From: Alphaproteobacteria bacterium
Lineage (GTDB): Bacteria; Pseudomonadota; Alphaproteobacteria; UBA7887
Direction of reading: 5' to 3'
Length of the DNA: 64,000 bases
Assembly (NCBI GenBank): GCA_965216755.1
Contig: CBDCGL010000011.1
Span: 4,256,001-4,320,000, forward strand
Position 1 is the first letter of the stretch. Each line of letters starts with the position of its first letter. The position numbers and the translations under genes are program-made. This document shows, piece after piece, positions 1-64,000 of this stretch. The notes under the pieces are model-generated. The model worked only from the letters and a program-made list of their open reading frames with translations, ran no database searches and had not been told where the DNA came from.

Positions 1-1321
1 GGTCGATGCTCTCGACAAAGACTTTCAGCGCCGTTGGGTCGTCAATCGCGTGCGAAAACTCGACCACATAAAGGTGGCTGCCATGCTTACCGCCGAGCGT
101 GGTGAACTGTGGCCCGACGGCGAAGTTGGTCACCTGTGCGTTGATCGCGGCGGCCGCATCCGCGACCGCCTGCTCGATCTCGGCCTCGATGACATGCTCG
201 CCAAAGGCCGACAACATGTAGGACGTGCGCCCGGTGATTAGGAGTCGCGGTGGGTGCACATCGACAAAGCGCACGGTGTCGCCGACCACATAGCTCCAGA
301 CGCCGGCGCAGGAACTGACGACCAGGGCGTAGTCGATTCCCGGCTCGATGGTTGCGACCCAATGTCGGGTCGGGGCCGGCCGATCCAGATCTTCGATCGG
401 GACAAACTCGTAGAACAAGCCATTGTCGACGTTCAGTCTGAGTCCGTCTCCATCGCCACGATCCGCGACGGCGAAAAAACCTTCGCTGGCCGGATACACC
501 TCGCGTGTCTCGGCCGGCGTGCCACGCAGCCATTCCTGAAATCGCGTCCGATAGGGCGCGAAGTGAACACCGCCGTGGACCACCAGCGAAAGATCCGGCC
601 ACAAATCCGCGGCGCACGTCGCACCAATGTCTTCGGTTGCAAGCCGCGCGAACAGCGAGACGAGCCAACTCGGTGTCCCCGAAACGACCCCGATCCGCTG
701 GTGTTTGGTGCCGCGCGCTATGGCCTCGATCTTGGCGTCCCAATCCGTGAGCAACGCGATCTCCGGCGGCGGATAGCGCCATGGTTTGGCGAACCAAGGC
801 GTTTCCTCAACCGCGATGCCGCTCAGGTCGCCGCTTTTGACCCCCGGGGCGAGGTGTTTAAGATCCGTTGATCCGCCGAGCATCAACATGCGCCCGCGCA
901 GGACGCGACTTGAGGGCCTATTGACCACATGCCAGGCGAGCACATCCAGGGCCGCGCGCGCGTTCGCCCGCACCATTTCACGGGAACAGGGGATGTATTT
1001 GGTGCGGCCGGTTGTCGTGCCGGACGTGACCGCGAAATAGGGAATTGTGCCGGGCCAGGTCTTGTCGCGCAGGTTGGGAAAGCCCTGTTGCCAATAGGCC
1101 GACCAGAAATCCTCGTAGCGTTTCAAGGCGACGCTGTCTTGGAACGCCTCGACGGATTCGATTCGGTCGAAACCGTGGTCCCGTCCGAACTGGGTCCGCG
1201 CCGCGCGCCGGACCAGCTGGTCCAATTGTCGCCGTTGGGTGGCAACGGGATCCGCCGCGGCGATACGCGCCACGCGCCAGCGCGCAAAGGCGCGAAGGGC
1301 CGTTGTCGAACCCGGAATCAT
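1..1321 (-). CDS. GH3-family acyl-acid amido synthetase (3' end runs off the window)
   Basis: Not in the ORF track because there is no stop in the window. Manual translation from ATG 1321 gives MIPGSTTALRAFARWR..., with GH3 motifs TSGTTTGRTKYIP, YPASEG and YVVGD. The start overlaps the upstream stop (ATGA, 1318-1321). Confidence 0.88.
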   Translation of the reverse strand, partial: MIPGSTTALRAFARWRVARIAAADPVATQRRQLDQLVRRAARTQFGRDHGFDRIESVEAFQDSVALKRYEDFWSAYWQQGFPNLRDKTWPGTIPYFAVTSGTTTGRTKYIPCSREMVRANARAALDVLAWHVVNRPSSRVLRGRMLMLGGSTDLKHLAPGVKSGDLSGIAVEETPWFAKPWRYPPPEIALLTDWDAKIEAIARGTKHQRIGVVSGTPSWLVSLFARLATEDIGATCAADLWPDLSLVVHGGVHFAPYRTRFQEWLRGTPAETREVYPASEGFFAVADRGDGDGLRLNVDNGLFYEFVPIEDLDRPAPTRHWVATIEPGIDYALVVSSCAGVWSYVVGDTVRFVDVHPPRLLITGRTSYMLSAFGEHVIEAEIEQAVADAAAAINAQVTNFAVGPQFTTLGGKHGSHLYVVEFSHAIDDPTALKVFVESID

Positions 1322-3588
1322 CTCCGTGGGGTCAGACGCATGACATGTTTGTAGGTCGCCCGGACCGTCGCCATTTGCAAGGGAACCTGGACATAGTCGC
1401 CTTTGCGCCACATTGGCACTTGGTCGACAAATGCGGGGCTACCGAACCAGCCGTCTTGCCCGCCCAACAATGCGAAGTAATTGCTGTCCGGATCGGCAAG
1501 ATCCGCCACGTGCCGGGCTTGTGAACCATATTGCGTGCGGTGTCGCTTTTTTGCGTCGGCGTGGGCGGTTTTCATCACCGTTGTCGAGCCGCCGCTGGCG
1601 GGATAGTCGATAAATTGATAACGGCCGCCGAGCAATGGCGCAAACTGCAACGGATGGGCGAGAGACAACCGATGCATGTCACCCCATGTCGGATAGGTTT
1701 CAAGCATTTGCGCGGCGGCCCGCAGCGCCGTGTCGCAGGCGGCGGCAAGGCGATCATCGGTGATTTCGGCGACGTGGGCGACGAGGGAGAACCGTCCGCG
1801 ACCGACACCGGTGGTTGCGTTCAGGGTGTCGTTGGTATCGAGTTCGGCAATGAAGCGATCGAGAAAAACCTCAAACAAGAGCGGTTCAGGCTTGTCCGCG
1901 TCGTAGTCGCCGGACCAGTTTCGCAGGCGTGCGACAACGGCCCTGCCATCGGGTTCCGTGGCGGCCGCGACAGTCAACTTGTCCAGACGGGCGAACAAGG
2001 CGTCCCGCAAAGCGAGCGCCGAAGGCATGACCACATCCCGCTGCAGCGCCTTCAAATCGGTCAAAGATAAGTCTCGGCGGTTGGTCAAGATAGCGGTCAG
2101 ACGAACCACGCGATCGTCCGGTGAGAAGAAATACCCGACCGGAATGTGGGCCGAGGCGGGCTTGTTGTTGGCGGAGACCAAAATGCCGTTTTCCGGATCA
2201 TAGGCCTGCGGCAGCGTCGCGGCGGTCGCAAAGTCTTGCCAGGCCGCGGCGGCTTCCAACGGCAAGGCCAAGTCGTCGGGTAGTGTCAACGGCCGTCGTG
2301 GCAGCCGCGTTGCCAGCACATGGCCGATGTGGCCCTGCGCGTCGGCATAGAGCATGTTTTGTCCAGAGACCCAAAACCCGTCCATCGCCGCCACGAATTG
2401 GTCCCAATCACGGGCGCGATTGGCTGCCAGCATGGCCGTGATTTCGTCGCTGGCCATGTGCCCGGTCCACCGCAGGGCCAGTTCGGCCGCGTCGGCGTTG
2501 AGGAGCGGCGCATCAGTTATCACCGGCCCATAGTCGGTCTCGCGGATGGTTACTTTGCTGTCCAGCCACCAGCGCGTGCGAATCGTTTCCGTGCGCGTGC
2601 GGATCGCATCATCCGACAGCGACGATATGTCGAACAAGTCGCTACTGGCCGAACGCATGTTGGTGCCGCCCCAGGCAATGTGCGGGTTGCGACCGAGCGC
2701 GACAAACGGCAGCCCGGGAATCATCAATCCCGCAGCGTGGTGAGACGGCGACTTGTAGCCGGCGATCAGCCACAGATTGGGCAGGAAAATGCCCAGATGC
2801 GGGTCGCTGGCGATCATTGCCGCACCGTTGACGCTGTTTGCGCCAGATATAACAACGGAATTGCTGCCGGACCGGCTGACGCTGGCCAGCATGGCGTCCA
2901 GGGTCGCCAGCTCGTCCGACGCGTCGGCGCCGAAACTGGGGATCGACCGGGTGCCGGCGGCAAGCAGCTGGCGCCAACGCTGCGGCCAATCGGGCGCGTT
3001 GAGTTTTGCTAGCAAGCGGAACCAAATCAGCCAATTCACATCGGTTGAAGCGAGCCGTCCAATCGCCATCAAATCATTGCCATGCCACGGTTCGCGGTCC
3101 ATAGCGAAGATATCGAACTCGTGCGGCAGAGTGTCCACATTGGCGACATAGTGGTTGACCCCGGCGACAAACGCCTCGACCCACTGGCGGGTTTCGTCGG
3201 GCATCATGGCCATCATGTCGGGCGCGGCGCGCCCAAATCCCAGAATGCGCAGCGACTTGTCGATGTCGACGGCGACGGGACCGGCGATCTCCGCCAAACG
3301 ACCCTGCGCGATACGGCGCAAAATCTCCATCTGTCCGAGGCGCAGGTGAGCGTGAACCACCCCGAGGGTCACGGCGAGGTCGTGGTCGGTATCTGCGGCA
3401 ATGAACGGGACCAGATTGTCGTTCCAAAAGATTGTAACCGGCTCTTCCAGCGGCATGGCGTCGCGCGGCAGCGTGTCGAGACGTTCGGCCAAGCTGAGGC
3501 TCTGTGGGGGCGGCGCCAAAAGCGCGCACGAGGTCAGCATGCCGCCCGTCAAACTGAGACCAAATGCGCGCCGCAACTTGGACATCAT
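1318..3588 (-). CDS. Penicillin acylase / acyl-homoserine-lactone acylase family Ntn-hydrolase, probable lipoprotein
   Basis: HAHLRLGQMEILRRIAQGRLAEI, beta-chain nucleophile GSNS, ASDPHL, ANNK. Lipobox-like LTSC follows MMSKLRR, so the start is moved from 3672 to 3588. Confidence 0.9.
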   Translation of the reverse strand: MMSKLRRAFGLSLTGGMLTSCALLAPPPQSLSLAERLDTLPRDAMPLEEPVTIFWNDNLVPFIAADTDHDLAVTLGVVHAHLRLGQMEILRRIAQGRLAEIAGPVAVDIDKSLRILGFGRAAPDMMAMMPDETRQWVEAFVAGVNHYVANVDTLPHEFDIFAMDREPWHGNDLMAIGRLASTDVNWLIWFRLLAKLNAPDWPQRWRQLLAAGTRSIPSFGADASDELATLDAMLASVSRSGSNSVVISGANSVNGAAMIASDPHLGIFLPNLWLIAGYKSPSHHAAGLMIPGLPFVALGRNPHIAWGGTNMRSASSDLFDISSLSDDAIRTRTETIRTRWWLDSKVTIRETDYGPVITDAPLLNADAAELALRWTGHMASDEITAMLAANRARDWDQFVAAMDGFWVSGQNMLYADAQGHIGHVLATRLPRRPLTLPDDLALPLEAAAAWQDFATAATLPQAYDPENGILVSANNKPASAHIPVGYFFSPDDRVVRLTAILTNRRDLSLTDLKALQRDVVMPSALALRDALFARLDKLTVAAATEPDGRAVVARLRNWSGDYDADKPEPLLFEVFLDRFIAELDTNDTLNATTGVGRGRFSLVAHVAEITDDRLAAACDTALRAAAQMLETYPTWGDMHRLSLAHPLQFAPLLGGRYQFIDYPASGGSTTVMKTAHADAKKRHRTQYGSQARHVADLADPDSNYFALLGGQDGWFGSPAFVDQVPMWRKGDYVQVPLQMATVRATYKHVMRLTPRR

Positions 3589-3927
3589 GTCGAATGACTT
3601 TCGATCCGGTTCATTTTGTGGATTGCACACAAAGCGTGCGTGACGATCAGTGTAACGCTTGGCGCCACGCATATGGTGACGGCGGGCCGAGATGGAAGGC
3701 GATCGGCCTGTTGCTCATCTGCCACTATACGTTGCAAGAATAAGAGATCCACACTGAAAGGGCGCGGAATTCCTTTGTCTGCGGCGAGTCGCGCACCTAG
3801 AGTGTGCGCCAAATAAAACAAGATTATGACGCCGAGTGAATCGGCGCCGAGTTCGGTCTCAGCCAGCGGAACATGTTGTGAGGCTTAGATGCTGCCGGGG
3901 ACTATTTGGGTGGATAAAGGGAATATA

Positions 3928-4476
3928 ATGCCGCGCATAACGCGCTGGGCAGCGGCGCTGGGGGCTATCTGCCTTTTGGCATCGCCGGGTGTCGCGACCG
4001 CCGAGCCGGAGTTTTTTGGTATGCCGTCGATTGGCGAGCTGCCCTGGATCTCCGGTGAAATTAGCGATGGTGGCGGCCGCTATGTGGATCTGGGCCTATG
4101 TGGCTCAGCGCCGGCAACTTTGCGGGCCGGCGGCGACGAATTGACTTTGGTGGCGGTCGGTGGCGGTACGGACTTGTCCGCGGCGGACGTTGTCAATGGC
4201 GCGTTGGTCGGCGGTACCATCGGTGCGGCGATGGACGCATATGACCAGCGTTGCGTTGGCCGCGTCTTGGAACTTGGCGCTGACCATGAAGCCGTGGTTT
4301 GGCACAATCAAACCTCGGATACCGCGTATCGCGTTGTCCCCGTGAAAACGTTCGAGCGTGTCACCGGATTGGTGTGCCGCGTCTTCGCGATACAAGCCAC
4401 CACTAGCGCCGACTCACAAGCCGTTTATCAAAGCGCTTGCCGCCAGATGAATGGCAGTTGGACGTCGATGATCTAG
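3928..4476 (+). CDS. Secreted 17-kDa-surface-antigen-like protein (RT0821/Lpp0805 type)
   Basis: Signal peptide (MPRITRWAAALGAICLL...ATA), glycine-zipper GALVGGTIGAAMD, C-terminal CRxF...ACRQxNGSW. Confidence 0.7.
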   Translation: MPRITRWAAALGAICLLASPGVATAEPEFFGMPSIGELPWISGEISDGGGRYVDLGLCGSAPATLRAGGDELTLVAVGGGTDLSAADVVNGALVGGTIGAAMDAYDQRCVGRVLELGADHEAVVWHNQTSDTAYRVVPVKTFERVTGLVCRVFAIQATTSADSQAVYQSACRQMNGSWTSMI

Positions 4477-4707
4477 GGCGGCACGCTGCCGCGACGGCGT
4501 AGAACTTGGCAGCGAGCCATATCGGGTTGCCCACTTGAGTGAGGCAATGCCTTCATCTGGAGCGCGTACGTATGTTGGCGGGCGCCGACGTCGGGCGCCG
4601 CCCAATCGGTGCGCCGAGTGCGTTTCAAAATCTGAATTAATTTCGGCGAAAAGTCTGCTAGTGTAATCTCTGGGATCTAACCAAGAGACGCGGGGTGGAC
4701 GGATTCC

Positions 4708-5886
4708 GTGAATGCAAAGAGCCGATGGCTCGCTGGATTGGCACTGTTTCTTACTCTCTGGTGGGCGGGCGGAGGCTCTGCGCAGGAACCGCCAGCTGAA
4801 ATCGAATACAACATCTCTCGAGCCCATGAGCTGTTTGATGCTGGCCAGTCACGCGAAGCGCTAACATTTTATGCGACCGCTTTGGGACAGAGCGCGGCCG
4901 CCTTTGGCGCTAACAGCGCGGCGATTACCGTGCTGCTCGGCGATATTAGCGACCGCTACTGGAACGCTCGCCACTTCGATCTTGCCGAGGTCCTGTATCG
5001 CAATTGGATCGCCCTGATCGAACGCGACTATGGCACCAAGAACGGTGGCTTGGCACAGCCCCTAAGCTATTTGAGCGTGTTGCTGGGAACCCAAGGTCGA
5101 TTTGCCGAGGCGCAGCGCGCCTATGTGCGTTGCGTCTCAATTCTGGAAACCGAGAAATCGCGCGACAATCGGCGGATCGGCATGGCGGCCTTCAATTTGG
5201 CCACGGCCTATGAATATCACGGCCGATTGAATGAGGCCCGGGTCCTGTACACGCGCGCGGTCGAGATATGGCAGGCGGCAACCGACACGCAAGAAGCGAT
5301 TCTGACGACCGCAAAAGAGCGGCTGGCTGGGTTGGATCGACCGCCCCCGGCGCGGCCGATGGTCGCCGCGGAAAATGTCGTGGAGCTAACGGAGGAGCAA
5401 GCACAAGCGGCGGCGGCTGATGCTGTTGTGGGCGGTTTGATCACCGATGCCGGTTTGGGGGGCATCGGCCAACAATCCGCTAGCAATTCAGCGGGCGATG
5501 GCGATGCGGCCGGAGCCGGTGTTGGCACGGAGCCGGCGCCAGTGAATGACACCGCCACAGTGGTCGCGGTGGGTACGGCAGGGGACGCCGTCGCGCCATC
5601 GCTACCTTCAGTGCCGCCAAGTTTGGCGGCGGCATCGCGCGATTTCCGGGTTCACCTTGCCTCAGTCAAGGATGTCGAAGGCACGCACTATGAGTGGGAG
5701 CGGTTGAAAAAGCTGTACCCGGACTTACTTCGCGGACTCGATTTATCCGTTGTATCTGCCGATTTGGGGCCGGACAAGGGCGTCTTTTATCAGATCCAAG
5801 CCGGCCCGCTGTCCGAATCTTCGGCACGCGCGCTATGCGCGGCCCTTGCCGAACGCGATGCATGGTGCCGCGCCGTTCATACATAA
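4708..5886 (+). CDS. Exported TPR-repeat protein with C-terminal SPOR peptidoglycan-binding domain
   Basis: Signal peptide, kinesin-light-chain-like TPR helices, Ala/Gly-rich linker, SPOR-like FRVHLAS...FYQIQAGPLSESSARALC...WC. Confidence 0.8.
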   Translation: MNAKSRWLAGLALFLTLWWAGGGSAQEPPAEIEYNISRAHELFDAGQSREALTFYATALGQSAAAFGANSAAITVLLGDISDRYWNARHFDLAEVLYRNWIALIERDYGTKNGGLAQPLSYLSVLLGTQGRFAEAQRAYVRCVSILETEKSRDNRRIGMAAFNLATAYEYHGRLNEARVLYTRAVEIWQAATDTQEAILTTAKERLAGLDRPPPARPMVAAENVVELTEEQAQAAAADAVVGGLITDAGLGGIGQQSASNSAGDGDAAGAGVGTEPAPVNDTATVVAVGTAGDAVAPSLPSVPPSLAAASRDFRVHLASVKDVEGTHYEWERLKKLYPDLLRGLDLSVVSADLGPDKGVFYQIQAGPLSESSARALCAALAERDAWCRAVHT

Positions 5887-6190
5887 GTCATTAATACAAA
5901 AAGAAAATTCTGTTTGAGCCAGATCCTTTGCCGAATCTGACCGAAAGGCCTACGGTCGGCTCGATTGACGTCGGCACAGCGCCTATTTTATTGCTAGCGG
6001 TATCGGCACCGGCGTGGCCGCCGGCACCGTCGCCAGCGGACAGAGCAAGGCTGGGCATGTATGTGGCCGGCTCAACACGGGGCCCCAATACGCTGCGAGA
6101 TTCGGCGGCGGAGCTGGGTTGGTGCGCCGGATTTTGCGTGATCTGGCGATCGACGCGTCGATGTTTGCGTGTGGTCAGGAGACGGTGCAC

Positions 6191-7192
6191 ATGAAACAGG
6201 TGATCAAGGCCGCCGCGAAAGCGGTCGACCGCGGTGTCGTTTCGGCGTCTTTGGCTGTCGCCAAGGAACGTCCAGCCTTGTTGAGCTTCACCTTTCACGG
6301 CTTGTTCGAGACACGCGATGAAGCGCGCGACGGGACGATCTATCCGCACCAAATGGTGACCATCGACGATTTGCACTTTTTCATTGGCCATTTCAAAAAC
6401 GCCGGCTATCGCTTCATCAGCCCTGCCGAGCTTCTCTCCGGGCTTGACGCCGATGGCCACTATGCGCTGATGACGTTTGACGATGGCTACGCCAACAATC
6501 TGCGCGCTCTGCCTGTGTTGCGGGAACACAATGCTCCGGCGACCTTTTTTGTGACGACGAATAACGTTGCGCGCAGCCGGTGCTTTTGGTGGGACGTGCA
6601 TTACCGCGAACGTACCGCCCAGGGCATGGGAAAAGGAGCCGTGATCGAAGAACAGGAGGCGTGGAAGCGGGCGCCGTTTAACGAGATCGAAAGTCGGACC
6701 CGGGAAGCTTTTGGCGACGGCGCGTTTGCGCCACGTGGCGAAACCGATCGACCCATGACCGAAGATGAACTTAAGGCGTTCGCGGCTGATCCTTTGGTGA
6801 CGATCGGCAACCACACGGCCGACCACGCGATCTTGACCATGTGTGATGCGGAGGCGCGTGACCGCCAGTTGCGCGATAGCCAGGCGTACTTCGGCCGTGC
6901 TTTGGGGTCTCCGCCGGACATCATTGCCTATCCGAATGGCAATTTTGACGACGCCGTTATTGCGGCGGCGCGCGCGGCGGGGCTCAAGCTTGGCATGATC
7001 GTCGGCCCACGAAAAACGCGGCTGCCGCTCGCCGACTCTGAAATGATGATGCTCGATCGTTACGTTATCGATCCCATAGAAGGTGGGCCGAGTCTCGAGC
7101 AGCAATGCCGCGCTTGTCGCAGCGACATCCAGATCCTTAACACTGTGCGCCGAGTGCGTCGGCTGCGCCGCGCGCATCAAGGCATGCAATAG
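6191..7192 (+). CDS. Polysaccharide deacetylase (CE4/NodB family)
   Basis: TFDDGYANN, IGNHTADH and AYPNG motifs. ATG 6191 preferred over the ORF-track start at 6014. Confidence 0.85.
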   Translation: MKQVIKAAAKAVDRGVVSASLAVAKERPALLSFTFHGLFETRDEARDGTIYPHQMVTIDDLHFFIGHFKNAGYRFISPAELLSGLDADGHYALMTFDDGYANNLRALPVLREHNAPATFFVTTNNVARSRCFWWDVHYRERTAQGMGKGAVIEEQEAWKRAPFNEIESRTREAFGDGAFAPRGETDRPMTEDELKAFAADPLVTIGNHTADHAILTMCDAEARDRQLRDSQAYFGRALGSPPDIIAYPNGNFDDAVIAAARAAGLKLGMIVGPRKTRLPLADSEMMMLDRYVIDPIEGGPSLEQQCRACRSDIQILNTVRRVRRLRRAHQGMQ

Positions 7193-7238
7193 TCGACGAT
7201 CGGGATAGCCAGACGATGATTGCGCGGTGGTTCGTGGG

Positions 7239-8735
7239 ATGACCCGCAAGGAAAGCGAATTTCGCGCGGTATGGCGACAAGGGCGCGTTTATGGACTGGG
7301 CAACGCGCTCAATCGAGTCGCAGCCCTCCTGCTGATTCCGGTTCTTCTCCATTCGCTGTCGGCCGAGGAATGGGGCGCCTACGCGCTGATCCTGATATTC
7401 AGTCAAGCGCTGTCCATGGGGGCGTCGGTGATCAACGACTCCATGGCACGTATCTATTACGACTATGAGGAAGAAACGAAACGTTGCCAGGTGGTCGGCA
7501 CGGCATTCGTTTTGTTCCTGATGGCCGCGGCGCTTCTGGGTGTTCTGGCTTACCCCTTGGCCATCGCCATAAATGGATTTCTGTTCGACCATGATCGCTA
7601 TTTCAACGCGGTGTTGTTGGCGAACTTCGGTGTCATTTTCGAGTTACTGCTGGGCATGTTGCTGATCTATGTGCGGTTGCGCCGCCGCCCGCTCATTTTT
7701 GTCTCGATCAGTCTTGCCCGGTCGCTTATTCAACTCAGTCTAAGCATCGTGTTGGTCGCCTATCTGGGTATGGGCGTCATGGGTGTGGTGATTGGGAATT
7801 TCGCCGCGATCACGCTGCTTTCGATTCCGGCGGCTGCGATGATGCTGCGGCATACCGGCCTTCATTACCGGCGACCGGTGGCGCGCGAGATGACCCGCTT
7901 GGCGGTACCGATGGTTCCCGCCTGGTTCGTGCGTAGCTCGTTCAATTTGATTGAGCGCACGATGCTCAATCAATTGACGACGACGGCGACGGTTGGCGTC
8001 TACGCGGTCGGTCGGCGACTGACGGAGCAATTCGACAATTTACTGACGCTGCCCTTCGCCCATGTCTGGGGCGTCCATTTGCTTGAAGTCGGCGATTCGG
8101 TGGAACGCGCGAAAGAGCTGAATCGGGTACTCAATTTGGTCATGTTCGTGCTGACCGGCGCGTCGCTTACATTGTCCCTGTTTTGCTTGGAGATTTTGCA
8201 GATCATCGCGGCGCCCGAATTTTGGGACGTGGCGCCGGTCATCCCGATCATGGCACTGACTGGTATTGTTGGTGTGCCGATCTATCATTTCGAGAGGTGT
8301 TTGCTTCAGAAAAAGCAGACAGTCTACATGCCGATCATCAACTGGAGCGTGGTCGCGTTCAGTATTGGCATATTCTTTATCATGATACCGATTCACCCAC
8401 TTTGGGGCACCGCGTGTGCCGGTCTGATGGTATTTCTTTTTAAGCTGTCACTGACGGTGTTTTTCGTCGCGCGGTGTTCCGACGTCCATAGGCTGTTTCC
8501 TTGGGGAGGCGTCGCGACCTATATCTTGTTGGCGATCATCACCTATGGCGTGTCGCTATGGCTGATCGGCGACACGGTCAGTCTGGCCGGGATTGCCGGA
8601 AAGCTTGCTTTGCTGGCGATCGGTGGCACGATCGCGTTCTACAGCCCGGCCTTCGATCGTGATGAACGGCGCGCGGCGATCGGCATGGCCAATGGCTTCG
8701 CCCAGCGGCTGGGTTTGAATTTCGGAGGACGGTGA
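7239..8735 (+). CDS. wzx: Wzx-type oligosaccharide flippase
   Basis: About 500 aa, many TM segments, N-terminal YGLGNALNRVAALLLIPV...LSAEEWG, internal VGVYAVG; polysaccharide-locus context. Confidence 0.85.
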   Translation: MTRKESEFRAVWRQGRVYGLGNALNRVAALLLIPVLLHSLSAEEWGAYALILIFSQALSMGASVINDSMARIYYDYEEETKRCQVVGTAFVLFLMAAALLGVLAYPLAIAINGFLFDHDRYFNAVLLANFGVIFELLLGMLLIYVRLRRRPLIFVSISLARSLIQLSLSIVLVAYLGMGVMGVVIGNFAAITLLSIPAAAMMLRHTGLHYRRPVAREMTRLAVPMVPAWFVRSSFNLIERTMLNQLTTTATVGVYAVGRRLTEQFDNLLTLPFAHVWGVHLLEVGDSVERAKELNRVLNLVMFVLTGASLTLSLFCLEILQIIAAPEFWDVAPVIPIMALTGIVGVPIYHFERCLLQKKQTVYMPIINWSVVAFSIGIFFIMIPIHPLWGTACAGLMVFLFKLSLTVFFVARCSDVHRLFPWGGVATYILLAIITYGVSLWLIGDTVSLAGIAGKLALLAIGGTIAFYSPAFDRDERRAAIGMANGFAQRLGLNFGGR

Positions 8736-8750
8736 AACCGCGCGCCAGGT

Positions 8751-10694
8751 TCAGACCAATTCGGGCGTGCGCGTTTGTTCTTCTGCCAGCGCATCTGCCG
8801 TCAAGCCATATTTTCTGCACCATACCTCAAACATGAGCAACGTCCATACGGCACGACTGTGATCCCGTGCGAGCGAGCGATGTTCGGCCAGCAAAGCGGC
8901 GACCGAATCACGATCGATGATCCGTGTCACCACGGAGTCCGAGGCCAGGATCCGGTCTTGGGCAAAGCGACCCAAGTCTTCCTTGAACCAATAAGTCATG
9001 GGGATCACGAAGCCCTGCTTACGCCGCCACAAAAATCCCTTGGGGAAGTAATTTTCCATGACCCGTTTCAAGATGTATTTGGTCTTGCCACCACACATAT
9101 GCGTGCGCAGCGCGATGCGGTTGGCAAGTTCGGCCAAGCGGTGATCCAGGAACGGCGTCCGTAATTCCAAACTGTGCGCCATACTCGTACGGTCTGTCTT
9201 GACCAGCATTTGGTCGGTCAAACTGGCGTGTTGGTGGAATAGGGCGAACGCTTCCAACGGCGACAGCGTATCATCGTAGAGCACGCGCAATTGGGCGCGG
9301 TCATTGGTATTGACGCAGAGTTGCGAAAGATAGTCCGACATAAGCGCCAGACGTTCGCGCCGAAAACCCTGTTGATGCTTAGAGTTTAGCCTTATGCGCG
9401 CCGGCAACTCGACGTCGGCGATATTCTGCGCCAGCCTGTCGAAGCGTTCCCGTCGCGCGGCATCTGTGGCGGGGAGGCGGCGCAATGCGGAGATCGCAGC
9501 GTTGCGAATAAAACTCGGAACATAGCGCAAACGTTCGCTGAGAATATGGCCACGATAACTGTCATAACCGGCGAACATTTCATCGCCGCCGTCACCGGTA
9601 AGCGCGACGGTGACCGACTCGCGCGCGTGTTCGGCCAGATACCAAACCGGCAAAGCCGCGGGATCCGCGAACGGTTCGTCCAAATGCCAAGCGAGCTCTT
9701 CGATCACGTCCAAAGACTGCGGCGTTAGAACGATTTCGTGGTGATTGATGCCGAACCGCTTCGCCACAAAACGCTGATAGGGGCGTTCGTCGTAGATCGT
9801 TTCTTCGAAGCCGATGCCGAACGTTTCCAGCCGTGTATCGCTGACATCTTGCGCGAGCGCGACGATGGCGCTCGAATCGACGCCGCCACTGAGGAAAAAC
9901 CCCAACGGCACGTCGCTGATCATGCGCTTCTCGACCGAATCCCTCAGCAATTCGTGGGTCAGACGGACGCCTTCGCGTTCATCGGTGATTTCCGGCGAAC
10001 CCCGTTGCGGCGTCCAATAGGGCCAGACCTTGCAGGAGCCAGCCTCAATTCGTAATGCATGTCCTGGCAATAATTTATGTACGCCGCGAAATATCGTGCC
10101 GGGACCACGTACGTAATTGTAGACGAAATACCAATAGAGACCCAGCGGGTCGATCTTGGGTTCAAAGACCCCGCCAACGAAAAGCGCCTTCAGTTCCGAC
10201 GCGAAATAGAAAGCATCGTCGGTCTCGCAATAGTAAAGGGGTTTTTCGCCAAACCGATCACGTGCCGCGAAGACCCGATTTTTTCGCTTGTCGTAAATGA
10301 CAAACGCAAACATGCCGTTCAGATGGTCAAGGCAGCCTTCACCCCACTCGACATAGGCGGCCAGCAATACTTCGGTATCGGATTTCCCGGTGAGATTGTG
10401 GCCGCGCCCACGTAGGATACGAGCCACCTCTTTATAGTTGTATATCTCACCATTATAGACCACGGCGAACGTGCCGTCGGGTGTTGTCATCGGCTGTTGA
10501 CCACCTACCAGGTCAATGACACTCAGCCGCCTATGCGCCATAAGTGCGGACCCTAGTTGCAACTCGCCATATTCGTCGGGCCCGCGATGAACGATCGCGG
10601 CCGCCATATCCCGCACGCGCGCGCGCTCGCGCGCAATCCAGCCAACGTTGCCGCTGACATGGTGCTTTTCATGAGTGAAGACAAACCCGCACAT
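8751..10694 (-). CDS. asnB: Asparagine synthase-like glutamine amidotransferase (copy 1)
   Basis: N-terminal MCG, HRGPD, HRRLSVID, NGEIYN, RDRFGEKPLYY, LSGGVDSS, TGDGGDE. Confidence 0.93.
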   Translation of the reverse strand: MCGFVFTHEKHHVSGNVGWIARERARVRDMAAAIVHRGPDEYGELQLGSALMAHRRLSVIDLVGGQQPMTTPDGTFAVVYNGEIYNYKEVARILRGRGHNLTGKSDTEVLLAAYVEWGEGCLDHLNGMFAFVIYDKRKNRVFAARDRFGEKPLYYCETDDAFYFASELKALFVGGVFEPKIDPLGLYWYFVYNYVRGPGTIFRGVHKLLPGHALRIEAGSCKVWPYWTPQRGSPEITDEREGVRLTHELLRDSVEKRMISDVPLGFFLSGGVDSSAIVALAQDVSDTRLETFGIGFEETIYDERPYQRFVAKRFGINHHEIVLTPQSLDVIEELAWHLDEPFADPAALPVWYLAEHARESVTVALTGDGGDEMFAGYDSYRGHILSERLRYVPSFIRNAAISALRRLPATDAARRERFDRLAQNIADVELPARIRLNSKHQQGFRRERLALMSDYLSQLCVNTNDRAQLRVLYDDTLSPLEAFALFHQHASLTDQMLVKTDRTSMAHSLELRTPFLDHRLAELANRIALRTHMCGGKTKYILKRVMENYFPKGFLWRRKQGFVIPMTYWFKEDLGRFAQDRILASDSVVTRIIDRDSVAALLAEHRSLARDHSRAVWTLLMFEVWCRKYGLTADALAEEQTRTPELV

Positions 10695-10962
10695 GGGCCC
10701 GCGCCTACCTCTTTGCCGCTCCGTCGAGGCCAGCCCCGAACATCGAGTGGCGCGACAAGATTGATGAAATTGCGAGCGGATCGTCGTTTCGGTTCACGCG
10801 AGACACTGTCATATTGCGGCTGTCGACGGCCGACTGTTGAGGGCGATTTGTTCGCGGCCCAGTGCCCGGCGGCGCGACGCGGCCAAGCGGGGCATATGGC
10901 GGCGCAGCCAAGGCACGCGTACGTGGCGATGACCTCGTTGGATTTTCGACACGCCTTGGAGT

Positions 10963-12075
10963 GTGAGGATGAACAATAGGTTGGCCGATATGAAGATTGT
11001 CTTCACGGGGGCCATAGCCCGGCCGGGCCAGCCCGCTGTTGGTGGCGTCGAGGCGAGCAATCGCGCGATTATCGACGCATTGGTCCACCGTGGTGTATCG
11101 GTCACCGAATTGCGCTACCCAACCCCCGATCGTCATGGCGGCATGGGCGCAAAGCTGGTGGCTTATGGTTTTGGCCTGCTTGCCGTCGCATGGCGCGAGA
11201 TTGTGACCGCGCCACGTTCGCAGTTGTTGCATGTGACCAGTCTTTATCGCCATTTCATCTATCCGGAGCTTGCTTATGTTTGTATCGGGCGCGTTCTCGG
11301 GAAACCGGTTTTCTTTCACATTCGAGGCGGCGACTGGCTGGAACAATATGGGAGACGAACCGGAATCTACCGGTGGGCGTGTGAACGTGCCCTGAAGTAC
11401 AGTCACTATGTTGCCGTTCAAGGCAAGGAAATAGTACCGTTTGTTGAAGAAAGAGAAGCAAAGTCATTTTATTTTCCAAATTTCGTCACGGTGCCGCCCC
11501 GTTTCAACCCCCGCCTTGAGCATCTGGGCGACACCATAAAGTTGGTTTATCTCGGCGCCTTACGGGAAGAAAAAGGTGTCGAGGTCGTGCTGCAAACACG
11601 GCGACAATTGGAGTTGTCCGGCAAAACTGCAACCGTGCGTTTGATCGGCGCCGGCGATGACGCGTATGTGGCCGGTCTCAGGGAGCGTTACGACGAAGCC
11701 AGCATCGAATGGCTGGGGGCGATCGACCACGACCGTGTCCGAGATGCCGTTGGCGGGTCGCATTTCTTCGTGTTTCCAACGCGTTGGCATGGCGAGGGAC
11801 AATCCAACGCTCTGACCGAATGTATGGCGGAGGGCGTGGTGCCGATTTGCAGCGACCATGGGTTCAACAAACGAATGGTGGCCGATGCCGGGACGGTTAT
11901 GGACAAATATGCCAGCGCCGAACAATATGCCGACGCGATCATCGACATTTGGGATCATGACCAGTGGCGTGCGCTGTCCGAGCTGTGCACAAAGCGCGTA
12001 CGCGACAGTTTTACCGCGGACGTTGTCATCGATCGTCTCATGTGCACCTATAAGGAGTTGGTTGACTCGCGGTAA
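10963..12075 (+). CDS. Glycosyltransferase family 4
   Basis: LVYLGALREEKGV and FVFPT..HGEGQSNALTECMAEG (EX7E motif). Confidence 0.88.
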   Translation: MRMNNRLADMKIVFTGAIARPGQPAVGGVEASNRAIIDALVHRGVSVTELRYPTPDRHGGMGAKLVAYGFGLLAVAWREIVTAPRSQLLHVTSLYRHFIYPELAYVCIGRVLGKPVFFHIRGGDWLEQYGRRTGIYRWACERALKYSHYVAVQGKEIVPFVEEREAKSFYFPNFVTVPPRFNPRLEHLGDTIKLVYLGALREEKGVEVVLQTRRQLELSGKTATVRLIGAGDDAYVAGLRERYDEASIEWLGAIDHDRVRDAVGGSHFFVFPTRWHGEGQSNALTECMAEGVVPICSDHGFNKRMVADAGTVMDKYASAEQYADAIIDIWDHDQWRALSELCTKRVRDSFTADVVIDRLMCTYKELVDSR

Positions 12076-13262
12076 CGCGATGCCATCGACGGCAAGGGAT
12101 TTCCCGCCAAGACACTGTGGTACAGCTTTAGATGCGCGCGCGCCATCGCCGTGAGGCTGTATTGTGCGTCGACCAAGTCGAACGCTCGCGCCCCACACGC
12201 TTCGGCCAAGCCTGGATTGGCCAGCATTTCGGTACAGGTCACCGCGGCTGCGGCGGCGTCGTCGAGCGGAAACAATCGACCCGTTTTGCTGTCATCGACG
12301 ATGTCATTGTGGCCGGGAATGTCGGTCGCAACGATGGGCAAAGCCCACGCCATGCCTTCCAAGAGCGCAAACGGCAGACCTTCCTCGCGCGACGCCGAAA
12401 TCATGACATCGGCCTTGCTCAGTCTTTCGCCGACATTCGTGACGGCACCGGCAAAGCGAACGACATCGGTCAGGCCGAGTGACCGTGCCTGGGCCTCGAA
12501 ACGCGCGCGATCAACACCATCCCCGAGAATGTCGAGCGTCGCGCGCGGATGTGACTCGTGGATCGCTTTCATGGCGTTGATCAGTGTCTCGACGCCTTTG
12601 CGCAGGTCCAATCGTCCGACAAACACCAGTGACGGTCCATCCGGATAATTGTTTTGCGCGCGCGCCAATCGCGCTGATCGTGACTCTTCAAGCTCTTCGG
12701 CCGAGGGTACGTCAACGCCGTTGGGGATCACTCGGACGTCGGCCTTGTCGATACCAAATTTGTGATAGAGCGAATCGCGTACGGACTCGGAGACAGCGAT
12801 ATTCTTGGCTGCGATCTTGATGCCATGCCGCAACATCTGCCGCCGGATCCAGCCGTATATCGGTCGGCCCTCCCCAGCCGCTTCCATCAGGTTTGTTGAG
12901 TGATGCGAGGCGACCATCGGGGGGCCACCCATGCGGTGCGCACGTGCCGCCCAAAACGTCGAGTCCGACATGTGTGCATGAATCAGGTCGACATCGTTCG
13001 CGGCGGCGATTTCGTGGACGCGTCGTGGAACCCTCGTCAGTCCGCGCAGCCCGATCACCGGACCAAAATTCAGAAGTGGTATATCCGCGTCGACAAACCG
13101 CGATTCGAGTGCGCCGCGTCGTCGCCACGGCAATACGATCGGCTGGCAGCCGAGCCCTTTCAATCCTTTCGACAGGCTCAGAACCGCCACCTGACCGCCG
13201 CCGATCTCGATTTCTCGAATGAGGAACAGCACCCGCAACGGTCGGTCGCGATCAGAAATCAT
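12048..13262 (-). CDS. Glycosyltransferase family 4
   Basis: IGGGQ, VIPNGVD, FVGRLDLRKG, SREEGLPFALLEGMA. Confidence 0.9.
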   Translation of the reverse strand: MISDRDRPLRVLFLIREIEIGGGQVAVLSLSKGLKGLGCQPIVLPWRRRGALESRFVDADIPLLNFGPVIGLRGLTRVPRRVHEIAAANDVDLIHAHMSDSTFWAARAHRMGGPPMVASHHSTNLMEAAGEGRPIYGWIRRQMLRHGIKIAAKNIAVSESVRDSLYHKFGIDKADVRVIPNGVDVPSAEELEESRSARLARAQNNYPDGPSLVFVGRLDLRKGVETLINAMKAIHESHPRATLDILGDGVDRARFEAQARSLGLTDVVRFAGAVTNVGERLSKADVMISASREEGLPFALLEGMAWALPIVATDIPGHNDIVDDSKTGRLFPLDDAAAAAVTCTEMLANPGLAEACGARAFDLVDAQYSLTAMARAHLKLYHSVLAGNPLPSMASRYRESTNSL

Positions 13263-13393
13263 CTCTGACCTCCGTGCTCAAGGTCGACGCCGCCCATTAT
13301 GCGCCCGCGTCAGTCTGTTTTCTTGCGATAAAGCGCATGGCGGCAACAAAACGCCACCGAAGCCGATCAACGGGCCATCGTCGGATCGGATTA

Positions 13394-14614
13394 TTACCGC
13401 CACAAAGAGCCATATGCCGCCAACAGATGCGGGACCTCATGCGGCCACGCCAGTTCATTCTCCACCCGCGCACGTCCAAATTCACCCATTGTCCGGCGCC
13501 GGTTCGGATCGTCCAATAACTCTAGAATCTTTTCGGCAAAATCGATCGCGTCGTCATGGCGCGCATAAAGCGACGCGTCGCGTGCCGAAAACCGTCCCTC
13601 GGTCATGTCGAATTGCACAACCGGCTTGGCCAGTGCCATGTATTCCATGATCTTGTTCATGGTGGATTTGTCGTTGAGGGCGTTGAACGAATCCGGATTG
13701 ACGCAAACATCTGCAGTGTTCAATACGGCGAGCAGTTCCTCGTCCGGCGCACGGCCGGTGAAATTGACATGATCCTGAAGTTTCAAATCATTTGCCAATG
13801 CAATCAGGGCATCAAGCTCAGGCCCCGAGCCGACCAGCGTGAAATGCACATCATCGCGGCCGAGGGTCTTGACGATATGTGCTGCCGCGCTGAGCAAGAG
13901 ATCGATACCTTCCTGCTGGCCCATCACACCGACATAGCCGACCAGGAAGGTTCGTCCGTGCTTGAGCGTCGGGTCGGGCGGCATGACCCGCATGCGGTCC
14001 AGGTTGGGACCAGAGCGCACAACAAACACTTGGTCTGCGCGTTTGCCGCCGCGCGTCGTCGCGATCTTTCTATAGGAATTGTTGGTGGCGATCACGGCGT
14101 CGGCTGTCCGAAACGTGCAGCGTTCGAACCAACACAACAGGCGATAAAAGAAATCGCGCCGCGCGAACTTCGCTTCGTAGAGCTCCGGCCCCAAGTCGTG
14201 CTGGTCGAATAGAAACTTCTTGCGAAAGAAAAGCTTAAAGAACCCACCGACCAAAAAGATTAGGTCTGGTGGGTTGCAGGCGTGGATGACATCGAATCCA
14301 CGCCGCCACAACACCACCCAGCTCAGATAGAACTCCCAGAACAAGGCGCTGGTATATTCCAGCAAGTAGCCGCGCGCGCCGCGCGCCTCCAAGGGCAGCG
14401 TGTGACGGTAAATGTGAATGCCGTCGATCACTTCGCGCCGCGCCTCGTGACCCTTACCGGTCGGGCAAATGACAGACACGTTATAGCCGGCCTGCTGCAA
14501 AGTGGTTGCTTCATGCCAGACCCGCCGATCGAACGGCACGGGCAGATTTTCGACGATGATCAGAACACGGCGTGGGCGCGGCACGGTCGAACGGTCACCA
14601 GTTGATGCCATCAT
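13394..14614 (-). CDS. Glycosyltransferase family 4 (WbuB-like)
   Basis: VLIIVENLPVPFDRRVW, HACNPPD, YVGVMGQQEG, STMNKIMEYMA. Confidence 0.9.
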   Translation of the reverse strand: MMASTGDRSTVPRPRRVLIIVENLPVPFDRRVWHEATTLQQAGYNVSVICPTGKGHEARREVIDGIHIYRHTLPLEARGARGYLLEYTSALFWEFYLSWVVLWRRGFDVIHACNPPDLIFLVGGFFKLFFRKKFLFDQHDLGPELYEAKFARRDFFYRLLCWFERCTFRTADAVIATNNSYRKIATTRGGKRADQVFVVRSGPNLDRMRVMPPDPTLKHGRTFLVGYVGVMGQQEGIDLLLSAAAHIVKTLGRDDVHFTLVGSGPELDALIALANDLKLQDHVNFTGRAPDEELLAVLNTADVCVNPDSFNALNDKSTMNKIMEYMALAKPVVQFDMTEGRFSARDASLYARHDDAIDFAEKILELLDDPNRRRTMGEFGRARVENELAWPHEVPHLLAAYGSLWR

Positions 14615-15923
14615 ACCGGTCTCCCAAATCGCCGCCGTCGGGCACCCGTACCATATCGATCAGGCTTTGATCGGCGTTGAGCCGAGACGCGGCCTGGTGG
14701 AAATCCGGGTCATTGTTGCCAATGACAATCACTTTGCCATGCGCGAGCACGTCGTCGATCGAATCGACCATCAAGTTCGAGATATGCGGAATGGTCTCCA
14801 GTATGTAGGCCTTGTTAGAGCCGACCAAGCGCGCCAGGCTCACATTCTTGTCATAAAGACGAAGGTCGTAGCCCTTGCCAATCAGCCGTTCGATCAGTTC
14901 GACCATCGGGCTTTCGCGCAAATCATCGGTACCGGCCTTGAAACTGAAACCCAATACGCCGATTTCCCGACTACCCGCCGCCATGACCATGCGCACAGCC
15001 CGCGCCACCTGTTCTTGATTGCTGGGCATCAAGCTGTTCAACAACGGCAAATTCAGGTCCAATGTGCGACCGGTATAGGTGATTGCACGCACATCTTTCG
15101 GCAGGCAAGAACCGCCAAAGGCGAACCCCGGCTTCAGGTAATACGGAGACAGGTTCAGCTTGGTGTCTTGGCAGAATATTTCCATGACGTGGTGGCTGTC
15201 GATGTCCAGCGCCTTGCAGATATTGCCGATTTCGTTGCCAAAGCCAACTTTGACCGCATGCCAGGCATTGTCGGCATATTTGATCATTTCCGCCACCTCA
15301 TGCGGAGTGATGAACACCGGCGCGTCGATGCCATGATAAAGCGCGGCGACGCGCGCGCCGGTTTCTTCATCGCTGGCGCCGATGACCGTCTTGGGCGGGT
15401 TTGTGAAATCATAGACGGCCGTGCCTTCGCGCAGAAACTCAGGGTTGTTGGCAACGCCGAAGTCCACTCCGGCGCGTTTGCCGCTATGCGCCTCCAAGGT
15501 GGGACGGACCAAATCCCGCATGGTGCCCGGCAAAATCGTCGAACGTACGACAACGACGTGATGGCCTGATTTGTCGCGCAAGGCCTGTCCGATCTCTTCG
15601 CACACCTTGCCGACGGCGGCGACGTCAAGGCTGCCGTTCGGACGGCTGGGCGTGCCGACGCAAATAATCGAAACATCCGAATTGGCGACGGCGTCAGCGG
15701 CCGACTGGGTGGCGCGCAAGCGGCCGGCCTGACCGGCTTCTTGGACCAGCGTTTCCAAATCCTTCTCGATGATTGGCGCCCGTTGCGCGTTAATCAGGTC
15801 GACCTTGGCGGCTTGTGCGTCGACACCGATCACGCTGTGGCCCATGCGCGCAAAACATGCAGCGGAAACGCTGCCGACATAGCCGAGGCCAAAAATACTG
15901 ATACGGGTTGTGGAGTCGGGCAT
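14595..15923 (-). CDS. algD: GDP-mannose 6-dehydrogenase (AlgD-like; UDP-Glc/GDP-Man dehydrogenase family)
   Basis: ISIFGLGYVG, CVGTPS, NPEFLREG, KLNLSPYYLKPGFAFGGSCLPKD, FKAGTDDLRESP, C-terminal GINW; closely follows Pseudomonas AlgD as I recall it. Confidence 0.85.
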   Translation of the reverse strand: MPDSTTRISIFGLGYVGSVSAACFARMGHSVIGVDAQAAKVDLINAQRAPIIEKDLETLVQEAGQAGRLRATQSAADAVANSDVSIICVGTPSRPNGSLDVAAVGKVCEEIGQALRDKSGHHVVVVRSTILPGTMRDLVRPTLEAHSGKRAGVDFGVANNPEFLREGTAVYDFTNPPKTVIGASDEETGARVAALYHGIDAPVFITPHEVAEMIKYADNAWHAVKVGFGNEIGNICKALDIDSHHVMEIFCQDTKLNLSPYYLKPGFAFGGSCLPKDVRAITYTGRTLDLNLPLLNSLMPSNQEQVARAVRMVMAAGSREIGVLGFSFKAGTDDLRESPMVELIERLIGKGYDLRLYDKNVSLARLVGSNKAYILETIPHISNLMVDSIDDVLAHGKVIVIGNNDPDFHQAASRLNADQSLIDMVRVPDGGDLGDRYDGINW

Positions 15924-16154
15924 GGCTCGCTGTGACTTATCGGACGATGGGGTGGGCACCCACGTTCATGGCGGGCGAGAAGAACAGCCTTCCCCTACCT
16001 GATTTAACGTAGTCGCTGCCGTCGGCAAGGCGTGAGGCGCCGCACAATGAAACAACTGCGCCGCCGCACTCTGGCGCCATTGCCTTCGTCACGCAAGGGA
16101 GCCGGCGCGAAATTGCCGTGTTGGTGGATGAACGCACAGGCCACTTTTGGCTCA

Positions 16155-18200
16155 TCACTTGATTTCGAAGCGTGTTTCCAAGATCGCCGGCGCCACGAGC
16201 TGACAGCGGCCACGCAGGGTTGTGGCCGGCTCGCGGTATCCTAGCGCTCCAGAGTACCAGCCCAATGGCGCCGATTCGTCGCCGCGCACGATGTCCCATT
16301 GCCAGTGACCATCGACCGTGATGGTCATCAGCGAGCCGGTATCCGCGTCGACCGCCGACCAGGTCGGATGATTGGCGCCGCCGGTGCCCGTGTCGCGCGC
16401 GGACAGCACAAGGTGTGGGGCAAAATGAAAGTGTAAGGCGCAGTCATGGGGCACCGTTGCGGCTTGGTTGCCTGGTACACAGTCGATTCGGTCGCGAACG
16501 ACCAAGCACCTCTGCTCGCTATCTATCTCTACCGTTCGGTCGTGGACAACGCCCAGAGCCATGTACCCGTCGTGGCTGCCGCGTGCCCATTGGCTGCCAT
16601 CGTCTTCGAGCGCCCATTCGCGCAGCCGGGCCTTGGCGTGACGCAGCCACAAAAACGGACCGCCGATCAACGACTGGTCGTGATCGTCGACCGTGAGCGT
16701 GTTGTGGGCGCGCGTGCCGCGGAAATAGGATCGCCAGACCGGGTCTGAATGGTAGGCGAAGGTGCCCGGGTCGACCAACCACCAGGCACCGTCCACGGCC
16801 AGGCACAGGCTAAGGGCGTCGGCGTGGCCATGGGCGGCGATCGACGGGTAGCCGAGGGGGCCAGCGTCAAACACGAGGTGAAACTTCGGATCGCCGAGCA
16901 CCGCATAGCCGCCCTCAGGAAAGATCCGCGGATATGTGACGTCGGCCGATGCCGACCCGCCATCGCGGTTGGCGCCTGCGGGGACCGCCATGCGATACCA
17001 GTACGCTTTTTCGCCAATTGCCCGCGCATCGTCAGGTGGGTCGTCGCCGAACACGGCGTCGACCGCTTCCAAGACTTGGCCGTACGGATCCGTCGGCCAA
17101 CGTGCATCGAACCGGGTGACGAAGCCGTCGTCGGCGTCGCCAATCTGCGGTGGCGTACCTCCAGGTGGGGCGATTGCGCGCAGGAATGCTGCCATTGCCA
17201 ATATGCGATTGCGGAACGCGGCCGAGAAGGGTCTCGCGCAGGATTCACCGACGATCCAGGCGACCAAGAAATACTCTAAGACCCACAGATGATAATACGC
17301 CGCTTGCTCTTTGTTGACGCCGTCGGCAAAGACTTGAGCCGCGGCTTCGCGTTCCAATTCGCGTTGCGCGCGCCGCGCCCAGCGCGCGCCCCAGGCACCC
17401 ATATCGAAGGTGCAGGTGGCTACCCAAATACCGGTTAGCTCGCCGATGAGGTGGTTGTTTGCCGATGAATGTCGAGACAAAAAGCGGCTGATAAAATGCG
17501 TTTGTTGGTAAATCGCCGTTCCAAAACGCTGTTGATTGCGCATCGCCGGAAATATGCCGTCGGTGCCGTCGCGAACCGCGATCAACGCTTGGATGAATGA
17601 CCAAGCAATCAGTCGCAATGCCGGTTCCAAAGCGCTGCACCAATGCACGCCGAGGCCATAGGGATTGGCCAGGCACCAGCCATCGATCTGTTCGGCGACC
17701 GCGTCGCGGTAACGGGAGTCACCGCTATGGGCATAGGCGGCGGCCAGCGGTATCAAATGCTGATGGCGGCCCAGCTCCCACAGCACCTTGATGTCGCCGA
17801 CCAGCCGGTCATCGCGATAGTTGATGGTCTTGCCAAAGCTCAGAGGCGCGCGCAGACCGGTTTTCGGATCGCGGTGCCAGTCTACCGGATGACCGACTTC
17901 AAGTGGCGCGTTGCCGAAAAAATCAATCCGCCCGGCAGCGATATCCGCGAGGCCCGGCGCATCAATTGTATAGGCGGCCAACCTCTTGGCCTGCCACCCG
18001 TTCGGCGGATCGAACATGGACTGGCCAGGTTGGACAGGTCGCGATGGTCGCGGTTGTCGTTCAAGCCCGACCATGGTTTGTTCCACGCGCTGATCAACGG
18101 CGCGCCACAGTCGGTGCACGACTTCGCCCGCGCTCATTGCGCGCAGGCGGTTCAATTTCCAAGAAAGTCCGCTCAACCGACCAGATACTGACGATGCCAT
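16155..18200 (-). CDS. Heparinase II/III-like protein
   Basis: DIKVLWELGRHQHL, SSANNHLIGE, EQAAYYH, AAHGHADALS, VDPGTFAY, AHNTLTVD. Start uncertain (18224/18200/18137). Confidence 0.85.
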   Translation of the reverse strand: MASSVSGRLSGLSWKLNRLRAMSAGEVVHRLWRAVDQRVEQTMVGLERQPRPSRPVQPGQSMFDPPNGWQAKRLAAYTIDAPGLADIAAGRIDFFGNAPLEVGHPVDWHRDPKTGLRAPLSFGKTINYRDDRLVGDIKVLWELGRHQHLIPLAAAYAHSGDSRYRDAVAEQIDGWCLANPYGLGVHWCSALEPALRLIAWSFIQALIAVRDGTDGIFPAMRNQQRFGTAIYQQTHFISRFLSRHSSANNHLIGELTGIWVATCTFDMGAWGARWARRAQRELEREAAAQVFADGVNKEQAAYYHLWVLEYFLVAWIVGESCARPFSAAFRNRILAMAAFLRAIAPPGGTPPQIGDADDGFVTRFDARWPTDPYGQVLEAVDAVFGDDPPDDARAIGEKAYWYRMAVPAGANRDGGSASADVTYPRIFPEGGYAVLGDPKFHLVFDAGPLGYPSIAAHGHADALSLCLAVDGAWWLVDPGTFAYHSDPVWRSYFRGTRAHNTLTVDDHDQSLIGGPFLWLRHAKARLREWALEDDGSQWARGSHDGYMALGVVHDRTVEIDSEQRCLVVRDRIDCVPGNQAATVPHDCALHFHFAPHLVLSARDTGTGGANHPTWSAVDADTGSLMTITVDGHWQWDIVRGDESAPLGWYSGALGYREPATTLRGRCQLVAPAILETRFEIK

Positions 18201-20065
18201 AATTCCAACGTGAGCAGGCTCCACAACAGTTTTTCGTGGTTCTGACGTCCGTCGACATGCGCGCGCAGGATGTTGTTGAGCGCATCGGAATCATAGAATG
18301 CACGGGTTTTCGACTCGGCACCGGTCAGGTGGTCGTACAGATAATCGCGCATGGTGCCACGGAACCATTCATTGACGGGCACGCGGAAGCCAACTTTTGG
18401 TCGCTCGAGTATGGCAGCCGGCAAGATCTGTTTCATGGTCTGACGAAACAGCCATTTGGTCTGCATTCCGCGGACTCGGAAATGATCGGGTAGAGTCGAA
18501 AGATAGCCCGCGATTTCGTGATCGACGAATGGCATTCGTGCTTCCAACGATGCTGCCATCGTCACGCGGTCGCCGCGCTCAAGCAGATTGTCCGGTAGCC
18601 AGCTGGTCTGATCGAAATAGAGAATTTTGCGTAGCGGACTGCTCGTACAGGGCGGCGACAAGTGCCAAGGCTGTTCTGCCGATTCGACTGGCGGCGCGAA
18701 GGCCGTCAGGTGCGCACGCGCGTGCGGTGTCAGAGCGCCAAACCAGCGCGGCATGCGGGCGGTCCAATCATCCAAACCAAGGTTGGTCGCGGCAGTCTTG
18801 GCGCGACGAAAGCGATAGGGCAGGGCCTGTACCAAGGGTTCGACCAGATGACGGCGCAGACCACCCGGGATGAGCTGATACCAGGGGGTGAAACGTTCGT
18901 AGACATGTTTGGGGTAGCCGCCGAAAAACTCATCGCCGCCTTCGCCGGTCAAAACCATCTTGACCGTGCGGCGCGCTTCCTTGGAAAGCAGGAAGATCGG
19001 AATATCCGACGGCTCGGCGACCGGCGCGTCGCGGTGCCAGATCATGCGCGGCAAGTCGTCCATGAGATGATCGGACGACACCACCAGTTCGTGGTGGTCG
19101 GTTTTGAACAGCTCCGCCGCCATGCGCGCATAAGCTAACTCACTATAAGCGGCTTCGGAGAAACCCACAGAATAGGTTTTGATGGGCAGGCTGCTGTGGC
19201 GGCTCATCAACGCGACCACGGCCGACGAATCGATGCCGCCGGATAGAAATGCGCCAAACGGCACATCGCTGACCATGCGCGCTTGTACCGAATCCTCGAT
19301 CAACGCCGACATCTTGGCGATCGGCGACGGATCCACCGCGGACCGATCATACGGCGCCCGGTCAGGTGGCGTGTAGTAGCGGTTGTCAGGCCCCAACCGA
19401 CCATTTTCCCAAATCCGCCAGCAACCCGGCGCGAGCTTGGTGATTCCTTTGAACATGGTGCGCGGACCAGGCACATAGCGGTAGGCGAGATAGTCCCAGA
19501 CCGCGTCCATATCGACGCGCGCAGTCACCACCGACAAAGTCAGCAGCGCTTTAATTTCTGATCCAAAGGCCAGCTGGTCGTCGCTTGCAAAAACAAACAA
19601 AGGTTTTTTGCCAAAGCGATCGCGGGCCAAAAAAAGCCGCTGCCTTTTTGCATCCCAAATTGCGAAGGCGAACATGCCACGCAGGCGCTGGACACACGCC
19701 TCACCGAATTCCTCGTAGGCGTGAACGATGGTCTCCGTATCTGACGCGGTTTTGAACCGATGGCCACGCGTGATTAGCTCATCACGCAACGCTTTGAAAT
19801 TGTAGATCTCGCCATTGAAGATGATGTGGATTGTGCCGTCCTCGTTGGTCATCGGCTGCTGGCCGGTGTCCAGATCGATGATCGACAGACGCCGATGGCC
19901 CAAGGCGACGACCCGTCGACCATCGGCGGTGCGGGTCACAAAAGTACTGCTGTCGTCCGGGCCACGATGGGCGATAGCATCGGCCATGGCCGTAACGGCG
20001 GCCTGAGCGCCGTGTGGGCCACCGGCAGCGTCGCCGTGCATAATGAAGCCCGCGATCCCACACAT
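18173..20065 (-). CDS. asnB: Asparagine synthase-like glutamine amidotransferase (copy 2)
   Basis: MCGIAG, HRGPDD, HRRLSIID, NGEIYN, LSGGIDSS, TGEGGDE, SLEARMPF. Confidence 0.93.
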   Translation of the reverse strand: MCGIAGFIMHGDAAGGPHGAQAAVTAMADAIAHRGPDDSSTFVTRTADGRRVVALGHRRLSIIDLDTGQQPMTNEDGTIHIIFNGEIYNFKALRDELITRGHRFKTASDTETIVHAYEEFGEACVQRLRGMFAFAIWDAKRQRLFLARDRFGKKPLFVFASDDQLAFGSEIKALLTLSVVTARVDMDAVWDYLAYRYVPGPRTMFKGITKLAPGCWRIWENGRLGPDNRYYTPPDRAPYDRSAVDPSPIAKMSALIEDSVQARMVSDVPFGAFLSGGIDSSAVVALMSRHSSLPIKTYSVGFSEAAYSELAYARMAAELFKTDHHELVVSSDHLMDDLPRMIWHRDAPVAEPSDIPIFLLSKEARRTVKMVLTGEGGDEFFGGYPKHVYERFTPWYQLIPGGLRRHLVEPLVQALPYRFRRAKTAATNLGLDDWTARMPRWFGALTPHARAHLTAFAPPVESAEQPWHLSPPCTSSPLRKILYFDQTSWLPDNLLERGDRVTMAASLEARMPFVDHEIAGYLSTLPDHFRVRGMQTKWLFRQTMKQILPAAILERPKVGFRVPVNEWFRGTMRDYLYDHLTGAESKTRAFYDSDALNNILRAHVDGRQNHEKLLWSLLTLELWHRQYLVG

Positions 20066-20121
20066 GGGCTAGGCCGCCCCCAGAGGCCGAACATGGCCGC
20101 CCATCGCCGAATTGGCGTGCT

Positions 20122-21186
20122 TCATTGGGCGGATAACCCGCCCGCCATTGCGGTGGCCTGGTTGACCAACGCCTCGACGGTGGGCAGCAGACCGGTGGTC
20201 ATCATCTGGTGAGCCTGGGCATTGGGGTGACCGTCTTTCGGCACGCGCAGGCTTTGCTCGGAAGCGCGGTCGCCGGCTGGATGGACCTCGATAAATGCAA
20301 GCTCAGGAAACTCGGCGCGCATAATTTGGGCGAGCGTCTGGGTCATGGGGCTGGCCGAAAGGTCGAGACAGGCCACCAAATGGGGCCGGTCACCGACTAT
20401 GTCGCGAAATTTGGCGATTGTTTGGCGAAACGTTTGAAGACGTGGATCGTCGTCGGAAACCTCTGGTGCACGCCCGACCTGGGCGCGGGCGCCAACATAG
20501 CGAAACCGCCGCAGATGTGTCTCCTTGCCGACGATGGCCAGATGCGATTTGCGCAGACCGGCGCGAAAAACGTCCATGGCCCAAGACGGCGGACCAAATG
20601 TGGTTTTGGTCAAATAGCCGAATCGGTCGACGCGATTGTTCGCCCGCTCAGGATTAAGGTCATGGGAGATGAACGCCAGCAACACGATATCGGCGTCGAT
20701 CTCTGGCAAACGGTCCTGCAGATGGGCCACTTCCATGGGCAGGGAGTGACCCGGCACGCCAAAGTTGAGCACCGCGATATTGTGGCCAGCATCCCCCAAG
20801 GCATACTCAAGCTGTGCCGGGAATCCTTCTTCGGCCGCGATTGATTGGCCGAAAGTGACCGAATCACCAAATACAGCGATCGTCGTTCTGGGCGCCGTCG
20901 GGTCTATCGTGGCCGCATATGGCGTGTGCAGACGATTGCCGAACGGCCCCGTTTCCGTCCAGGTGGGACCCTTGAGCCGGCCTTGATAGTTCGACTTGAG
21001 GACCCAATAGCTGTCTTGGCCGGCGGCCTCGAAGGCGGCTTCTGTGTACAAATGATCGGCCAAGCCAAGGACCCGGACGGCGACCTCCAACAAGGCAAAT
21101 GTGACGATGGCGATGATCGCCGCCGACCGCAAAAACGAAAAAATCCTTCTAAATGCGGACTTTCCTGAGGTCTTGCCGTCGTTCAT
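20122..21186 (-). CDS. Membrane-anchored SGNH/GDSL hydrolase-family protein (copy 1)
   Basis: N-terminal TM (AIIAIVTFALLEVAVR), block I FGDSVTFG, block II NFGVPG, block V DGHPN. Confidence 0.8.
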   Translation of the reverse strand: MNDGKTSGKSAFRRIFSFLRSAAIIAIVTFALLEVAVRVLGLADHLYTEAAFEAAGQDSYWVLKSNYQGRLKGPTWTETGPFGNRLHTPYAATIDPTAPRTTIAVFGDSVTFGQSIAAEEGFPAQLEYALGDAGHNIAVLNFGVPGHSLPMEVAHLQDRLPEIDADIVLLAFISHDLNPERANNRVDRFGYLTKTTFGPPSWAMDVFRAGLRKSHLAIVGKETHLRRFRYVGARAQVGRAPEVSDDDPRLQTFRQTIAKFRDIVGDRPHLVACLDLSASPMTQTLAQIMRAEFPELAFIEVHPAGDRASEQSLRVPKDGHPNAQAHQMMTTGLLPTVEALVNQATAMAGGLSAQ

Positions 21187-21470
21187 AAAGTTCCCCTGAT
21201 CGACCCGGCCCGCGATCAAACATGGCCGTGCCAGTTTCGGCTATATAATGTGGTGTGCCGCCGTCATTGAATCCCGCCGCGCCCCGCGCATTTTTTCGCG
21301 GGCAGAAATCGTGGCACCGTCTGACCATGTCGGTCGCGCGCCGTCATTCCCTGCCGCTGGAAAAGGCGGGCATTCGCGGGATGCGTGATACATTAATGCA
21401 TGATTGCATAACATCCCGTTGACGATGATCGCAGCGGCAGAGAAATCGGAACAAAACCCGCCATCGGTCA

Positions 21471-23018
21471 ATGCTGAGAAATTTTAGCCTTAAGATCGAT
21501 ATTGAATGGGTCTTCGCTTTTGTGATGGCCACCGGCTTCGCCTATTTTGTGGGCACCGGATTTTGGCTTGGCGCGGCTGGCATCATGGCGATCATGGTGT
21601 CGATCTGGCTGGGGCTCACGCAGCAATATATGCTGACCGTCGTGTGGTTGGTCGGAATGCCGACGATCTTCGTCATGGCCAACAACGTTATGAGTAGCAT
21701 TCCGATCTTGAATGCAGACCGGGCGCTGTTTTTCGTCTTGCTCGGTTTCTTGATTGCCCATGCCCTGGTGCGCTCGAACATGGTCGCGGGGGGCGGCACG
21801 CTTGGCGCCGCACTTGGCATCTATTTGTTTTATGTCCTCGTGTCCTGGTCATTCACCTTGCCGGACCGCGCCTGGAGCGATGTCTATCGCGACATCGCGT
21901 TTCTGCTTGACCGTTTCCTGATGCCGACCGTGGCTTATCTCATGGCTCGGTTTTTGCCGTGGGAACGTGAGCGCCTGACGACTTTTCTTTGGATCGTGGT
22001 CGCCTGGATGGGCTCATATCTGATTATTACGGGCTTGCTGCAATATGCCTTGGGCTGGACGTTCTTCATGCCGGCGGGGCCCGAACGGCTGTTTCCCGAT
22101 CGCGTAACCGGTCCGTTCGTCAACTCCACCTATTACGGCATGGCGGTCGCCATGGTGATGCTGATGGCTCTGTTCTTGGCCTTGCACACCAAGGCACTTG
22201 GCTGGCGGTCGGTGTTGTTGGCGTTCGTTGGCGCTCTCTTGCTGATGGTGTTGTTGAGCAAGTCGCGCTCTGTTTGGCTGGCCGCACCGATTGTCCTGGC
22301 GTATCTGTTTTTGCGGGTGCAGCGCACGCGTCCGATGATCACGTTTGCGGCCGTTGCGGTCGCCGCTGTCGCGCCGGTCGCACTGCCGCTAATTGTTGAT
22401 TTCGGCGATCTCGCAACCCGACTTGGGTCTTTGGGGCCGATCTACAATCGCCTGACCTTGTGGGGCACGGCGGTGAACATGATCATCGACAAGCCAATTT
22501 TCGGCTTTGGATTCGGTTGGGCCACATTCGGGCAATATAAGGCAGATTTCTATGCCAGTGTGGCCGGCGTTCCGGCCCAATATGCGGCGATTCCCAAGAT
22601 CCCGCACAATGAATATTTGAATGTTGGCGTCATGTTGGGTTTGGTCGGCTTGGTGCTTTATTTCGTTTGCCTATCCCGGGCCTGGCGGGTCTTGACGGCG
22701 GTTCGGCAATCATGGGCGCATGAGGACTCGTTCGTGTCCGACTTGGCCGTGTTTGTACAAAGCTGTCTTCTGTTGGTCTTGGTCGGCGTGGTTTTCATTG
22801 ACTTGGCTGAATCCTCGTCGGTCATCGTAATTTTCTTGTTCTTCTTGATCGGCATCGTGACCCGGTTTCATGACATCGTGAAACCGACAACAGCGCCGGC
22901 GCCCGAGCCATCGCGCGCACGTTCGCTGATCCTGCGCACGCCAGCGACTGCCACGCCCCGGACCGCAAAAGGCACGCCGACGCGCCCGGCACTCAGTCGC
23001 GCGCGGCCACGCGGCTAG
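21471..23018 (+). CDS. O-antigen ligase / Wzy polymerase family membrane protein
   Basis: Multi-TM protein with RVTGPFVN, LSKSRSVW, RLTLW...KPIFGFG and PHNEYL motifs. Confidence 0.85.
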   Translation: MLRNFSLKIDIEWVFAFVMATGFAYFVGTGFWLGAAGIMAIMVSIWLGLTQQYMLTVVWLVGMPTIFVMANNVMSSIPILNADRALFFVLLGFLIAHALVRSNMVAGGGTLGAALGIYLFYVLVSWSFTLPDRAWSDVYRDIAFLLDRFLMPTVAYLMARFLPWERERLTTFLWIVVAWMGSYLIITGLLQYALGWTFFMPAGPERLFPDRVTGPFVNSTYYGMAVAMVMLMALFLALHTKALGWRSVLLAFVGALLLMVLLSKSRSVWLAAPIVLAYLFLRVQRTRPMITFAAVAVAAVAPVALPLIVDFGDLATRLGSLGPIYNRLTLWGTAVNMIIDKPIFGFGFGWATFGQYKADFYASVAGVPAQYAAIPKIPHNEYLNVGVMLGLVGLVLYFVCLSRAWRVLTAVRQSWAHEDSFVSDLAVFVQSCLLLVLVGVVFIDLAESSSVIVIFLFFLIGIVTRFHDIVKPTTAPAPEPSRARSLILRTPATATPRTAKGTPTRPALSRARPRG

Positions 23019-23021
23019 CGC

Positions 23022-24140
23022 CTAGGGTGTCGTAGCTGCTTCGCCGTCGCTGGCTACGTGGGTCATGGCCTGATCTTCCACCAATATCCGGGTGACTTCA
23101 TCGCCGATCATCCGATGAGCTCGCGCCGAAATATGGCGATGGCCGTGTGCAACATGGACTTGGTCCGGAGCGACCTGGTCAGAGGCAAACAAAATCGTGC
23201 TGTCGATGAACGCATCGCTGTTGTCTTGCAAGGTCTGACGTATGTCGGCGGCAGCCGATGGCCGAATGCCGCCGTCGCGAGACACACTTGGGATATCGAC
23301 GATGATCAAAAAAATGCCCTGTTGCTTCGTGAATGCATAGAGCCTCTCAAAAAGGGCGTGGCCGAGTGCAACTTCATAATTGTCGACCTCGCCGGTGGCG
23401 ACGGCGTACTCCGTGGTCAGTTTTGCGCGTTCTTTGCTCAGCAAAGCCGCTTTGGCCAATTGCCATAGCGAGTTGAACCCAAATGAATACAGATATGAAT
23501 TCTCACTCAGCCATCTGAGCACGGCAAACTGGTTGATCGCGTCCATGATCGCCACGCCGGGTATGTGGCTTTTCTTGACGACCACAAGCTCGTCATCTTC
23601 CAGGCGAAAGATCCCAGCCTTGGTGTTGTCGCTCAGATCGTTGGCATAGAAGCCGACAACCACGACATCAGGCCGATAGCGCACGCCTTCCTGTTCCAAG
23701 AGCACCAGCTGTTCGGCCGTGCTGAAGCCTGATACGCCGGCGTTGATCACCTCGGCGTTTATGCCGGAGTGGTTCAAATTCGTCGCGATCACCTCAGAGA
23801 ACGTTTCGTTTTGGTGAACCTCCGCGCCGGCGGTTTGCGAATCGCCGAGACTCAGCACGCGAAAGACACCGTTCGGCTTGTCATAGGAAAAATCCTTGGT
23901 GCTGCGAAACCCTTGGGCATTGATGTCATAGCGCCACGCCCCATCGACGCTGGTGTGCCAAAATGTCGCGTCGGGCCGGTAGCGGCGCAGCGTGAAGTCG
24001 CCATAGGTTGCCGAGGTGTGATAGCGCGGATACATCAAGATCTGGTCTTTCATGAACAGCCGCAGGCAGGCTTCGCCGAGCAGACAAGCGACCAAAATCG
24101 ATATGGCGACCAACGCAAATGACGATAGAAAAGCTCTCAT
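23022..24140 (-). CDS. Membrane-anchored SGNH/GDSL hydrolase-family protein (copy 2)
   Basis: N-terminal TM, INAQGFRS, LGDSQTAG, INAGVSG, YANDL, C-terminal HRH in place of DxH. Confidence 0.8.
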   Translation of the reverse strand: MRAFLSSFALVAISILVACLLGEACLRLFMKDQILMYPRYHTSATYGDFTLRRYRPDATFWHTSVDGAWRYDINAQGFRSTKDFSYDKPNGVFRVLSLGDSQTAGAEVHQNETFSEVIATNLNHSGINAEVINAGVSGFSTAEQLVLLEQEGVRYRPDVVVVGFYANDLSDNTKAGIFRLEDDELVVVKKSHIPGVAIMDAINQFAVLRWLSENSYLYSFGFNSLWQLAKAALLSKERAKLTTEYAVATGEVDNYEVALGHALFERLYAFTKQQGIFLIIVDIPSVSRDGGIRPSAAADIRQTLQDNSDAFIDSTILFASDQVAPDQVHVAHGHRHISARAHRMIGDEVTRILVEDQAMTHVASDGEAATTP

Positions 24141-24940
24141 AAACGATTGCGTCCTTATTGCTGCAGGGTCGGTGCTTGTCCGCTGTTTTGGCTACGCCCC
24201 GATATGCGATGGCCGGAACATGTTGAAGCTATATACGAGCGCAAGAATCGGCGATCAACGTTCGGATGGCTGGCCGAGGCAACGATCCTGCACGAGCCAA
24301 TGATTCGGCGTCCTTCAGTTCGAGCAAATACAATAATAACCGTTTAAAGATCTCAGATTAGCTTGCTCCGGACAGGCGAGAGGGGCCCGCAAGGTGCCTG
24401 CCGGCGTATCCATGTACCGTGGGGGTTCGGCTGTGCCAACGTCTCCGACTTGTCGCCGTGTTTGCGCATTTGATCTCGGGCCGATATGGCCGGCCGCGGC
24501 CTGCGCCGCCCCTCGGGTCGCATTCGGCGCCTTCGATGGCCTTCTAGCCTATTGCTTTTCAACGAGATTCTTGGCGGCGGGACACGGGCTGGCAGTTGAT
24601 CCGGAAATGTGCACACGGGTCGGCGGCATGACAAGGAAGCTACAGGTGTCATCAAAGTTCAGCCTCGGTTCACGGTCAGCTTGGAATGATTCGCATGCGG
24701 AACTAAAATCCGAGACGAATTCCCGATCACTACTGCCGATCAAAGTTTCCTGGGCTTTGTGGTCGTGGCAAAGGGATCGACCTAAATCGATCGTAAGGGG
24801 CAGACCCCCTGAGGATAATTCGGAGTGTCGTCGGCGCCGCAGAGGGTCGTGCGCCGTCGTCGCGCGTCGATCGGATGAGGGTCGGAGTCGCCGGCGTTGA
24901 CGGCGCGCAACGATGCTTGAAGGGCATGTGGGCGAGGACA

Positions 24941-25381
24941 ATGGGCGCAAAAAAGGATACCGGTACACACGAACGATTGCAGCGATCGGAAGTCGTTCAA
25001 GGTTCGTCGGATCGATCGTTTGGGATCGTCTTCGCGGTCGTATTTGGCATTATCGCCATTTGGCCGTTGCTCCACGAGGGTGGTCTGCGCTGGTGGTCTT
25101 TGATCATCGGGTTGGGTTTCCTGGCCGTGTCATTCGTGCGCCCAACGTTGCTTGCGCCACTCAACTACATTTGGACCAAATTCGGCTTGCTGCTTCACCG
25201 CATCGTCAACCCGCTGATTATGGGTATTCTGTTCTTTATCGTCGTGACCCCGATCGGACTTGTGATGCGACTCGGCGGCAAAGATCTGCTGCGACTCCGA
25301 TTTGAGCCAAATCAACAGTCCTATTGGATTGAGCGTGAACCACCCGGACCAGCGCCGGACTCTATGAAACATCAGTTCTGA
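24941..25381 (+). CDS. SxtJ-family membrane protein
   Basis: SDRSFGIVF, PLNYIWTKFGLLLHRIVNP, VTPIG, SYWIER, C-terminal MKHQF; adjacent to a carbamoyltransferase. Confidence 0.85.
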   Translation: MGAKKDTGTHERLQRSEVVQGSSDRSFGIVFAVVFGIIAIWPLLHEGGLRWWSLIIGLGFLAVSFVRPTLLAPLNYIWTKFGLLLHRIVNPLIMGILFFIVVTPIGLVMRLGGKDLLRLRFEPNQQSYWIEREPPGPAPDSMKHQF

Positions 25382-25388
25382 GGCTGAA

Positions 25389-25538
25389 ATGGACTTCTTG
25401 AAAGAGCTTTGGCAGTTCATGCGTGTGCGCAAGAAGTTTTGGCTGATGCCAATTCTTTTGATGATGCTGCTTCTTGGCGGATTGGTGGTGCTGACTCAAG
25501 GCAGTGCCGTGGCGCCGTTCATCTACACAATCTTTTAG
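25389..25538 (+). CDS. 49-aa single-TM peptide, SxtK/DUF5989 family
   Basis: Below the ORF-track cutoff. Manual translation: MDFLKELWQFMRVRKKFWLMPILLMMLLLGGLVVLTQGSAVAPFIYTIF*. Fits the gap between the sxtJ-like and carbamoyltransferase genes. Confidence 0.92.
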   Translation: MDFLKELWQFMRVRKKFWLMPILLMMLLLGGLVVLTQGSAVAPFIYTIF

Positions 25539-25552
25539 TTTAGGCGGCTCCG

Positions 25553-27388
25553 ATGCGCATTTTGGGTCTTTCGGCCTTCTATCACGACAGTGCCGCGGCG
25601 CTGGTGGATGAAACTGGGATTGTCGCGGCGGCGCAGGAAGAGCGCTTTACCCGGGTCAAGCACGACTCGGGCTTTCCCAGCCATGCCATCGAATATTGTT
25701 TGAAAGAAGCGGGTATCGGCCTGGGCGATGTCGACTTCGTGGCATTCTACGATAAGCCGTTTTTGAAGTTCGAACGACTGCTTGAGACGTACCTGGCATT
25801 CGCGCCACGGGGCTTCAAATCGTTCCGCATGGCGATCCCGGTTTGGCTCAAGGAGAAGCTGTTTCAGAAGAAGCTGCTCAAGGACGAACTCAAGCAATAC
25901 GCGCCCGACTATGACTGGGAGAAGCGCCTGGTGTTCGCCGAGCATCACCAGAGCCATGCTGCCAGCGCGTTTTATGCCTCACCGTTTGAGTCTGCTGTCG
26001 TGTTGACAATGGATGGTGTTGGCGAATGGGCGACGACGTCGGTTGGCATGGGCTATGGCGGCGGTTTGGAGATGGCGAAGGAGATCCATTTCCCCCATTC
26101 CATCGGGCTACTCTATTCGGCGTTCACCTACTACACCGGCTTCAAGGTGAACTCGGGCGAGTACAAAGTCATGGGATTGGCTCCCTATGGCGAACCGAAA
26201 TACAAGCAGCTGATTCTGGATAATCTGGTTGACCTGAAAAAAGACGGCACATTCCGCCTGGACCTGGACTATTTCGACTACTGCACCGGCCTTCGCATGA
26301 CCAACGACAAGTTCGACGCGCTGTTTGGCGCGCCGGCGCGACAACCGGAACAGCGGCTGACCCAGCGCGAGATGGACCTGGCGGCGTCGATCCAAGCGGT
26401 GACCGAAGAGATCGTCCTGCGATTGACACGGTCTTTGGCGGACGAGACCGGCTCGAGGAACCTGTGTTTGGCCGGCGGTGTGGCACTGAACTGTGTTGCC
26501 AATGGCAAGGTGCTGCGTGACGGTAGGTTTGAGCATATGTGGATTCAACCGGCGGCCGGCGACGCGGGCGGCGCGTTGGGGGCGGCCTTGGCCGCGTATC
26601 ACCTGTACCAAGGAAAGCCACGGCACATCAACGGCGCCATGGACGCGATGAGCGGCAGTTATCTGGGGCCGGCCTTTGCCCAAGACGATATCGAGGGACG
26701 CTTAACCGCGGTCGGTGCCAAATTCGAAACGCTCAGCGACGATGATCTGGTCAATGCAGTGGCCGATGCTTTGGTCGACGAAAAGGCGGTCGGTTGGTTC
26801 CAAGGCCGCATGGAGTTTGGGCCGCGCGCCTTGGGTGGTCGTTCCATACTGGGCGATCCGCGTTCGCCGACAATGCAGAAAACGCTCAACCTGAAGGTCA
26901 AGTATCGCGAGAGCTTTCGACCCTTTGCGCCATCGGTGTTGGCCGGCGACGTGTCGTCTTGGTTCGAACTGGACAGTGAAAGCCCGTACATGCTGCAGGT
27001 CGCCGATGTTGCCAAGGAGCGGCGGCGCGAGATGACCAATGAGGAACATGCCTTGTTCGGGATCGAAAAGCTAAACGTTGCCCGGTCAGAAATTCCGGCC
27101 GTGACCCACGTCGACTATTCGGCCCGAATTCAGACTGTCCACGAAGAAACCAATCCGCGTTACCACGCCTTACTCGAGGCATTCAAGGCGCGCACCGGTT
27201 GCCCGATCTTGGTCAATACGTCGTTTAATGTTCGCGGCGAGCCGATCGTCTGCACGCCCGAAGATGCTTTCCGTTGCTTCATGGGCACGGAGATCGAACG
27301 TCTCGCGGTCGGCAATTGTCTGCTGAAAAAGGAAGATCAGGATCCTTCGTTGAAGCTCGACTATAAGGATGCGTTTGAGCTTGACTGA
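25553..27388 (+). CDS. O-carbamoyltransferase (NodU/CmcH/TobZ/SxtI family)
   Basis: ILGLSAFYHDSAAA, EERFTRVKHD, HHQSHAASAF, DGVGE, EYKVMGLAPYG, GRMEFGPRALG, RESFRPFAP, NTSFNVRGEPIV. Confidence 0.95.
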   Translation: MRILGLSAFYHDSAAALVDETGIVAAAQEERFTRVKHDSGFPSHAIEYCLKEAGIGLGDVDFVAFYDKPFLKFERLLETYLAFAPRGFKSFRMAIPVWLKEKLFQKKLLKDELKQYAPDYDWEKRLVFAEHHQSHAASAFYASPFESAVVLTMDGVGEWATTSVGMGYGGGLEMAKEIHFPHSIGLLYSAFTYYTGFKVNSGEYKVMGLAPYGEPKYKQLILDNLVDLKKDGTFRLDLDYFDYCTGLRMTNDKFDALFGAPARQPEQRLTQREMDLAASIQAVTEEIVLRLTRSLADETGSRNLCLAGGVALNCVANGKVLRDGRFEHMWIQPAAGDAGGALGAALAAYHLYQGKPRHINGAMDAMSGSYLGPAFAQDDIEGRLTAVGAKFETLSDDDLVNAVADALVDEKAVGWFQGRMEFGPRALGGRSILGDPRSPTMQKTLNLKVKYRESFRPFAPSVLAGDVSSWFELDSESPYMLQVADVAKERRREMTNEEHALFGIEKLNVARSEIPAVTHVDYSARIQTVHEETNPRYHALLEAFKARTGCPILVNTSFNVRGEPIVCTPEDAFRCFMGTEIERLAVGNCLLKKEDQDPSLKLDYKDAFELD

Positions 27389-27758
27389 CCGACCGAGAAT
27401 AGAGCCGCATCGCCACCGGCGGCGGATAGTACGGTCGCACCTGGCAAGCAACCGCGTGCACGCGATAAGGTTTGAGCAGTGGACGGAGATATCGGGCGCC
27501 AATGTCGGCCTTAAAGGTCGAACCGGCGTTGCCGTTGGCGTGCGCGAAAAATGGTTATGGGTCGCGGATTCGGCTGCTTCGCCCAAGTTACAACTGTGCT
27601 GGCGGAGTTTGGCGAACTACGGCCACAAAGTCGGAATACGGACAATATCTGGATTGGCCGGAAACGTTGCGATGCGAGGGAACTGACAAGTCTTCGTTTC
27701 GACGAGGGCGGAGTCCGGAGACAAGCCGAAACAGCGAGCTGAACAAAGGTACAGGCAG

Positions 27759-30700
27759 ATGACCGCGAATGTCTTCGACTGTGTGATTCTCGGTGATGAA
27801 TCACTGCTCATCGGGTGCGGTGATATCTTGCGTGAACGCGGCCATCGGATCCGCGCGATTATGTCGGCCAATCCGCAAATCGCCACCTGGGCAAAAAGCA
27901 ACGATATAACGTGCGTGTCGGATTTAGAGAGCTTGCGCGCTTCGATGGCCGAGGGCGCGATCGACTATTTGTTCAGCATCACCTATTTGTCGATTGTTCC
28001 GACGGATCTCTTGGCGGCGGCGCGGCATGGCGCGATCAATTTTCACGATGGGCGCTTGCCGGACTATGCGGGCCTCAATACACCGGTTTGGGCGCTGCTC
28101 AATGACGAGCGAGATTACGGCATCACCTGGCACTTGATGGCCGAAAAAGTCGACCAAGGCGATATTTTGATGCGTGTCCCGGTGGCGATCCAGGACCACG
28201 ATACGGCCCTGAGTCTCAACACCAAATGTTACGAAGCGGCGCTGCAATCATTTCCCGTTCTTCTGGATGCGCTGGAGAGCGAGAACGTTGCGCGCAGCCC
28301 GCAGAATCCGAGCGCGATTCGCTACTTCGGCAAATACAAAAAGCCGGATGCGGCCTGCGCCATACGCTGGGATCAAGATGCGGCTGCGATCACACGTTTG
28401 GTGCGCGCCCTGGAATTTGGCGCGTATCGCAATCCGGTGGGCGCGGCCAAACTGTTGCTTGGCGACACGGCAGTTATCGTCCACGAGGCCGACAACGTGG
28501 GGACAGCGGCACAACACGCGGCCGGCGAGGTTGTTGGGATCAGCGAAGAGACAATCACCGTGGCTGCCGGACAGGGCGCCGTTGCGCTGCGCCGTCTCAG
28601 CCAATTGTCAGGGGCCAGTTGCACGATATCCGACATTGTCGCACATCATGACCTCAAGGTCGGTGATCGACTGACAGTGATTGACGACGCCAGCGCCCAA
28701 AGCCTGGGCGCGCGGCAGAGCGATGTCGCCAAGCACGAGGACTACTGGGTCCGACGTTTGGCGAACCTGGATGGGGTCAGATTGCCCGGACATGGGGGGG
28801 GCGCATCCGCACCGACTCAGCCAAGCATGCACGCCGAGCCGTTTGTCGTGCCCTCTGATGCCCAATCCTTGCTGGGCGGCGACCCGCTCGCGTTTATGGT
28901 CGCCTTGGGTGCGTTCGTGGCACGAATGGATGGCAAGACAAGCTTCGACGTTGCATACCGCGATGGCGCCCTGCGGGCATTGGTCCCGGTCGATGATCCG
29001 ATTTTTTCACGCTTCGTGCCACTGCGGTTTGAGATTGATTTGGCAACGCCGTTCGCCGACCAACGTGCGCAGCTGTCTGCGGCCATCCAAGAACTGACCA
29101 AACGCAAGACATTTCTGATTGATGCGAAGGCGCGGCACCCGGCGGTGGCGCAGGCGACGGCTAACGGCGCGCCGGTTTTGCCGGTCCGAATTAACGTCGG
29201 TGGCATAACCGAGCCAGCCAACGCGGGCGGCCTAACGATCGCAATTGATGACGCCGCGACAGAATGTATCTGGCACTACGATTCCGCTGCCGTCAGTGCG
29301 TCCGCCGTGCACGCGGCCCAAACGCGCTTCGCCGCTTTCTTGGAAAATCTGTCGCGCATGTCGACCGCGTCGCTCGCTGATGTGCCGATGTTGAGCGCGG
29401 ACGAACAGCAGACCATGCTGCGCGACTGGAACGACACCGTGCGCGATTATCCGCGCGACCGTTGCGTCCATCAGCTGTTTGCGCAACGCGCGGCGCAAAC
29501 GCCCGACGCGGTTGCCTTGGTGTTCGAAAATCAATCGCTCACCTATGGCGCGCTCAACGCACGGGCCAACCGAGTCGCGCACCAATTGCGTGATATGGGC
29601 ATTGGGCCCGACAAACTGGTCGGCGTCGCGGTGGAGCGCTCGATCGATTTGATGGTTGCTGTTTTGGGTGTCTTGAAGGCGGGCGGCGCCTATGTGCCGA
29701 TCGATCCGTCGTATCCGCACGAACGCGTTCGGCTCATGCTCGAGGATTCGAATGTGCCGGTCCTGCTCACGCAACGACATTTGATGGTGGATCTGCCGGA
29801 TCATGCGGGCCGGGTTTTGTGCGTTGACGCGGACGGCGTGCAAGCTGACGCGGCCGGCGACCATGATCCGGACGTTGCCGTTCAACCCGACAATCTCGCC
29901 TACGTCATTTACACGTCTGGTTCCACGGGACGACCCAAAGGGGTCATGGTCGAACATCGCAACGTGGTCAATTTCTTTGCCGGCATGGACGACTGCATTG
30001 CACACGATCCGCCTGGCGTGTGGTTGGCGGTGACCAGCCTATCGTTCGATATTTCGGTGTTGGAGCTGTTTTGGACCCTGGCGCGCGGCTTCAAGATTGT
30101 CCTCCACGGCGATACGCCGCAGCGTAAAGTGGCCGCGGCGACAAGCGGCGCGGCACGAAAGCGACCGGTGAACTTCAGCTTGTTTTATTTTGCCAGCGAT
30201 CAGCAGGGCCAGGGTTCAGAGCGGTATCGATTGCTAATGGATGGCGCCAAGTTTGCCGATGAGCATGGCTTTGAAGCGGTCTGGACCCCGGAGCGCCATT
30301 TCCACGATTTCGGCGGCTTGTATCCGAATCCGTCGGTGGCCGGTGCAGCCATCGCCGCGATCACCAAGAACGTTGGCATTCGGTCAGGCAGTTGTGTTTT
30401 GCCCTTGCACCATCCGATTCGTGTCGCCGAAGAATGGAGCCTGGTCGACAATCTGTCCGACGGCCGCGTCGGAATCGGCATTGCATCTGGTTGGCAACCT
30501 AATGATTTTGTCTTGCGTCCGCAAAATCATGCCAAGGCCAAGGACATCATGTTCCATTCCTTGGAACAAGTGCAGAGGCTGTGGGCCGGCGAAAGCGTCA
30601 CGTTTCCGGGGCCGAAAGGTGATGTCGATGTCGCGATAATGCCAAAGCCGGTCCAAGATTCGTTGCCGGTTTGGATCACCACCGCCGGAAATCCCGAGAC

Positions 30701-32450
30701 CTATCGGCAGGCCGCACAGGCCAAGAGTTTCGTTTTGACGCATCTTCTTGGCCAAAGTCTCGATCAGGTCGCGGAAAAGATCGAGATCTATCGGCAAGCG
30801 TGGCGAGAAGCGGGGCACGAAGGCGAAGGCCACGTCACTTTGATGCTGCACACGTTCGTCGGCGACGATCCCAGCTTCGTCAAGGATATCGTCCGCGAAC
30901 CGATGAAACGCTATCTGTCGACCGCGATGAGCCTGGTCAAGGCCGCCGCGTGGAACTTTCCGACTTTGCAGAAGAAGTTCGTCGAGAAGTCCGGCGACGA
31001 GCTAGACGCCTATTTTGCCAACGCCTCCGAATCCGATCTGGATGCGCTGCTGGAGTTCGCGTTCGACCGCTATTACGAGCAGAGCGGCCTGTTCGGAACG
31101 CCGGAGCATTGTATCGAAATCGCCGAACGTGTTCGCGCGATCGGCGTCGACGAGGTTGCGTGTTTGATCGATTTCGGTGTGCCGACCGATATCGTTCTTG
31201 AACATCTCCCGCACCTTAACAAGGTTCGGCAGGCGATCGTGGCAGCCAATGATGATGGCGACACAGACGATCATTCGATCGCCGCCTTGATTGCGCGTCA
31301 CGGTGTCACGCACCTGCAATGCACGCCCTCGATGGCGAGTATGCTGTTGGCGGACACGGCGACCCGCGACGGGCTTCGCTCCGTCAAGCAGATGTTTGTC
31401 GGTGGCGAGGCCTTCCCGACACCGTTGGCCGAGGATTTGCGCGCGGCCGTCGGTGGCGACGTGACCAACATGTATGGCCCCACCGAAACAACGATTTGGT
31501 CATCGGTGCACAAGGTCGATGACACGTCCGCGGCAATCCCCATTGGGCGTCCGATTGCCAACACGCAGCTCTATGTATTGGATGAGTCCCAGCACCCGGT
31601 ACCAGTAGACGTGGTTGGTGAACTATATATCGGCGGCGACGGCGTCGTGCGCGGCTATAAGGACCGGCCGGACTTGACCGCCGAGCGCTTTGTCGACATC
31701 AGTGTCGTGCCGGGTGAGACGCCCCGTCGCTTGTATCGCACCGGTGATTTGGTGCGCTATCGCGAAGACGGCGTCATTGATTTCCTCGGTCGGGCGGATC
31801 ACCAGGTCAAGGTTCGCGGCTATCGAATCGAGTTGGGCGAAATCGAGTCGGTGCTGGGTCGTCATCCCGCAGTGCGATCGGCGGTCGTCGTCGCCCGAGA
31901 CGATGATGCCGGCGGACGTGGTTTGGTAGGTTATTATGTCCCGGACACGGGTTGGTCGCCAACCGTGCAAGAACTGCGCGATTTCACCGCGGCGCGATTG
32001 CCGGAATTCATGGTGCCGTCGTTGTTTGTTGAACTTGATGCGTTTCCGCTGACTCCCAACGGCAAGGTTGATCGGAAAGCCCTGCCAGATCCGATGGATA
32101 GCCGGCCACGGCCAGCATCGGTCGCCGACTATGAACCGCCCGTGGGCGAAATGGAAAGCGATATCGCGGAAATTCTGTGCGAGGTACTTGGCGTCGAGAA
32201 GATGGGACGGCAGGACAGCTTCTTCGACCTTGGCGGTCATTCACTGTCTGCGGTTCGAGTCGCGTTCCAGATGCGCCAGCAATTCGGGGTCGATTTTCCG
32301 CTTCAAACACTCTTCGAAGCGCCCACTGTTGCGGCACTGGCGGAGCGTGTTGAAACCATGGTACTTGAGCAAGCCGATAGCGATGAGCTTGAGAGTCTCT
32401 TGGCAGAAATGGAAGATACCTCAGACGCCATCGCGGTCGGCAACGACTAA
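27759..32450 (+). CDS. NRPS starter: formyltransferase - degenerate C - adenylation domain interrupted by a luciferase-like monooxygenase - PCP
   Basis: F: INFHDGRLPDYAG, VDQGD. A: YTSGSTGRPKG, SFDIS, NMYGPTE, YRTGD, NGKVDR. LLM insert about 30168-31230 (FSLFYFA, WTPERHF, SGWQPNDF). PCP: FFDLGGHSL. Confidence 0.92.
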   Translation: MTANVFDCVILGDESLLIGCGDILRERGHRIRAIMSANPQIATWAKSNDITCVSDLESLRASMAEGAIDYLFSITYLSIVPTDLLAAARHGAINFHDGRLPDYAGLNTPVWALLNDERDYGITWHLMAEKVDQGDILMRVPVAIQDHDTALSLNTKCYEAALQSFPVLLDALESENVARSPQNPSAIRYFGKYKKPDAACAIRWDQDAAAITRLVRALEFGAYRNPVGAAKLLLGDTAVIVHEADNVGTAAQHAAGEVVGISEETITVAAGQGAVALRRLSQLSGASCTISDIVAHHDLKVGDRLTVIDDASAQSLGARQSDVAKHEDYWVRRLANLDGVRLPGHGGGASAPTQPSMHAEPFVVPSDAQSLLGGDPLAFMVALGAFVARMDGKTSFDVAYRDGALRALVPVDDPIFSRFVPLRFEIDLATPFADQRAQLSAAIQELTKRKTFLIDAKARHPAVAQATANGAPVLPVRINVGGITEPANAGGLTIAIDDAATECIWHYDSAAVSASAVHAAQTRFAAFLENLSRMSTASLADVPMLSADEQQTMLRDWNDTVRDYPRDRCVHQLFAQRAAQTPDAVALVFENQSLTYGALNARANRVAHQLRDMGIGPDKLVGVAVERSIDLMVAVLGVLKAGGAYVPIDPSYPHERVRLMLEDSNVPVLLTQRHLMVDLPDHAGRVLCVDADGVQADAAGDHDPDVAVQPDNLAYVIYTSGSTGRPKGVMVEHRNVVNFFAGMDDCIAHDPPGVWLAVTSLSFDISVLELFWTLARGFKIVLHGDTPQRKVAAATSGAARKRPVNFSLFYFASDQQGQGSERYRLLMDGAKFADEHGFEAVWTPERHFHDFGGLYPNPSVAGAAIAAITKNVGIRSGSCVLPLHHPIRVAEEWSLVDNLSDGRVGIGIASGWQPNDFVLRPQNHAKAKDIMFHSLEQVQRLWAGESVTFPGPKGDVDVAIMPKPVQDSLPVWITTAGNPETYRQAAQAKSFVLTHLLGQSLDQVAEKIEIYRQAWREAGHEGEGHVTLMLHTFVGDDPSFVKDIVREPMKRYLSTAMSLVKAAAWNFPTLQKKFVEKSGDELDAYFANASESDLDALLEFAFDRYYEQSGLFGTPEHCIEIAERVRAIGVDEVACLIDFGVPTDIVLEHLPHLNKVRQAIVAANDDGDTDDHSIAALIARHGVTHLQCTPSMASMLLADTATRDGLRSVKQMFVGGEAFPTPLAEDLRAAVGGDVTNMYGPTETTIWSSVHKVDDTSAAIPIGRPIANTQLYVLDESQHPVPVDVVGELYIGGDGVVRGYKDRPDLTAERFVDISVVPGETPRRLYRTGDLVRYREDGVIDFLGRADHQVKVRGYRIELGEIESVLGRHPAVRSAVVVARDDDAGGRGLVGYYVPDTGWSPTVQELRDFTAARLPEFMVPSLFVELDAFPLTPNGKVDRKALPDPMDSRPRPASVADYEPPVGEMESDIAEILCEVLGVEKMGRQDSFFDLGGHSLSAVRVAFQMRQQFGVDFPLQTLFEAPTVAALAERVETMVLEQADSDELESLLAEMEDTSDAIAVGND

Positions 32451-32465
32451 ACGCACAAACGACAG

Positions 32466-35400
32466 GTGAGGTTGCGGAGCGTGCGGGAAAATAGAGACCG
32501 GCTATCGCGTTTGTCGCGTGAAGAGCGGGCGCGCTTGGTTATGCGCCTCAAAAAACGATCGGCCGCGGATGAGCCTGATCATATCCAACCGGATCCCGAG
32601 AACCGCTACGCGCCGTTCCCGCTGACCGATTTGCAGCAAGCTTATTGGATTGGGCGTAGTGGCTCTTTCCAGATGGGCCAAGTCGCCAGTCACAGCTATT
32701 TGGAGGTTGAGGGCGAATACGATCTGCCGGCCTTGGAGGCGGCGCTGCAAAAGGTGATCGCCCGGCATGAGAGCTTGCGCACGATTGTTCAACCGAACGG
32801 TCAGCAGCGGGTTCTGGAAGAAACGCCGCTTTATAAAATCGAAACCACCGATGTTGGCGCTCTGACGCCGGACGCGGCGCAGGCCGCGATGGACGCGTTG
32901 CGCCGTCGTATGTCGCATCAGGTCCGGCCCAGCGACCAATGGCCGGTTTTCGAGATCCATGCCGCACTACTGGGCGGCCGGCGCGCACGTCTCTATGTCA
33001 GCCTCGACGCGCTTCTGATTGATGGCTGGAGTATCGCCGTGTTGTTCCGCGAGTGGGCGCAGGCGTACCGAGAGCCGGATAAGGCATTGCCGGACATCGA
33101 TCTGACGTTTCGCGACTATGTTCTGGCGGAACGTGCTTTGGAAGAGACGGCGAAGTTTGAACGTGACCAAGCTTATTGGTTGGCGCGCATCGACGATTTG
33201 CCCAATGGGCCGGATTTGCCACTGGCCAAGCCGCCGTCCGAATTGGCCGAGGCACGGTTTGTTCGACGTCACGCCCGCCTTGAGGCGGAACAATGGACCC
33301 AATTGCGAGCGCGGGCGAAGGCACATGGTCTGACGCCGACAGGGATTCTGCTGGCGGCTTATGCCGACGTGGTGGCGTTGTGGTCGCAGAACGAGCGGTT
33401 TTTGATCAACGTGCCGCAGTTTAATCGCGCCCCCTTGCACCCACATGTAAACGACGTCATCGGTGAGGCCGCGTCGTTCAGCGTTGTCGCCGTGGATATG
33501 ACCGGCAATGACGGATTTAGTGACCGCGCACAACGATTGCAGCGGCAAATGTGGGAAGACCTTGACCACAGCGGATTCAGCGGCGTCAAAGTCCTGCGCG
33601 AGGTCGCGCGGTCACGGGGCCAGACCTCGGGGTCATTGGCGCCGGTGATTTTTACCGCGGCGCCACAAGACGATGACGGCAAAGACGGCTACGCGACTTT
33701 GGTTGCACGCGAAATCGGTGAGGTGGTGTTTTCCGTCAACCAGACCTCTCAAGTTTGGATCGATAACCATATCTCCGAGCAAGATGGTGGCCTGATTTGC
33801 GATTGGGATTCGGTCGACGAGCTGTTCCCACCGAATCTGTCCGCGGACATGCTTGGCGTCTATTTCGATCTGCTGAACCGCTTGGCGCGCGACGACGCGG
33901 TGTGGGAGATGGATTGGCCAAGCATCGCTGCGACCTTGATGCCGGCTGATCAACGCGAGCGCCGCGACAGTGTGAATGACACCGCCCAGCCGGTGCCCGA
34001 TCACTTGATGCAGGACCTGTTCGCCGCCCAAGTCAGTGCACATGCGGATAAGCCAGTGGTGATCGCTCGCGACCGCACCTTGCGCTACGGCGAGCTTGAT
34101 CAATTGGCCAACCGGTGGGCGCGACGCTTGCGTGATATGGGTGTTGCACCGGGCGATCGCGTGGCGATTGTCATGGAAAAAGGCTGGGAGCAGTTTGTCG
34201 CGGCTTTCGCTGCGCTCAAAGCCGGTGGCGCGTATGTGCCGATCGATTCCGAGCAACCTGTCGAGCGACTGACCTATATGATCGAGAACTGTGGCGCGGC
34301 CTGCATTCTCAGTCAATCGTGGGTTGACGCACGACTGACTTGGCCGGACGGGGCCCGGATCCTGTTAGTCGACAAAGAGTCGGTCGATGATTGGGACGCA
34401 ACGGCCATAGATCCGGAACGGACGGCTGACGATCCCGCCTTTGTGATTTACACCTCGGGTTCGACCGGGATGCCGAAGGGCGTGGTGTTGAGCCATCGGG
34501 GCGTCGTTAACGCGTTACTGGCGACCAATCAGCGGTTCGATGTTGGGCCGGACGATGTTGGCTTCGCTATCGCGGCATTGCATCACGATCTTTCCATCTA
34601 TGACACGTTTGGATTGCCGGCGGCGGGGGGCACGGTCGTCATGCCTGACCCGACGGGACGGCGTGATCCGGCTCATTGGTCCGAGTTGATGGTGGCGCAC
34701 AACGTCACGGTGTGGAATTCGGTGCCGGCCATGATGGTGATGCTATTGGAATATGCCGATAGCCACGAGAACGCCATGCCGACCGAACTCAGGTTGTCGT
34801 TCTTGGGCGGCGATTGGGTACCCGTTGACGTGCCGCAGCGTATTGCGCGGCACGCCAAGAAATGTCTGTTGGTCACGACCGGCGGTCCGACCGAAACCAC
34901 CCTATGGAACATCTGGAATCCGATTGAGGCATTCGATCCCGATTGGACCAGCATTCCGTATGGCAAACCGATCGCCAATACACGCTATTACATCATGAAC
35001 GAGCATTTCGTTGAGCGGCCGGATTGGGTGGTCGGCGAAATGTATGTGGCTGGTGTTGGCGTCGCGCACGGCTATCTCGGCGATCCGAAACGCAGCGGCG
35101 AGAAATTCGTACTAAATGGGTGGACCGGTGAACGCTTGTGCCGCACTGGCGATTTGGGGCGCTACATGCCGGATGGCAATATTCAGTTCGTCGGGCGCGC
35201 GGACTTCCAAGTCAAGATCAACGGCCAAAGGATCGAGTTGGGAGAGATCGAGGCCGCGCTGGCCAAACATCCCGATATTTCAACAGCCGTGGTCATGGCG
35301 ATCGGACCGGCACAAAAGGCACGCCGCTTGGCCGGCTTTGTGGTTCCGCAAGAGGGTAAGACGGTTGTCAGCGACGACCTGCGGAACTACCTGATGGATA

Positions 35401-36686
35401 AGGTGCCGGACTATATGGTGCCGACCGCATTTGTTAGCCTTGACAGATTACCCTTGACCGCCAATGGCAAGGTCGACCGAAAAGCACTCAGCGCGCTGGA
35501 GACCGAGGTCGCAAAACCTGAGGCGGCGCGGTCCACGGGCGGCGCCTCGACCACGGCCAAAGTTGCCGCCTTGGTGGGGACCGTGATGGGCGACGACGCC
35601 ATCGATCCGGCGGCCAACCTTCTGTCGCTGGGCGCGAATTCCATCAATATGGTGCAGATCGGCAACGAAATCGAAAAGGCATTCGGATTTCGGCCGCGCA
35701 TGGACCAGATTTTTCGCTTGCAATCGATCAACGCCATCGCCGCGTTTTGCGATCGCGAGCTGGGCGGGGCCGACAGTGAAGAGACCAAGGATACCGGCGA
35801 AATCGGTCTGACCAACGAAATTCGAGAAATCATTGCATCCTTCGAGAACATCATCGATCCGTGCGAGCGCGACGCGTTCAAGAACTCGCAACCGGGCATT
35901 CGCCGCGATGACGCCGACCGGGATTTCGTCCAGCTCGTTGCGCCCGAGATAACCGACGAACTCCGCGCCTACTACGCCAATCATCGCAGCAATCGTCGAT
36001 TTGGGCTGCAGCCTATCCCGCTCGAGCAGTTTAGTTCGTTCTTGGCGTGCATGTATCCGATCGAGCTCAATGGCCGGCCGAAATATTTGTTTGCTTCGCC
36101 GGGCGGGCTCTACCCGACCCAGGCCTATGTCCATGTTAAGCCGGCGCGGATCGAGGGTATCCCCGGCGGCAGCTACTACTATCATCCGTCGAAGCATCGA
36201 CTCGTTTCACTCAAAAAGGGCGCGGTGGTCGATCGCGGCATTCATGTCCCGTTTGTCAACACACCGGTGTATGACGAGGCCGCGTTTTCGATTTTCTTGG
36301 TCGTCGATCTGTCGGCAATTGCGCCGTCCTATGGCGAACGATCGATCTTCTTCGCGACCTTGGAGGCGGGCATCATGTCGGTTGTGTTGGAAGAAGCTGC
36401 CCGCGATGCCAAGTTGGGCATTTGCCAAATGGGCGGTGTCGACTTTGATCAGATCCGCGATTTGTTCGATCTACAACCGCATCACCTCTATATGCACTCG
36501 CTGCTCGGCGGACCGCTGTTCGATGGGCCCGATAGCCAACCGGTGATTCGCACGTCGCGAGATGAGGAAAACCGCACGCGGATTGCCAATCTCTTGGAAC
36601 GTATTCGCCAGCTATCGCCGGATGAAGCGCGGGTCATGGTCGGCGTACTCAAGAATGAGGTCGATCGGGGCTCGGAGAATGACTGA
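32466..36686 (+). CDS. NRPS module: heterocyclisation (Cy) - A - PCP - oxidase (SagB/nitroreductase-like)
   Basis: Cy: FPLTDLQQAYWIGR, DALLIDGWS (DxxxxDxxS), PVIFT, NQTSQVWID. A: YTSGSTGMPKG, WNSVPA. PCP: LGANS. Ox: RSNRRF, ASPGGLYP, YYYHP, LEAG. Confidence 0.92.
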   Translation: MRLRSVRENRDRLSRLSREERARLVMRLKKRSAADEPDHIQPDPENRYAPFPLTDLQQAYWIGRSGSFQMGQVASHSYLEVEGEYDLPALEAALQKVIARHESLRTIVQPNGQQRVLEETPLYKIETTDVGALTPDAAQAAMDALRRRMSHQVRPSDQWPVFEIHAALLGGRRARLYVSLDALLIDGWSIAVLFREWAQAYREPDKALPDIDLTFRDYVLAERALEETAKFERDQAYWLARIDDLPNGPDLPLAKPPSELAEARFVRRHARLEAEQWTQLRARAKAHGLTPTGILLAAYADVVALWSQNERFLINVPQFNRAPLHPHVNDVIGEAASFSVVAVDMTGNDGFSDRAQRLQRQMWEDLDHSGFSGVKVLREVARSRGQTSGSLAPVIFTAAPQDDDGKDGYATLVAREIGEVVFSVNQTSQVWIDNHISEQDGGLICDWDSVDELFPPNLSADMLGVYFDLLNRLARDDAVWEMDWPSIAATLMPADQRERRDSVNDTAQPVPDHLMQDLFAAQVSAHADKPVVIARDRTLRYGELDQLANRWARRLRDMGVAPGDRVAIVMEKGWEQFVAAFAALKAGGAYVPIDSEQPVERLTYMIENCGAACILSQSWVDARLTWPDGARILLVDKESVDDWDATAIDPERTADDPAFVIYTSGSTGMPKGVVLSHRGVVNALLATNQRFDVGPDDVGFAIAALHHDLSIYDTFGLPAAGGTVVMPDPTGRRDPAHWSELMVAHNVTVWNSVPAMMVMLLEYADSHENAMPTELRLSFLGGDWVPVDVPQRIARHAKKCLLVTTGGPTETTLWNIWNPIEAFDPDWTSIPYGKPIANTRYYIMNEHFVERPDWVVGEMYVAGVGVAHGYLGDPKRSGEKFVLNGWTGERLCRTGDLGRYMPDGNIQFVGRADFQVKINGQRIELGEIEAALAKHPDISTAVVMAIGPAQKARRLAGFVVPQEGKTVVSDDLRNYLMDKVPDYMVPTAFVSLDRLPLTANGKVDRKALSALETEVAKPEAARSTGGASTTAKVAALVGTVMGDDAIDPAANLLSLGANSINMVQIGNEIEKAFGFRPRMDQIFRLQSINAIAAFCDRELGGADSEETKDTGEIGLTNEIREIIASFENIIDPCERDAFKNSQPGIRRDDADRDFVQLVAPEITDELRAYYANHRSNRRFGLQPIPLEQFSSFLACMYPIELNGRPKYLFASPGGLYPTQAYVHVKPARIEGIPGGSYYYHPSKHRLVSLKKGAVVDRGIHVPFVNTPVYDEAAFSIFLVVDLSAIAPSYGERSIFFATLEAGIMSVVLEEAARDAKLGICQMGGVDFDQIRDLFDLQPHHLYMHSLLGGPLFDGPDSQPVIRTSRDEENRTRIANLLERIRQLSPDEARVMVGVLKNEVDRGSEND

Positions 36687-39600
36687 TCTGTATCAAGGCA
36701 CGGACGGGTTGAGCCCAGAGCAGAGCGAACTTTTCGCGCTGATGCTGGATTATGAAGGACTCGACCCGCAGGAGCTGCCAATCGCGGCGCGTGGTGACGA
36801 CGCGCCCAACGCGCCACTGTCCCATACCCAAGAACGCTTTTGGTTTCTGAACCAAATGGCGCCGGACAGCCCGGCCTATAACGAGCCGATCGCCATGCGT
36901 TTGCAAGGTGCGTTGGATCGCGATGCGCTCACTCAGGCATTGACGGCCCTTTTACGACGGCATTCGGCGCTGCGCGTACGATTTGTGACCGATGGCGCAT
37001 CACTCGCGCAGACCATTGAACCGGTGCCCGACAACCCGCTGACTATCGAAGATCTTCGGGATGTCGCGGCAGATAATCGGCTGGCTCAGGCACAGGCGCG
37101 GGCGGCGGCGGTGACCGTTGCGCCGATGGACTTTTCCGTTGGGCCTCTTTACCGATTTCGCCTGTTTCAACTGGACGACCAAGATCATTTGCTCCTGATC
37201 GTTTTGCATCACGGCATTGCCGATGGCTTCTCGCTGCGTCTGCTGATGCGCGAATTGTCGGCCCTGTACGCCGCATTTTGCGCAGGTCAGCCGTCGCCGC
37301 TGCCCGACGTGCCGCTGCACTACACTGACTATGCCGCGTGGGAGCGTGCCGCGGCGGGCGAAACGCGGAGGCGCGATAGTCTGTCCTATTGGCGGCGCGT
37401 GCTGAGCGACGCGCCGGACCTGCTGGCATTGCCCACGGATCACCCGCGGCAATCAGCTTTCACGTTTCATGGTGCGACCGAACGTTTTGCGGTCGATAAC
37501 GAGCGGTCGACTGCCTTGCGTGATCTCAGTGCTGAACAAGGCGTTACGCTATTTATGACCATGCTGGCGGCGTTTCAGGCGCTGCTGCACCGTTATGCGC
37601 GTCAGGACATGATTTTGGTGGGCACGCCCGTATCCAGTCGTGAACGTCCTGAATTGGAAACCGTTGTTGGGTCGTTTGCCAACAATCTTGTTCTGCACGC
37701 CGACTGTGCTGACAATCCGCGGTTTGTCGATCTGCTGGCGCAGGTTTCCGACACCTCTTTGGAAGCTTTCTCGCATCAGGCCGTTCCGTTTGAAAAAGTT
37801 GTCGAGGCCGTTGATCCGAAGCGCGACGCCGGGTATAACCCATTGTTTCAGGTCGCTTTTTTACTTCACCAAAACACATTGCGTGATAATTTAGAGCTCT
37901 CTCATCTACGTGTCTCAGCGGTGCCGATCGAAACCGGCGCGACACGCTTCGATATCGACCTGATGCTTGAGGATACGCGCGCCGGGTTGGTGGGCACCCT
38001 GCATTACAACACTGACCTGTTCGAGCCGGCGACGATTGCGCGTTTGATAGGCCACTATCAGACCCTCTTGCAGGCGGTGGTCGATGATCCGCAGCAGCGT
38101 TTGTCGGATATCGCCCTGCTTGAAGCCGATGAGCGGGGGCTGCAGCTCGAGACTTGGAACAACACGGCGCAGGACTACGACCGCACCGCGACCCTTCACG
38201 GATTGATCGCGCGCCAGGCGGACCGCACGCCCGAGGCCGTCGCGGTTGTTGATGACGCCACGTCACTGACTTATGGCGAACTTGAGGCTCGCGCCAACGC
38301 GTTGGCGGCGCATCTGTGTCGGCATGGGGCCGAACCCGGCAAGATCGTTGGCGTCATGCTTGAGCGGCGGACTGATCTTTTGGTCGGTTTACTGGGCGTT
38401 TTGAAATCTGGCGCGGCCTATTTGCCGCTTGATCCCGGATTTCCGAAACGGCGCCTGTCGATGATGCTGGAAGACAGCGCCGCGCCTTTGATTGTCAGCG
38501 AGCCGTCGCTGGCTGCGGATGTCCCGGATTCGGCGGCGACAGTGGTGGATTTGTGCGACATCGCCACGTCCGGCGCCGCACCGCCTGACTCAGCGACGGC
38601 AGGCGCGGACGACTTGGCCTATGTGATCTTCACCTCGGGCTCCACCGGTCGGCCCAAGGGCGTGCAGATTAGCCATCGCAACGTGGTCAATTTCTTGACG
38701 AGCATGGCGAAAGCACCAGGCCTGAACGCCGACGATCGTCTATTGGCGGTGACGACCACGTCGTTCGACATATCGGTGCTTGAACTGTTTTTGCCCCTGA
38801 CTGTTGGGGCGACGGTCGTCTTGGCAGACCGAGACACCACCGCCGATGGCGACGCGTTGGCGGAGTTCGTCATGGAGTCCGGGGCCACGGTCATGCAGGC
38901 GACGCCGGCCACCTGGCAGCTTTTGATCGCTGCCGGATGGAACGGAGACATGGGCCTGAAGGCGCTGTGTGGTGGTGAGGCGTTGACCCGCGATTTGGCA
39001 CGCAGCCTGAAATCCCGTGTCGGTTGTCTGTGGAACATGTATGGGCCGACAGAGACGACGATTTGGTCGACATGCGCCGAAATCACCGATTCGGACGATA
39101 TCACGGTCGGGCGGCCAATCGCGAACACACAGATATACGTTTTAGACACCCATCGGCAACCTGCACCCATCGGTGTTCCCGGCGAGTTGTTTATTGGCGG
39201 CGATGGCGTGGCGCGCGGCTATCTCAATCGGCCAGACCTCACCGCTGAACGCTTTGTACCGGATCCGTTTCGGGCCGGCGATGCGTGCATGTACAATACC
39301 GGTGACCTGGCGCGGCTTCACGACGACGGCCGAATCGAACATCTGGGCCGGGTTGACAGCCAAGTCAAAGTACGCGGATTCCGCATTGAGTTGGGTGAGA
39401 TTGAGTCGGCCCTGTCAGAACATGACGGCCTCGCGCAAGCGGCTGTCGCGGTACGACACGCCAGCCCCAATGATGCGCGATTGATCGCGTATACCGTCAA
39501 TGCGGTCGCTGACCAACCGCCCACGGTTGGCGATCTTAGAAAACACCTCAGACAACGACTGCCGGACTATATGATCCCGCAGAAATTCGTTGAATTGGAC

Positions 39601-40026
39601 CGGCTGCCGCTAACGGCGAACAACAAAGTCGATCGTTTAGCTTTGCCGAATCCGTTCGAGGATGTCGCCGCCGTCGAAGACGATTATGTGCCGCCGCGGA
39701 CTCCGGCCGAAAAGCTGGTGGCGGGCATATGGCAGGATGTGTTGGGTGGTACGCGTGTTGGCGCGAATGATAATTTCTTCGAGGTCGGTGGTCACTCGTT
39801 GCTCGCTATGCAGGTCATTGCACGGATTCGGCAAGAAACCGGGCAGAAACTCTCTCCACGTGCTATGATATTGAATTCGCTGGAAAGAATCGCGGCCGAT
39901 CTCGGTCCGATCGGTGTTGTGACAAGTTCTGTCGCCGGCCCGTCCGAAGCCGAGACGGTGAACGATGATTCGGCGAATAGCTCTTTGCTAAAGCGCGTCA
40001 AAAGTTCGCTCTTTGGGCCGCAGTGA
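36679..40026 (+). CDS. NRPS terminal module C - A (Gly-like) - PCP, no thioesterase
   Basis: C: HHGIADG. A: FTSGSTGRPKG, SFDISVLE, MQATP, NMYGPTETTIWS. PCP: FFEVGGHSL, then only a short tail. ATG 36679 overlaps the previous stop. Confidence 0.92.
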   Translation: MTDLYQGTDGLSPEQSELFALMLDYEGLDPQELPIAARGDDAPNAPLSHTQERFWFLNQMAPDSPAYNEPIAMRLQGALDRDALTQALTALLRRHSALRVRFVTDGASLAQTIEPVPDNPLTIEDLRDVAADNRLAQAQARAAAVTVAPMDFSVGPLYRFRLFQLDDQDHLLLIVLHHGIADGFSLRLLMRELSALYAAFCAGQPSPLPDVPLHYTDYAAWERAAAGETRRRDSLSYWRRVLSDAPDLLALPTDHPRQSAFTFHGATERFAVDNERSTALRDLSAEQGVTLFMTMLAAFQALLHRYARQDMILVGTPVSSRERPELETVVGSFANNLVLHADCADNPRFVDLLAQVSDTSLEAFSHQAVPFEKVVEAVDPKRDAGYNPLFQVAFLLHQNTLRDNLELSHLRVSAVPIETGATRFDIDLMLEDTRAGLVGTLHYNTDLFEPATIARLIGHYQTLLQAVVDDPQQRLSDIALLEADERGLQLETWNNTAQDYDRTATLHGLIARQADRTPEAVAVVDDATSLTYGELEARANALAAHLCRHGAEPGKIVGVMLERRTDLLVGLLGVLKSGAAYLPLDPGFPKRRLSMMLEDSAAPLIVSEPSLAADVPDSAATVVDLCDIATSGAAPPDSATAGADDLAYVIFTSGSTGRPKGVQISHRNVVNFLTSMAKAPGLNADDRLLAVTTTSFDISVLELFLPLTVGATVVLADRDTTADGDALAEFVMESGATVMQATPATWQLLIAAGWNGDMGLKALCGGEALTRDLARSLKSRVGCLWNMYGPTETTIWSTCAEITDSDDITVGRPIANTQIYVLDTHRQPAPIGVPGELFIGGDGVARGYLNRPDLTAERFVPDPFRAGDACMYNTGDLARLHDDGRIEHLGRVDSQVKVRGFRIELGEIESALSEHDGLAQAAVAVRHASPNDARLIAYTVNAVADQPPTVGDLRKHLRQRLPDYMIPQKFVELDRLPLTANNKVDRLALPNPFEDVAAVEDDYVPPRTPAEKLVAGIWQDVLGGTRVGANDNFFEVGGHSLLAMQVIARIRQETGQKLSPRAMILNSLERIAADLGPIGVVTSSVAGPSEAETVNDDSANSSLLKRVKSSLFGPQ

Positions 40027-40085
40027 ACAGGACGCCAATCCCGACTCGAACGGGTGACGCATCGCGCGATGGGGATTGACTGGCA

Positions 40086-40883
40086 ATGATGCCGCAATAT
40101 TTTGGTGCTGAGAACGAACGGCTTTTTGGCGTTTATCAAGAGCCCACGCATGGCACAGACCATGACCATGGCGTGGTGCTGTGTTATCCCCTATGGCAGG
40201 AATATGTGCGGTCCCATCGCGCCTATCAGCGCTTGGCGGTTATGCTCGCGCGCCAGGGACACCACGTTTTCCGATTCGACTATTTTGGCTCCGGTGATTC
40301 GTCCGGATCCAGCGACGGCCTCACGATAGCCGCGTGCCTCGATAACATCGCCACGGCGATCGACGAGCTCAAGGACGTCGCGGGCGTCAGCCGCGTGTCA
40401 TTGGTCGGGCTACGGTTTGGCGCCACGCTGGCGGCGCTTGTCGGCGGCCACCGCGTTCCCTGCCACAGACTGGTGCTTTGGGATCCGGTGGTGGTCGGCG
40501 CGGATTATATGAATGGACTGCATGGCTTGCGCGACAAGGTGATGACGGCGTGCAGCTGGCGGCGCCGGCGGCCAAACGGTCTTGCCAGTATTGGGGCGCA
40601 TCAGCTCTTGGGATTCCCGGTCCCCGAGCCCGTCGCCGCCAATGTTTCGGCCGCCGATCTATTGTCGGTTGAAAAATTCCCGGCGCGCCGCGCCCTTGTG
40701 GTCGGTTCATCGGACAAGCCCAGCTACAAAACGCTGGTCGATCACATGGAGCGCCGTGGTACCAAGACGTCCTATCAAGTGGTCGAGGATGACGACGATT
40801 GGGACGAATTTTCCAAATACGATTTTATCCTCGTACCGCCAAACGCCCTGTCGGCGATCACGGCGTACCTTGCCGCGGGATAA
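40086..40883 (+). CDS. Alpha/beta-hydrolase-fold protein lacking the nucleophile (resembles exosortase-A-associated hydrolase 2)
   Basis: FRFDYFGSGDS; nucleophile elbow reads GLRFG; LVLWDPVV. Confidence 0.75.
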   Translation: MMPQYFGAENERLFGVYQEPTHGTDHDHGVVLCYPLWQEYVRSHRAYQRLAVMLARQGHHVFRFDYFGSGDSSGSSDGLTIAACLDNIATAIDELKDVAGVSRVSLVGLRFGATLAALVGGHRVPCHRLVLWDPVVVGADYMNGLHGLRDKVMTACSWRRRRPNGLASIGAHQLLGFPVPEPVAANVSAADLLSVEKFPARRALVVGSSDKPSYKTLVDHMERRGTKTSYQVVEDDDDWDEFSKYDFILVPPNALSAITAYLAAG

Positions 40884-40887
40884 AGCA

Positions 40888-41760
40888 ATGGAACGTGCGT
40901 TTGCCTTTGGCCCGCGATCGGCCTTGATCGGTACACTGACCGAGGCTGTTGACACGCCACTATCCGACCACCAGCCGGGTGTCATCCTGATCAATGCCGG
41001 GTTGGTTCATCGCATCGGTCCCGGCCGCCTGTACGTGGAAATCGCCCGTCGCCTGGCCGCACGGGGATTCCCGGCGTTCCGTTTCGACCAATCGGGCATC
41101 GGCGACAGCATGGCCCGGCGCGACGATGTCGCGTTTGAAAAACGTGCGCAGGAAGAAATCGTCGCGGCGATGGATTTGATGGTGGCGCAGGGTCAATGCC
41201 AGACTTTCGTGCTGATGGGGATTTGCTCTGGCGCCGACAATGCCCATCAGGTTGCGCTATCGGATCCGCGGGTTGTTGGCGCGGTTTATTTGGATGGTCC
41301 AGCTTATCGAACCGTGAAGTTCCTGGTGCGCCACTACGGCGTCCGGCTATTTCGACCACGCAGCTGGGCCGGACTTGTCGCGCGTCTGTTGGCCCGGATA
41401 TCGCGAACCGCCGGTGAACAACAGGAACCGACATATGTGCGCGAACTGCCGCCGCGTGAGCAATTCGGTCGTGAGTTATACAATTTGGCCGAACGCGGCA
41501 TGTCGCTGCTGCTGATCTTCACCGGTGGTTATCAACGTTACTACAATTATGAGCACCAGTTCGCCGATGTATTCGCACCATTGGCTGCGAACGCCGGTTT
41601 GCAGAACATCTTTCTGTCGCACTGCGACCATACGTTCGGGTTGGTCGAAGACCGTGCCGCCGTTATCGATATTATCGCGGATTGGATGTTGAACGCGTTC
41701 GGCGCGACCAATGACCGCCCGGTCGCTGAGACACTGCGCCAAGCGTCCGGTCAGGTCTGA
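40888..41760 (+). CDS. Alpha/beta-hydrolase-fold protein with Cys at the elbow (resembles exosortase-A-associated hydrolase 1)
   Basis: NAGLVHRIGPGR, FRFDQSGIGDS, GICSG, C-terminal DHTF. ATG 40888 lies 4 nt after the previous stop. Confidence 0.78.
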   Translation: MERAFAFGPRSALIGTLTEAVDTPLSDHQPGVILINAGLVHRIGPGRLYVEIARRLAARGFPAFRFDQSGIGDSMARRDDVAFEKRAQEEIVAAMDLMVAQGQCQTFVLMGICSGADNAHQVALSDPRVVGAVYLDGPAYRTVKFLVRHYGVRLFRPRSWAGLVARLLARISRTAGEQQEPTYVRELPPREQFGRELYNLAERGMSLLLIFTGGYQRYYNYEHQFADVFAPLAANAGLQNIFLSHCDHTFGLVEDRAAVIDIIADWMLNAFGATNDRPVAETLRQASGQV

Positions 41761-41790
41761 CAGGATTCACCTTGCGCTAGCGGGCGCGGG

Positions 41791-42549
41791 TTATGCGTGC
41801 GTGAAAGCGCTGGTAAGAATATGACTTGACGTGCAATGAAAGCGCCCAGAAATGCCTTGTCTTGGGCCAACCTGGCTGCCTTCGAAAACGATTTTGGCGC
41901 GAAAGGTTCCGCGCTCAGGGTCGATCGACAAGCGTACGTCCAAAAAGTCGAAGGGGATCCGGTGGGCCGGATATAGGCACTTGTACACGCTTTCTTTGGC
42001 GCTGAAAATTACCTTTGACCATCCGCTCGCCCGTGGTGCCGGCGTGACCCGCGCAAAGGCCATTTCGTCATTCGTGCAAATCATGTCGTTGAGATCGCAC
42101 CCCAACTCGCCGGCGCACTCAACATCAATGCCGATGCCATGAAAGACCTGCGCGCGCGCGACCGCCGCGACGCACAGATCCGTGCAGTGCGACAGACTGC
42201 CGACAATGCCGTGTGGCCATATCGGCACGCGGTCGGCATCACGCGGCAGTGGCGCCTGTTCATGTCCAAAGTAACCGAGCGCACGTCGCGCGCAGACCCG
42301 ACCAGCCGAATATTCGCGCCGTCGCTGCGACGTCGCCCGCACGAGCTCGTTTTCGCAGTCCAAACCAGCGCGATTGCCAACGCGATCGTCAATTTCGGCC
42401 ACGCCGTCAAGGTCGAGCATGGCCACGCTGACGCCGCCTGGAAACAACCGTGCTAGGCGCGAATCGGGCCGTGGCGCGCCAACTTGGTGGGCCAGTCCGA
42501 TGCCGGTCGCCGGCGACTGTTCGACGCTATCTAGTCCGGGCGAGAACAT
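41791..42549 (-). CDS. 4'-phosphopantetheinyl transferase (EntD/Sfp type)
   Basis: RRREYSAGRVCARRAL, PIWPHGIVGSLSHC, GIGIDVE, IFSAKESVYK. Confidence 0.92.
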   Translation of the reverse strand: MFSPGLDSVEQSPATGIGLAHQVGAPRPDSRLARLFPGGVSVAMLDLDGVAEIDDRVGNRAGLDCENELVRATSQRRREYSAGRVCARRALGYFGHEQAPLPRDADRVPIWPHGIVGSLSHCTDLCVAAVARAQVFHGIGIDVECAGELGCDLNDMICTNDEMAFARVTPAPRASGWSKVIFSAKESVYKCLYPAHRIPFDFLDVRLSIDPERGTFRAKIVFEGSQVGPRQGISGRFHCTSSHILTSAFTHA

Positions 42550-42561
42550 TGGCCTGACGCC

Positions 42562-44031
42562 CTAGTAGGCGTTTTCGTCGCCAAGCAGAACGAACAGTGT
42601 CTTGGCGATGATGACCAAATCCAGCCACACCGACCAATTGTCGATGTAGTAGAGGTCATATTCGACACGCTTTTGGATTTTTTCGATGGTGTCCGTTTCG
42701 CCACGCCAACCGTTAACTTGGGCCCAGCCCGTTATGCCGGGTTTCACGCGGTGTCGGGCGGCATAACGGTCGACGACTTCCTCAAATAGCCGCCCTTCGG
42801 CTTTGGTCGCCAGGGCGTGGGGACGCGGCCCAACAATCGACATGTCGCCACGTAAGACGTTTAGCAGTTGTGGAAACTCGTCCAGGCTGGTCTTGCGCAA
42901 CAAGGCGCCCACGCGCGTGACTCGCGGGTCACCGCGCGTGGTTTGGATCTCGCAGTTGGCGTCGTTCATATCGACGCGCATGGTGCGGAACTTCCACACC
43001 TCGATCAGCTTGTTGTTAAAGCCGTAACGACGTTGTTTGAAGAATATCGGACCCGGTGAATCGAGTTTCACGGCCAAGGCGATGATTGCCAGAGCGGGCG
43101 CAAAAAACAGTAAGGCAAGAAGCGCCAGAGTCCGGTCTTCGATCGCCTTCAGCACATGCGACCATCCGGATATCGGTCGGTCGAACAGATGCAGCATTGG
43201 CAGGCCGGCAACCTGCGTGAATGAACGATCGGCGAAATGCAGGCCGGCCAAATCCGGCGCCAGTCGGATCCGCACCGGCGTCAACGCCAAACGCTGCACC
43301 AAGGTCCGCAACCGGCTCTCGGCGCTCCACGGCACGGCGATAAACACCTGGTCGACGAGATTGCTGCGAATCAAGCGAATCAAGTGATCCGTATCGCCAA
43401 GGACCGGAAGGCCGTCGGCCGGCGGTACGATCCGGTTACGCCGATCATCGATAAAGCCGACAAGCTGGGTGCAGACATCGCCATACTGTTGCAAATGTTG
43501 CGACAAGCGCTGGCCATTCTCACCGGCGCCGACGATGACCGTGCGGCTGGCGAATCGGCCCTCTCGGGCCAGCGTTGCAACCCAATGGGCCAGCGCCCCG
43601 CGGCCGAAGCCCAGAACGATGAAGACGCTCACCATCCAGCCAACCGACCAGACACGCGAATACATGTCCGAAATCTTGACCGCGAAAGCGGTCGCCAACA
43701 GCGCGCCGCAAATCACGACCCACGCCGTCAAAACCCGGTCAAAACGTGGCGTGCGCGAGAAGATGTATTCCTCCGCATACACCCCAAACCATTGGAACAG
43801 GACGGCTGCCATGGTCATCGCGATCAACACCGCGACGACATATTCGCTCTCCACACCGGACGCCTCTGGATAAACACCATACGCGAAATAGATGCCCGCA
43901 CCGAGCAGCCCGATGACGCTCAGGTCAAAGAGCCGAAGGCATCCGCTGACGAACGCCGTGGAAATTGGCTGAACACGACGACCCGCCAGCGCTGGGTCGA
44001 GCGGTGTCTCAAATAGATTCGATTGCGTCAT
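42562..44031 (-). CDS. wcaJ: Undecaprenyl-phosphate glucose phosphotransferase (priming glycosyltransferase, WcaJ type)
   Basis: N-terminal TMs, [70 protein letters not shown]. Start at 44031 chosen from the promoter position. Confidence 0.93.
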
Positions 44032-44054
44032 TGCTTGTTCCATGGGAGTGGGAA

Positions 44055-44070
44055 AGCAAGGGGCATGCCA
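44055..44070 (-). promoter_or_regulatory. Sigma-54 (-24/-12) promoter of the wcaJ-PPTase unit
   Basis: Minus strand reads TGGCATG-CCCC-TTGCT, with exact GG-N10-GC spacing, about 25 nt upstream of ATG 44031. Confidence 0.7.
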
Positions 44071-44740
44071 GTCTCGCCGTTTCGTAAGTCTTTGAAAAAC
44101 CTTGATAAAACGATGGCGTGCCATGATTGACTCGCGTATGTACCAGATTTGTTACACACATCTCAGACCACGCCGAATTCTCGTCTTCTCGGTTCGTTTC
44201 ACGATGGCAACAAGTGTAAGCAAATGCTTGTCAAATAAACATAAAATTTTTCATTTAATAACGCTCTCCGTCGTCGACGGCGTGGTCACAGATCGACGTT
44301 GAATAGCGACTGTAAACACGATGAAACGCACAATAAGGGGTGATGCCGCGTCAACGCGGCGTTTCTTACGGTGTCACGGTGCGGCGCCGGCAATTCGCCC
44401 CGCAAAATATGTAAAGCTTGCGAAACAAAGGCTCGGAATACGCCCTTGTCTATAGTCCGTTTGGCTCAAAGCTCGGGTGGAGAGACTTGGCGAGGCGGAT
44501 TATGATCCGCCGAAGCGCGGCCATGTCGCCCGGCTTTTGCCCTGCGACCGGCCGTTGGAAGGGTGTGGTCGGATCAATCCGCGTCTGTTGGATCATCACA
44601 ACCGACGGCGGCCGACTCGCGGATGTCGACGAATTGCGGGGATCGCCGGTGGGCGTGAATTCGTGTCGCTTGTGGTTGGCCTGCCGATCTGCAAAACACA
44701 TCTCTTTGACGGAAGATCGCCGTCTCGCAGACGGTGCGCC

Positions 44741-45220
44741 GTGATTGACATCAAAAGGTGGAACTTCATATTGGCGGGGCGTCGGAAGATTGCGGATGCC
44801 ATCCAAGGATTCTGTGCGCTTGGTCAAGCGACATTTGCTTGGTTACAACCACTTAACCGCGCGCGTGCGGTTCTGTGTTTTTGGGTCATGTGCCTTGTCG
44901 CGGTTTTCATCGCGGGCATCCTGCCGCAAGGGACGCAGCCGGGACTGCACTATATGGACAAGCTTGTCCATTTCGCGGTGTTCGCTGGTCTGGCTGCCAT
45001 ATCCGGGCTGGCGATCACGCGCGATGCTGAAATCGCGCTCGCTGCCGCCGTGCTGTTGACGGTCGGGCTGGCCATCGAACTAGCCCAGGCGCGGGTTCCG
45101 GGACGATTCGCTTCGGCGGCGGATTTTATCGCCGACGGCGTTGGTGTGGCCGCCGGTTTTTATGGCGTGGCCCGTATTCGTGGCGCGATTTTTGACACAT
45201 TGCGTCGGGACTCCGGTTAA
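44741..45220 (+). CDS. VanZ-family membrane protein
   Basis: DKLVHFAVF, IELAQARVPGRFASAADFIAD. Start uncertain. Confidence 0.75.
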   Translation: MIDIKRWNFILAGRRKIADAIQGFCALGQATFAWLQPLNRARAVLCFWVMCLVAVFIAGILPQGTQPGLHYMDKLVHFAVFAGLAAISGLAITRDAEIALAAAVLLTVGLAIELAQARVPGRFASAADFIADGVGVAAGFYGVARIRGAIFDTLRRDSG

Positions 45221-45250
45221 CGCCGGGGCCGGGGACACGGGCGAAGCATC

Positions 45251-46672
45251 ATGGTGCGCCGGGAACAAGGCCCAGGTGCGGCGCGGCAATCGAGACACTG
45301 TTGCAACACGCGATCTTATTGGCGCGGTTGGTCGGTTTTGCTGGCTGCCGCAATCGCGGTTCTCGTCGCCGCGTGCACCGCGGACGATAAGACCGATCCG
45401 TTATCGGTGCCGAACGGTCACTATCGGGCTGGCCGCTATCAAGAGGCCGCGCGAGCCGCTTTGCCCTATGCCGAAGCCGGCGCGCCGCAGGCACAGGCCT
45501 TGGTCGGGCGCGCGCTGACCCAAACCGGCGCTTATGACCAAGCGCTTATTTGGCTCTTGCGCGCGTCACGCGCCAATGATCGCACGGCATTGGAAACCCT
45601 CGGCGATCTCTATTTCTTCGGCGCTGGCATCAACCAGAACTTTCGCCTCGCGCGCAGCTACTATTTCCGCGCCGCCGTGTCGCCTATCGGTGGCGCGGTC
45701 TATCCGATCCGGGGCTACGCCCTGGCGCGGCTTGGGTTCATGGACATGAACGGATTTGGCGGATCGCGCAACGTGTTCGGCGCGGTGCGCCAGTTTCGTG
45801 AAGCCGCCGACCTGGCGAGCGGCATGGGCATGTTCGGATTGGGACTTGCCAACGACCTTGGTGTCGGCGCGGCGCGGGACCGGAACCGCGCCAATTATTG
45901 GTACGGCTTGGCGGTTGAGCTGGCAGCGACGGTCGATGCGCAGGCTGGCTATGAACGGGCGATCCGCGCGGTGCGCAGGGTCCCGCAGTTACCGGCCGAC
46001 GCGACGCTTGCACTGCCGCCGATCCCCGATGACGGGCGCGAAGTCTTGCAAATGCGTAGCATTGACGTGGGCGTTTTGATCAGCGGGGCGGGTCAAGTAT
46101 TGACCCATTTTGGGGGTGTTGATGATTGCAAACAAAGACGCGTGCGCGATCGATCAACGACCGTCGTGGCGACCATTATGGCGACGTCTCCGACCGACGA
46201 CGTGGCCATATTGGCGACACGCCAAGAGTGGCCGCGCGCCATCGGAATGCGTTTGCGGTGGCCGTTGCAGCCGGCCGAACGCGTTGCCGTCGGCAGCTTC
46301 CCCCTGTTTGGCGTCATCGATCACGGTCCGTTGTGGGCGCGTGGCGAGATCGATCCGGTATTGTCTGCGGATGCCGATCATATCGGCATCCGCACGCGAA
46401 TCGGGCCGGATGAAGTAACCGGCCCGGTCGTCGATATTAGCGGCAATTTGGTCGCTTTCATGATTTCGGGGCATCAGAGGCCGACGGTCTTGCGGCGCTA
46501 CCCGGATTGGCCGGTCGGCTATGCACCGGCGCTCCCAATAACACGGCTGCGGACCTTCCTCGATGATAACTTCATTGACTACGACTCGCGGCCATTCAAC
46601 TTTAACGCCACCGATGAAGACATGATCGGCGAATTGCGGCGGGCCATGGTATTGGTTGAATGCTGGCGTTGA
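45251..46672 (+). CDS. Lipoprotein with Sel1 repeats and a degenerate trypsin-like domain
   Basis: Lipobox VAAC, Sel1 repeats (LGDLYFFGAGINQN, LGFMDMNGFG), C-terminal protease-like fold ending LVECW. Confidence 0.7.
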   Translation: MVRREQGPGAARQSRHCCNTRSYWRGWSVLLAAAIAVLVAACTADDKTDPLSVPNGHYRAGRYQEAARAALPYAEAGAPQAQALVGRALTQTGAYDQALIWLLRASRANDRTALETLGDLYFFGAGINQNFRLARSYYFRAAVSPIGGAVYPIRGYALARLGFMDMNGFGGSRNVFGAVRQFREAADLASGMGMFGLGLANDLGVGAARDRNRANYWYGLAVELAATVDAQAGYERAIRAVRRVPQLPADATLALPPIPDDGREVLQMRSIDVGVLISGAGQVLTHFGGVDDCKQRRVRDRSTTVVATIMATSPTDDVAILATRQEWPRAIGMRLRWPLQPAERVAVGSFPLFGVIDHGPLWARGEIDPVLSADADHIGIRTRIGPDEVTGPVVDISGNLVAFMISGHQRPTVLRRYPDWPVGYAPALPITRLRTFLDDNFIDYDSRPFNFNATDEDMIGELRRAMVLVECWR

Positions 46673-46738
46673 CGCAATGCGGCATGGTCATCGGCGATCG
46701 TCGCGAGGCGGCCTCGATCCCGTTTCGCCCTATATCTT

Positions 46739-48568
46739 TTGTGTAAGTCGTATCGTGGTTTCGGGGGCGATTCGCCGCCGATTGGCCGACCCGAATCGGA
46801 GCCCAAGCAGGTCGTGCAGCAAAGCAGGGAATCGGATAAATCAGCCACCCCAATACCGCCACTTGCCGCGGTTCGGTTGTGGCGATGGTTGGTCGGATTG
46901 TGGCCAGGCGGCGGGGCGGGGCAAACGCCCGCGCCGTGGTTGGCCAATTATCCGAAGGGGGTGGCGTGGGATGTGGCCATCGGGCCGGCACCTTTGCCCG
47001 AAATTCTACGCAACGCCGCGGCCACCTTTGGCTCACAACCATGCTTGCATCATTATGGCAAGGTTTACAGCTATGCCGAGGTTTGGGAACTGGTTCGCCG
47101 CGCCGCGCGCGGCCTGCAGGGGCTTGGTGTCGGACGTGGCGATCGCGTCGGGCTGCTGCTGCCGAATTCGCCATATTATGTGATTTTCTACTACGGCGTG
47201 CTGTTGGCCGGGGGCACGGTTGTCAACTTCAATCCACTCTATGCGCGCCGCGAAATTGCCAGTCAGATCGCTGATTCCGAAACCCGCATTCTGGTCACCA
47301 TCAATCTCAAAGGGGTGTATCCAAAGGCCGCCGCCGGCTTCGATGCTGGCTTGAAATACCTGGTCGTGTGCCCGATGGGCGAAACGTTGCCATTAGCAAA
47401 TAAGGCTTTGTTTGCCCTATTCCGGCGCCGTGAAGTGGTGACCATTCCCAACGATACCCGACACATCACATATGGCACGCTCATGGACAATGACGGCGTG
47501 CCCGCCGACATCCCCATCGCAGCAGAGAAAGACGTGGCGGTGCTGCAATATACCGGCGGCAAAGTCGGCCGGCCAATGGGTGCAAAACTCACCCACGCCA
47601 ATCTGTATGTAAATGCGCATCAGACCCGCATGTGGGCCACCGACACCACGCCCGGCGCGGAAAAAGTGCTGGCAGTTTTGCCACTGTGTCACGTATTCGG
47701 CATGACCGTGGTCATGAACACCAGCTTGGCCCTGGGCTCTGAGATTATACTTGTGCCCCAGTTCAAGGTCGGTGACGTCCTCAAGACCATCCATAAACAG
47801 CGACCGACGATCATGATGGGCGTGCCAACCATGTACGCGGCACTGAATGCCTACAAAGAGCTCGACCGATATGATCTCACGAGCCTGCGGTTCTGCACGT
47901 CGGGCGGTGCCGCATTGAGTGCCGGTATCAAGGCGCAATTCGAAGAATTAACCGGCTGTCGGCTGGTGGAGGGCTATGGCCTGACCGAAGCCGGGCCGGT
48001 GTGCACGATCAACCCGTTTGATGGATCCGACCGGTCGGGCTCGATCGGTCTCCCGTTGCCGGCGACCCAGATCCGGATCGGCTCGGTGAAACGGCCAGGT
48101 CGGGTGTTGAAGATCGGAGAGACCGGAGAGATTTGTATATCAGGGCCCCAGGTCATGGTCGGCTATTGGCGCCGCGATCAAGAATCGGACGATGTCTTTG
48201 GCCCTCTTGGCTTGCGCACGGGCGACCTGGGTTACATGGATACGAACGGTTTCGTCTACATTGTCGGGCGCTGCAAACCCCTGATTATCACTGGCGGTTT
48301 CAATGTCTATCCGGGTGTGGTCGAAGACGCCTTGCGCCTCCATCCGGCCGTGGCGGACGTGGTCGTCACCGGCAAGCCTGATCGCCATCGTGGTGAAGTG
48401 GTGATGGCGACTGTTGCGCTGCACCCATCGACTCAGGCGACGCCGTCGGAGCTGCGTGGCTTCCTGCGCGACAAGCTGGCAACTTTCGAACTGCCACGAC
48501 GAATCAAAATCGTTGCTGACGTCGACGACACTTCGGCAAGCATGGCCATGGCAGAGGTGGCTTCCTAA
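46739..48568 (+). CDS. Long-chain acyl-CoA ligase (FadD-like) with divergent catalytic motifs
   Basis: PWLANYP, LLLPNSP, LPLCHVFG, EGYGLTE, LRTGDLG, GFNVYP. Start uncertain. Confidence 0.8.
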   Translation: MCKSYRGFGGDSPPIGRPESEPKQVVQQSRESDKSATPIPPLAAVRLWRWLVGLWPGGGAGQTPAPWLANYPKGVAWDVAIGPAPLPEILRNAAATFGSQPCLHHYGKVYSYAEVWELVRRAARGLQGLGVGRGDRVGLLLPNSPYYVIFYYGVLLAGGTVVNFNPLYARREIASQIADSETRILVTINLKGVYPKAAAGFDAGLKYLVVCPMGETLPLANKALFALFRRREVVTIPNDTRHITYGTLMDNDGVPADIPIAAEKDVAVLQYTGGKVGRPMGAKLTHANLYVNAHQTRMWATDTTPGAEKVLAVLPLCHVFGMTVVMNTSLALGSEIILVPQFKVGDVLKTIHKQRPTIMMGVPTMYAALNAYKELDRYDLTSLRFCTSGGAALSAGIKAQFEELTGCRLVEGYGLTEAGPVCTINPFDGSDRSGSIGLPLPATQIRIGSVKRPGRVLKIGETGEICISGPQVMVGYWRRDQESDDVFGPLGLRTGDLGYMDTNGFVYIVGRCKPLIITGGFNVYPGVVEDALRLHPAVADVVVTGKPDRHRGEVVMATVALHPSTQATPSELRGFLRDKLATFELPRRIKIVADVDDTSASMAMAEVAS

Positions 48569-48569
48569 G

Positions 48570-49877
48570 ATGTCCGCGCAGCGCGTCGTGCCAAGGCCCG
48601 ATACACGTCTGACTCCGGCAATGTCGGCGGCGCCGGCGTGGGATCTTGCATTGGCAACGGTCGATCCTGATACAGAGGTGATCGTCCTTGGAATCTGGCT
48701 GCACGGTGCTGCCATGATGCGCCGTCTCGCGGCACGTGGCTGGCGCGTTGTCGGCGTGACCGATGACCTCCGTGACGGTGCGCGGGCCTCGCGCTACTGC
48801 TTCACTGGGTTATGTCCCAACCCGAACTTGGATGCCGATGGCTGGCTCGAATTCATGAATGCCTTGGGCGCGCGCTGTACACGACGCCCGCTGCTTTTGC
48901 CGACCCTCGATCGTTTTGTTCTGGCCCTGGACCGTCACGCGGACAAACTATCTGGTAGCTTTCGCCTGCACGGTTTCGGCTCGAACTTACGCACCAGATT
49001 GACATCTAAGGAGCAATCTTACGCGCTAGCCGATAAGTCAGGTTTTCCGGTTGTCAAAGCGCAACCGATCGACAATGTCGACGCGTTGGCGGAATTTTGT
49101 CATGGCGCCACGTGGCCGGTCTTGCTGAAGCCGGACTTGACTTTCGAATGGCACAGGCCGGAGATCGCCAAGCAAATTGGCGATGCCAAAGTATTGCGCG
49201 GCGACTCTGTCGAGACGTTGTGCGCCGCGTACCAAGACATCGCCACATATTGTCCGCGCATGATCGCCCAAGAGGTCATCGTTGGGCCGGATGAAAATCT
49301 CATCTACTGGGCTGGTTTCGTTGACGCTGATCACCGGGTTCGAGGCCGCATTGTCGGGCGGAAGCTGCGCACGATGCCGCCAGGTTATGGATCTGCGACG
49401 TTTGTCACTTTGATTGATATGCCCGAGGTCGAGGCCACATGCGCGCGTTTCGTGCGGCGGATTGGCTATCAAGGATTGTGCGGTATCGAGTTGAAGATCG
49501 ACACCCGTGATGGGATCGCGAAGTTGATCGAGGTCAACTCGCGCTTTGGGCAATGGGACGAGCTGGGCGCGCCCTATGGCGTCGACCTGGCTCACGAAGC
49601 TGCGGCGGCTGCCTTTGATCGGCCATATCCGGACGCCGCCAGGCCAAGCCGGTTTGGCGGTCAATGGGTGCATCTGGGGTTGGATCTGGCCGCTTTGCGG
49701 CGCTATCGGGCCATGGGCCGCTTGACGATGTGGCGGTGGTTGCGGTCTTTCGGTTGGCGCCTGACCGTCACCGACCAGCCGTGGCGTAGCGATCCTGGCT
49801 ACGCCTGGGCGCAGCTGCGTCGTATCGGCGCGGCGGCACTGCGCGTCGCCACGGGACGATCGATTCGAACGAGCTGA
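48570..49877 (+). CDS. ATP-grasp carboxylate-amine ligase (D-aspartate-ligase-like)
   Basis: WPVLLKP, IAQEVIVG, GRKLR, IELKID, LIEVNSR. ATG lies 1 nt after the fadD-like stop. Confidence 0.8.
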   Translation: MSAQRVVPRPDTRLTPAMSAAPAWDLALATVDPDTEVIVLGIWLHGAAMMRRLAARGWRVVGVTDDLRDGARASRYCFTGLCPNPNLDADGWLEFMNALGARCTRRPLLLPTLDRFVLALDRHADKLSGSFRLHGFGSNLRTRLTSKEQSYALADKSGFPVVKAQPIDNVDALAEFCHGATWPVLLKPDLTFEWHRPEIAKQIGDAKVLRGDSVETLCAAYQDIATYCPRMIAQEVIVGPDENLIYWAGFVDADHRVRGRIVGRKLRTMPPGYGSATFVTLIDMPEVEATCARFVRRIGYQGLCGIELKIDTRDGIAKLIEVNSRFGQWDELGAPYGVDLAHEAAAAAFDRPYPDAARPSRFGGQWVHLGLDLAALRRYRAMGRLTMWRWLRSFGWRLTVTDQPWRSDPGYAWAQLRRIGAAALRVATGRSIRTS

Positions 49878-49959
49878 CCGGAACAGCCCGCGGTCGCGGT
49901 ATGTGGATACCGTCAATCGTCGCGCGGGCCCGGTCTTCCACTGCAAAGCAATTGTACGC

Positions 49960-50014
49960 TTGACAAAACACACCGTCCGGCCATTTATAAATCATACTGA
50001 TTTGGTCATGATTT
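49960..50014 (+). promoter_or_regulatory. suf operon promoter region with putative Rrf2 operator
   Basis: TTGACA at 49960, AT-rich CATTTATAAA downstream, and dyad AAATCAT-N12-ATGATTT at 49989-50014. Confidence 0.5.
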
Positions 50015-50039
50015 GTCCGCGCGCGCGGAAGGGGTACCA

Positions 50040-50528
50040 ATGATACGTTTGAGTCGCCTGGCAGACTACGCCGTGTTGTTGATGAGCCACTTTGCCCGCG
50101 ATAGCGCGGCGATCTATAACGCCCAGGACGTCGCGGCATCATGCGGCCTGCCGGCGGCGACGGTCAGCAAGATCTTGGCGGCCCTATCGCGCGATGGGCT
50201 GCTAGATTCGATCCGCGGTAGCAAGGGCGGCTACCATCTCGCTTTGCCGGCGGAAGAAATCTCGGCGGAACAGATCATTCGCGCGATCGATGGTCCGATC
50301 GCTCTAACGGTGTGCGTGGACCAAGGGCCCGACAATTGCGAGGTCGCGGCTTTTTGTCCATCCCGCGCCAATTGGCGCAAGATCAATGATGCTGTATGCG
50401 ATGCCTTGCGCGCGGTACGGTTGACTGACTTGACGACCACGTCAGCATTGTTTCCATTGCCAACAGATGCCGTGACATCTGAGGTCGTGGAGCAAGGCAA
50501 ACACAGACGCGACCGCGCAGAAGTGTAA
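50040..50528 (+). CDS. Rrf2-family SUF-system Fe-S cluster assembly regulator
   Basis: MIRLSRLADYAV, SIRGSKGGY, IDGPIALTVC..C..C; first gene of the suf operon. Confidence 0.9.
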   Translation: MIRLSRLADYAVLLMSHFARDSAAIYNAQDVAASCGLPAATVSKILAALSRDGLLDSIRGSKGGYHLALPAEEISAEQIIRAIDGPIALTVCVDQGPDNCEVAAFCPSRANWRKINDAVCDALRAVRLTDLTTTSALFPLPTDAVTSEVVEQGKHRRDRAEV

Positions 50529-50600
50529 GTCGCACATCCGCACCAGCAATGACGATCAAAAGAGAAACCGCGAAACGCGGACGGTGGAGAGGTTCTAACG

Positions 50601-52061
50601 ATGGCAGCATCGGTCGATACGGTTACCGCCGTTGAAGAGGTAACCGGCGGCGATTACAAATACGGTTTTACAACCGATATCGACGCGGAATTCGCGCCGA
50701 AAGGTTTGAACCGCGACATCGTTCGGTTCATTTCGGCGAAAAAAGACGAGCCGAAATGGTTGCTTGATTGGCGATTGACCGCGTTCGAGCGCTGGCTGCA
50801 AAGTAAGTCCGACGAACCGGAATGGGCCAATGTGCGGTATGCACCGATCGATTTTCAAGACGCGTATTATTATGCCGCGCCACGGCAAACCGAGCGGCCA
50901 AAAAGCTTGGACGAGGTTGATCCGGAACTGCTGCGGACCTACGAGAAACTCGGCATTCCGTTGCGTGAGCAAGAAATGTTGGCCGGTGTCGCGGTCGATG
51001 CGGTGTTTGATAGTGTGTCCGTGGCAACCACGTTTAAAGGCAAACTCAAGGAACTGGGCATCATCTTCTGTCCAATTTCGGAAGCCGTGCGTGATCATCC
51101 GGACTTGGTTCGAAAATATTTGGGCAGCGTTGTTCCTTATGGGGACAATTTCTATGCAACGCTGAATTCGGCGGTTTTCAGCGACGGCTCGTTCGTCTAT
51201 GTGCCGCCCGGGGTTCGCTGCCCGATGGAGCTGAGTACCTATTTTCGCATTAATGCAGCCGAAACTGGACAATTCGAGCGCACGCTTATTATTGCAGACG
51301 AAGGCAGTTATGTGAGCTATTTAGAAGGCTGTACCGCGCCGATGCGCAGTGAGCATCAGCTCCACGCGGCCGTGGTCGAATTGGTGGCCATGGACAATGC
51401 CGAAATCAAGTACGCGACGGTCCAAAATTGGTACCCCGGCGACAAGGATGGCCGCGGCGGAATCTATAATTTTGTCACAAAACGAGGCGCCTGTCGGGGC
51501 AAGAATTCGAAGATATCGTGGACCCAGGTAGAGACCGGTTCGGCCATTACCTGGAAATATCCGAGCGTTATTTTGCAGGGTGATAATTCGGTTGGCGAGT
51601 TTTATTCGGTCGCGATCACCAACAATCGCCAGCAAGCCGATACAGGGACAAAAATGATTCATATCGGCCGCAATACCTCAAGCACGATCATTTCGAAAGG
51701 CATATCCGCTGGGCACGGCCAGCAAACCTATCGCGGCTTGGTCCGGGTTCAGGGCAAAGCGGACAAGGCGCGCAACTATACCCAGTGCGACTCACTGTTG
51801 ATCGGCGAAAAATGTGGCGGTCATACCGTTCCTTACGTCGAAGTCAAGAACCGCTCGGCGCGGGTTGAACATGAAGCGACAACATCAAAAATCAGCGACG
51901 ATCAGTTGTTCTACTGTCGGCAGCGAGGATTGTCCGACGAAGATGCTGTGTCGCTGATCGTCAACGGCTTCTGCAAGGAAGTCCTGCAAAAACTACCGAT
52001 GGAATTTGCCGTTGAGGCGCAAAAGCTTTTGGGCATTAGCCTAGAAGGTGCCGTTGGCTGA
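50601..52061 (+). CDS. sufB: Fe-S cluster assembly protein SufB
   Basis: [54 protein letters not shown]. Confidence 0.98.
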
Positions 52062-52079
52062 ACCGGGGCATTAGAGACC

Positions 52080-52826
52080 ATGCTGAATATCGAAGACCTT
52101 TGCGCGAGCGTCGATGGCAAACAGATTCTGTCTGGCCTGAGCTTGCAACTGGACCCAGGCCAAGTGCACGCCATCATGGGGCCAAATGGATCCGGCAAAA
52201 GTACATTGGCGCACGTTTTGGCAGGCCGCGGTGGCTACGAAGTCACATCCGGATCCGTCACCTATCAAGGCAAAGATTTGTTGGCTTTGGCGCCGGACGA
52301 GCGTGCGCGTGAAGGTATCTTTCTGGCGTTTCAATATCCGGTCGAAATTCCGGGCGTGGCGAACGCGACATTCCTGCGGGCTTCGGTGAACGCAGTCCGT
52401 CAGCATCGTGGTGAACCCGAACTTGACGCGATCAAGTTCCTGAAGCAGGCACGGGCGATGCTCAAGGACCTGCAGATGGATGACTCGTTTTTGAATCGTC
52501 CGGTCAATGTCGGCTTTTCGGGCGGCGAGAAAAAGCGAAACGAGATTCTACAGTTGGCCCTGTTGAAACCGGCACTGGTCATTCTCGACGAAACCGACTC
52601 CGGTTTGGATATTGACGCGCTTAAGATTGTTGCCGATGGCGTCAACAAGTTGCGCAGCCCGGATCGGGCCATTTTAGTCATTACCCATTACCAACGTTTG
52701 CTCGACTATATCGTGCCGGATCGCATTCATGTGTTGGCCCATGGTCGGATTGTGCGCTCTGGCGACAAAGGGCTGGCGCGCGAGTTAGAGGATAAGGGGT
52801 ATGCCGAATTTGGAACGGCAGCGTAA
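52080..52826 (+). CDS. sufC: Fe-S cluster assembly ATPase SufC
   Basis: GPNGSGKST, FQYPVEIPGV, GFSGGEKKRNE, LDETDSGLDIDAL, ITHYQRLL. Confidence 0.98.
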   Translation: MLNIEDLCASVDGKQILSGLSLQLDPGQVHAIMGPNGSGKSTLAHVLAGRGGYEVTSGSVTYQGKDLLALAPDERAREGIFLAFQYPVEIPGVANATFLRASVNAVRQHRGEPELDAIKFLKQARAMLKDLQMDDSFLNRPVNVGFSGGEKKRNEILQLALLKPALVILDETDSGLDIDALKIVADGVNKLRSPDRAILVITHYQRLLDYIVPDRIHVLAHGRIVRSGDKGLARELEDKGYAEFGTAA

Positions 52827-52829
52827 ACG

Positions 52830-54206
52830 ATGGCGCTAACCTTACGCAGCGATGGCGTGGCGCCGCTTGTGGCCCATTTTGATGCCATTCGTGGCGCGCT
52901 GCCGGGTCAAGACCTGGCATGGCTCGGTGACCTGCGCACCGAGGCGTTGGCGCAGTTCACGGCCGCCGGCGTGCCCGGGGCAAAGGTCGAGGAATGGAAA
53001 TACAGTGCCGTTGCCCGCGCTCTGTCGGGCGACGCGCCGGCTGGTGAAGGTCGTCGCACGGCGGCACCGGCAGTCGATGCCGCCATGGTACGCGCCCAAA
53101 TCGACGATTACGATGGTCCAAGTCTGGTGTTTGTCGACGGCATCCATCAGCCGCAATTGAGTCGTGTGCCGGTGGGGCAAAAGGGTATTTCGATCCGTCC
53201 TCTCAGCACCGTCTTGGCGGAGTCGCCCGAAGATCTGCGTCCGTTTTTGGCCAAGAGCCACGATCGCGCGGAACATCGGCTGTCGGGGCAGGTTGATCGT
53301 CGACCATTCGCGCTCATTGCCTTGAATGCGGCGTTGATGGCTGATGGCGCGGCCATAAAGGTGGCCGCCGATACTGTGTGCGAAACGCGGATCTACATAC
53401 TGCATCTGAATCGGCACGGGGATGACCAAGGTATGGTCACGCCGCGGACAGTTGTTGCCTGCGATAGCGGTGCCCAGTGCCGGATTGTGGAAAGCTATGT
53501 CGGGGTGGGCGACGCCAGCTATCTGACCAATGCGGTCACACAGATTTTTGTTGGCTCAAACGGCCGGGTTGAACACTGGCGTTTACAGGCTGAATGCGGC
53601 GCGGCCAACCATGTTGGCGCGACATTGGTGGATTTGGGCGATGGCGCGCGCTACGACGCCACCGATGTCACGATTGGGGGTGGCGCCAATCGCGCCGAAA
53701 TGCGCGTTGGGCTCGCGGGCGATCATGCCCAATGCCACTTGAAAGGGCTCTATTTGGGGCGCGGCCGGCAGCAGCATGATCTTCTCACGCGCTTAGACCA
53801 TGTCGGTCAAGATTGTATCAGCGATCAGGTGTACAAAGGGGTGATTGGCGGCAATGCGCGCGGTGCTTTTCAGGGCAAAATCCACGTTGCGCCGAATGCT
53901 TTGAAAACAGATGCAAAACTACTGAATAAGAATCTGATTGTGTCCGACGCCGGCGAAGCCGACAGCAAGCCGGAGCTTGAGATCCTGGCCGATGATGTCA
54001 AATGTGCGCATGGTTCGACGGTTGGGGATCTGGATTTGGATGCATTGTTCTATTTGCGCGCGCGGGGAATCGATGAAGCTGCGGCACGCGCCTTGTTGAT
54101 AAATGGCTTTGTCGCCGATGTACTGGACGGCGCCGGCGATGAAACGGTCGCCGGACAAATGCGGCGGGCGGTCAATCAATGGTTGGCGGGCGAGGTGCAA
54201 TCATGA
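52830..54206 (+). CDS. sufD: Fe-S cluster assembly protein SufD
   Basis: EEWKY, FQGKIHV, KPELEILADDVKCAHGSTVG, LFYLRARGI. Confidence 0.96.
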   Translation: MALTLRSDGVAPLVAHFDAIRGALPGQDLAWLGDLRTEALAQFTAAGVPGAKVEEWKYSAVARALSGDAPAGEGRRTAAPAVDAAMVRAQIDDYDGPSLVFVDGIHQPQLSRVPVGQKGISIRPLSTVLAESPEDLRPFLAKSHDRAEHRLSGQVDRRPFALIALNAALMADGAAIKVAADTVCETRIYILHLNRHGDDQGMVTPRTVVACDSGAQCRIVESYVGVGDASYLTNAVTQIFVGSNGRVEHWRLQAECGAANHVGATLVDLGDGARYDATDVTIGGGANRAEMRVGLAGDHAQCHLKGLYLGRGRQQHDLLTRLDHVGQDCISDQVYKGVIGGNARGAFQGKIHVAPNALKTDAKLLNKNLIVSDAGEADSKPELEILADDVKCAHGSTVGDLDLDALFYLRARGIDEAAARALLINGFVADVLDGAGDETVAGQMRRAVNQWLAGEVQS

Positions 54207-55456
54207 ATGCCATGACGGCGGACAGGGCGCCGGTGCCGGTTTTTGACGCCATCCAGGCGCGCTCCGATTTTCCCATCCTCGGCGAGTCGATGTATGGCAA
54301 ACCGTTAGTGTATCTGGATAGCGCGGCAAGCGCGCAAAAGCCACGTTGTGTAATTGACGCCATCAGTGGTTGCTATGAGAAGCAATATGCCAATGTCCAT
54401 CGGGGCGTGTATTGGCTCAGCGAGCGGACGACCGAGGCCTATGAGGACGCGCGAGAAAAAGCGCGGGCGCACATTAACGCGCCCCGTGGCCGCGAGGTGG
54501 TTTTCGTGCGCGGTGCGACAGAAGGCCTGAACCTGGTTGCCAGCAGCTACGTCCGGGCGTTCATGAAGCCCGGTGACGAAGTGATTATCAGCGCGATGGA
54601 GCACCACTCCAATATCGTGCCCTGGCAAATGGCCCGCGATCAGTTTGGAATCGTGCTGAAGGTGGTGCCGATTACCGATGCCGGCGAATTGAAGCTTGGC
54701 GCGCTCGAAGCTTTGATCACCGCGCGCACCAAAATGATCGCAATCACCCATGTGGCCAACGCGTTGGGCACCGTGCTGCCGGTTGAGGCGATTTGCCGGT
54801 TGGGCCGCGATCGCGGCGTTCATGTGCTGATTGACGGGTGCCAAGCGGTGCCGCACATGCCGGTCGATGTGCAAGAGCTGGGCTGCGACTTCTATGTCTA
54901 TTCGGGTCATAAACTCTATGGTCCCAGCGGTATTGGCATTTTGTACGGCCGCGAAGACTTGCTGGATGCGATGCCGCCCTATCAAGGCGGCGGCGAAATG
55001 ATCAGCTCGGTAACGTTCGAGAAGACCGAATTCGCTGCCTTGCCGCACAAGTTCGAGGCGGGCACGCCGCATATTGTCGGCGCCATAGGTTTGGGTGCAG
55101 CGATCGACTATCTCGCTGGTATCGACAGCGCGGCCCTGGCGGCGCATGAAGCCGACGTGTTGGACTATGGCGCGCGCCAGCTTAGTGCCGTGGCGGGGCT
55201 GCGCATGATTGGCACGGCACAACACAAGGCCGGCGTCTTGTCGTTTGTGCTCGATGGCGTGCACCCGCACGACGTCGGCACGATCCTGGATCGTGAAGCC
55301 ATCGCTGTGCGCGTCGGGCATCATTGCGCCCAGCCGGTCATGGATCGGTTTGGCGTTCCGGCGACTGTGCGCGCGTCGATTGGGCTCTACAATACGCGCG
55401 AGGATATTGACGCGCTGGTGACGGGTTTGGAAAAAGTGCGGCGGATTTTTGGCTAA
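54203..55456 (+). CDS. sufS: Cysteine desulfurase SufS
   Basis: YLDSAASAQKP, ANVHRG, MEHHSN, SGHKLYGP, FEAGTP, RVGHHCAQP. Confidence 0.97.
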   Translation: MNAMTADRAPVPVFDAIQARSDFPILGESMYGKPLVYLDSAASAQKPRCVIDAISGCYEKQYANVHRGVYWLSERTTEAYEDAREKARAHINAPRGREVVFVRGATEGLNLVASSYVRAFMKPGDEVIISAMEHHSNIVPWQMARDQFGIVLKVVPITDAGELKLGALEALITARTKMIAITHVANALGTVLPVEAICRLGRDRGVHVLIDGCQAVPHMPVDVQELGCDFYVYSGHKLYGPSGIGILYGREDLLDAMPPYQGGGEMISSVTFEKTEFAALPHKFEAGTPHIVGAIGLGAAIDYLAGIDSAALAAHEADVLDYGARQLSAVAGLRMIGTAQHKAGVLSFVLDGVHPHDVGTILDREAIAVRVGHHCAQPVMDRFGVPATVRASIGLYNTREDIDALVTGLEKVRRIFG

Positions 55457-55914
55457 TGTCAGACCTGAGAGACCTCTATCAGGAAGTGATCCTGGATCAT
55501 AATCGGCGGCCGAGGAATTTCGGCCAATTGGCTGAGCCGTGCCGCCACGCGGACGGCCATAACCCGCTATGCGGGGATCGGCTGACCGTTTACCTGAATG
55601 TCGACGACGGCACGGTCCAAGATATTCGTTTTGAGGGCAATGGCTGCGCCATATCGACCGCGTCGGCGTCCATGATGACCGAATTGGTCAAGGGCAAGAC
55701 CGAGGCCCAGGCCGAGGCTCTGTTCGCAACATTTCGCGGCATGTGTACGGGGGAAGACGTGTCCGAAGTGGCGGCGACCGACGAAGAGGACCGCGACGTG
55801 TTGGAAGTCTTGTCGGGGGTACGGGAATTTCCCATGCGCGTCAAATGCGCAACCCTAGCGTGGCATACGCTGAGCGCCGCCTTGCACGGTGAAGATGCCG
55901 CGACGACCGAATAG
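55456..55914 (+). CDS. sufU: SUF-system NifU-family protein SufU
   Basis: LYQEVILDH, NPLCGD, GCAISTASAS, RVKCATLAWH. Confidence 0.95.
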   Translation: MSDLRDLYQEVILDHNRRPRNFGQLAEPCRHADGHNPLCGDRLTVYLNVDDGTVQDIRFEGNGCAISTASASMMTELVKGKTEAQAEALFATFRGMCTGEDVSEVAATDEEDRDVLEVLSGVREFPMRVKCATLAWHTLSAALHGEDAATTE

Positions 55915-55950
55915 AGAGACGGGGCGGACAGCGAGCAAGCAAAAGGTTCA

Positions 55951-56355
55951 GTGATGTTTGGAAGCTTTTTCGGTAGCCGGGCGCCAGATCTGGAAATGGA
56001 AAGCGCCGTATTGAGCGCACAGGCGGGCGAACCTTTAGAGACAGGTTCGCCCGTGGCCGGCAAAGAAACGGTGGTCGCGGCTCTACAGACTGTTTACGAC
56101 CCAGAGATTCCGGTCAATATCTATGATCTGGGGCTGATCTATGACATTCAGATCAGCGAAACCGGCCAGGTGGCGATCCAAATGACATTGACCACCCCGG
56201 GCTGCCCGGTGGCAGGCTCGATGCCCGGCATGGTCGCCCAGGCCGTGGCGGCCAGCGAGGGTGTCGGCGAGGTCGAGGTCGTCTTGGTTTGGGAGCCGCC
56301 GTGGACTCAGGATCGCATGACCGAAGCCGCCAAGCTGGAATTGGGCATGTTTTGA
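55951..56355 (+). CDS. sufT: SUF-system protein SufT (DUF59)
   Basis: VYDPEIPVNIYDLGLIY, MTLTTPGCPVA, WEPPW. Confidence 0.92.
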   Translation: MMFGSFFGSRAPDLEMESAVLSAQAGEPLETGSPVAGKETVVAALQTVYDPEIPVNIYDLGLIYDIQISETGQVAIQMTLTTPGCPVAGSMPGMVAQAVAASEGVGEVEVVLVWEPPWTQDRMTEAAKLELGMF

Positions 56356-56400
56356 TGTCGTCTTTGCCAAGTTGGAATACCTGTATCAAAAGGACGCCAG

Positions 56401-56742
56401 ATGGCCGATAGACCGCCGCTTCTCACCTTGACCGCTGCCGCCGCCACCCGCGTTAAAGAGGTATTGGCGAAGCGTGATACGCCGGCGCTTGGTCTGCGCA
56501 TTGGTATTAAGAACGCCGGCTGCTCGGGCATGTCGTATACGGTCGATTATGCCGACGAAGTCGGGCCGCACGACGAAGTGATCAACGACAAGGGGGTCAC
56601 CATAATCGTTGCGCCGACCGCTTCGCTGTTTTTGATCGGCAGTGAGGTCGATTATGTGGAAGACCGTTTGCAATCGGGCTTCGTGTTTTCAAATCCGAAT
56701 GAGAAAGGCCGCTGCGGCTGCGGCGAGTCGTTTCACGTCTAG
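56401..56742 (+). CDS. sufA: A-type Fe-S carrier (SufA/IscA)
   Basis: LTLTAAA, GCSGMSY, NPNEKGRCGCGESF. Confidence 0.93.
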   Translation: MADRPPLLTLTAAAATRVKEVLAKRDTPALGLRIGIKNAGCSGMSYTVDYADEVGPHDEVINDKGVTIIVAPTASLFLIGSEVDYVEDRLQSGFVFSNPNEKGRCGCGESFHV

Positions 56743-56744
56743 AA

Positions 56745-56870
56745 TCAATTACGGTGAATTACGGTGACAGTTTACTTAATTCCGATCGAAGTGCTTGTGG
56801 ACGAAAACGGAACCGCAACTGAATTAAGTAAACTGTCACCGTAATTCACCGTAATTGACTGTCACCGTAA
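56745..56870. repeat. Perfect 38-bp inverted repeat around a 38-bp spacer, plus a partial third copy (REPIN/MITE-like)
   Basis: 56745-56782 TCAATTACGGTGAATTACGGTGACAGTTTACTTAATTC is the exact reverse complement of 56821-56858; extra CTGTCACCGTAA at 56859-56870. Confidence 0.9.
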
Positions 56871-56943
56871 GTCCGATCCGCATAAAACGACGGCCCGACA
56901 ACGGCGACATAAGCCGCCACTATCGGGCCGAGGTTTGATCAGT

Positions 56944-56973
56944 CTTGAACCGGGCCTGACGGCCCGATTCAGG
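56944..56973 (-). terminator. Hairpin just downstream of the histone-like gene (possible terminator)
   Basis: TGAACCGGGCC-TGAC-GGCCCGATTCA stem, 12 nt beyond the stop; no clear U-tract. Confidence 0.35.
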
Positions 56974-56985
56974 CTGACGGCGTAA

Positions 56986-57759
56986 CTAGATGCGCGCGAT
57001 GCCGTTCTGACGGGCAGAATAGGCTTTCCGGAACGCGGTGCTCGACGTAATCGACGAACCGCCGCTCCGGCGCGCGGAACCGCCGGCCTTGCGGGCCGTG
57101 GTCTTGCGAGCGCTGGCGCTACGGCGCGGGCTCGCCTTACGGACCGACACCTTGCGGGTGCTGGTACGCTTGGCAGCCGTGGCCTTCCGAGCAGTCGTCT
57201 TGCGGGCTGTCGTCCGCTTGGCTGCGGTGCGGCGGGCCGTGCTCTTGCGGGCCGTGCTCTTGCGCGCGGTCGTGCGCCGCGCTGCGCTGGCGCGCCGGGT
57301 CGCGGCTTTGCGTGCGGTGGCTTTCCGCGCGGTCGTCTTGCGTGCCGTTGTCCGCTTGGCTGCCGTGCGGCGGGCCGTGGTCTTGCGGGCTGACGAAGCG
57401 CGCCGGGTGGTGGCACGTTTTGCAGTGGCTTTGCGCGCCGTGCTCTTACGTGCAGTGGTCTTTTTCTTCGCCGCGGTCTTCTTGGCCGTGCTCGAAGCCC
57501 GGGCGGTTACTTTCTTCGCCGACGCGGCGAGAGTGGCAGCCTTCTTGGCGGCGGATTCGGCGGTCTTTGCACTGACGGCGACCCTGCCAACAACTTTGGC
57601 CATTTGGGTCACGGTACGCGCGACGGCTTTGATTTCTTTCTCAATGGCCCGCAGCTGTTTCGTCATTGCCTGCACTTGCGTGGCAGAGACCGGTTTGCTG
57701 GTGGCCGCCTTTCGGGCTGTCGAAGCCTTTCGGGACGACGACTTTGCCTTAGTTGCCAT
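56986..57759 (-). CDS. Histone H1-like Lys/Arg/Ala/Thr-rich DNA-binding protein
   Basis: MATKAKSSSRK start with GAGG upstream, a short helical segment, then more than 20 pentapeptide repeats (ARKTT, ARKAT, ARKST, AKRTT). Confidence 0.75.
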   Translation of the reverse strand: MATKAKSSSRKASTARKAATSKPVSATQVQAMTKQLRAIEKEIKAVARTVTQMAKVVGRVAVSAKTAESAAKKAATLAASAKKVTARASSTAKKTAAKKKTTARKSTARKATAKRATTRRASSARKTTARRTAAKRTTARKTTARKATARKAATRRASAARRTTARKSTARKSTARRTAAKRTTARKTTARKATAAKRTSTRKVSVRKASPRRSASARKTTARKAGGSARRSGGSSITSSTAFRKAYSARQNGIARI

Positions 57760-57936
57760 GGGAATTGCCTCTTGACTCGTTAACGAAATCGGGCGGCCGA
57801 ATCGCCACCGCTGCAAGTTGATCTAGGCGCACATGCTTAAAAAAGTCTTACTTTTTGCCTGATCCGCAGAATTTGTTGTTTGTGAGTCACGCATTTAGAA
57901 GCAAAACGGCACTCAGTGCCGGCATGACTTGGACAA

Positions 57937-58698
57937 TCAGGGCGCAATTTCGATTGAGTCCACTTTGTCCGGATAGAAGCACAAGTGGTCTTTCATCTTT
58001 GCCACCTCTGGTAAGGGTGCCGGATAGCTCCATGCAATGTCTCTGATCGTGTCACCCTCTACTTCGATTGACCAATGAACGGCCGTGCCCTTATACGGGC
58101 AGGATGTTCGTGTCTCCGAAGGCCGCAAAAGATCACGTCGTACATCCATTAGGGGGATGTAATAACGGGGTGGAAGACCGGTCTCGAACAGGAACACCGC
58201 AGTGCGCGAATCCGCGATTGTGATGCCCTTCAATTTGATCGTAACCGCGCGCGAACTGCGCAAAACGTCAATGCGCACACGCGGGTCGCGGGCGTGGACA
58301 AAGACCTCTTCATCTTCTTCCAACCAACACTCCAGCCGATTCCAATAAAAAGCTACGTAATCCTTGAGTTCGCGTACTTCGGCATAGGGATTGTCATAGC
58401 CCCAGACCGCGTTTTGAGACCGCCGCGCGCCAACCGTGATCGTCCAATAACGTGCCGTGCCCTTGAATGGGCATTCGGTCTGGTGATCGGTGGCGTCGAG
58501 CAACTCCATGCGGACGTCGGCGCGCGGCAGGTAGTAAACCGGCGTGTGGCGTGATTCGCGCATCAGCAACGCGCGCGTCGTGTCGGCGATGGTCGCGCCG
58601 GCGAAACGCGCCCGAATCCGTTTCGCGCATGGTTCCAAGGCGACCATATGGTCTGGATGGCGGACGTAACCGGGACCCGGGTTGGCATCGTCGGGCAT
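57937..58698 (-). CDS. Tandem DUF427 domain protein
   Basis: Two copies of YYxP..DVR...T.CP(F/Y)KG.A..W...WxY..P..EV...KD..(A/C)FY. Confidence 0.88.
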   Translation of the reverse strand: MPDDANPGPGYVRHPDHMVALEPCAKRIRARFAGATIADTTRALLMRESRHTPVYYLPRADVRMELLDATDHQTECPFKGTARYWTITVGARRSQNAVWGYDNPYAEVRELKDYVAFYWNRLECWLEEDEEVFVHARDPRVRIDVLRSSRAVTIKLKGITIADSRTAVFLFETGLPPRYYIPLMDVRRDLLRPSETRTSCPYKGTAVHWSIEVEGDTIRDIAWSYPAPLPEVAKMKDHLCFYPDKVDSIEIAP

Positions 58699-58765
58699 GG
58701 CAGGCCTCCTGACTTTCACGTGAGATCCCCACTAGACTAAACCGAATTCGCTTTGTGGAGGCAGC

Positions 58766-60157
58766 ATGAAGTCATTTGTCGTCGGCACCATCCTGGCACT
58801 GGCCCTGGCTCAGGGCCCGCGCGCCGCCGCGGAGACCCTTGCTCTCATTGGTGCGACCGTGGTCGATCCGGCGCGCGCCGGATCGATAGCCGATGGCGCT
58901 GTCGTGATCCGCGACGACCGGGTCGCGGCGGTGGGCGGACGCGATGACGTGGAGGTGCCCGCAGACGCACGCGTGGTCGATCTCACCGGCAAATGGATCG
59001 TTCCGGGACTGATCGACGCCCATATCCACTTTTTTCAATCAGGTGGTCTCTACACGCGGCCTGATATCATCGATCTCCGTGCGCTTCGGCCTTATGGGCA
59101 GGAAATCGCGACGATACGGGCCCGGCTCCCCGAGACCCTAGCGCGCTATATCGCCAGCGGCATCACAGCTGTCGCCGATGTCGGCGGCCCATTCTGGACC
59201 CTGCGTATCGCTGCCGAATTGGACTCGTTGGACGCTGCGCCGCGCATCGCCGCCAGCGGTCCGCTGATATCGACCTATTGGCCGCGTGCCCTTGATATTG
59301 CCGATCGGGCCATCGCCCATGTGACCACGCCCGAAGAGGCCCGTGCGCGGGTGCGCGACCATGTGGCGCGAGGCGCCCAGATGATCAAGATTTGGTTTGT
59401 CCGCATCGCCGGCGAAGACCTCGAAGATGCGATCGCGTGGGTTCGTGCAGCGGTTGCTGAGGCCCATGGTGCCGGGCTAGCCGTCGCGATTCATGCCACC
59501 CAATTGGAAACCGCTCACGCGGCCGTCGATGCGGGGGCCGATATTCTAGTTCACAGCGTCGACAATGCGCCGATCGACGATGGGCTGCTCGACAAGCTGC
59601 GTGCCGGCAATGTCGTCTACACGCCCGCCTTGGCGGTTTATGAAGGATATCGCGAGGTACTGGGGCAACATGTGGGACTAACAGACATCGACCGCCGGGT
59701 CGGTGATCCAGCTGTTATCGCAAGCTTCGATGATCTCGCCGACATTTCGGCCGACATGTTGCCGTGGGGCGCGCAACGGCGCCAGCCGCAGCCAATAAAT
59801 CCGATCATGACCGACAATCTGATCCGCGTTCAGCGCGCTGGCATCACCATTGCCGCCGGCTCGGACGCCGGCAATATCGGCACATTGCACGGATCCGGCT
59901 TGCATCGAGAGTTCGAGATCATGGAGGACGTGGGTATGTCGCCGATGGCGGTCTTGGCCAGCGCGACTCTGAGCGGAGCACACGTGATGGGTATGGCTGA
60001 TCGGATCGGCCAGATCGCGCCGGGCTTTTTGGCCGACTTGGTGGTATTGAACGCGGATCCCACCCTTAGCGCCACCAATTTGCGGCGGATCGACCGGGTT
60101 ATGAAAGGTGGTGTGTTCTTCGATCCAAACGCCTTGCTGGCCGAGCTTGGCCAATAG
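58766..60157 (+). CDS. Exported metal-dependent amidohydrolase
   Basis: Signal peptide, PGLIDAHIH, AIHA, LVHS, GSDAG, ADLVVL, VMKGG. Confidence 0.88.
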   Translation: MKSFVVGTILALALAQGPRAAAETLALIGATVVDPARAGSIADGAVVIRDDRVAAVGGRDDVEVPADARVVDLTGKWIVPGLIDAHIHFFQSGGLYTRPDIIDLRALRPYGQEIATIRARLPETLARYIASGITAVADVGGPFWTLRIAAELDSLDAAPRIAASGPLISTYWPRALDIADRAIAHVTTPEEARARVRDHVARGAQMIKIWFVRIAGEDLEDAIAWVRAAVAEAHGAGLAVAIHATQLETAHAAVDAGADILVHSVDNAPIDDGLLDKLRAGNVVYTPALAVYEGYREVLGQHVGLTDIDRRVGDPAVIASFDDLADISADMLPWGAQRRQPQPINPIMTDNLIRVQRAGITIAAGSDAGNIGTLHGSGLHREFEIMEDVGMSPMAVLASATLSGAHVMGMADRIGQIAPGFLADLVVLNADPTLSATNLRRIDRVMKGGVFFDPNALLAELGQ

Positions 60158-60173
60158 TCGTTCCTTTCCTCGA

Positions 60174-61733
60174 CTACGCGCCTCGCGCGCTGGCCCATGG
60201 CGACATGATATGGGCGCAGCCGCGTTTGACGCCGTGCGTGGGATCGTCCTGAACGGCCGACGGGCAGGCATAAAACGCGGGATAAACCGTCGGCTGCGCG
60301 GCTTGGCTCGGAAACCTGTCGGTGAGCGCCTTGATCGTGGCCGTCGCCAAGTTCGGATCATAAACAAGAATATCACCGCCGCTGGCGTCGATCCGCGGGT
60401 GGTGAAACGCGCTTTCCAAGTCCATCCGAAAGTCAACCAACGCCGACGTCAACTGAAACACAGCCGGCATGATTCTGCGGCCGCCCGACGCGCCCAAAGC
60501 GGTCCGGGTGCCGTCGTCATGGTGAATGATGGTCGGGCACATGTTGGTCAGCGGCCGGGCGCCGGGCCGAATCGAATTTGGCCGACCGGGGCGGGGGTCG
60601 AACCACATAATGCCGTTGTTCATCAGAATCCCGGTCTCCGGCAGCACCACGTTGCTGCCGAACAATGACAACAAGGTCTGGGTCAGCGAAACCGCCATGC
60701 CGTCGCCATCGACCACGCACATGTGGGTCGTGCACGCCGGCGCGGTGTTGGATTCCGTGTCGCCCAAGCTGGTCAAACGTTGCTCGTAGGCGTCGCGCAG
60801 GCTCTGTGCTTGGGCGATCACTGCCTCGGCGTCCGGCGTCGTACCCTGGGGCGTCAATCGCGACTCCAGCCGCGCCAGCGCGTCGCGCAAGGTTGGCCCC
60901 GCGGTGAGGCCCGGCGGGGCAAATACTTTGGCGTCGCGATATGCGGCGGCCGGCGCCTCAATGACGCGCGCTTGATAGGCACGCAAGTCTTCGACCGAAA
61001 GCGTGCCGCCCAGCGCGGCGACGTCCGCGACTATGCGCTCGCCGACCGGCCCGCGATAAAACGCATCCGGCCCGCCGCGGGCCAATTCGCTGAGCGTTGC
61101 GGTCAGCGCCGGGAAAGGCCGCGTCGGCTTCGTGCCCGACCAGTCACAGACCGGCACAAAGCCGTCGTCCAAGAAGATAGCGCGGCTGCTTGGATAGCGG
61201 CTCAGGTCGCGGGCATTGGACGCGATCAGCGTGGTGGCGTACCAATCGACCGATAGGCCGCCATCAGCAAGGGCGACGGCCGGTGCGAGTGACTCCGCCC
61301 AGCTTCGGGAGCCAAAACGCTCCAACGCGAGCGCCATGCCGGCAACGTGGCCAGGCACCGCCATGGACAGCGACCCCATGACATTGCGATCTTCGACAAC
61401 CGCCGGCCAGCCAAACAGATCACCCCCACTGCCATCGACCAAAGGATAGGCATTCGGATCGAGGGCGATCGGCGCCACCATGGTGAAATCGACAGCGGAA
61501 ACCGTGTTCGCGCCGGCCTCGGCGACCAGCATGACGCCGCCGCCGCCGATCCCGCTCATCCAGGGCTCGACGACGCCGATGGCAAACGCGGCGGCGACCG
61601 CCGCGTCAACGGCATTGCCGCCTTTCGCCAGCACCTCGGCGCCGACCGCCGAGGCCAAATAGTGCTGACTGGCGATCATGCCCCCCTGTGACTTGACCGC
61701 CGGCTTGGTTACCGTCCAATGCTCGCCGCGCAC
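60174..61733 (-). CDS. ggt: Gamma-glutamyltransferase family protein
   Basis: GGNAVDAAVA, EPWMSGIGGGG, VPG, nucleophile TTH, SLTQTL, GASGGRRI. Confidence 0.9.
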   Translation of the reverse strand: MRGEHWTVTKPAVKSQGGMIASQHYLASAVGAEVLAKGGNAVDAAVAAAFAIGVVEPWMSGIGGGGVMLVAEAGANTVSAVDFTMVAPIALDPNAYPLVDGSGGDLFGWPAVVEDRNVMGSLSMAVPGHVAGMALALERFGSRSWAESLAPAVALADGGLSVDWYATTLIASNARDLSRYPSSRAIFLDDGFVPVCDWSGTKPTRPFPALTATLSELARGGPDAFYRGPVGERIVADVAALGGTLSVEDLRAYQARVIEAPAAAYRDAKVFAPPGLTAGPTLRDALARLESRLTPQGTTPDAEAVIAQAQSLRDAYEQRLTSLGDTESNTAPACTTHMCVVDGDGMAVSLTQTLLSLFGSNVVLPETGILMNNGIMWFDPRPGRPNSIRPGARPLTNMCPTIIHHDDGTRTALGASGGRRIMPAVFQLTSALVDFRMDLESAFHHPRIDASGGDILVYDPNLATATIKALTDRFPSQAAQPTVYPAFYACPSAVQDDPTHGVKRGCAHIMSPWASARGA

Positions 61734-61857
61734 TGCGTCCTCCGTGTTCCAACTTTTGTATCAGGGCATGCTTGGGCGCCAATGCCAAACCTGTCAAGCG
61801 TCTGACGCATAGGCACAGCAGGTGCGCCGGCGGCTAAATTGCGGCATCGTCGGCGTT

Positions 61858-63120
61858 ATGGCTTTGGTTAAACACCCGACCGGTTGGGCCCGCGTACCCG
61901 GCTTTGGCGGTATCGGACGCGCGGTCTCGAACCGAAATTATCGAATCTACGCCGCCGGCAACGTGCTGTCCGTGATCGGTGGCTGGGTGCAGCGAGTCGC
62001 GGTTGTTTGGCTCGCCTGGCAGCTCTCCGAGTCACCGGCTTGGCTGGGCGCGATTGCATTTGCCGACCTACTGCCATCGATTCTGGTTGCGCCATTCGCT
62101 GGCTACATCGCCGACCGGCGCAACAGACTGCACTTGCTGATGATGGCTCAGGCCGCGGCCATGACGCAGGCCGTCATCTTATGTGTGTTGACCGCCTTGG
62201 ATCGGATGACAATCGAAGTGCTTATGGCGCTGACTTTGTTTTTGGGCACTGTCATCGGCTTTAGCCAGCCGGTTCGCTTATCGCTGGTGCCCAGTTTGGT
62301 CCGGCCGCAAGATTTATCTGCCGCTATTGCGGTGAATTCGTTGGTCTTTAACAGCGCACGGTTTGTCGGACCGGCCATTGCCGGTGTCGTCATCGTCAAG
62401 GCTGGTGTCGCCTGGGCGTTTGGGCTCAACGCGCTGAGTTTTCTCGGCTTGCTGGCGGCGCTTGCGCGGTTGCGGCTGCCGCCGCAAGAGCGGGGTGCTA
62501 CCAAGGGCCTTGGCGTGATCGCGGGGTTGCTCGAGGGATTGACCTATGCCAGTCGCCATCCCGGCATCGGCCCGCTATTGGTTTTGTTGGGTGTGTCGGC
62601 GTTCTTTGGCCGCCCGGTGATGGAGCTGTTGGCGGCATTTGCGGGCGACGTCTTCGATCGCGGTGCTGATGGCCTTGCCATGTTGACCGCCGCGAACGGG
62701 TTCGGAGCCATGGCGGCTGGATTTTGGCTGTCGCAACGTGGCCCGGTACGCGGCCTGACGCGGGCGGCGGTCGTCAGCGTATTGGTTTTTGGCGTTGCGA
62801 TTGCGCTGTTCGGCATCACGGAATTGTTCGCCGCAGCTTTGGTATGCATTGGCGTCGCCGGTTTTGCCATGGTGGTCGGTGCGGTTGGGATTCAAACGTT
62901 GTTGCAATTCTCGGTCGACAGCACCATGCGCGGCCGGGTGCTGAGCCTCTATGGGCTGACGTTTCGGGGCGGCATTGCCATCGGCGCCCTGGCAATGGGA
63001 ACGGCGGCGGATCATTTTGGGCTCGCCCTGCCGGTGATTGTCGGTGGTACGATGTGCGCGACGGCTTGGCTTTTTGCGGTACGACGCATCCACGTCTATG
63101 CGGCCGCGTTAGAGGACTGA
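61858..63120 (+). CDS. MFS transporter
   Basis: RNYRIY..GN..S.IG.W, AGYIADR, NSARFVGPAIAG, MRGRVLSLY; about 12 TMs. Confidence 0.9.
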   Translation: MALVKHPTGWARVPGFGGIGRAVSNRNYRIYAAGNVLSVIGGWVQRVAVVWLAWQLSESPAWLGAIAFADLLPSILVAPFAGYIADRRNRLHLLMMAQAAAMTQAVILCVLTALDRMTIEVLMALTLFLGTVIGFSQPVRLSLVPSLVRPQDLSAAIAVNSLVFNSARFVGPAIAGVVIVKAGVAWAFGLNALSFLGLLAALARLRLPPQERGATKGLGVIAGLLEGLTYASRHPGIGPLLVLLGVSAFFGRPVMELLAAFAGDVFDRGADGLAMLTAANGFGAMAAGFWLSQRGPVRGLTRAAVVSVLVFGVAIALFGITELFAAALVCIGVAGFAMVVGAVGIQTLLQFSVDSTMRGRVLSLYGLTFRGGIAIGALAMGTAADHFGLALPVIVGGTMCATAWLFAVRRIHVYAAALED

Positions 63121-63199
63121 ACTTGCCTTTTCCGAGGCCACGCTGGCCACGATCTATTTCGCCTGAACCGTTCCCGATGCCATCATTTGTCTTAGCGCC

Positions 63200-64000
63200 C
63201 TAATTGAGATGGGCACGAAACCAATCGATTGCCTGTTCGATCGCCTCGGCGCGATGGGGCCCATAGACTGTGTAGTGGTCACCGGGAAACAATTTGTATC
63301 CCGCCGGGGCGTGTTGACCGATAATTTCATAGACCGCGCGACCGTTCGCGGCGCTATCGAAATACTGGTCGTCCTTCGCATCCAGAATCAATGTCGCGGC
63401 TATCACCCGATGGGCGTTCTCAAGTGGCCGGTGCTGCACCATTTTCGCGAAATCTGGCCAGCCACCGGCGAGCTCGTCGACACCCATAGCAGAACCATCA
63501 ATTTCACCGCGTGCCTTCTGGACCATGCGCTTTTTTCCCAACTCAATCCGTTCCGTCGTGCGGGCGACACCCATGAAGCCGACCTGTGCCACGACCGCCG
63601 CGACACGTGGCTCGCGGGCGGCGGCCTCGATCACGTGACCGCCACCGTAACTTGTGCCCCATAGGCCAATTCGGTCGGCCCGCACATGCGGTTCGCCCAT
63701 GACGAACGCGACCGCGTTGAGCAAGTCTTCGACTTGTTCTTGCGGGTCGATAACCTTGCGGATCTCGCGTACACGAACGATCGCCGTGCCGTCCGGATCG
63801 GGTGTTGGAATCGGCTCGGAGGTGGTCAAGCGGCCGTCGCTGCCGCCCCAGCCCCGATAGTCAAACGTCAACACAATGAACCCGTACGACTCGAAAATCG
63901 GTGCGTAACTGTCGTTGAGCTCGGCGCGCAAGCCCCCCCATCCCTGGGCGAGAACAATGGCCGCGCGCTTTTCATCCGCGGCTAGGTCGTCGGGCAGCCA
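63200..64000 (-). CDS. Alpha/beta hydrolase (5' end outside the window)
   Basis: Frame is open to the edge (WLPDDLAADEKRAAIVLAQGWGGLR...); FDYRGWGGSDG, GLWGTSYGGG, DH. Confidence 0.85.
   Translation of the reverse strand, partial: WLPDDLAADEKRAAIVLAQGWGGLRAELNDSYAPIFESYGFIVLTFDYRGWGGSDGRLTTSEPIPTPDPDGTAIVRVREIRKVIDPQEQVEDLLNAVAFVMGEPHVRADRIGLWGTSYGGGHVIEAAAREPRVAAVVAQVGFMGVARTTERIELGKKRMVQKARGEIDGSAMGVDELAGGWPDFAKMVQHRPLENAHRVIAATLILDAKDDQYFDSAANGRAVYEIIGQHAPAGYKLFPGDHYTVYGPHRAEAIEQAIDWFRAHLN

Follow-up and report, generated by a model that had tools for sequence, protein, structure and literature searches.

A nonribosomal starter module combining a formyltransferase domain with a luciferase-like monooxygenase embedded in a glycine-type adenylation domain, found inside an alphaproteobacterial polysaccharide locus

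With what unit does a nonribosomal assembly line begin when its first module carries both a formyltransferase (F) domain and, inside its adenylation (A) domain, a luciferase-like monooxygenase (LLM)? The question is raised by NRPS1 (P0001), encoded at 27759..32450 on the forward strand of the window, the 64,000-nucleotide stretch of alphaproteobacterial DNA analysed here. Formyl starters and monooxygenase-interrupted glycine domains are each known separately, and our literature search returned no study joining both in a starter: no paper was found on an F-A(LLM)-PCP starter, none among the papers listed combined a formylation domain with hydroxyglycine, the accessible text of PMC11225332 and PMC10212144 offered nothing pertinent, nor was any assay found of an enzyme of the family to which NRPS1 belongs. 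The initial annotation had read the protein as a module that formylates glycine and then oxidizes it. Those parts of this reading that can be checked in the sequence all hold, while formylation followed by alpha-hydroxylation is predicted from homology.

The NRPS1 reading frame is intact (1,563 aa, zero internal stops) and encodes an initiation module composed of a formyltransferase, half a condensation (C) domain, a Gly-type A domain split by an LLM, and a peptidyl carrier protein (PCP), in the order F, C*, A(N), LLM, A(C), PCP. The F domain (residues 1 to ~296; 27759..28646) was delimited with Pfam, invariant columns and an alignment to LgrA, and is followed by C*, the C-terminal lobe of a C domain (residues ~300-560; 28656..29438), recognized with homologue profiles. 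Next come the N-terminal part of the A domain with motifs A1 to A4 (29445..30134; Pfam and motifs), the FMN-type LLM (residues 806-1157; 30174..31229; TIGR04020 and PDB 6KET), the C-terminal part of the A domain with HLQCTPS, NMYGPTETTIWS and PNGKVDR, which includes Lys1436 (31236..32087; Pfam, NCBIfam and motifs), and finally the PCP with GGHSL and Ser1495 (32160..32351; Pfam and motifs), followed by an acidic C-terminal tail. The mapping of domains with HMMs that the initial annotation had suggested was done with Pfam and NCBIfam, and gives the F domain, the split A domain, the LLM and the PCP.

The fusion of F to A is indirect, as ~260 residues of a C-terminal C-domain lobe lie between them. 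The C* segment alone has zero Pfam matches even at E up to 10, and its identity was therefore taken from homologues and profiles: homologous segments match the Pfam Condensation profile at positions ~187-456 of 456 (P0019 at 59 bits), and a profile built from 12 C*-type segments matches, in a PDB profile search, the C-terminal halves of solved C domains, the matches starting at about residue 187-280 of the latter. The E-values exclude chance, and by profile comparison the segment at ~300-560 is a real C-domain remnant. Its identity was clearer from the PDB profile search than from hhalign, in which the C* profile and the NRPS3 C domain sequence aligned with 86.8% probability over the last 97 columns only. 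A motif search found HHxxxD[GA] absent anywhere in P0001. The N lobe that bears HHxxxDG is missing in NRPS1 and the F domain occupies its place; what had been noticed initially between F and A as a C-like segment without this motif is precisely a condensation domain's C-terminal lobe.

Downstream of NRPS1 two further synthetases are encoded on the same strand. NRPS2 (P0002; 32466..36686) opens with a basic N-terminal head and comprises a Cy domain (DALLID at 181), a Cys-like A domain, a PCP and a nitroreductase-type Ox domain. NRPS3 (P0003; 36562..40026, its true start probably being the ATG at 36679) comprises a C domain (HHGIADG), a Gly-type A domain (DILQLGMIWK) and a PCP, with no thioesterase (TE). 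The two alpha/beta-fold genes 3' of NRPS3, also on the forward strand, are paralogues of each other: the first (40086..40883) encodes a distant TIGR03101 relative (NCBIfam) with a nucleophile elbow, GLRFG, without Ser or Cys, and the second, alpha/beta hydrolase 2 (40888..41760), encodes a distant TIGR03100 relative with a Cys in its elbow (GICSG) and is a candidate off-loading enzyme. They are followed on the reverse strand by a Sfp-type 4'-phosphopantetheinyl transferase (PPTase; 41791..42549).

From the observed domain identities and order, the integrity and conservation of the motifs and the gene context, we infer a substrate, a formylation, a hydroxylation, an order for these steps and a fate for the product, which together make up a three-protein line that we hold, as a whole, at a probability of roughly 55%. 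The NRPS1 A domain would activate glycine and load its own PCP; the F domain would formylate the amine of the loaded glycine with N10-formyl-tetrahydrofolate as donor, in the manner of LgrA and of the formyl-glycine loaders PtxE, OzmO and CongA; and the embedded FMN-dependent LLM, with reduced flavin and O2, would hydroxylate glycine next to the thioester, at its alpha carbon. The predicted carrier product is most likely N-formyl-alpha-hydroxyglycyl-S-PCP. C*, being without a catalytic lobe, would most likely have been kept for a structural role, bracing the N-terminal domain against the A core. The chain would then be transferred from NRPS1 to NRPS2 via the acidic tail and the basic head, NRPS2 would add cysteine, cyclise it and oxidise it to a thiazole, and NRPS3 would add glycine. 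Because a TE domain is absent, the Cys-nucleophile alpha/beta hydrolase and its non-catalytic paralogue are proposed to off-load the chain, either by hydrolysis or, perhaps, onto some constituent of the polysaccharide pathway encoded around them.

An N-acyl carbinolamide beside a thioester could be unstable, and the proposed intermediate may not survive. It is conceivable, although unlikely, that the module instead provides a masked glyoxylyl or aldehyde starter, in which the formyl group does no more than protect the amine while the LLM hydroxylates the alpha carbon; the carbinolamide would then break down, either ahead of thiazole formation or following it, with loss of formamide, and the glyoxylyl unit left behind would end up as a thiazole-2-carbaldehyde. 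We know of no precedent for a Cy domain taking a glyoxylyl donor, and a formyl group spent merely for disposal would be costly, both of which speak against this scheme. MtaG/MelG carry a flavin monooxygenase between a4 and a5 and are proposed to hydroxylate the alpha carbon of glycine (PMC11411415, PMC10204066); the accessible portions of these sources propose, as the last step, cleavage of just such a carbinolamide into an amide and a glyoxylyl thioester. The NRPS1 oxygenase sits at this a4/a5 site, which bears out the parallel with an A-embedded monooxygenase drawn in the initial annotation, and not at the a8/a9 site of module 4 of SolF, the oxygenase-bearing Gly module for solanimycin in Dickeya solani (PMC10204066). 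On the other hand, solanimycin B retains alpha-hydroxyglycine, which the available text of the same paper matches to the FMO-containing Gly module by MS and labelling, and which speaks against a masked glyoxylyl starter. Retention of the N-formyl-alpha-hydroxyglycyl unit is the reading that we prefer.

That reading requires both tailoring domains to act. Pfam places Formyl_trans_N at residues 59-165 (E 2.4e-16) and Formyl_trans_C at residues 199-295 (E 1.7e-9) of NRPS1, and residues 52-167 align to residues 33-141 of the F domain in the LgrA structure (i-E 2.3e-8); both proteins share N-x-H and VDxGDIL. Asn94, His96 and Asp132, which we take to be the catalytic residues of the F domain, are invariant in 23/23 aligned homologues and also align to LgrA, and the assignment of an F domain to this starter module stands. 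The LLM matches TIGR04020 (MupA/Atu3671 LLM; NCBIfam) end to end (residues 806-1157 against profile positions 1-341 of 341) at 496.2 bits, about twice the cut-off of 244.45, as well as Pfam Bac_luciferase at residues 811-1131 (E 9.6e-51). Its closest solved relative is the Ox domain of PuwE (PDB 6KET, E 2.2e-108; query residues 3-359 against chain residues 3-348), to which the accessible part of PMC4219810 assigns, as a proposal, 2-hydroxylation of a carrier-bound acyl chain, alpha to the thioester. The NRPS operon showed no gene for a flavin reductase. That one of the two domains is idle, so that the module would deliver either N-formyl-glycine lacking the hydroxyl, the LLM being silent or skipped, or a hydroxylated unit lacking the formyl group, F being vestigial, seems to us quite improbable. 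Solanimycin A is described as arising when the FMO step is skipped (PMC10204066, available text), and the Formyl_trans_N match spans only profile positions 71-177 of 181. Against this stand the end-to-end LLM match and, at only 47-50% overall identity, the invariance of many LLM residues alongside the F triad in all 23 homologues.

The remaining step concerns the substrate. Motif A4 (FDISVLE) is found at residue 763, HLQCTPS at 1185-1191 and A5 (NMYGPTE) at 1237, and Pfam AMP-binding matches in two stretches (E 7.7e-94), the first at residues 574-792 (profile positions 1-245 of 384), followed by AMP-binding_C at 1361-1436 and PP-binding at 1468-1531. D764 and Q1187 span 423 residues in NRPS1 and, in GrsA numbering, 43, which corresponds to ~380 inserted residues. 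The A domain had been described as split between A4 and the HLQCTP/A5 region by about 350 aa of LLM, and the 352-aa TIGR04020 match and the motif positions agree with this. Motifs A4, A5 and A10 are present, Lys1436 and PCP Ser1495 are invariant among the aligned homologues, and the F-C*-A(LLM)-PCP family keeps the pocket motifs SFDISVLE, HLQCTPS and NMYGPTETT(I/V)W almost unchanged; we predict an A domain that is Gly-type, split but complete. The pocket code read by eye from the motifs, using the position mapping of Stachelhaus et al., is DILQFGMIWK, identical to the hand-read code of the initial annotation, which had called it close to the Gly code; the mapping agrees with the 1AMU coordinates, in which query residue 1208 pairs with chain residue 294. 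The code is the same as that of the uninterrupted NRPS3 A domain at 9/10 positions, and position 299 is Phe in NRPS1, Met in the family consensus and Leu in NRPS3 and in reference Gly codes. This position might hint at a substrate other than glycine, for instance a different small amino acid, a hydroxy acid or a 2-oxo acid, with different tailoring chemistry, a reading made improbable by the nine shared positions, the concurrence of two independent readings and the fact that the previously described A-embedded LLM/FMO modules are, in the portions of the literature available, all Gly modules.

The NRPS operon lies inside a polysaccharide locus, the genes of which span ~6,000 to 44,100, and Pfam searches found no PKS in the window. 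Directly upstream of NRPS1 and on the same strand (24875..27388) are genes for an SxtJ-like membrane protein (24875-25381), a 49-aa ORF (25389-25538) and a NodU/CmcH-type carbamoyltransferase (25553-27388), whose membership in the NRPS pathway is uncertain. The ORF at 24394-24900 matched no family at E up to 1 and is probably not a gene. TIGR03100 and TIGR03101, the best models for the two alpha/beta-fold genes of the window, describe the XrtA (exosortase A) hydrolase 1/hydrolase 2 pairs, which like the pair of the window are found in a polysaccharide locus next to a carrier-protein system. However, the window's pair scores far below the cut-offs (81.1 bits where the cut-off is 168.45, and 67.8 where it is 202.75) and XrtA itself (TIGR03109) has no match in the genome from which the window comes, which is 99.8% complete; membership in an XrtA-type locus was rejected on these grounds.

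The initial annotation had mentioned similar F/LLM synthetases, without a known product, in other alphaproteobacteria. Such relatives were indeed found in Rhizobium, Agrobacterium, Aureimonas and many Rhodobacteraceae, and they spread far beyond the alphaproteobacteria. Among the other database matches listed, 90 of 119 carry the F domain plus the A-LLM-A-PCP core; the family proteins are ~1,530-1,610 aa long and share 47-50% identity with NRPS1 over their full length. When the contigs of species-representative genomes were scanned with alignment A1 as query, at least 661 stretches matched, of which at least 660 encode relatives, in many phyla, while a single-protein query against genome contigs gave 81 pattern matches and zero relatives. 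In the databases searched, few single-module NRPS architectures are as common as F-C*-A(LLM)-PCP. Of 39 well-flanked F-type loci, 36 encode a one-module PKS partner (KS-AT-KR-DH-ACP-TE), recognized by its KS, and the PKS-partnered loci usually sit among polysaccharide genes. The partners found in the window, namely Cy-A-PCP-Ox (thiazole), C-A-PCP (Gly) and the hydrolase pair, were seen in 0/50 F-type loci, and no orthologue occurred among the matches listed from 40 relatives.

One syntenic locus, L073, encodes A-PCP-C-A(LLM)-PCP, followed by Cy-A-PCP-Ox (51% identity) and C-A-PCP; the hydrolase pair recurs there too, as does a PPTase. Because of this gene order, we read L073 as sharing the core of the window's assembly line but capping it with an acyl instead of a formyl group, a comparison that supports a role of the F domain as N-cap. 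The first modules of the window and of L073 fall in one clade of 9 rows (SH-aLRT 96%).

The L073 cluster can serve as a natural control, an acyl cap replacing the formyl cap, and the window itself is a simpler handle on the chemistry of the module than the PKS-linked majority. Its predicted product is a tiny tripeptide-derived thiazole of ~259 Da if the formyl and hydroxyl groups are both kept, and should be easy to seek. The position in a polysaccharide locus, common to most relatives, raises the idea of surface-glycan decoration. In a more speculative version, which we consider a long shot, the formyl group would be a traceless protecting group, the masked glyoxylyl unit would end, once the thiazole has formed, as an electrophilic thiazole-2-carbaldehyde or as an O-carbamate made by the adjacent carbamoyltransferase, and the Cys-type hydrolase pair would move the peptide onto the exopolysaccharide that the surrounding locus makes. 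If true, the cell-surface polysaccharide would be capped with a reactive group of nonribosomal origin, which would hint at the role of hundreds of polysaccharide-linked relatives.

Among known systems, MtaG/MelG, which are Gly modules, as NRPS1 is predicted to be, carry an oxygenase at the same a4/a5 insertion point. As described in the available portions of the sources, they are terminal C-A-MOX-A-T-TE modules with a full C domain, in which hydroxylation serves amide cleavage, whereas NRPS1 is a starter in which an F domain precedes half a C domain, a TE is absent and two more modules follow. SolF module 4, a Gly module, likewise has an embedded flavin monooxygenase, and chain extension continues in SolF; according to the accessible text it is internal and acylated by a polyketide, unlike the formyl-type starter NRPS1 with its a4/a5 insertion. 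The formyl-glycine and formyl-valine loading modules of PtxE, OzmO, CongA and LgrA (module 1) share with NRPS1 the N-terminal F domain on a loading module, and the first three are predicted to make formyl-glycyl-S-PCP (PMC5764310, available text). These F-A-PCP loaders differ from NRPS1 in being without a C remnant and without an oxygenase in the A domain. Formyl-Gly oxazole pathways need an OzmP/CongE/PtxD cyclodehydratase, and a pathway of this type was rejected because Pfam gave no such enzyme in the window or in six annotated loci. The PuwE Ox domain (puwainaphycin) and the NRPS1 LLM are both in-line assembly-line oxygenases, although the former, as far as the accessible description goes, is placed at the junction of PKS and NRPS modules, outside any A domain, and acts on a 3-amino fatty acyl chain. 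Finally, the family takes in the widespread, long-noted orphan NRPS/PKS cluster of roseobacters, which also encodes a glycosyltransferase and a PPTase and whose product is given as uncharacterised in the available part of PMC4337385. Its NRPS has the F-C*-A(LLM)-PCP architecture (L026 and other Rhodobacteraceae loci), and it shares the adjoining PPTase and polysaccharide genes with the window, which carries Cy-A-PCP-Ox, C-A-PCP and the hydrolase pair in place of the roseobacter PKS.

NRPS1 (P0001), the initiation module of the operon, is encoded by an uninterrupted frame of 1,563 codons (27759-32450, + strand). Pfam places Formyl_trans_N at residues 59-165 (E 2.4e-16), Formyl_trans_C at 199-295, two AMP-binding stretches (E 7.7e-94), the first of which (574-792) ends at profile position 245 of 384, Bac_luciferase at 811-1131 (E 9.6e-51), AMP-binding_C at 1361-1436 and PP-binding at 1468-1531. 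The NCBIfam model TIGR04020, describing MupA/Atu3671 natural-product luciferase-like monooxygenases (LLM), is matched over all of its 341 positions by residues 806-1157, scoring 496 bits where the cut-off is 244. The adenylation (A) domain carries about 380 additional residues between A4 (FDISVLE, residue 763) and the pocket residue ahead of A5 (NMYGPTETTIWS, residue 1237), and is otherwise complete, with HLQCTPS at 1185-1191 and A10 (PNGKVDR) containing Lys1436; the PCP motif GGHSL supplies Ser1495. The initial annotation had placed the LLM inside the A domain, between A4 and the HLQCTP/A5 region, and had read the pocket code by hand as DILQFGMIWK: the motif positions and the size of the insertion bear out the former, and an independent reading anchored on motifs returns the same code. 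The reading uses what we take to be the Stachelhaus position-to-motif mapping, with which the coordinates of GrsA-PheA (1AMU) agree: residue 1208 of NRPS1 corresponds to chain residue 294, hence F1213 to 299 and G1215 to 301. Glycine is the likely substrate, because the code resembles that obtained by the identical procedure for the insertion-free A domain of NRPS3 (DILQLGMIWK) and the pocket-bearing motifs are invariant, or almost so, in 23 family members.

In the same alignment of 23 homologues (47-50% identity to P0001), Asn94, His96 and Asp132 of the formyltransferase (F) domain are invariant and align with the N-x-H and VDxGDIL motifs of the solved LgrA F domain. The LLM shows long invariant runs and can be aligned end to end with the Ox domain of PuwE (PDB 6KET, E 2.2e-108); the section of PMC4219810 on puwainaphycin credits PuwE with hydroxylating a carrier-bound acyl chain at position 2.

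Between F and A lies a half condensation domain (C*), already noted from the sequence as C-like and devoid of HHxxxDG. This description holds, as HHxxxD[GA] does not occur anywhere in P0001 and homologues match the Condensation model. Residues 291-574 of NRPS1, searched alone against Pfam at E up to 10, gave no match, and the equivalent segments of four relatives match the second half of the Condensation model only (cut-off 30.6 bits): P0019 with 59.3 bits over positions 187-456 of 456, P0014 with 39.0 bits (best stretch 395-456), P0016 with 32.7 bits (best stretch 409-456) and, under the cut-off, P0012 with 28.0 bits (192-453). A profile of 12 C* segments, run against the PDB at E up to 0.01, matches 21 distinct sequences in the C-terminal halves of their C domains, including TomBC (280-537), 7C1P (187-433), EntF (236-449) and McyB (201-335 and 394-464), and it also aligns with the end of the NRPS3 C domain (86.8% probability). 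On these sequence comparisons C* is the C-terminal lobe of a condensation domain, of which the catalytic N lobe has been lost and F has taken the place; the lobe may have been retained as the scaffold that normally packs on the A core.

All genes of the operon up to the hydrolases lie on the + strand. An SxtJ-like protein (24875-25381), a hydrophobic ORF of 49 aa (25389-25538) and a NodU/CmcH-type carbamoyltransferase (25553-27388) precede NRPS1, which is followed by NRPS2 (32466-36686; Cy with DALLID, Cys-like A, PCP and nitroreductase-type Ox), NRPS3 (36562-40026; C with HHGIADG, Gly-type A, PCP, no TE), two paralogous alpha/beta-fold proteins (40086-40883 and 40888-41760) and, on the - strand, an Sfp-type PPTase (41791-42549). 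A GTG-started ORF of 168 codons (24394-24900) lies in otherwise intergenic sequence and shares 26 bases with the beginning of the SxtJ-like ORF; it has no family match at E up to 1 and probably does not represent a gene. The acidic, Asp/Glu-rich tail of NRPS1 (32352-32450) and the Arg/Lys-rich basic head of NRPS2 (32466-32590) look like a docking pair. Acidic tails are also seen in P0019, P0033 and P0018, proteins of the same clade, and relatives with a PKS partner have a basic, Arg-rich tail; such tails may serve in docking and vary with the type of partner.

The best NCBIfam matches of the alpha/beta-fold proteins 1 and 2 are TIGR03101 and TIGR03100 (hydrolases 2 and 1, exosortase A system-associated), far under cut-off and thus distant kin, and no XrtA was found in the window's genome. 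The nucleophile elbow of the first protein reads GLRFG, with Arg and hence no nucleophile, and that of the second GICSG, with Cys, the second protein also having a C-terminal DH motif; the counterparts in L073, a locus of an uncultured gammaproteobacterial MAG (pair at L073:21007-22625), read GLRLG and GLCTG. The pair looks like a pseudo-enzyme with a Cys hydrolase or acyltransferase.

In two Rhizobacter MAG loci (L034 and L040; close kin that count as one observation), the LLM-bearing NRPS gene likewise has a carbamoyltransferase immediately upstream, and for this reason the one upstream of NRPS1 may be part of the pathway. In L040 (region L040:7674-13183), the annotated member of the pair, Pfam finds that this NRPS gene encodes C*-A(LLM)-PCP without F. 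The enzyme could carbamoylate the predicted new hydroxyl or, in the Rhizobacter loci, the amine, where carbamoyl would replace formyl. The main rival to retention of the hydroxyl is that the carbinolamide collapses to a glyoxylyl or aldehyde unit.

The operon lies within a polysaccharide locus (about 6,000 to 44,100) with a deacetylase, a Wzx-like flippase, a UDP-glucose dehydrogenase, a heparinase II/III-like protein, three GT4 glycosyltransferases, two AsnB-type amidotransferases, two GDSL proteins, a Wzy-like protein and a WcaJ-type priming transferase scoring above its cut-off. The assembly-line product could be released free or transferred onto the glycan. For the AsnB-type paralogues (8751-10694 and 18173-20065), the top model is the XrtA/PEP-CTERM amidotransferase, whose cut-off of 817 bits exceeds their scores of 535 and 543. 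The flanks carry ordinary genes: an Fe-S cluster operon of suf type (SufB, SufC, SufD, SufS and a NifU-like protein; 50601-55914), a penicillin-amidase family protein (1318-3672) and a gamma-glutamyltranspeptidase (60174-61733). At least two more NRPS-like genes lie elsewhere in the genome (G000:C11:3923155-3925101 and 2464592-2466343); one of these, an open frame of 1126 aa, has an uninterrupted A domain with 48-51% identity to the NRPS1 A halves.

Modules of this type are common yet unstudied; the wiring in the window is rare within our sample. Among 119 protein-database matches listed (query excluded), 90 have F with the A-LLM-A-PCP core, 28 have this core preceded by a full C domain, and one lacks the LLM. 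Species-representative genomes gave at least 661 pattern matches, 660 of the 661 encoding relatives. The 73 best-scoring loci, rich in Rhodobacteraceae so that fractions are not population estimates, comprise 50 formyl-type (F-bearing) loci, 11 with a full C domain, two without LLM match and ten cut too short for typing; they include Rhizobiaceae, Aurantimonadaceae, Comamonadaceae, myxobacteria, Acidobacteriota, Chloroflexota, Planctomycetota and cyanobacteria. Of the 39 formyl-type loci flanked by 7 kb or more on each side, 36 have KS as a neighbour, 35 PKS TE, 29 GT2, 27 PPTase, 18 a Wzx-like gene and 13 a priming transferase, with neither Cy nor Ox (0/39 each). All six Pfam-annotated loci have a neighbouring KS-AT-KR-DH-ACP-TE protein (about 2,150 aa), and four of them are surrounded by polysaccharide genes. 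KR precedes DH in this partner (L042:3132-9896, L058:3242-9706 and L026:4787-11179, among others), an order resembling iterative PUFA- or enediyne-type synthases, which is why the PKS partner may act iteratively. PMC4337385 reports that 28 of 57 Roseobacter genomes share a conserved NRPS/PKS cassette with an uncharacterised product, and the common F-C*-A(LLM)-PCP plus PKS arrangement is this cassette.

A Cy/Ox partner occurs in none of the 50 formyl-type loci, and L073 alone among the 73 has one. Its order is A-PCP-C-A(LLM)-PCP, Cy-A-PCP-Ox, C-A-PCP, the same hydrolase pair, one small ORF and PPTase, and its Cy-A-PCP-Ox protein shares 51% (Cy part) and 52% (Ox) identity with NRPS2. Window and L073 thus have a Gly(LLM)-thiazole-Gly core in common, whereas the predicted N-cap is formyl in the window and an acyl group in L073; we take this cap swap on a shared core as the best comparative support for F as the putative N-capping catalyst. 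In a quick-mode maximum-likelihood tree of the core (127 rows, midpoint-rooted for drawing only), P0001 falls in a nine-row clade (96% SH-aLRT) whose other members are the L073 module, four formyl-type proteins and three bimodular ones of formyl type, P0001 and L073 both being long branches; the F or C state requires at least five changes on this tree. The NRPS operon was probably acquired, because 40 relatives, 22 from its family and 18 from its class, show partial A-domain or LLM matches only among the matches listed, the top one with E 5e-59 over NRPS1 residues 1170-1544.

PMC5764310 describes F-A-PCP modules that load formyl-glycine in the phthoxazolin, oxazolomycin and conglobatin pathways. 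MtaG/MelG, according to the passages on them in PMC10204066 and PMC11411415, are Gly modules with a flavin oxygenase at a4/a5, the same site as in NRPS1, and their hydroxylation is proposed to end in amide release. Module 4 of SolF is, in the account of PMC10204066, likewise a Gly module, with its oxygenase at a8/a9 instead of the a4/a5 of NRPS1, and alpha-hydroxyglycine is kept in solanimycin B, as established there by MS and labelling.
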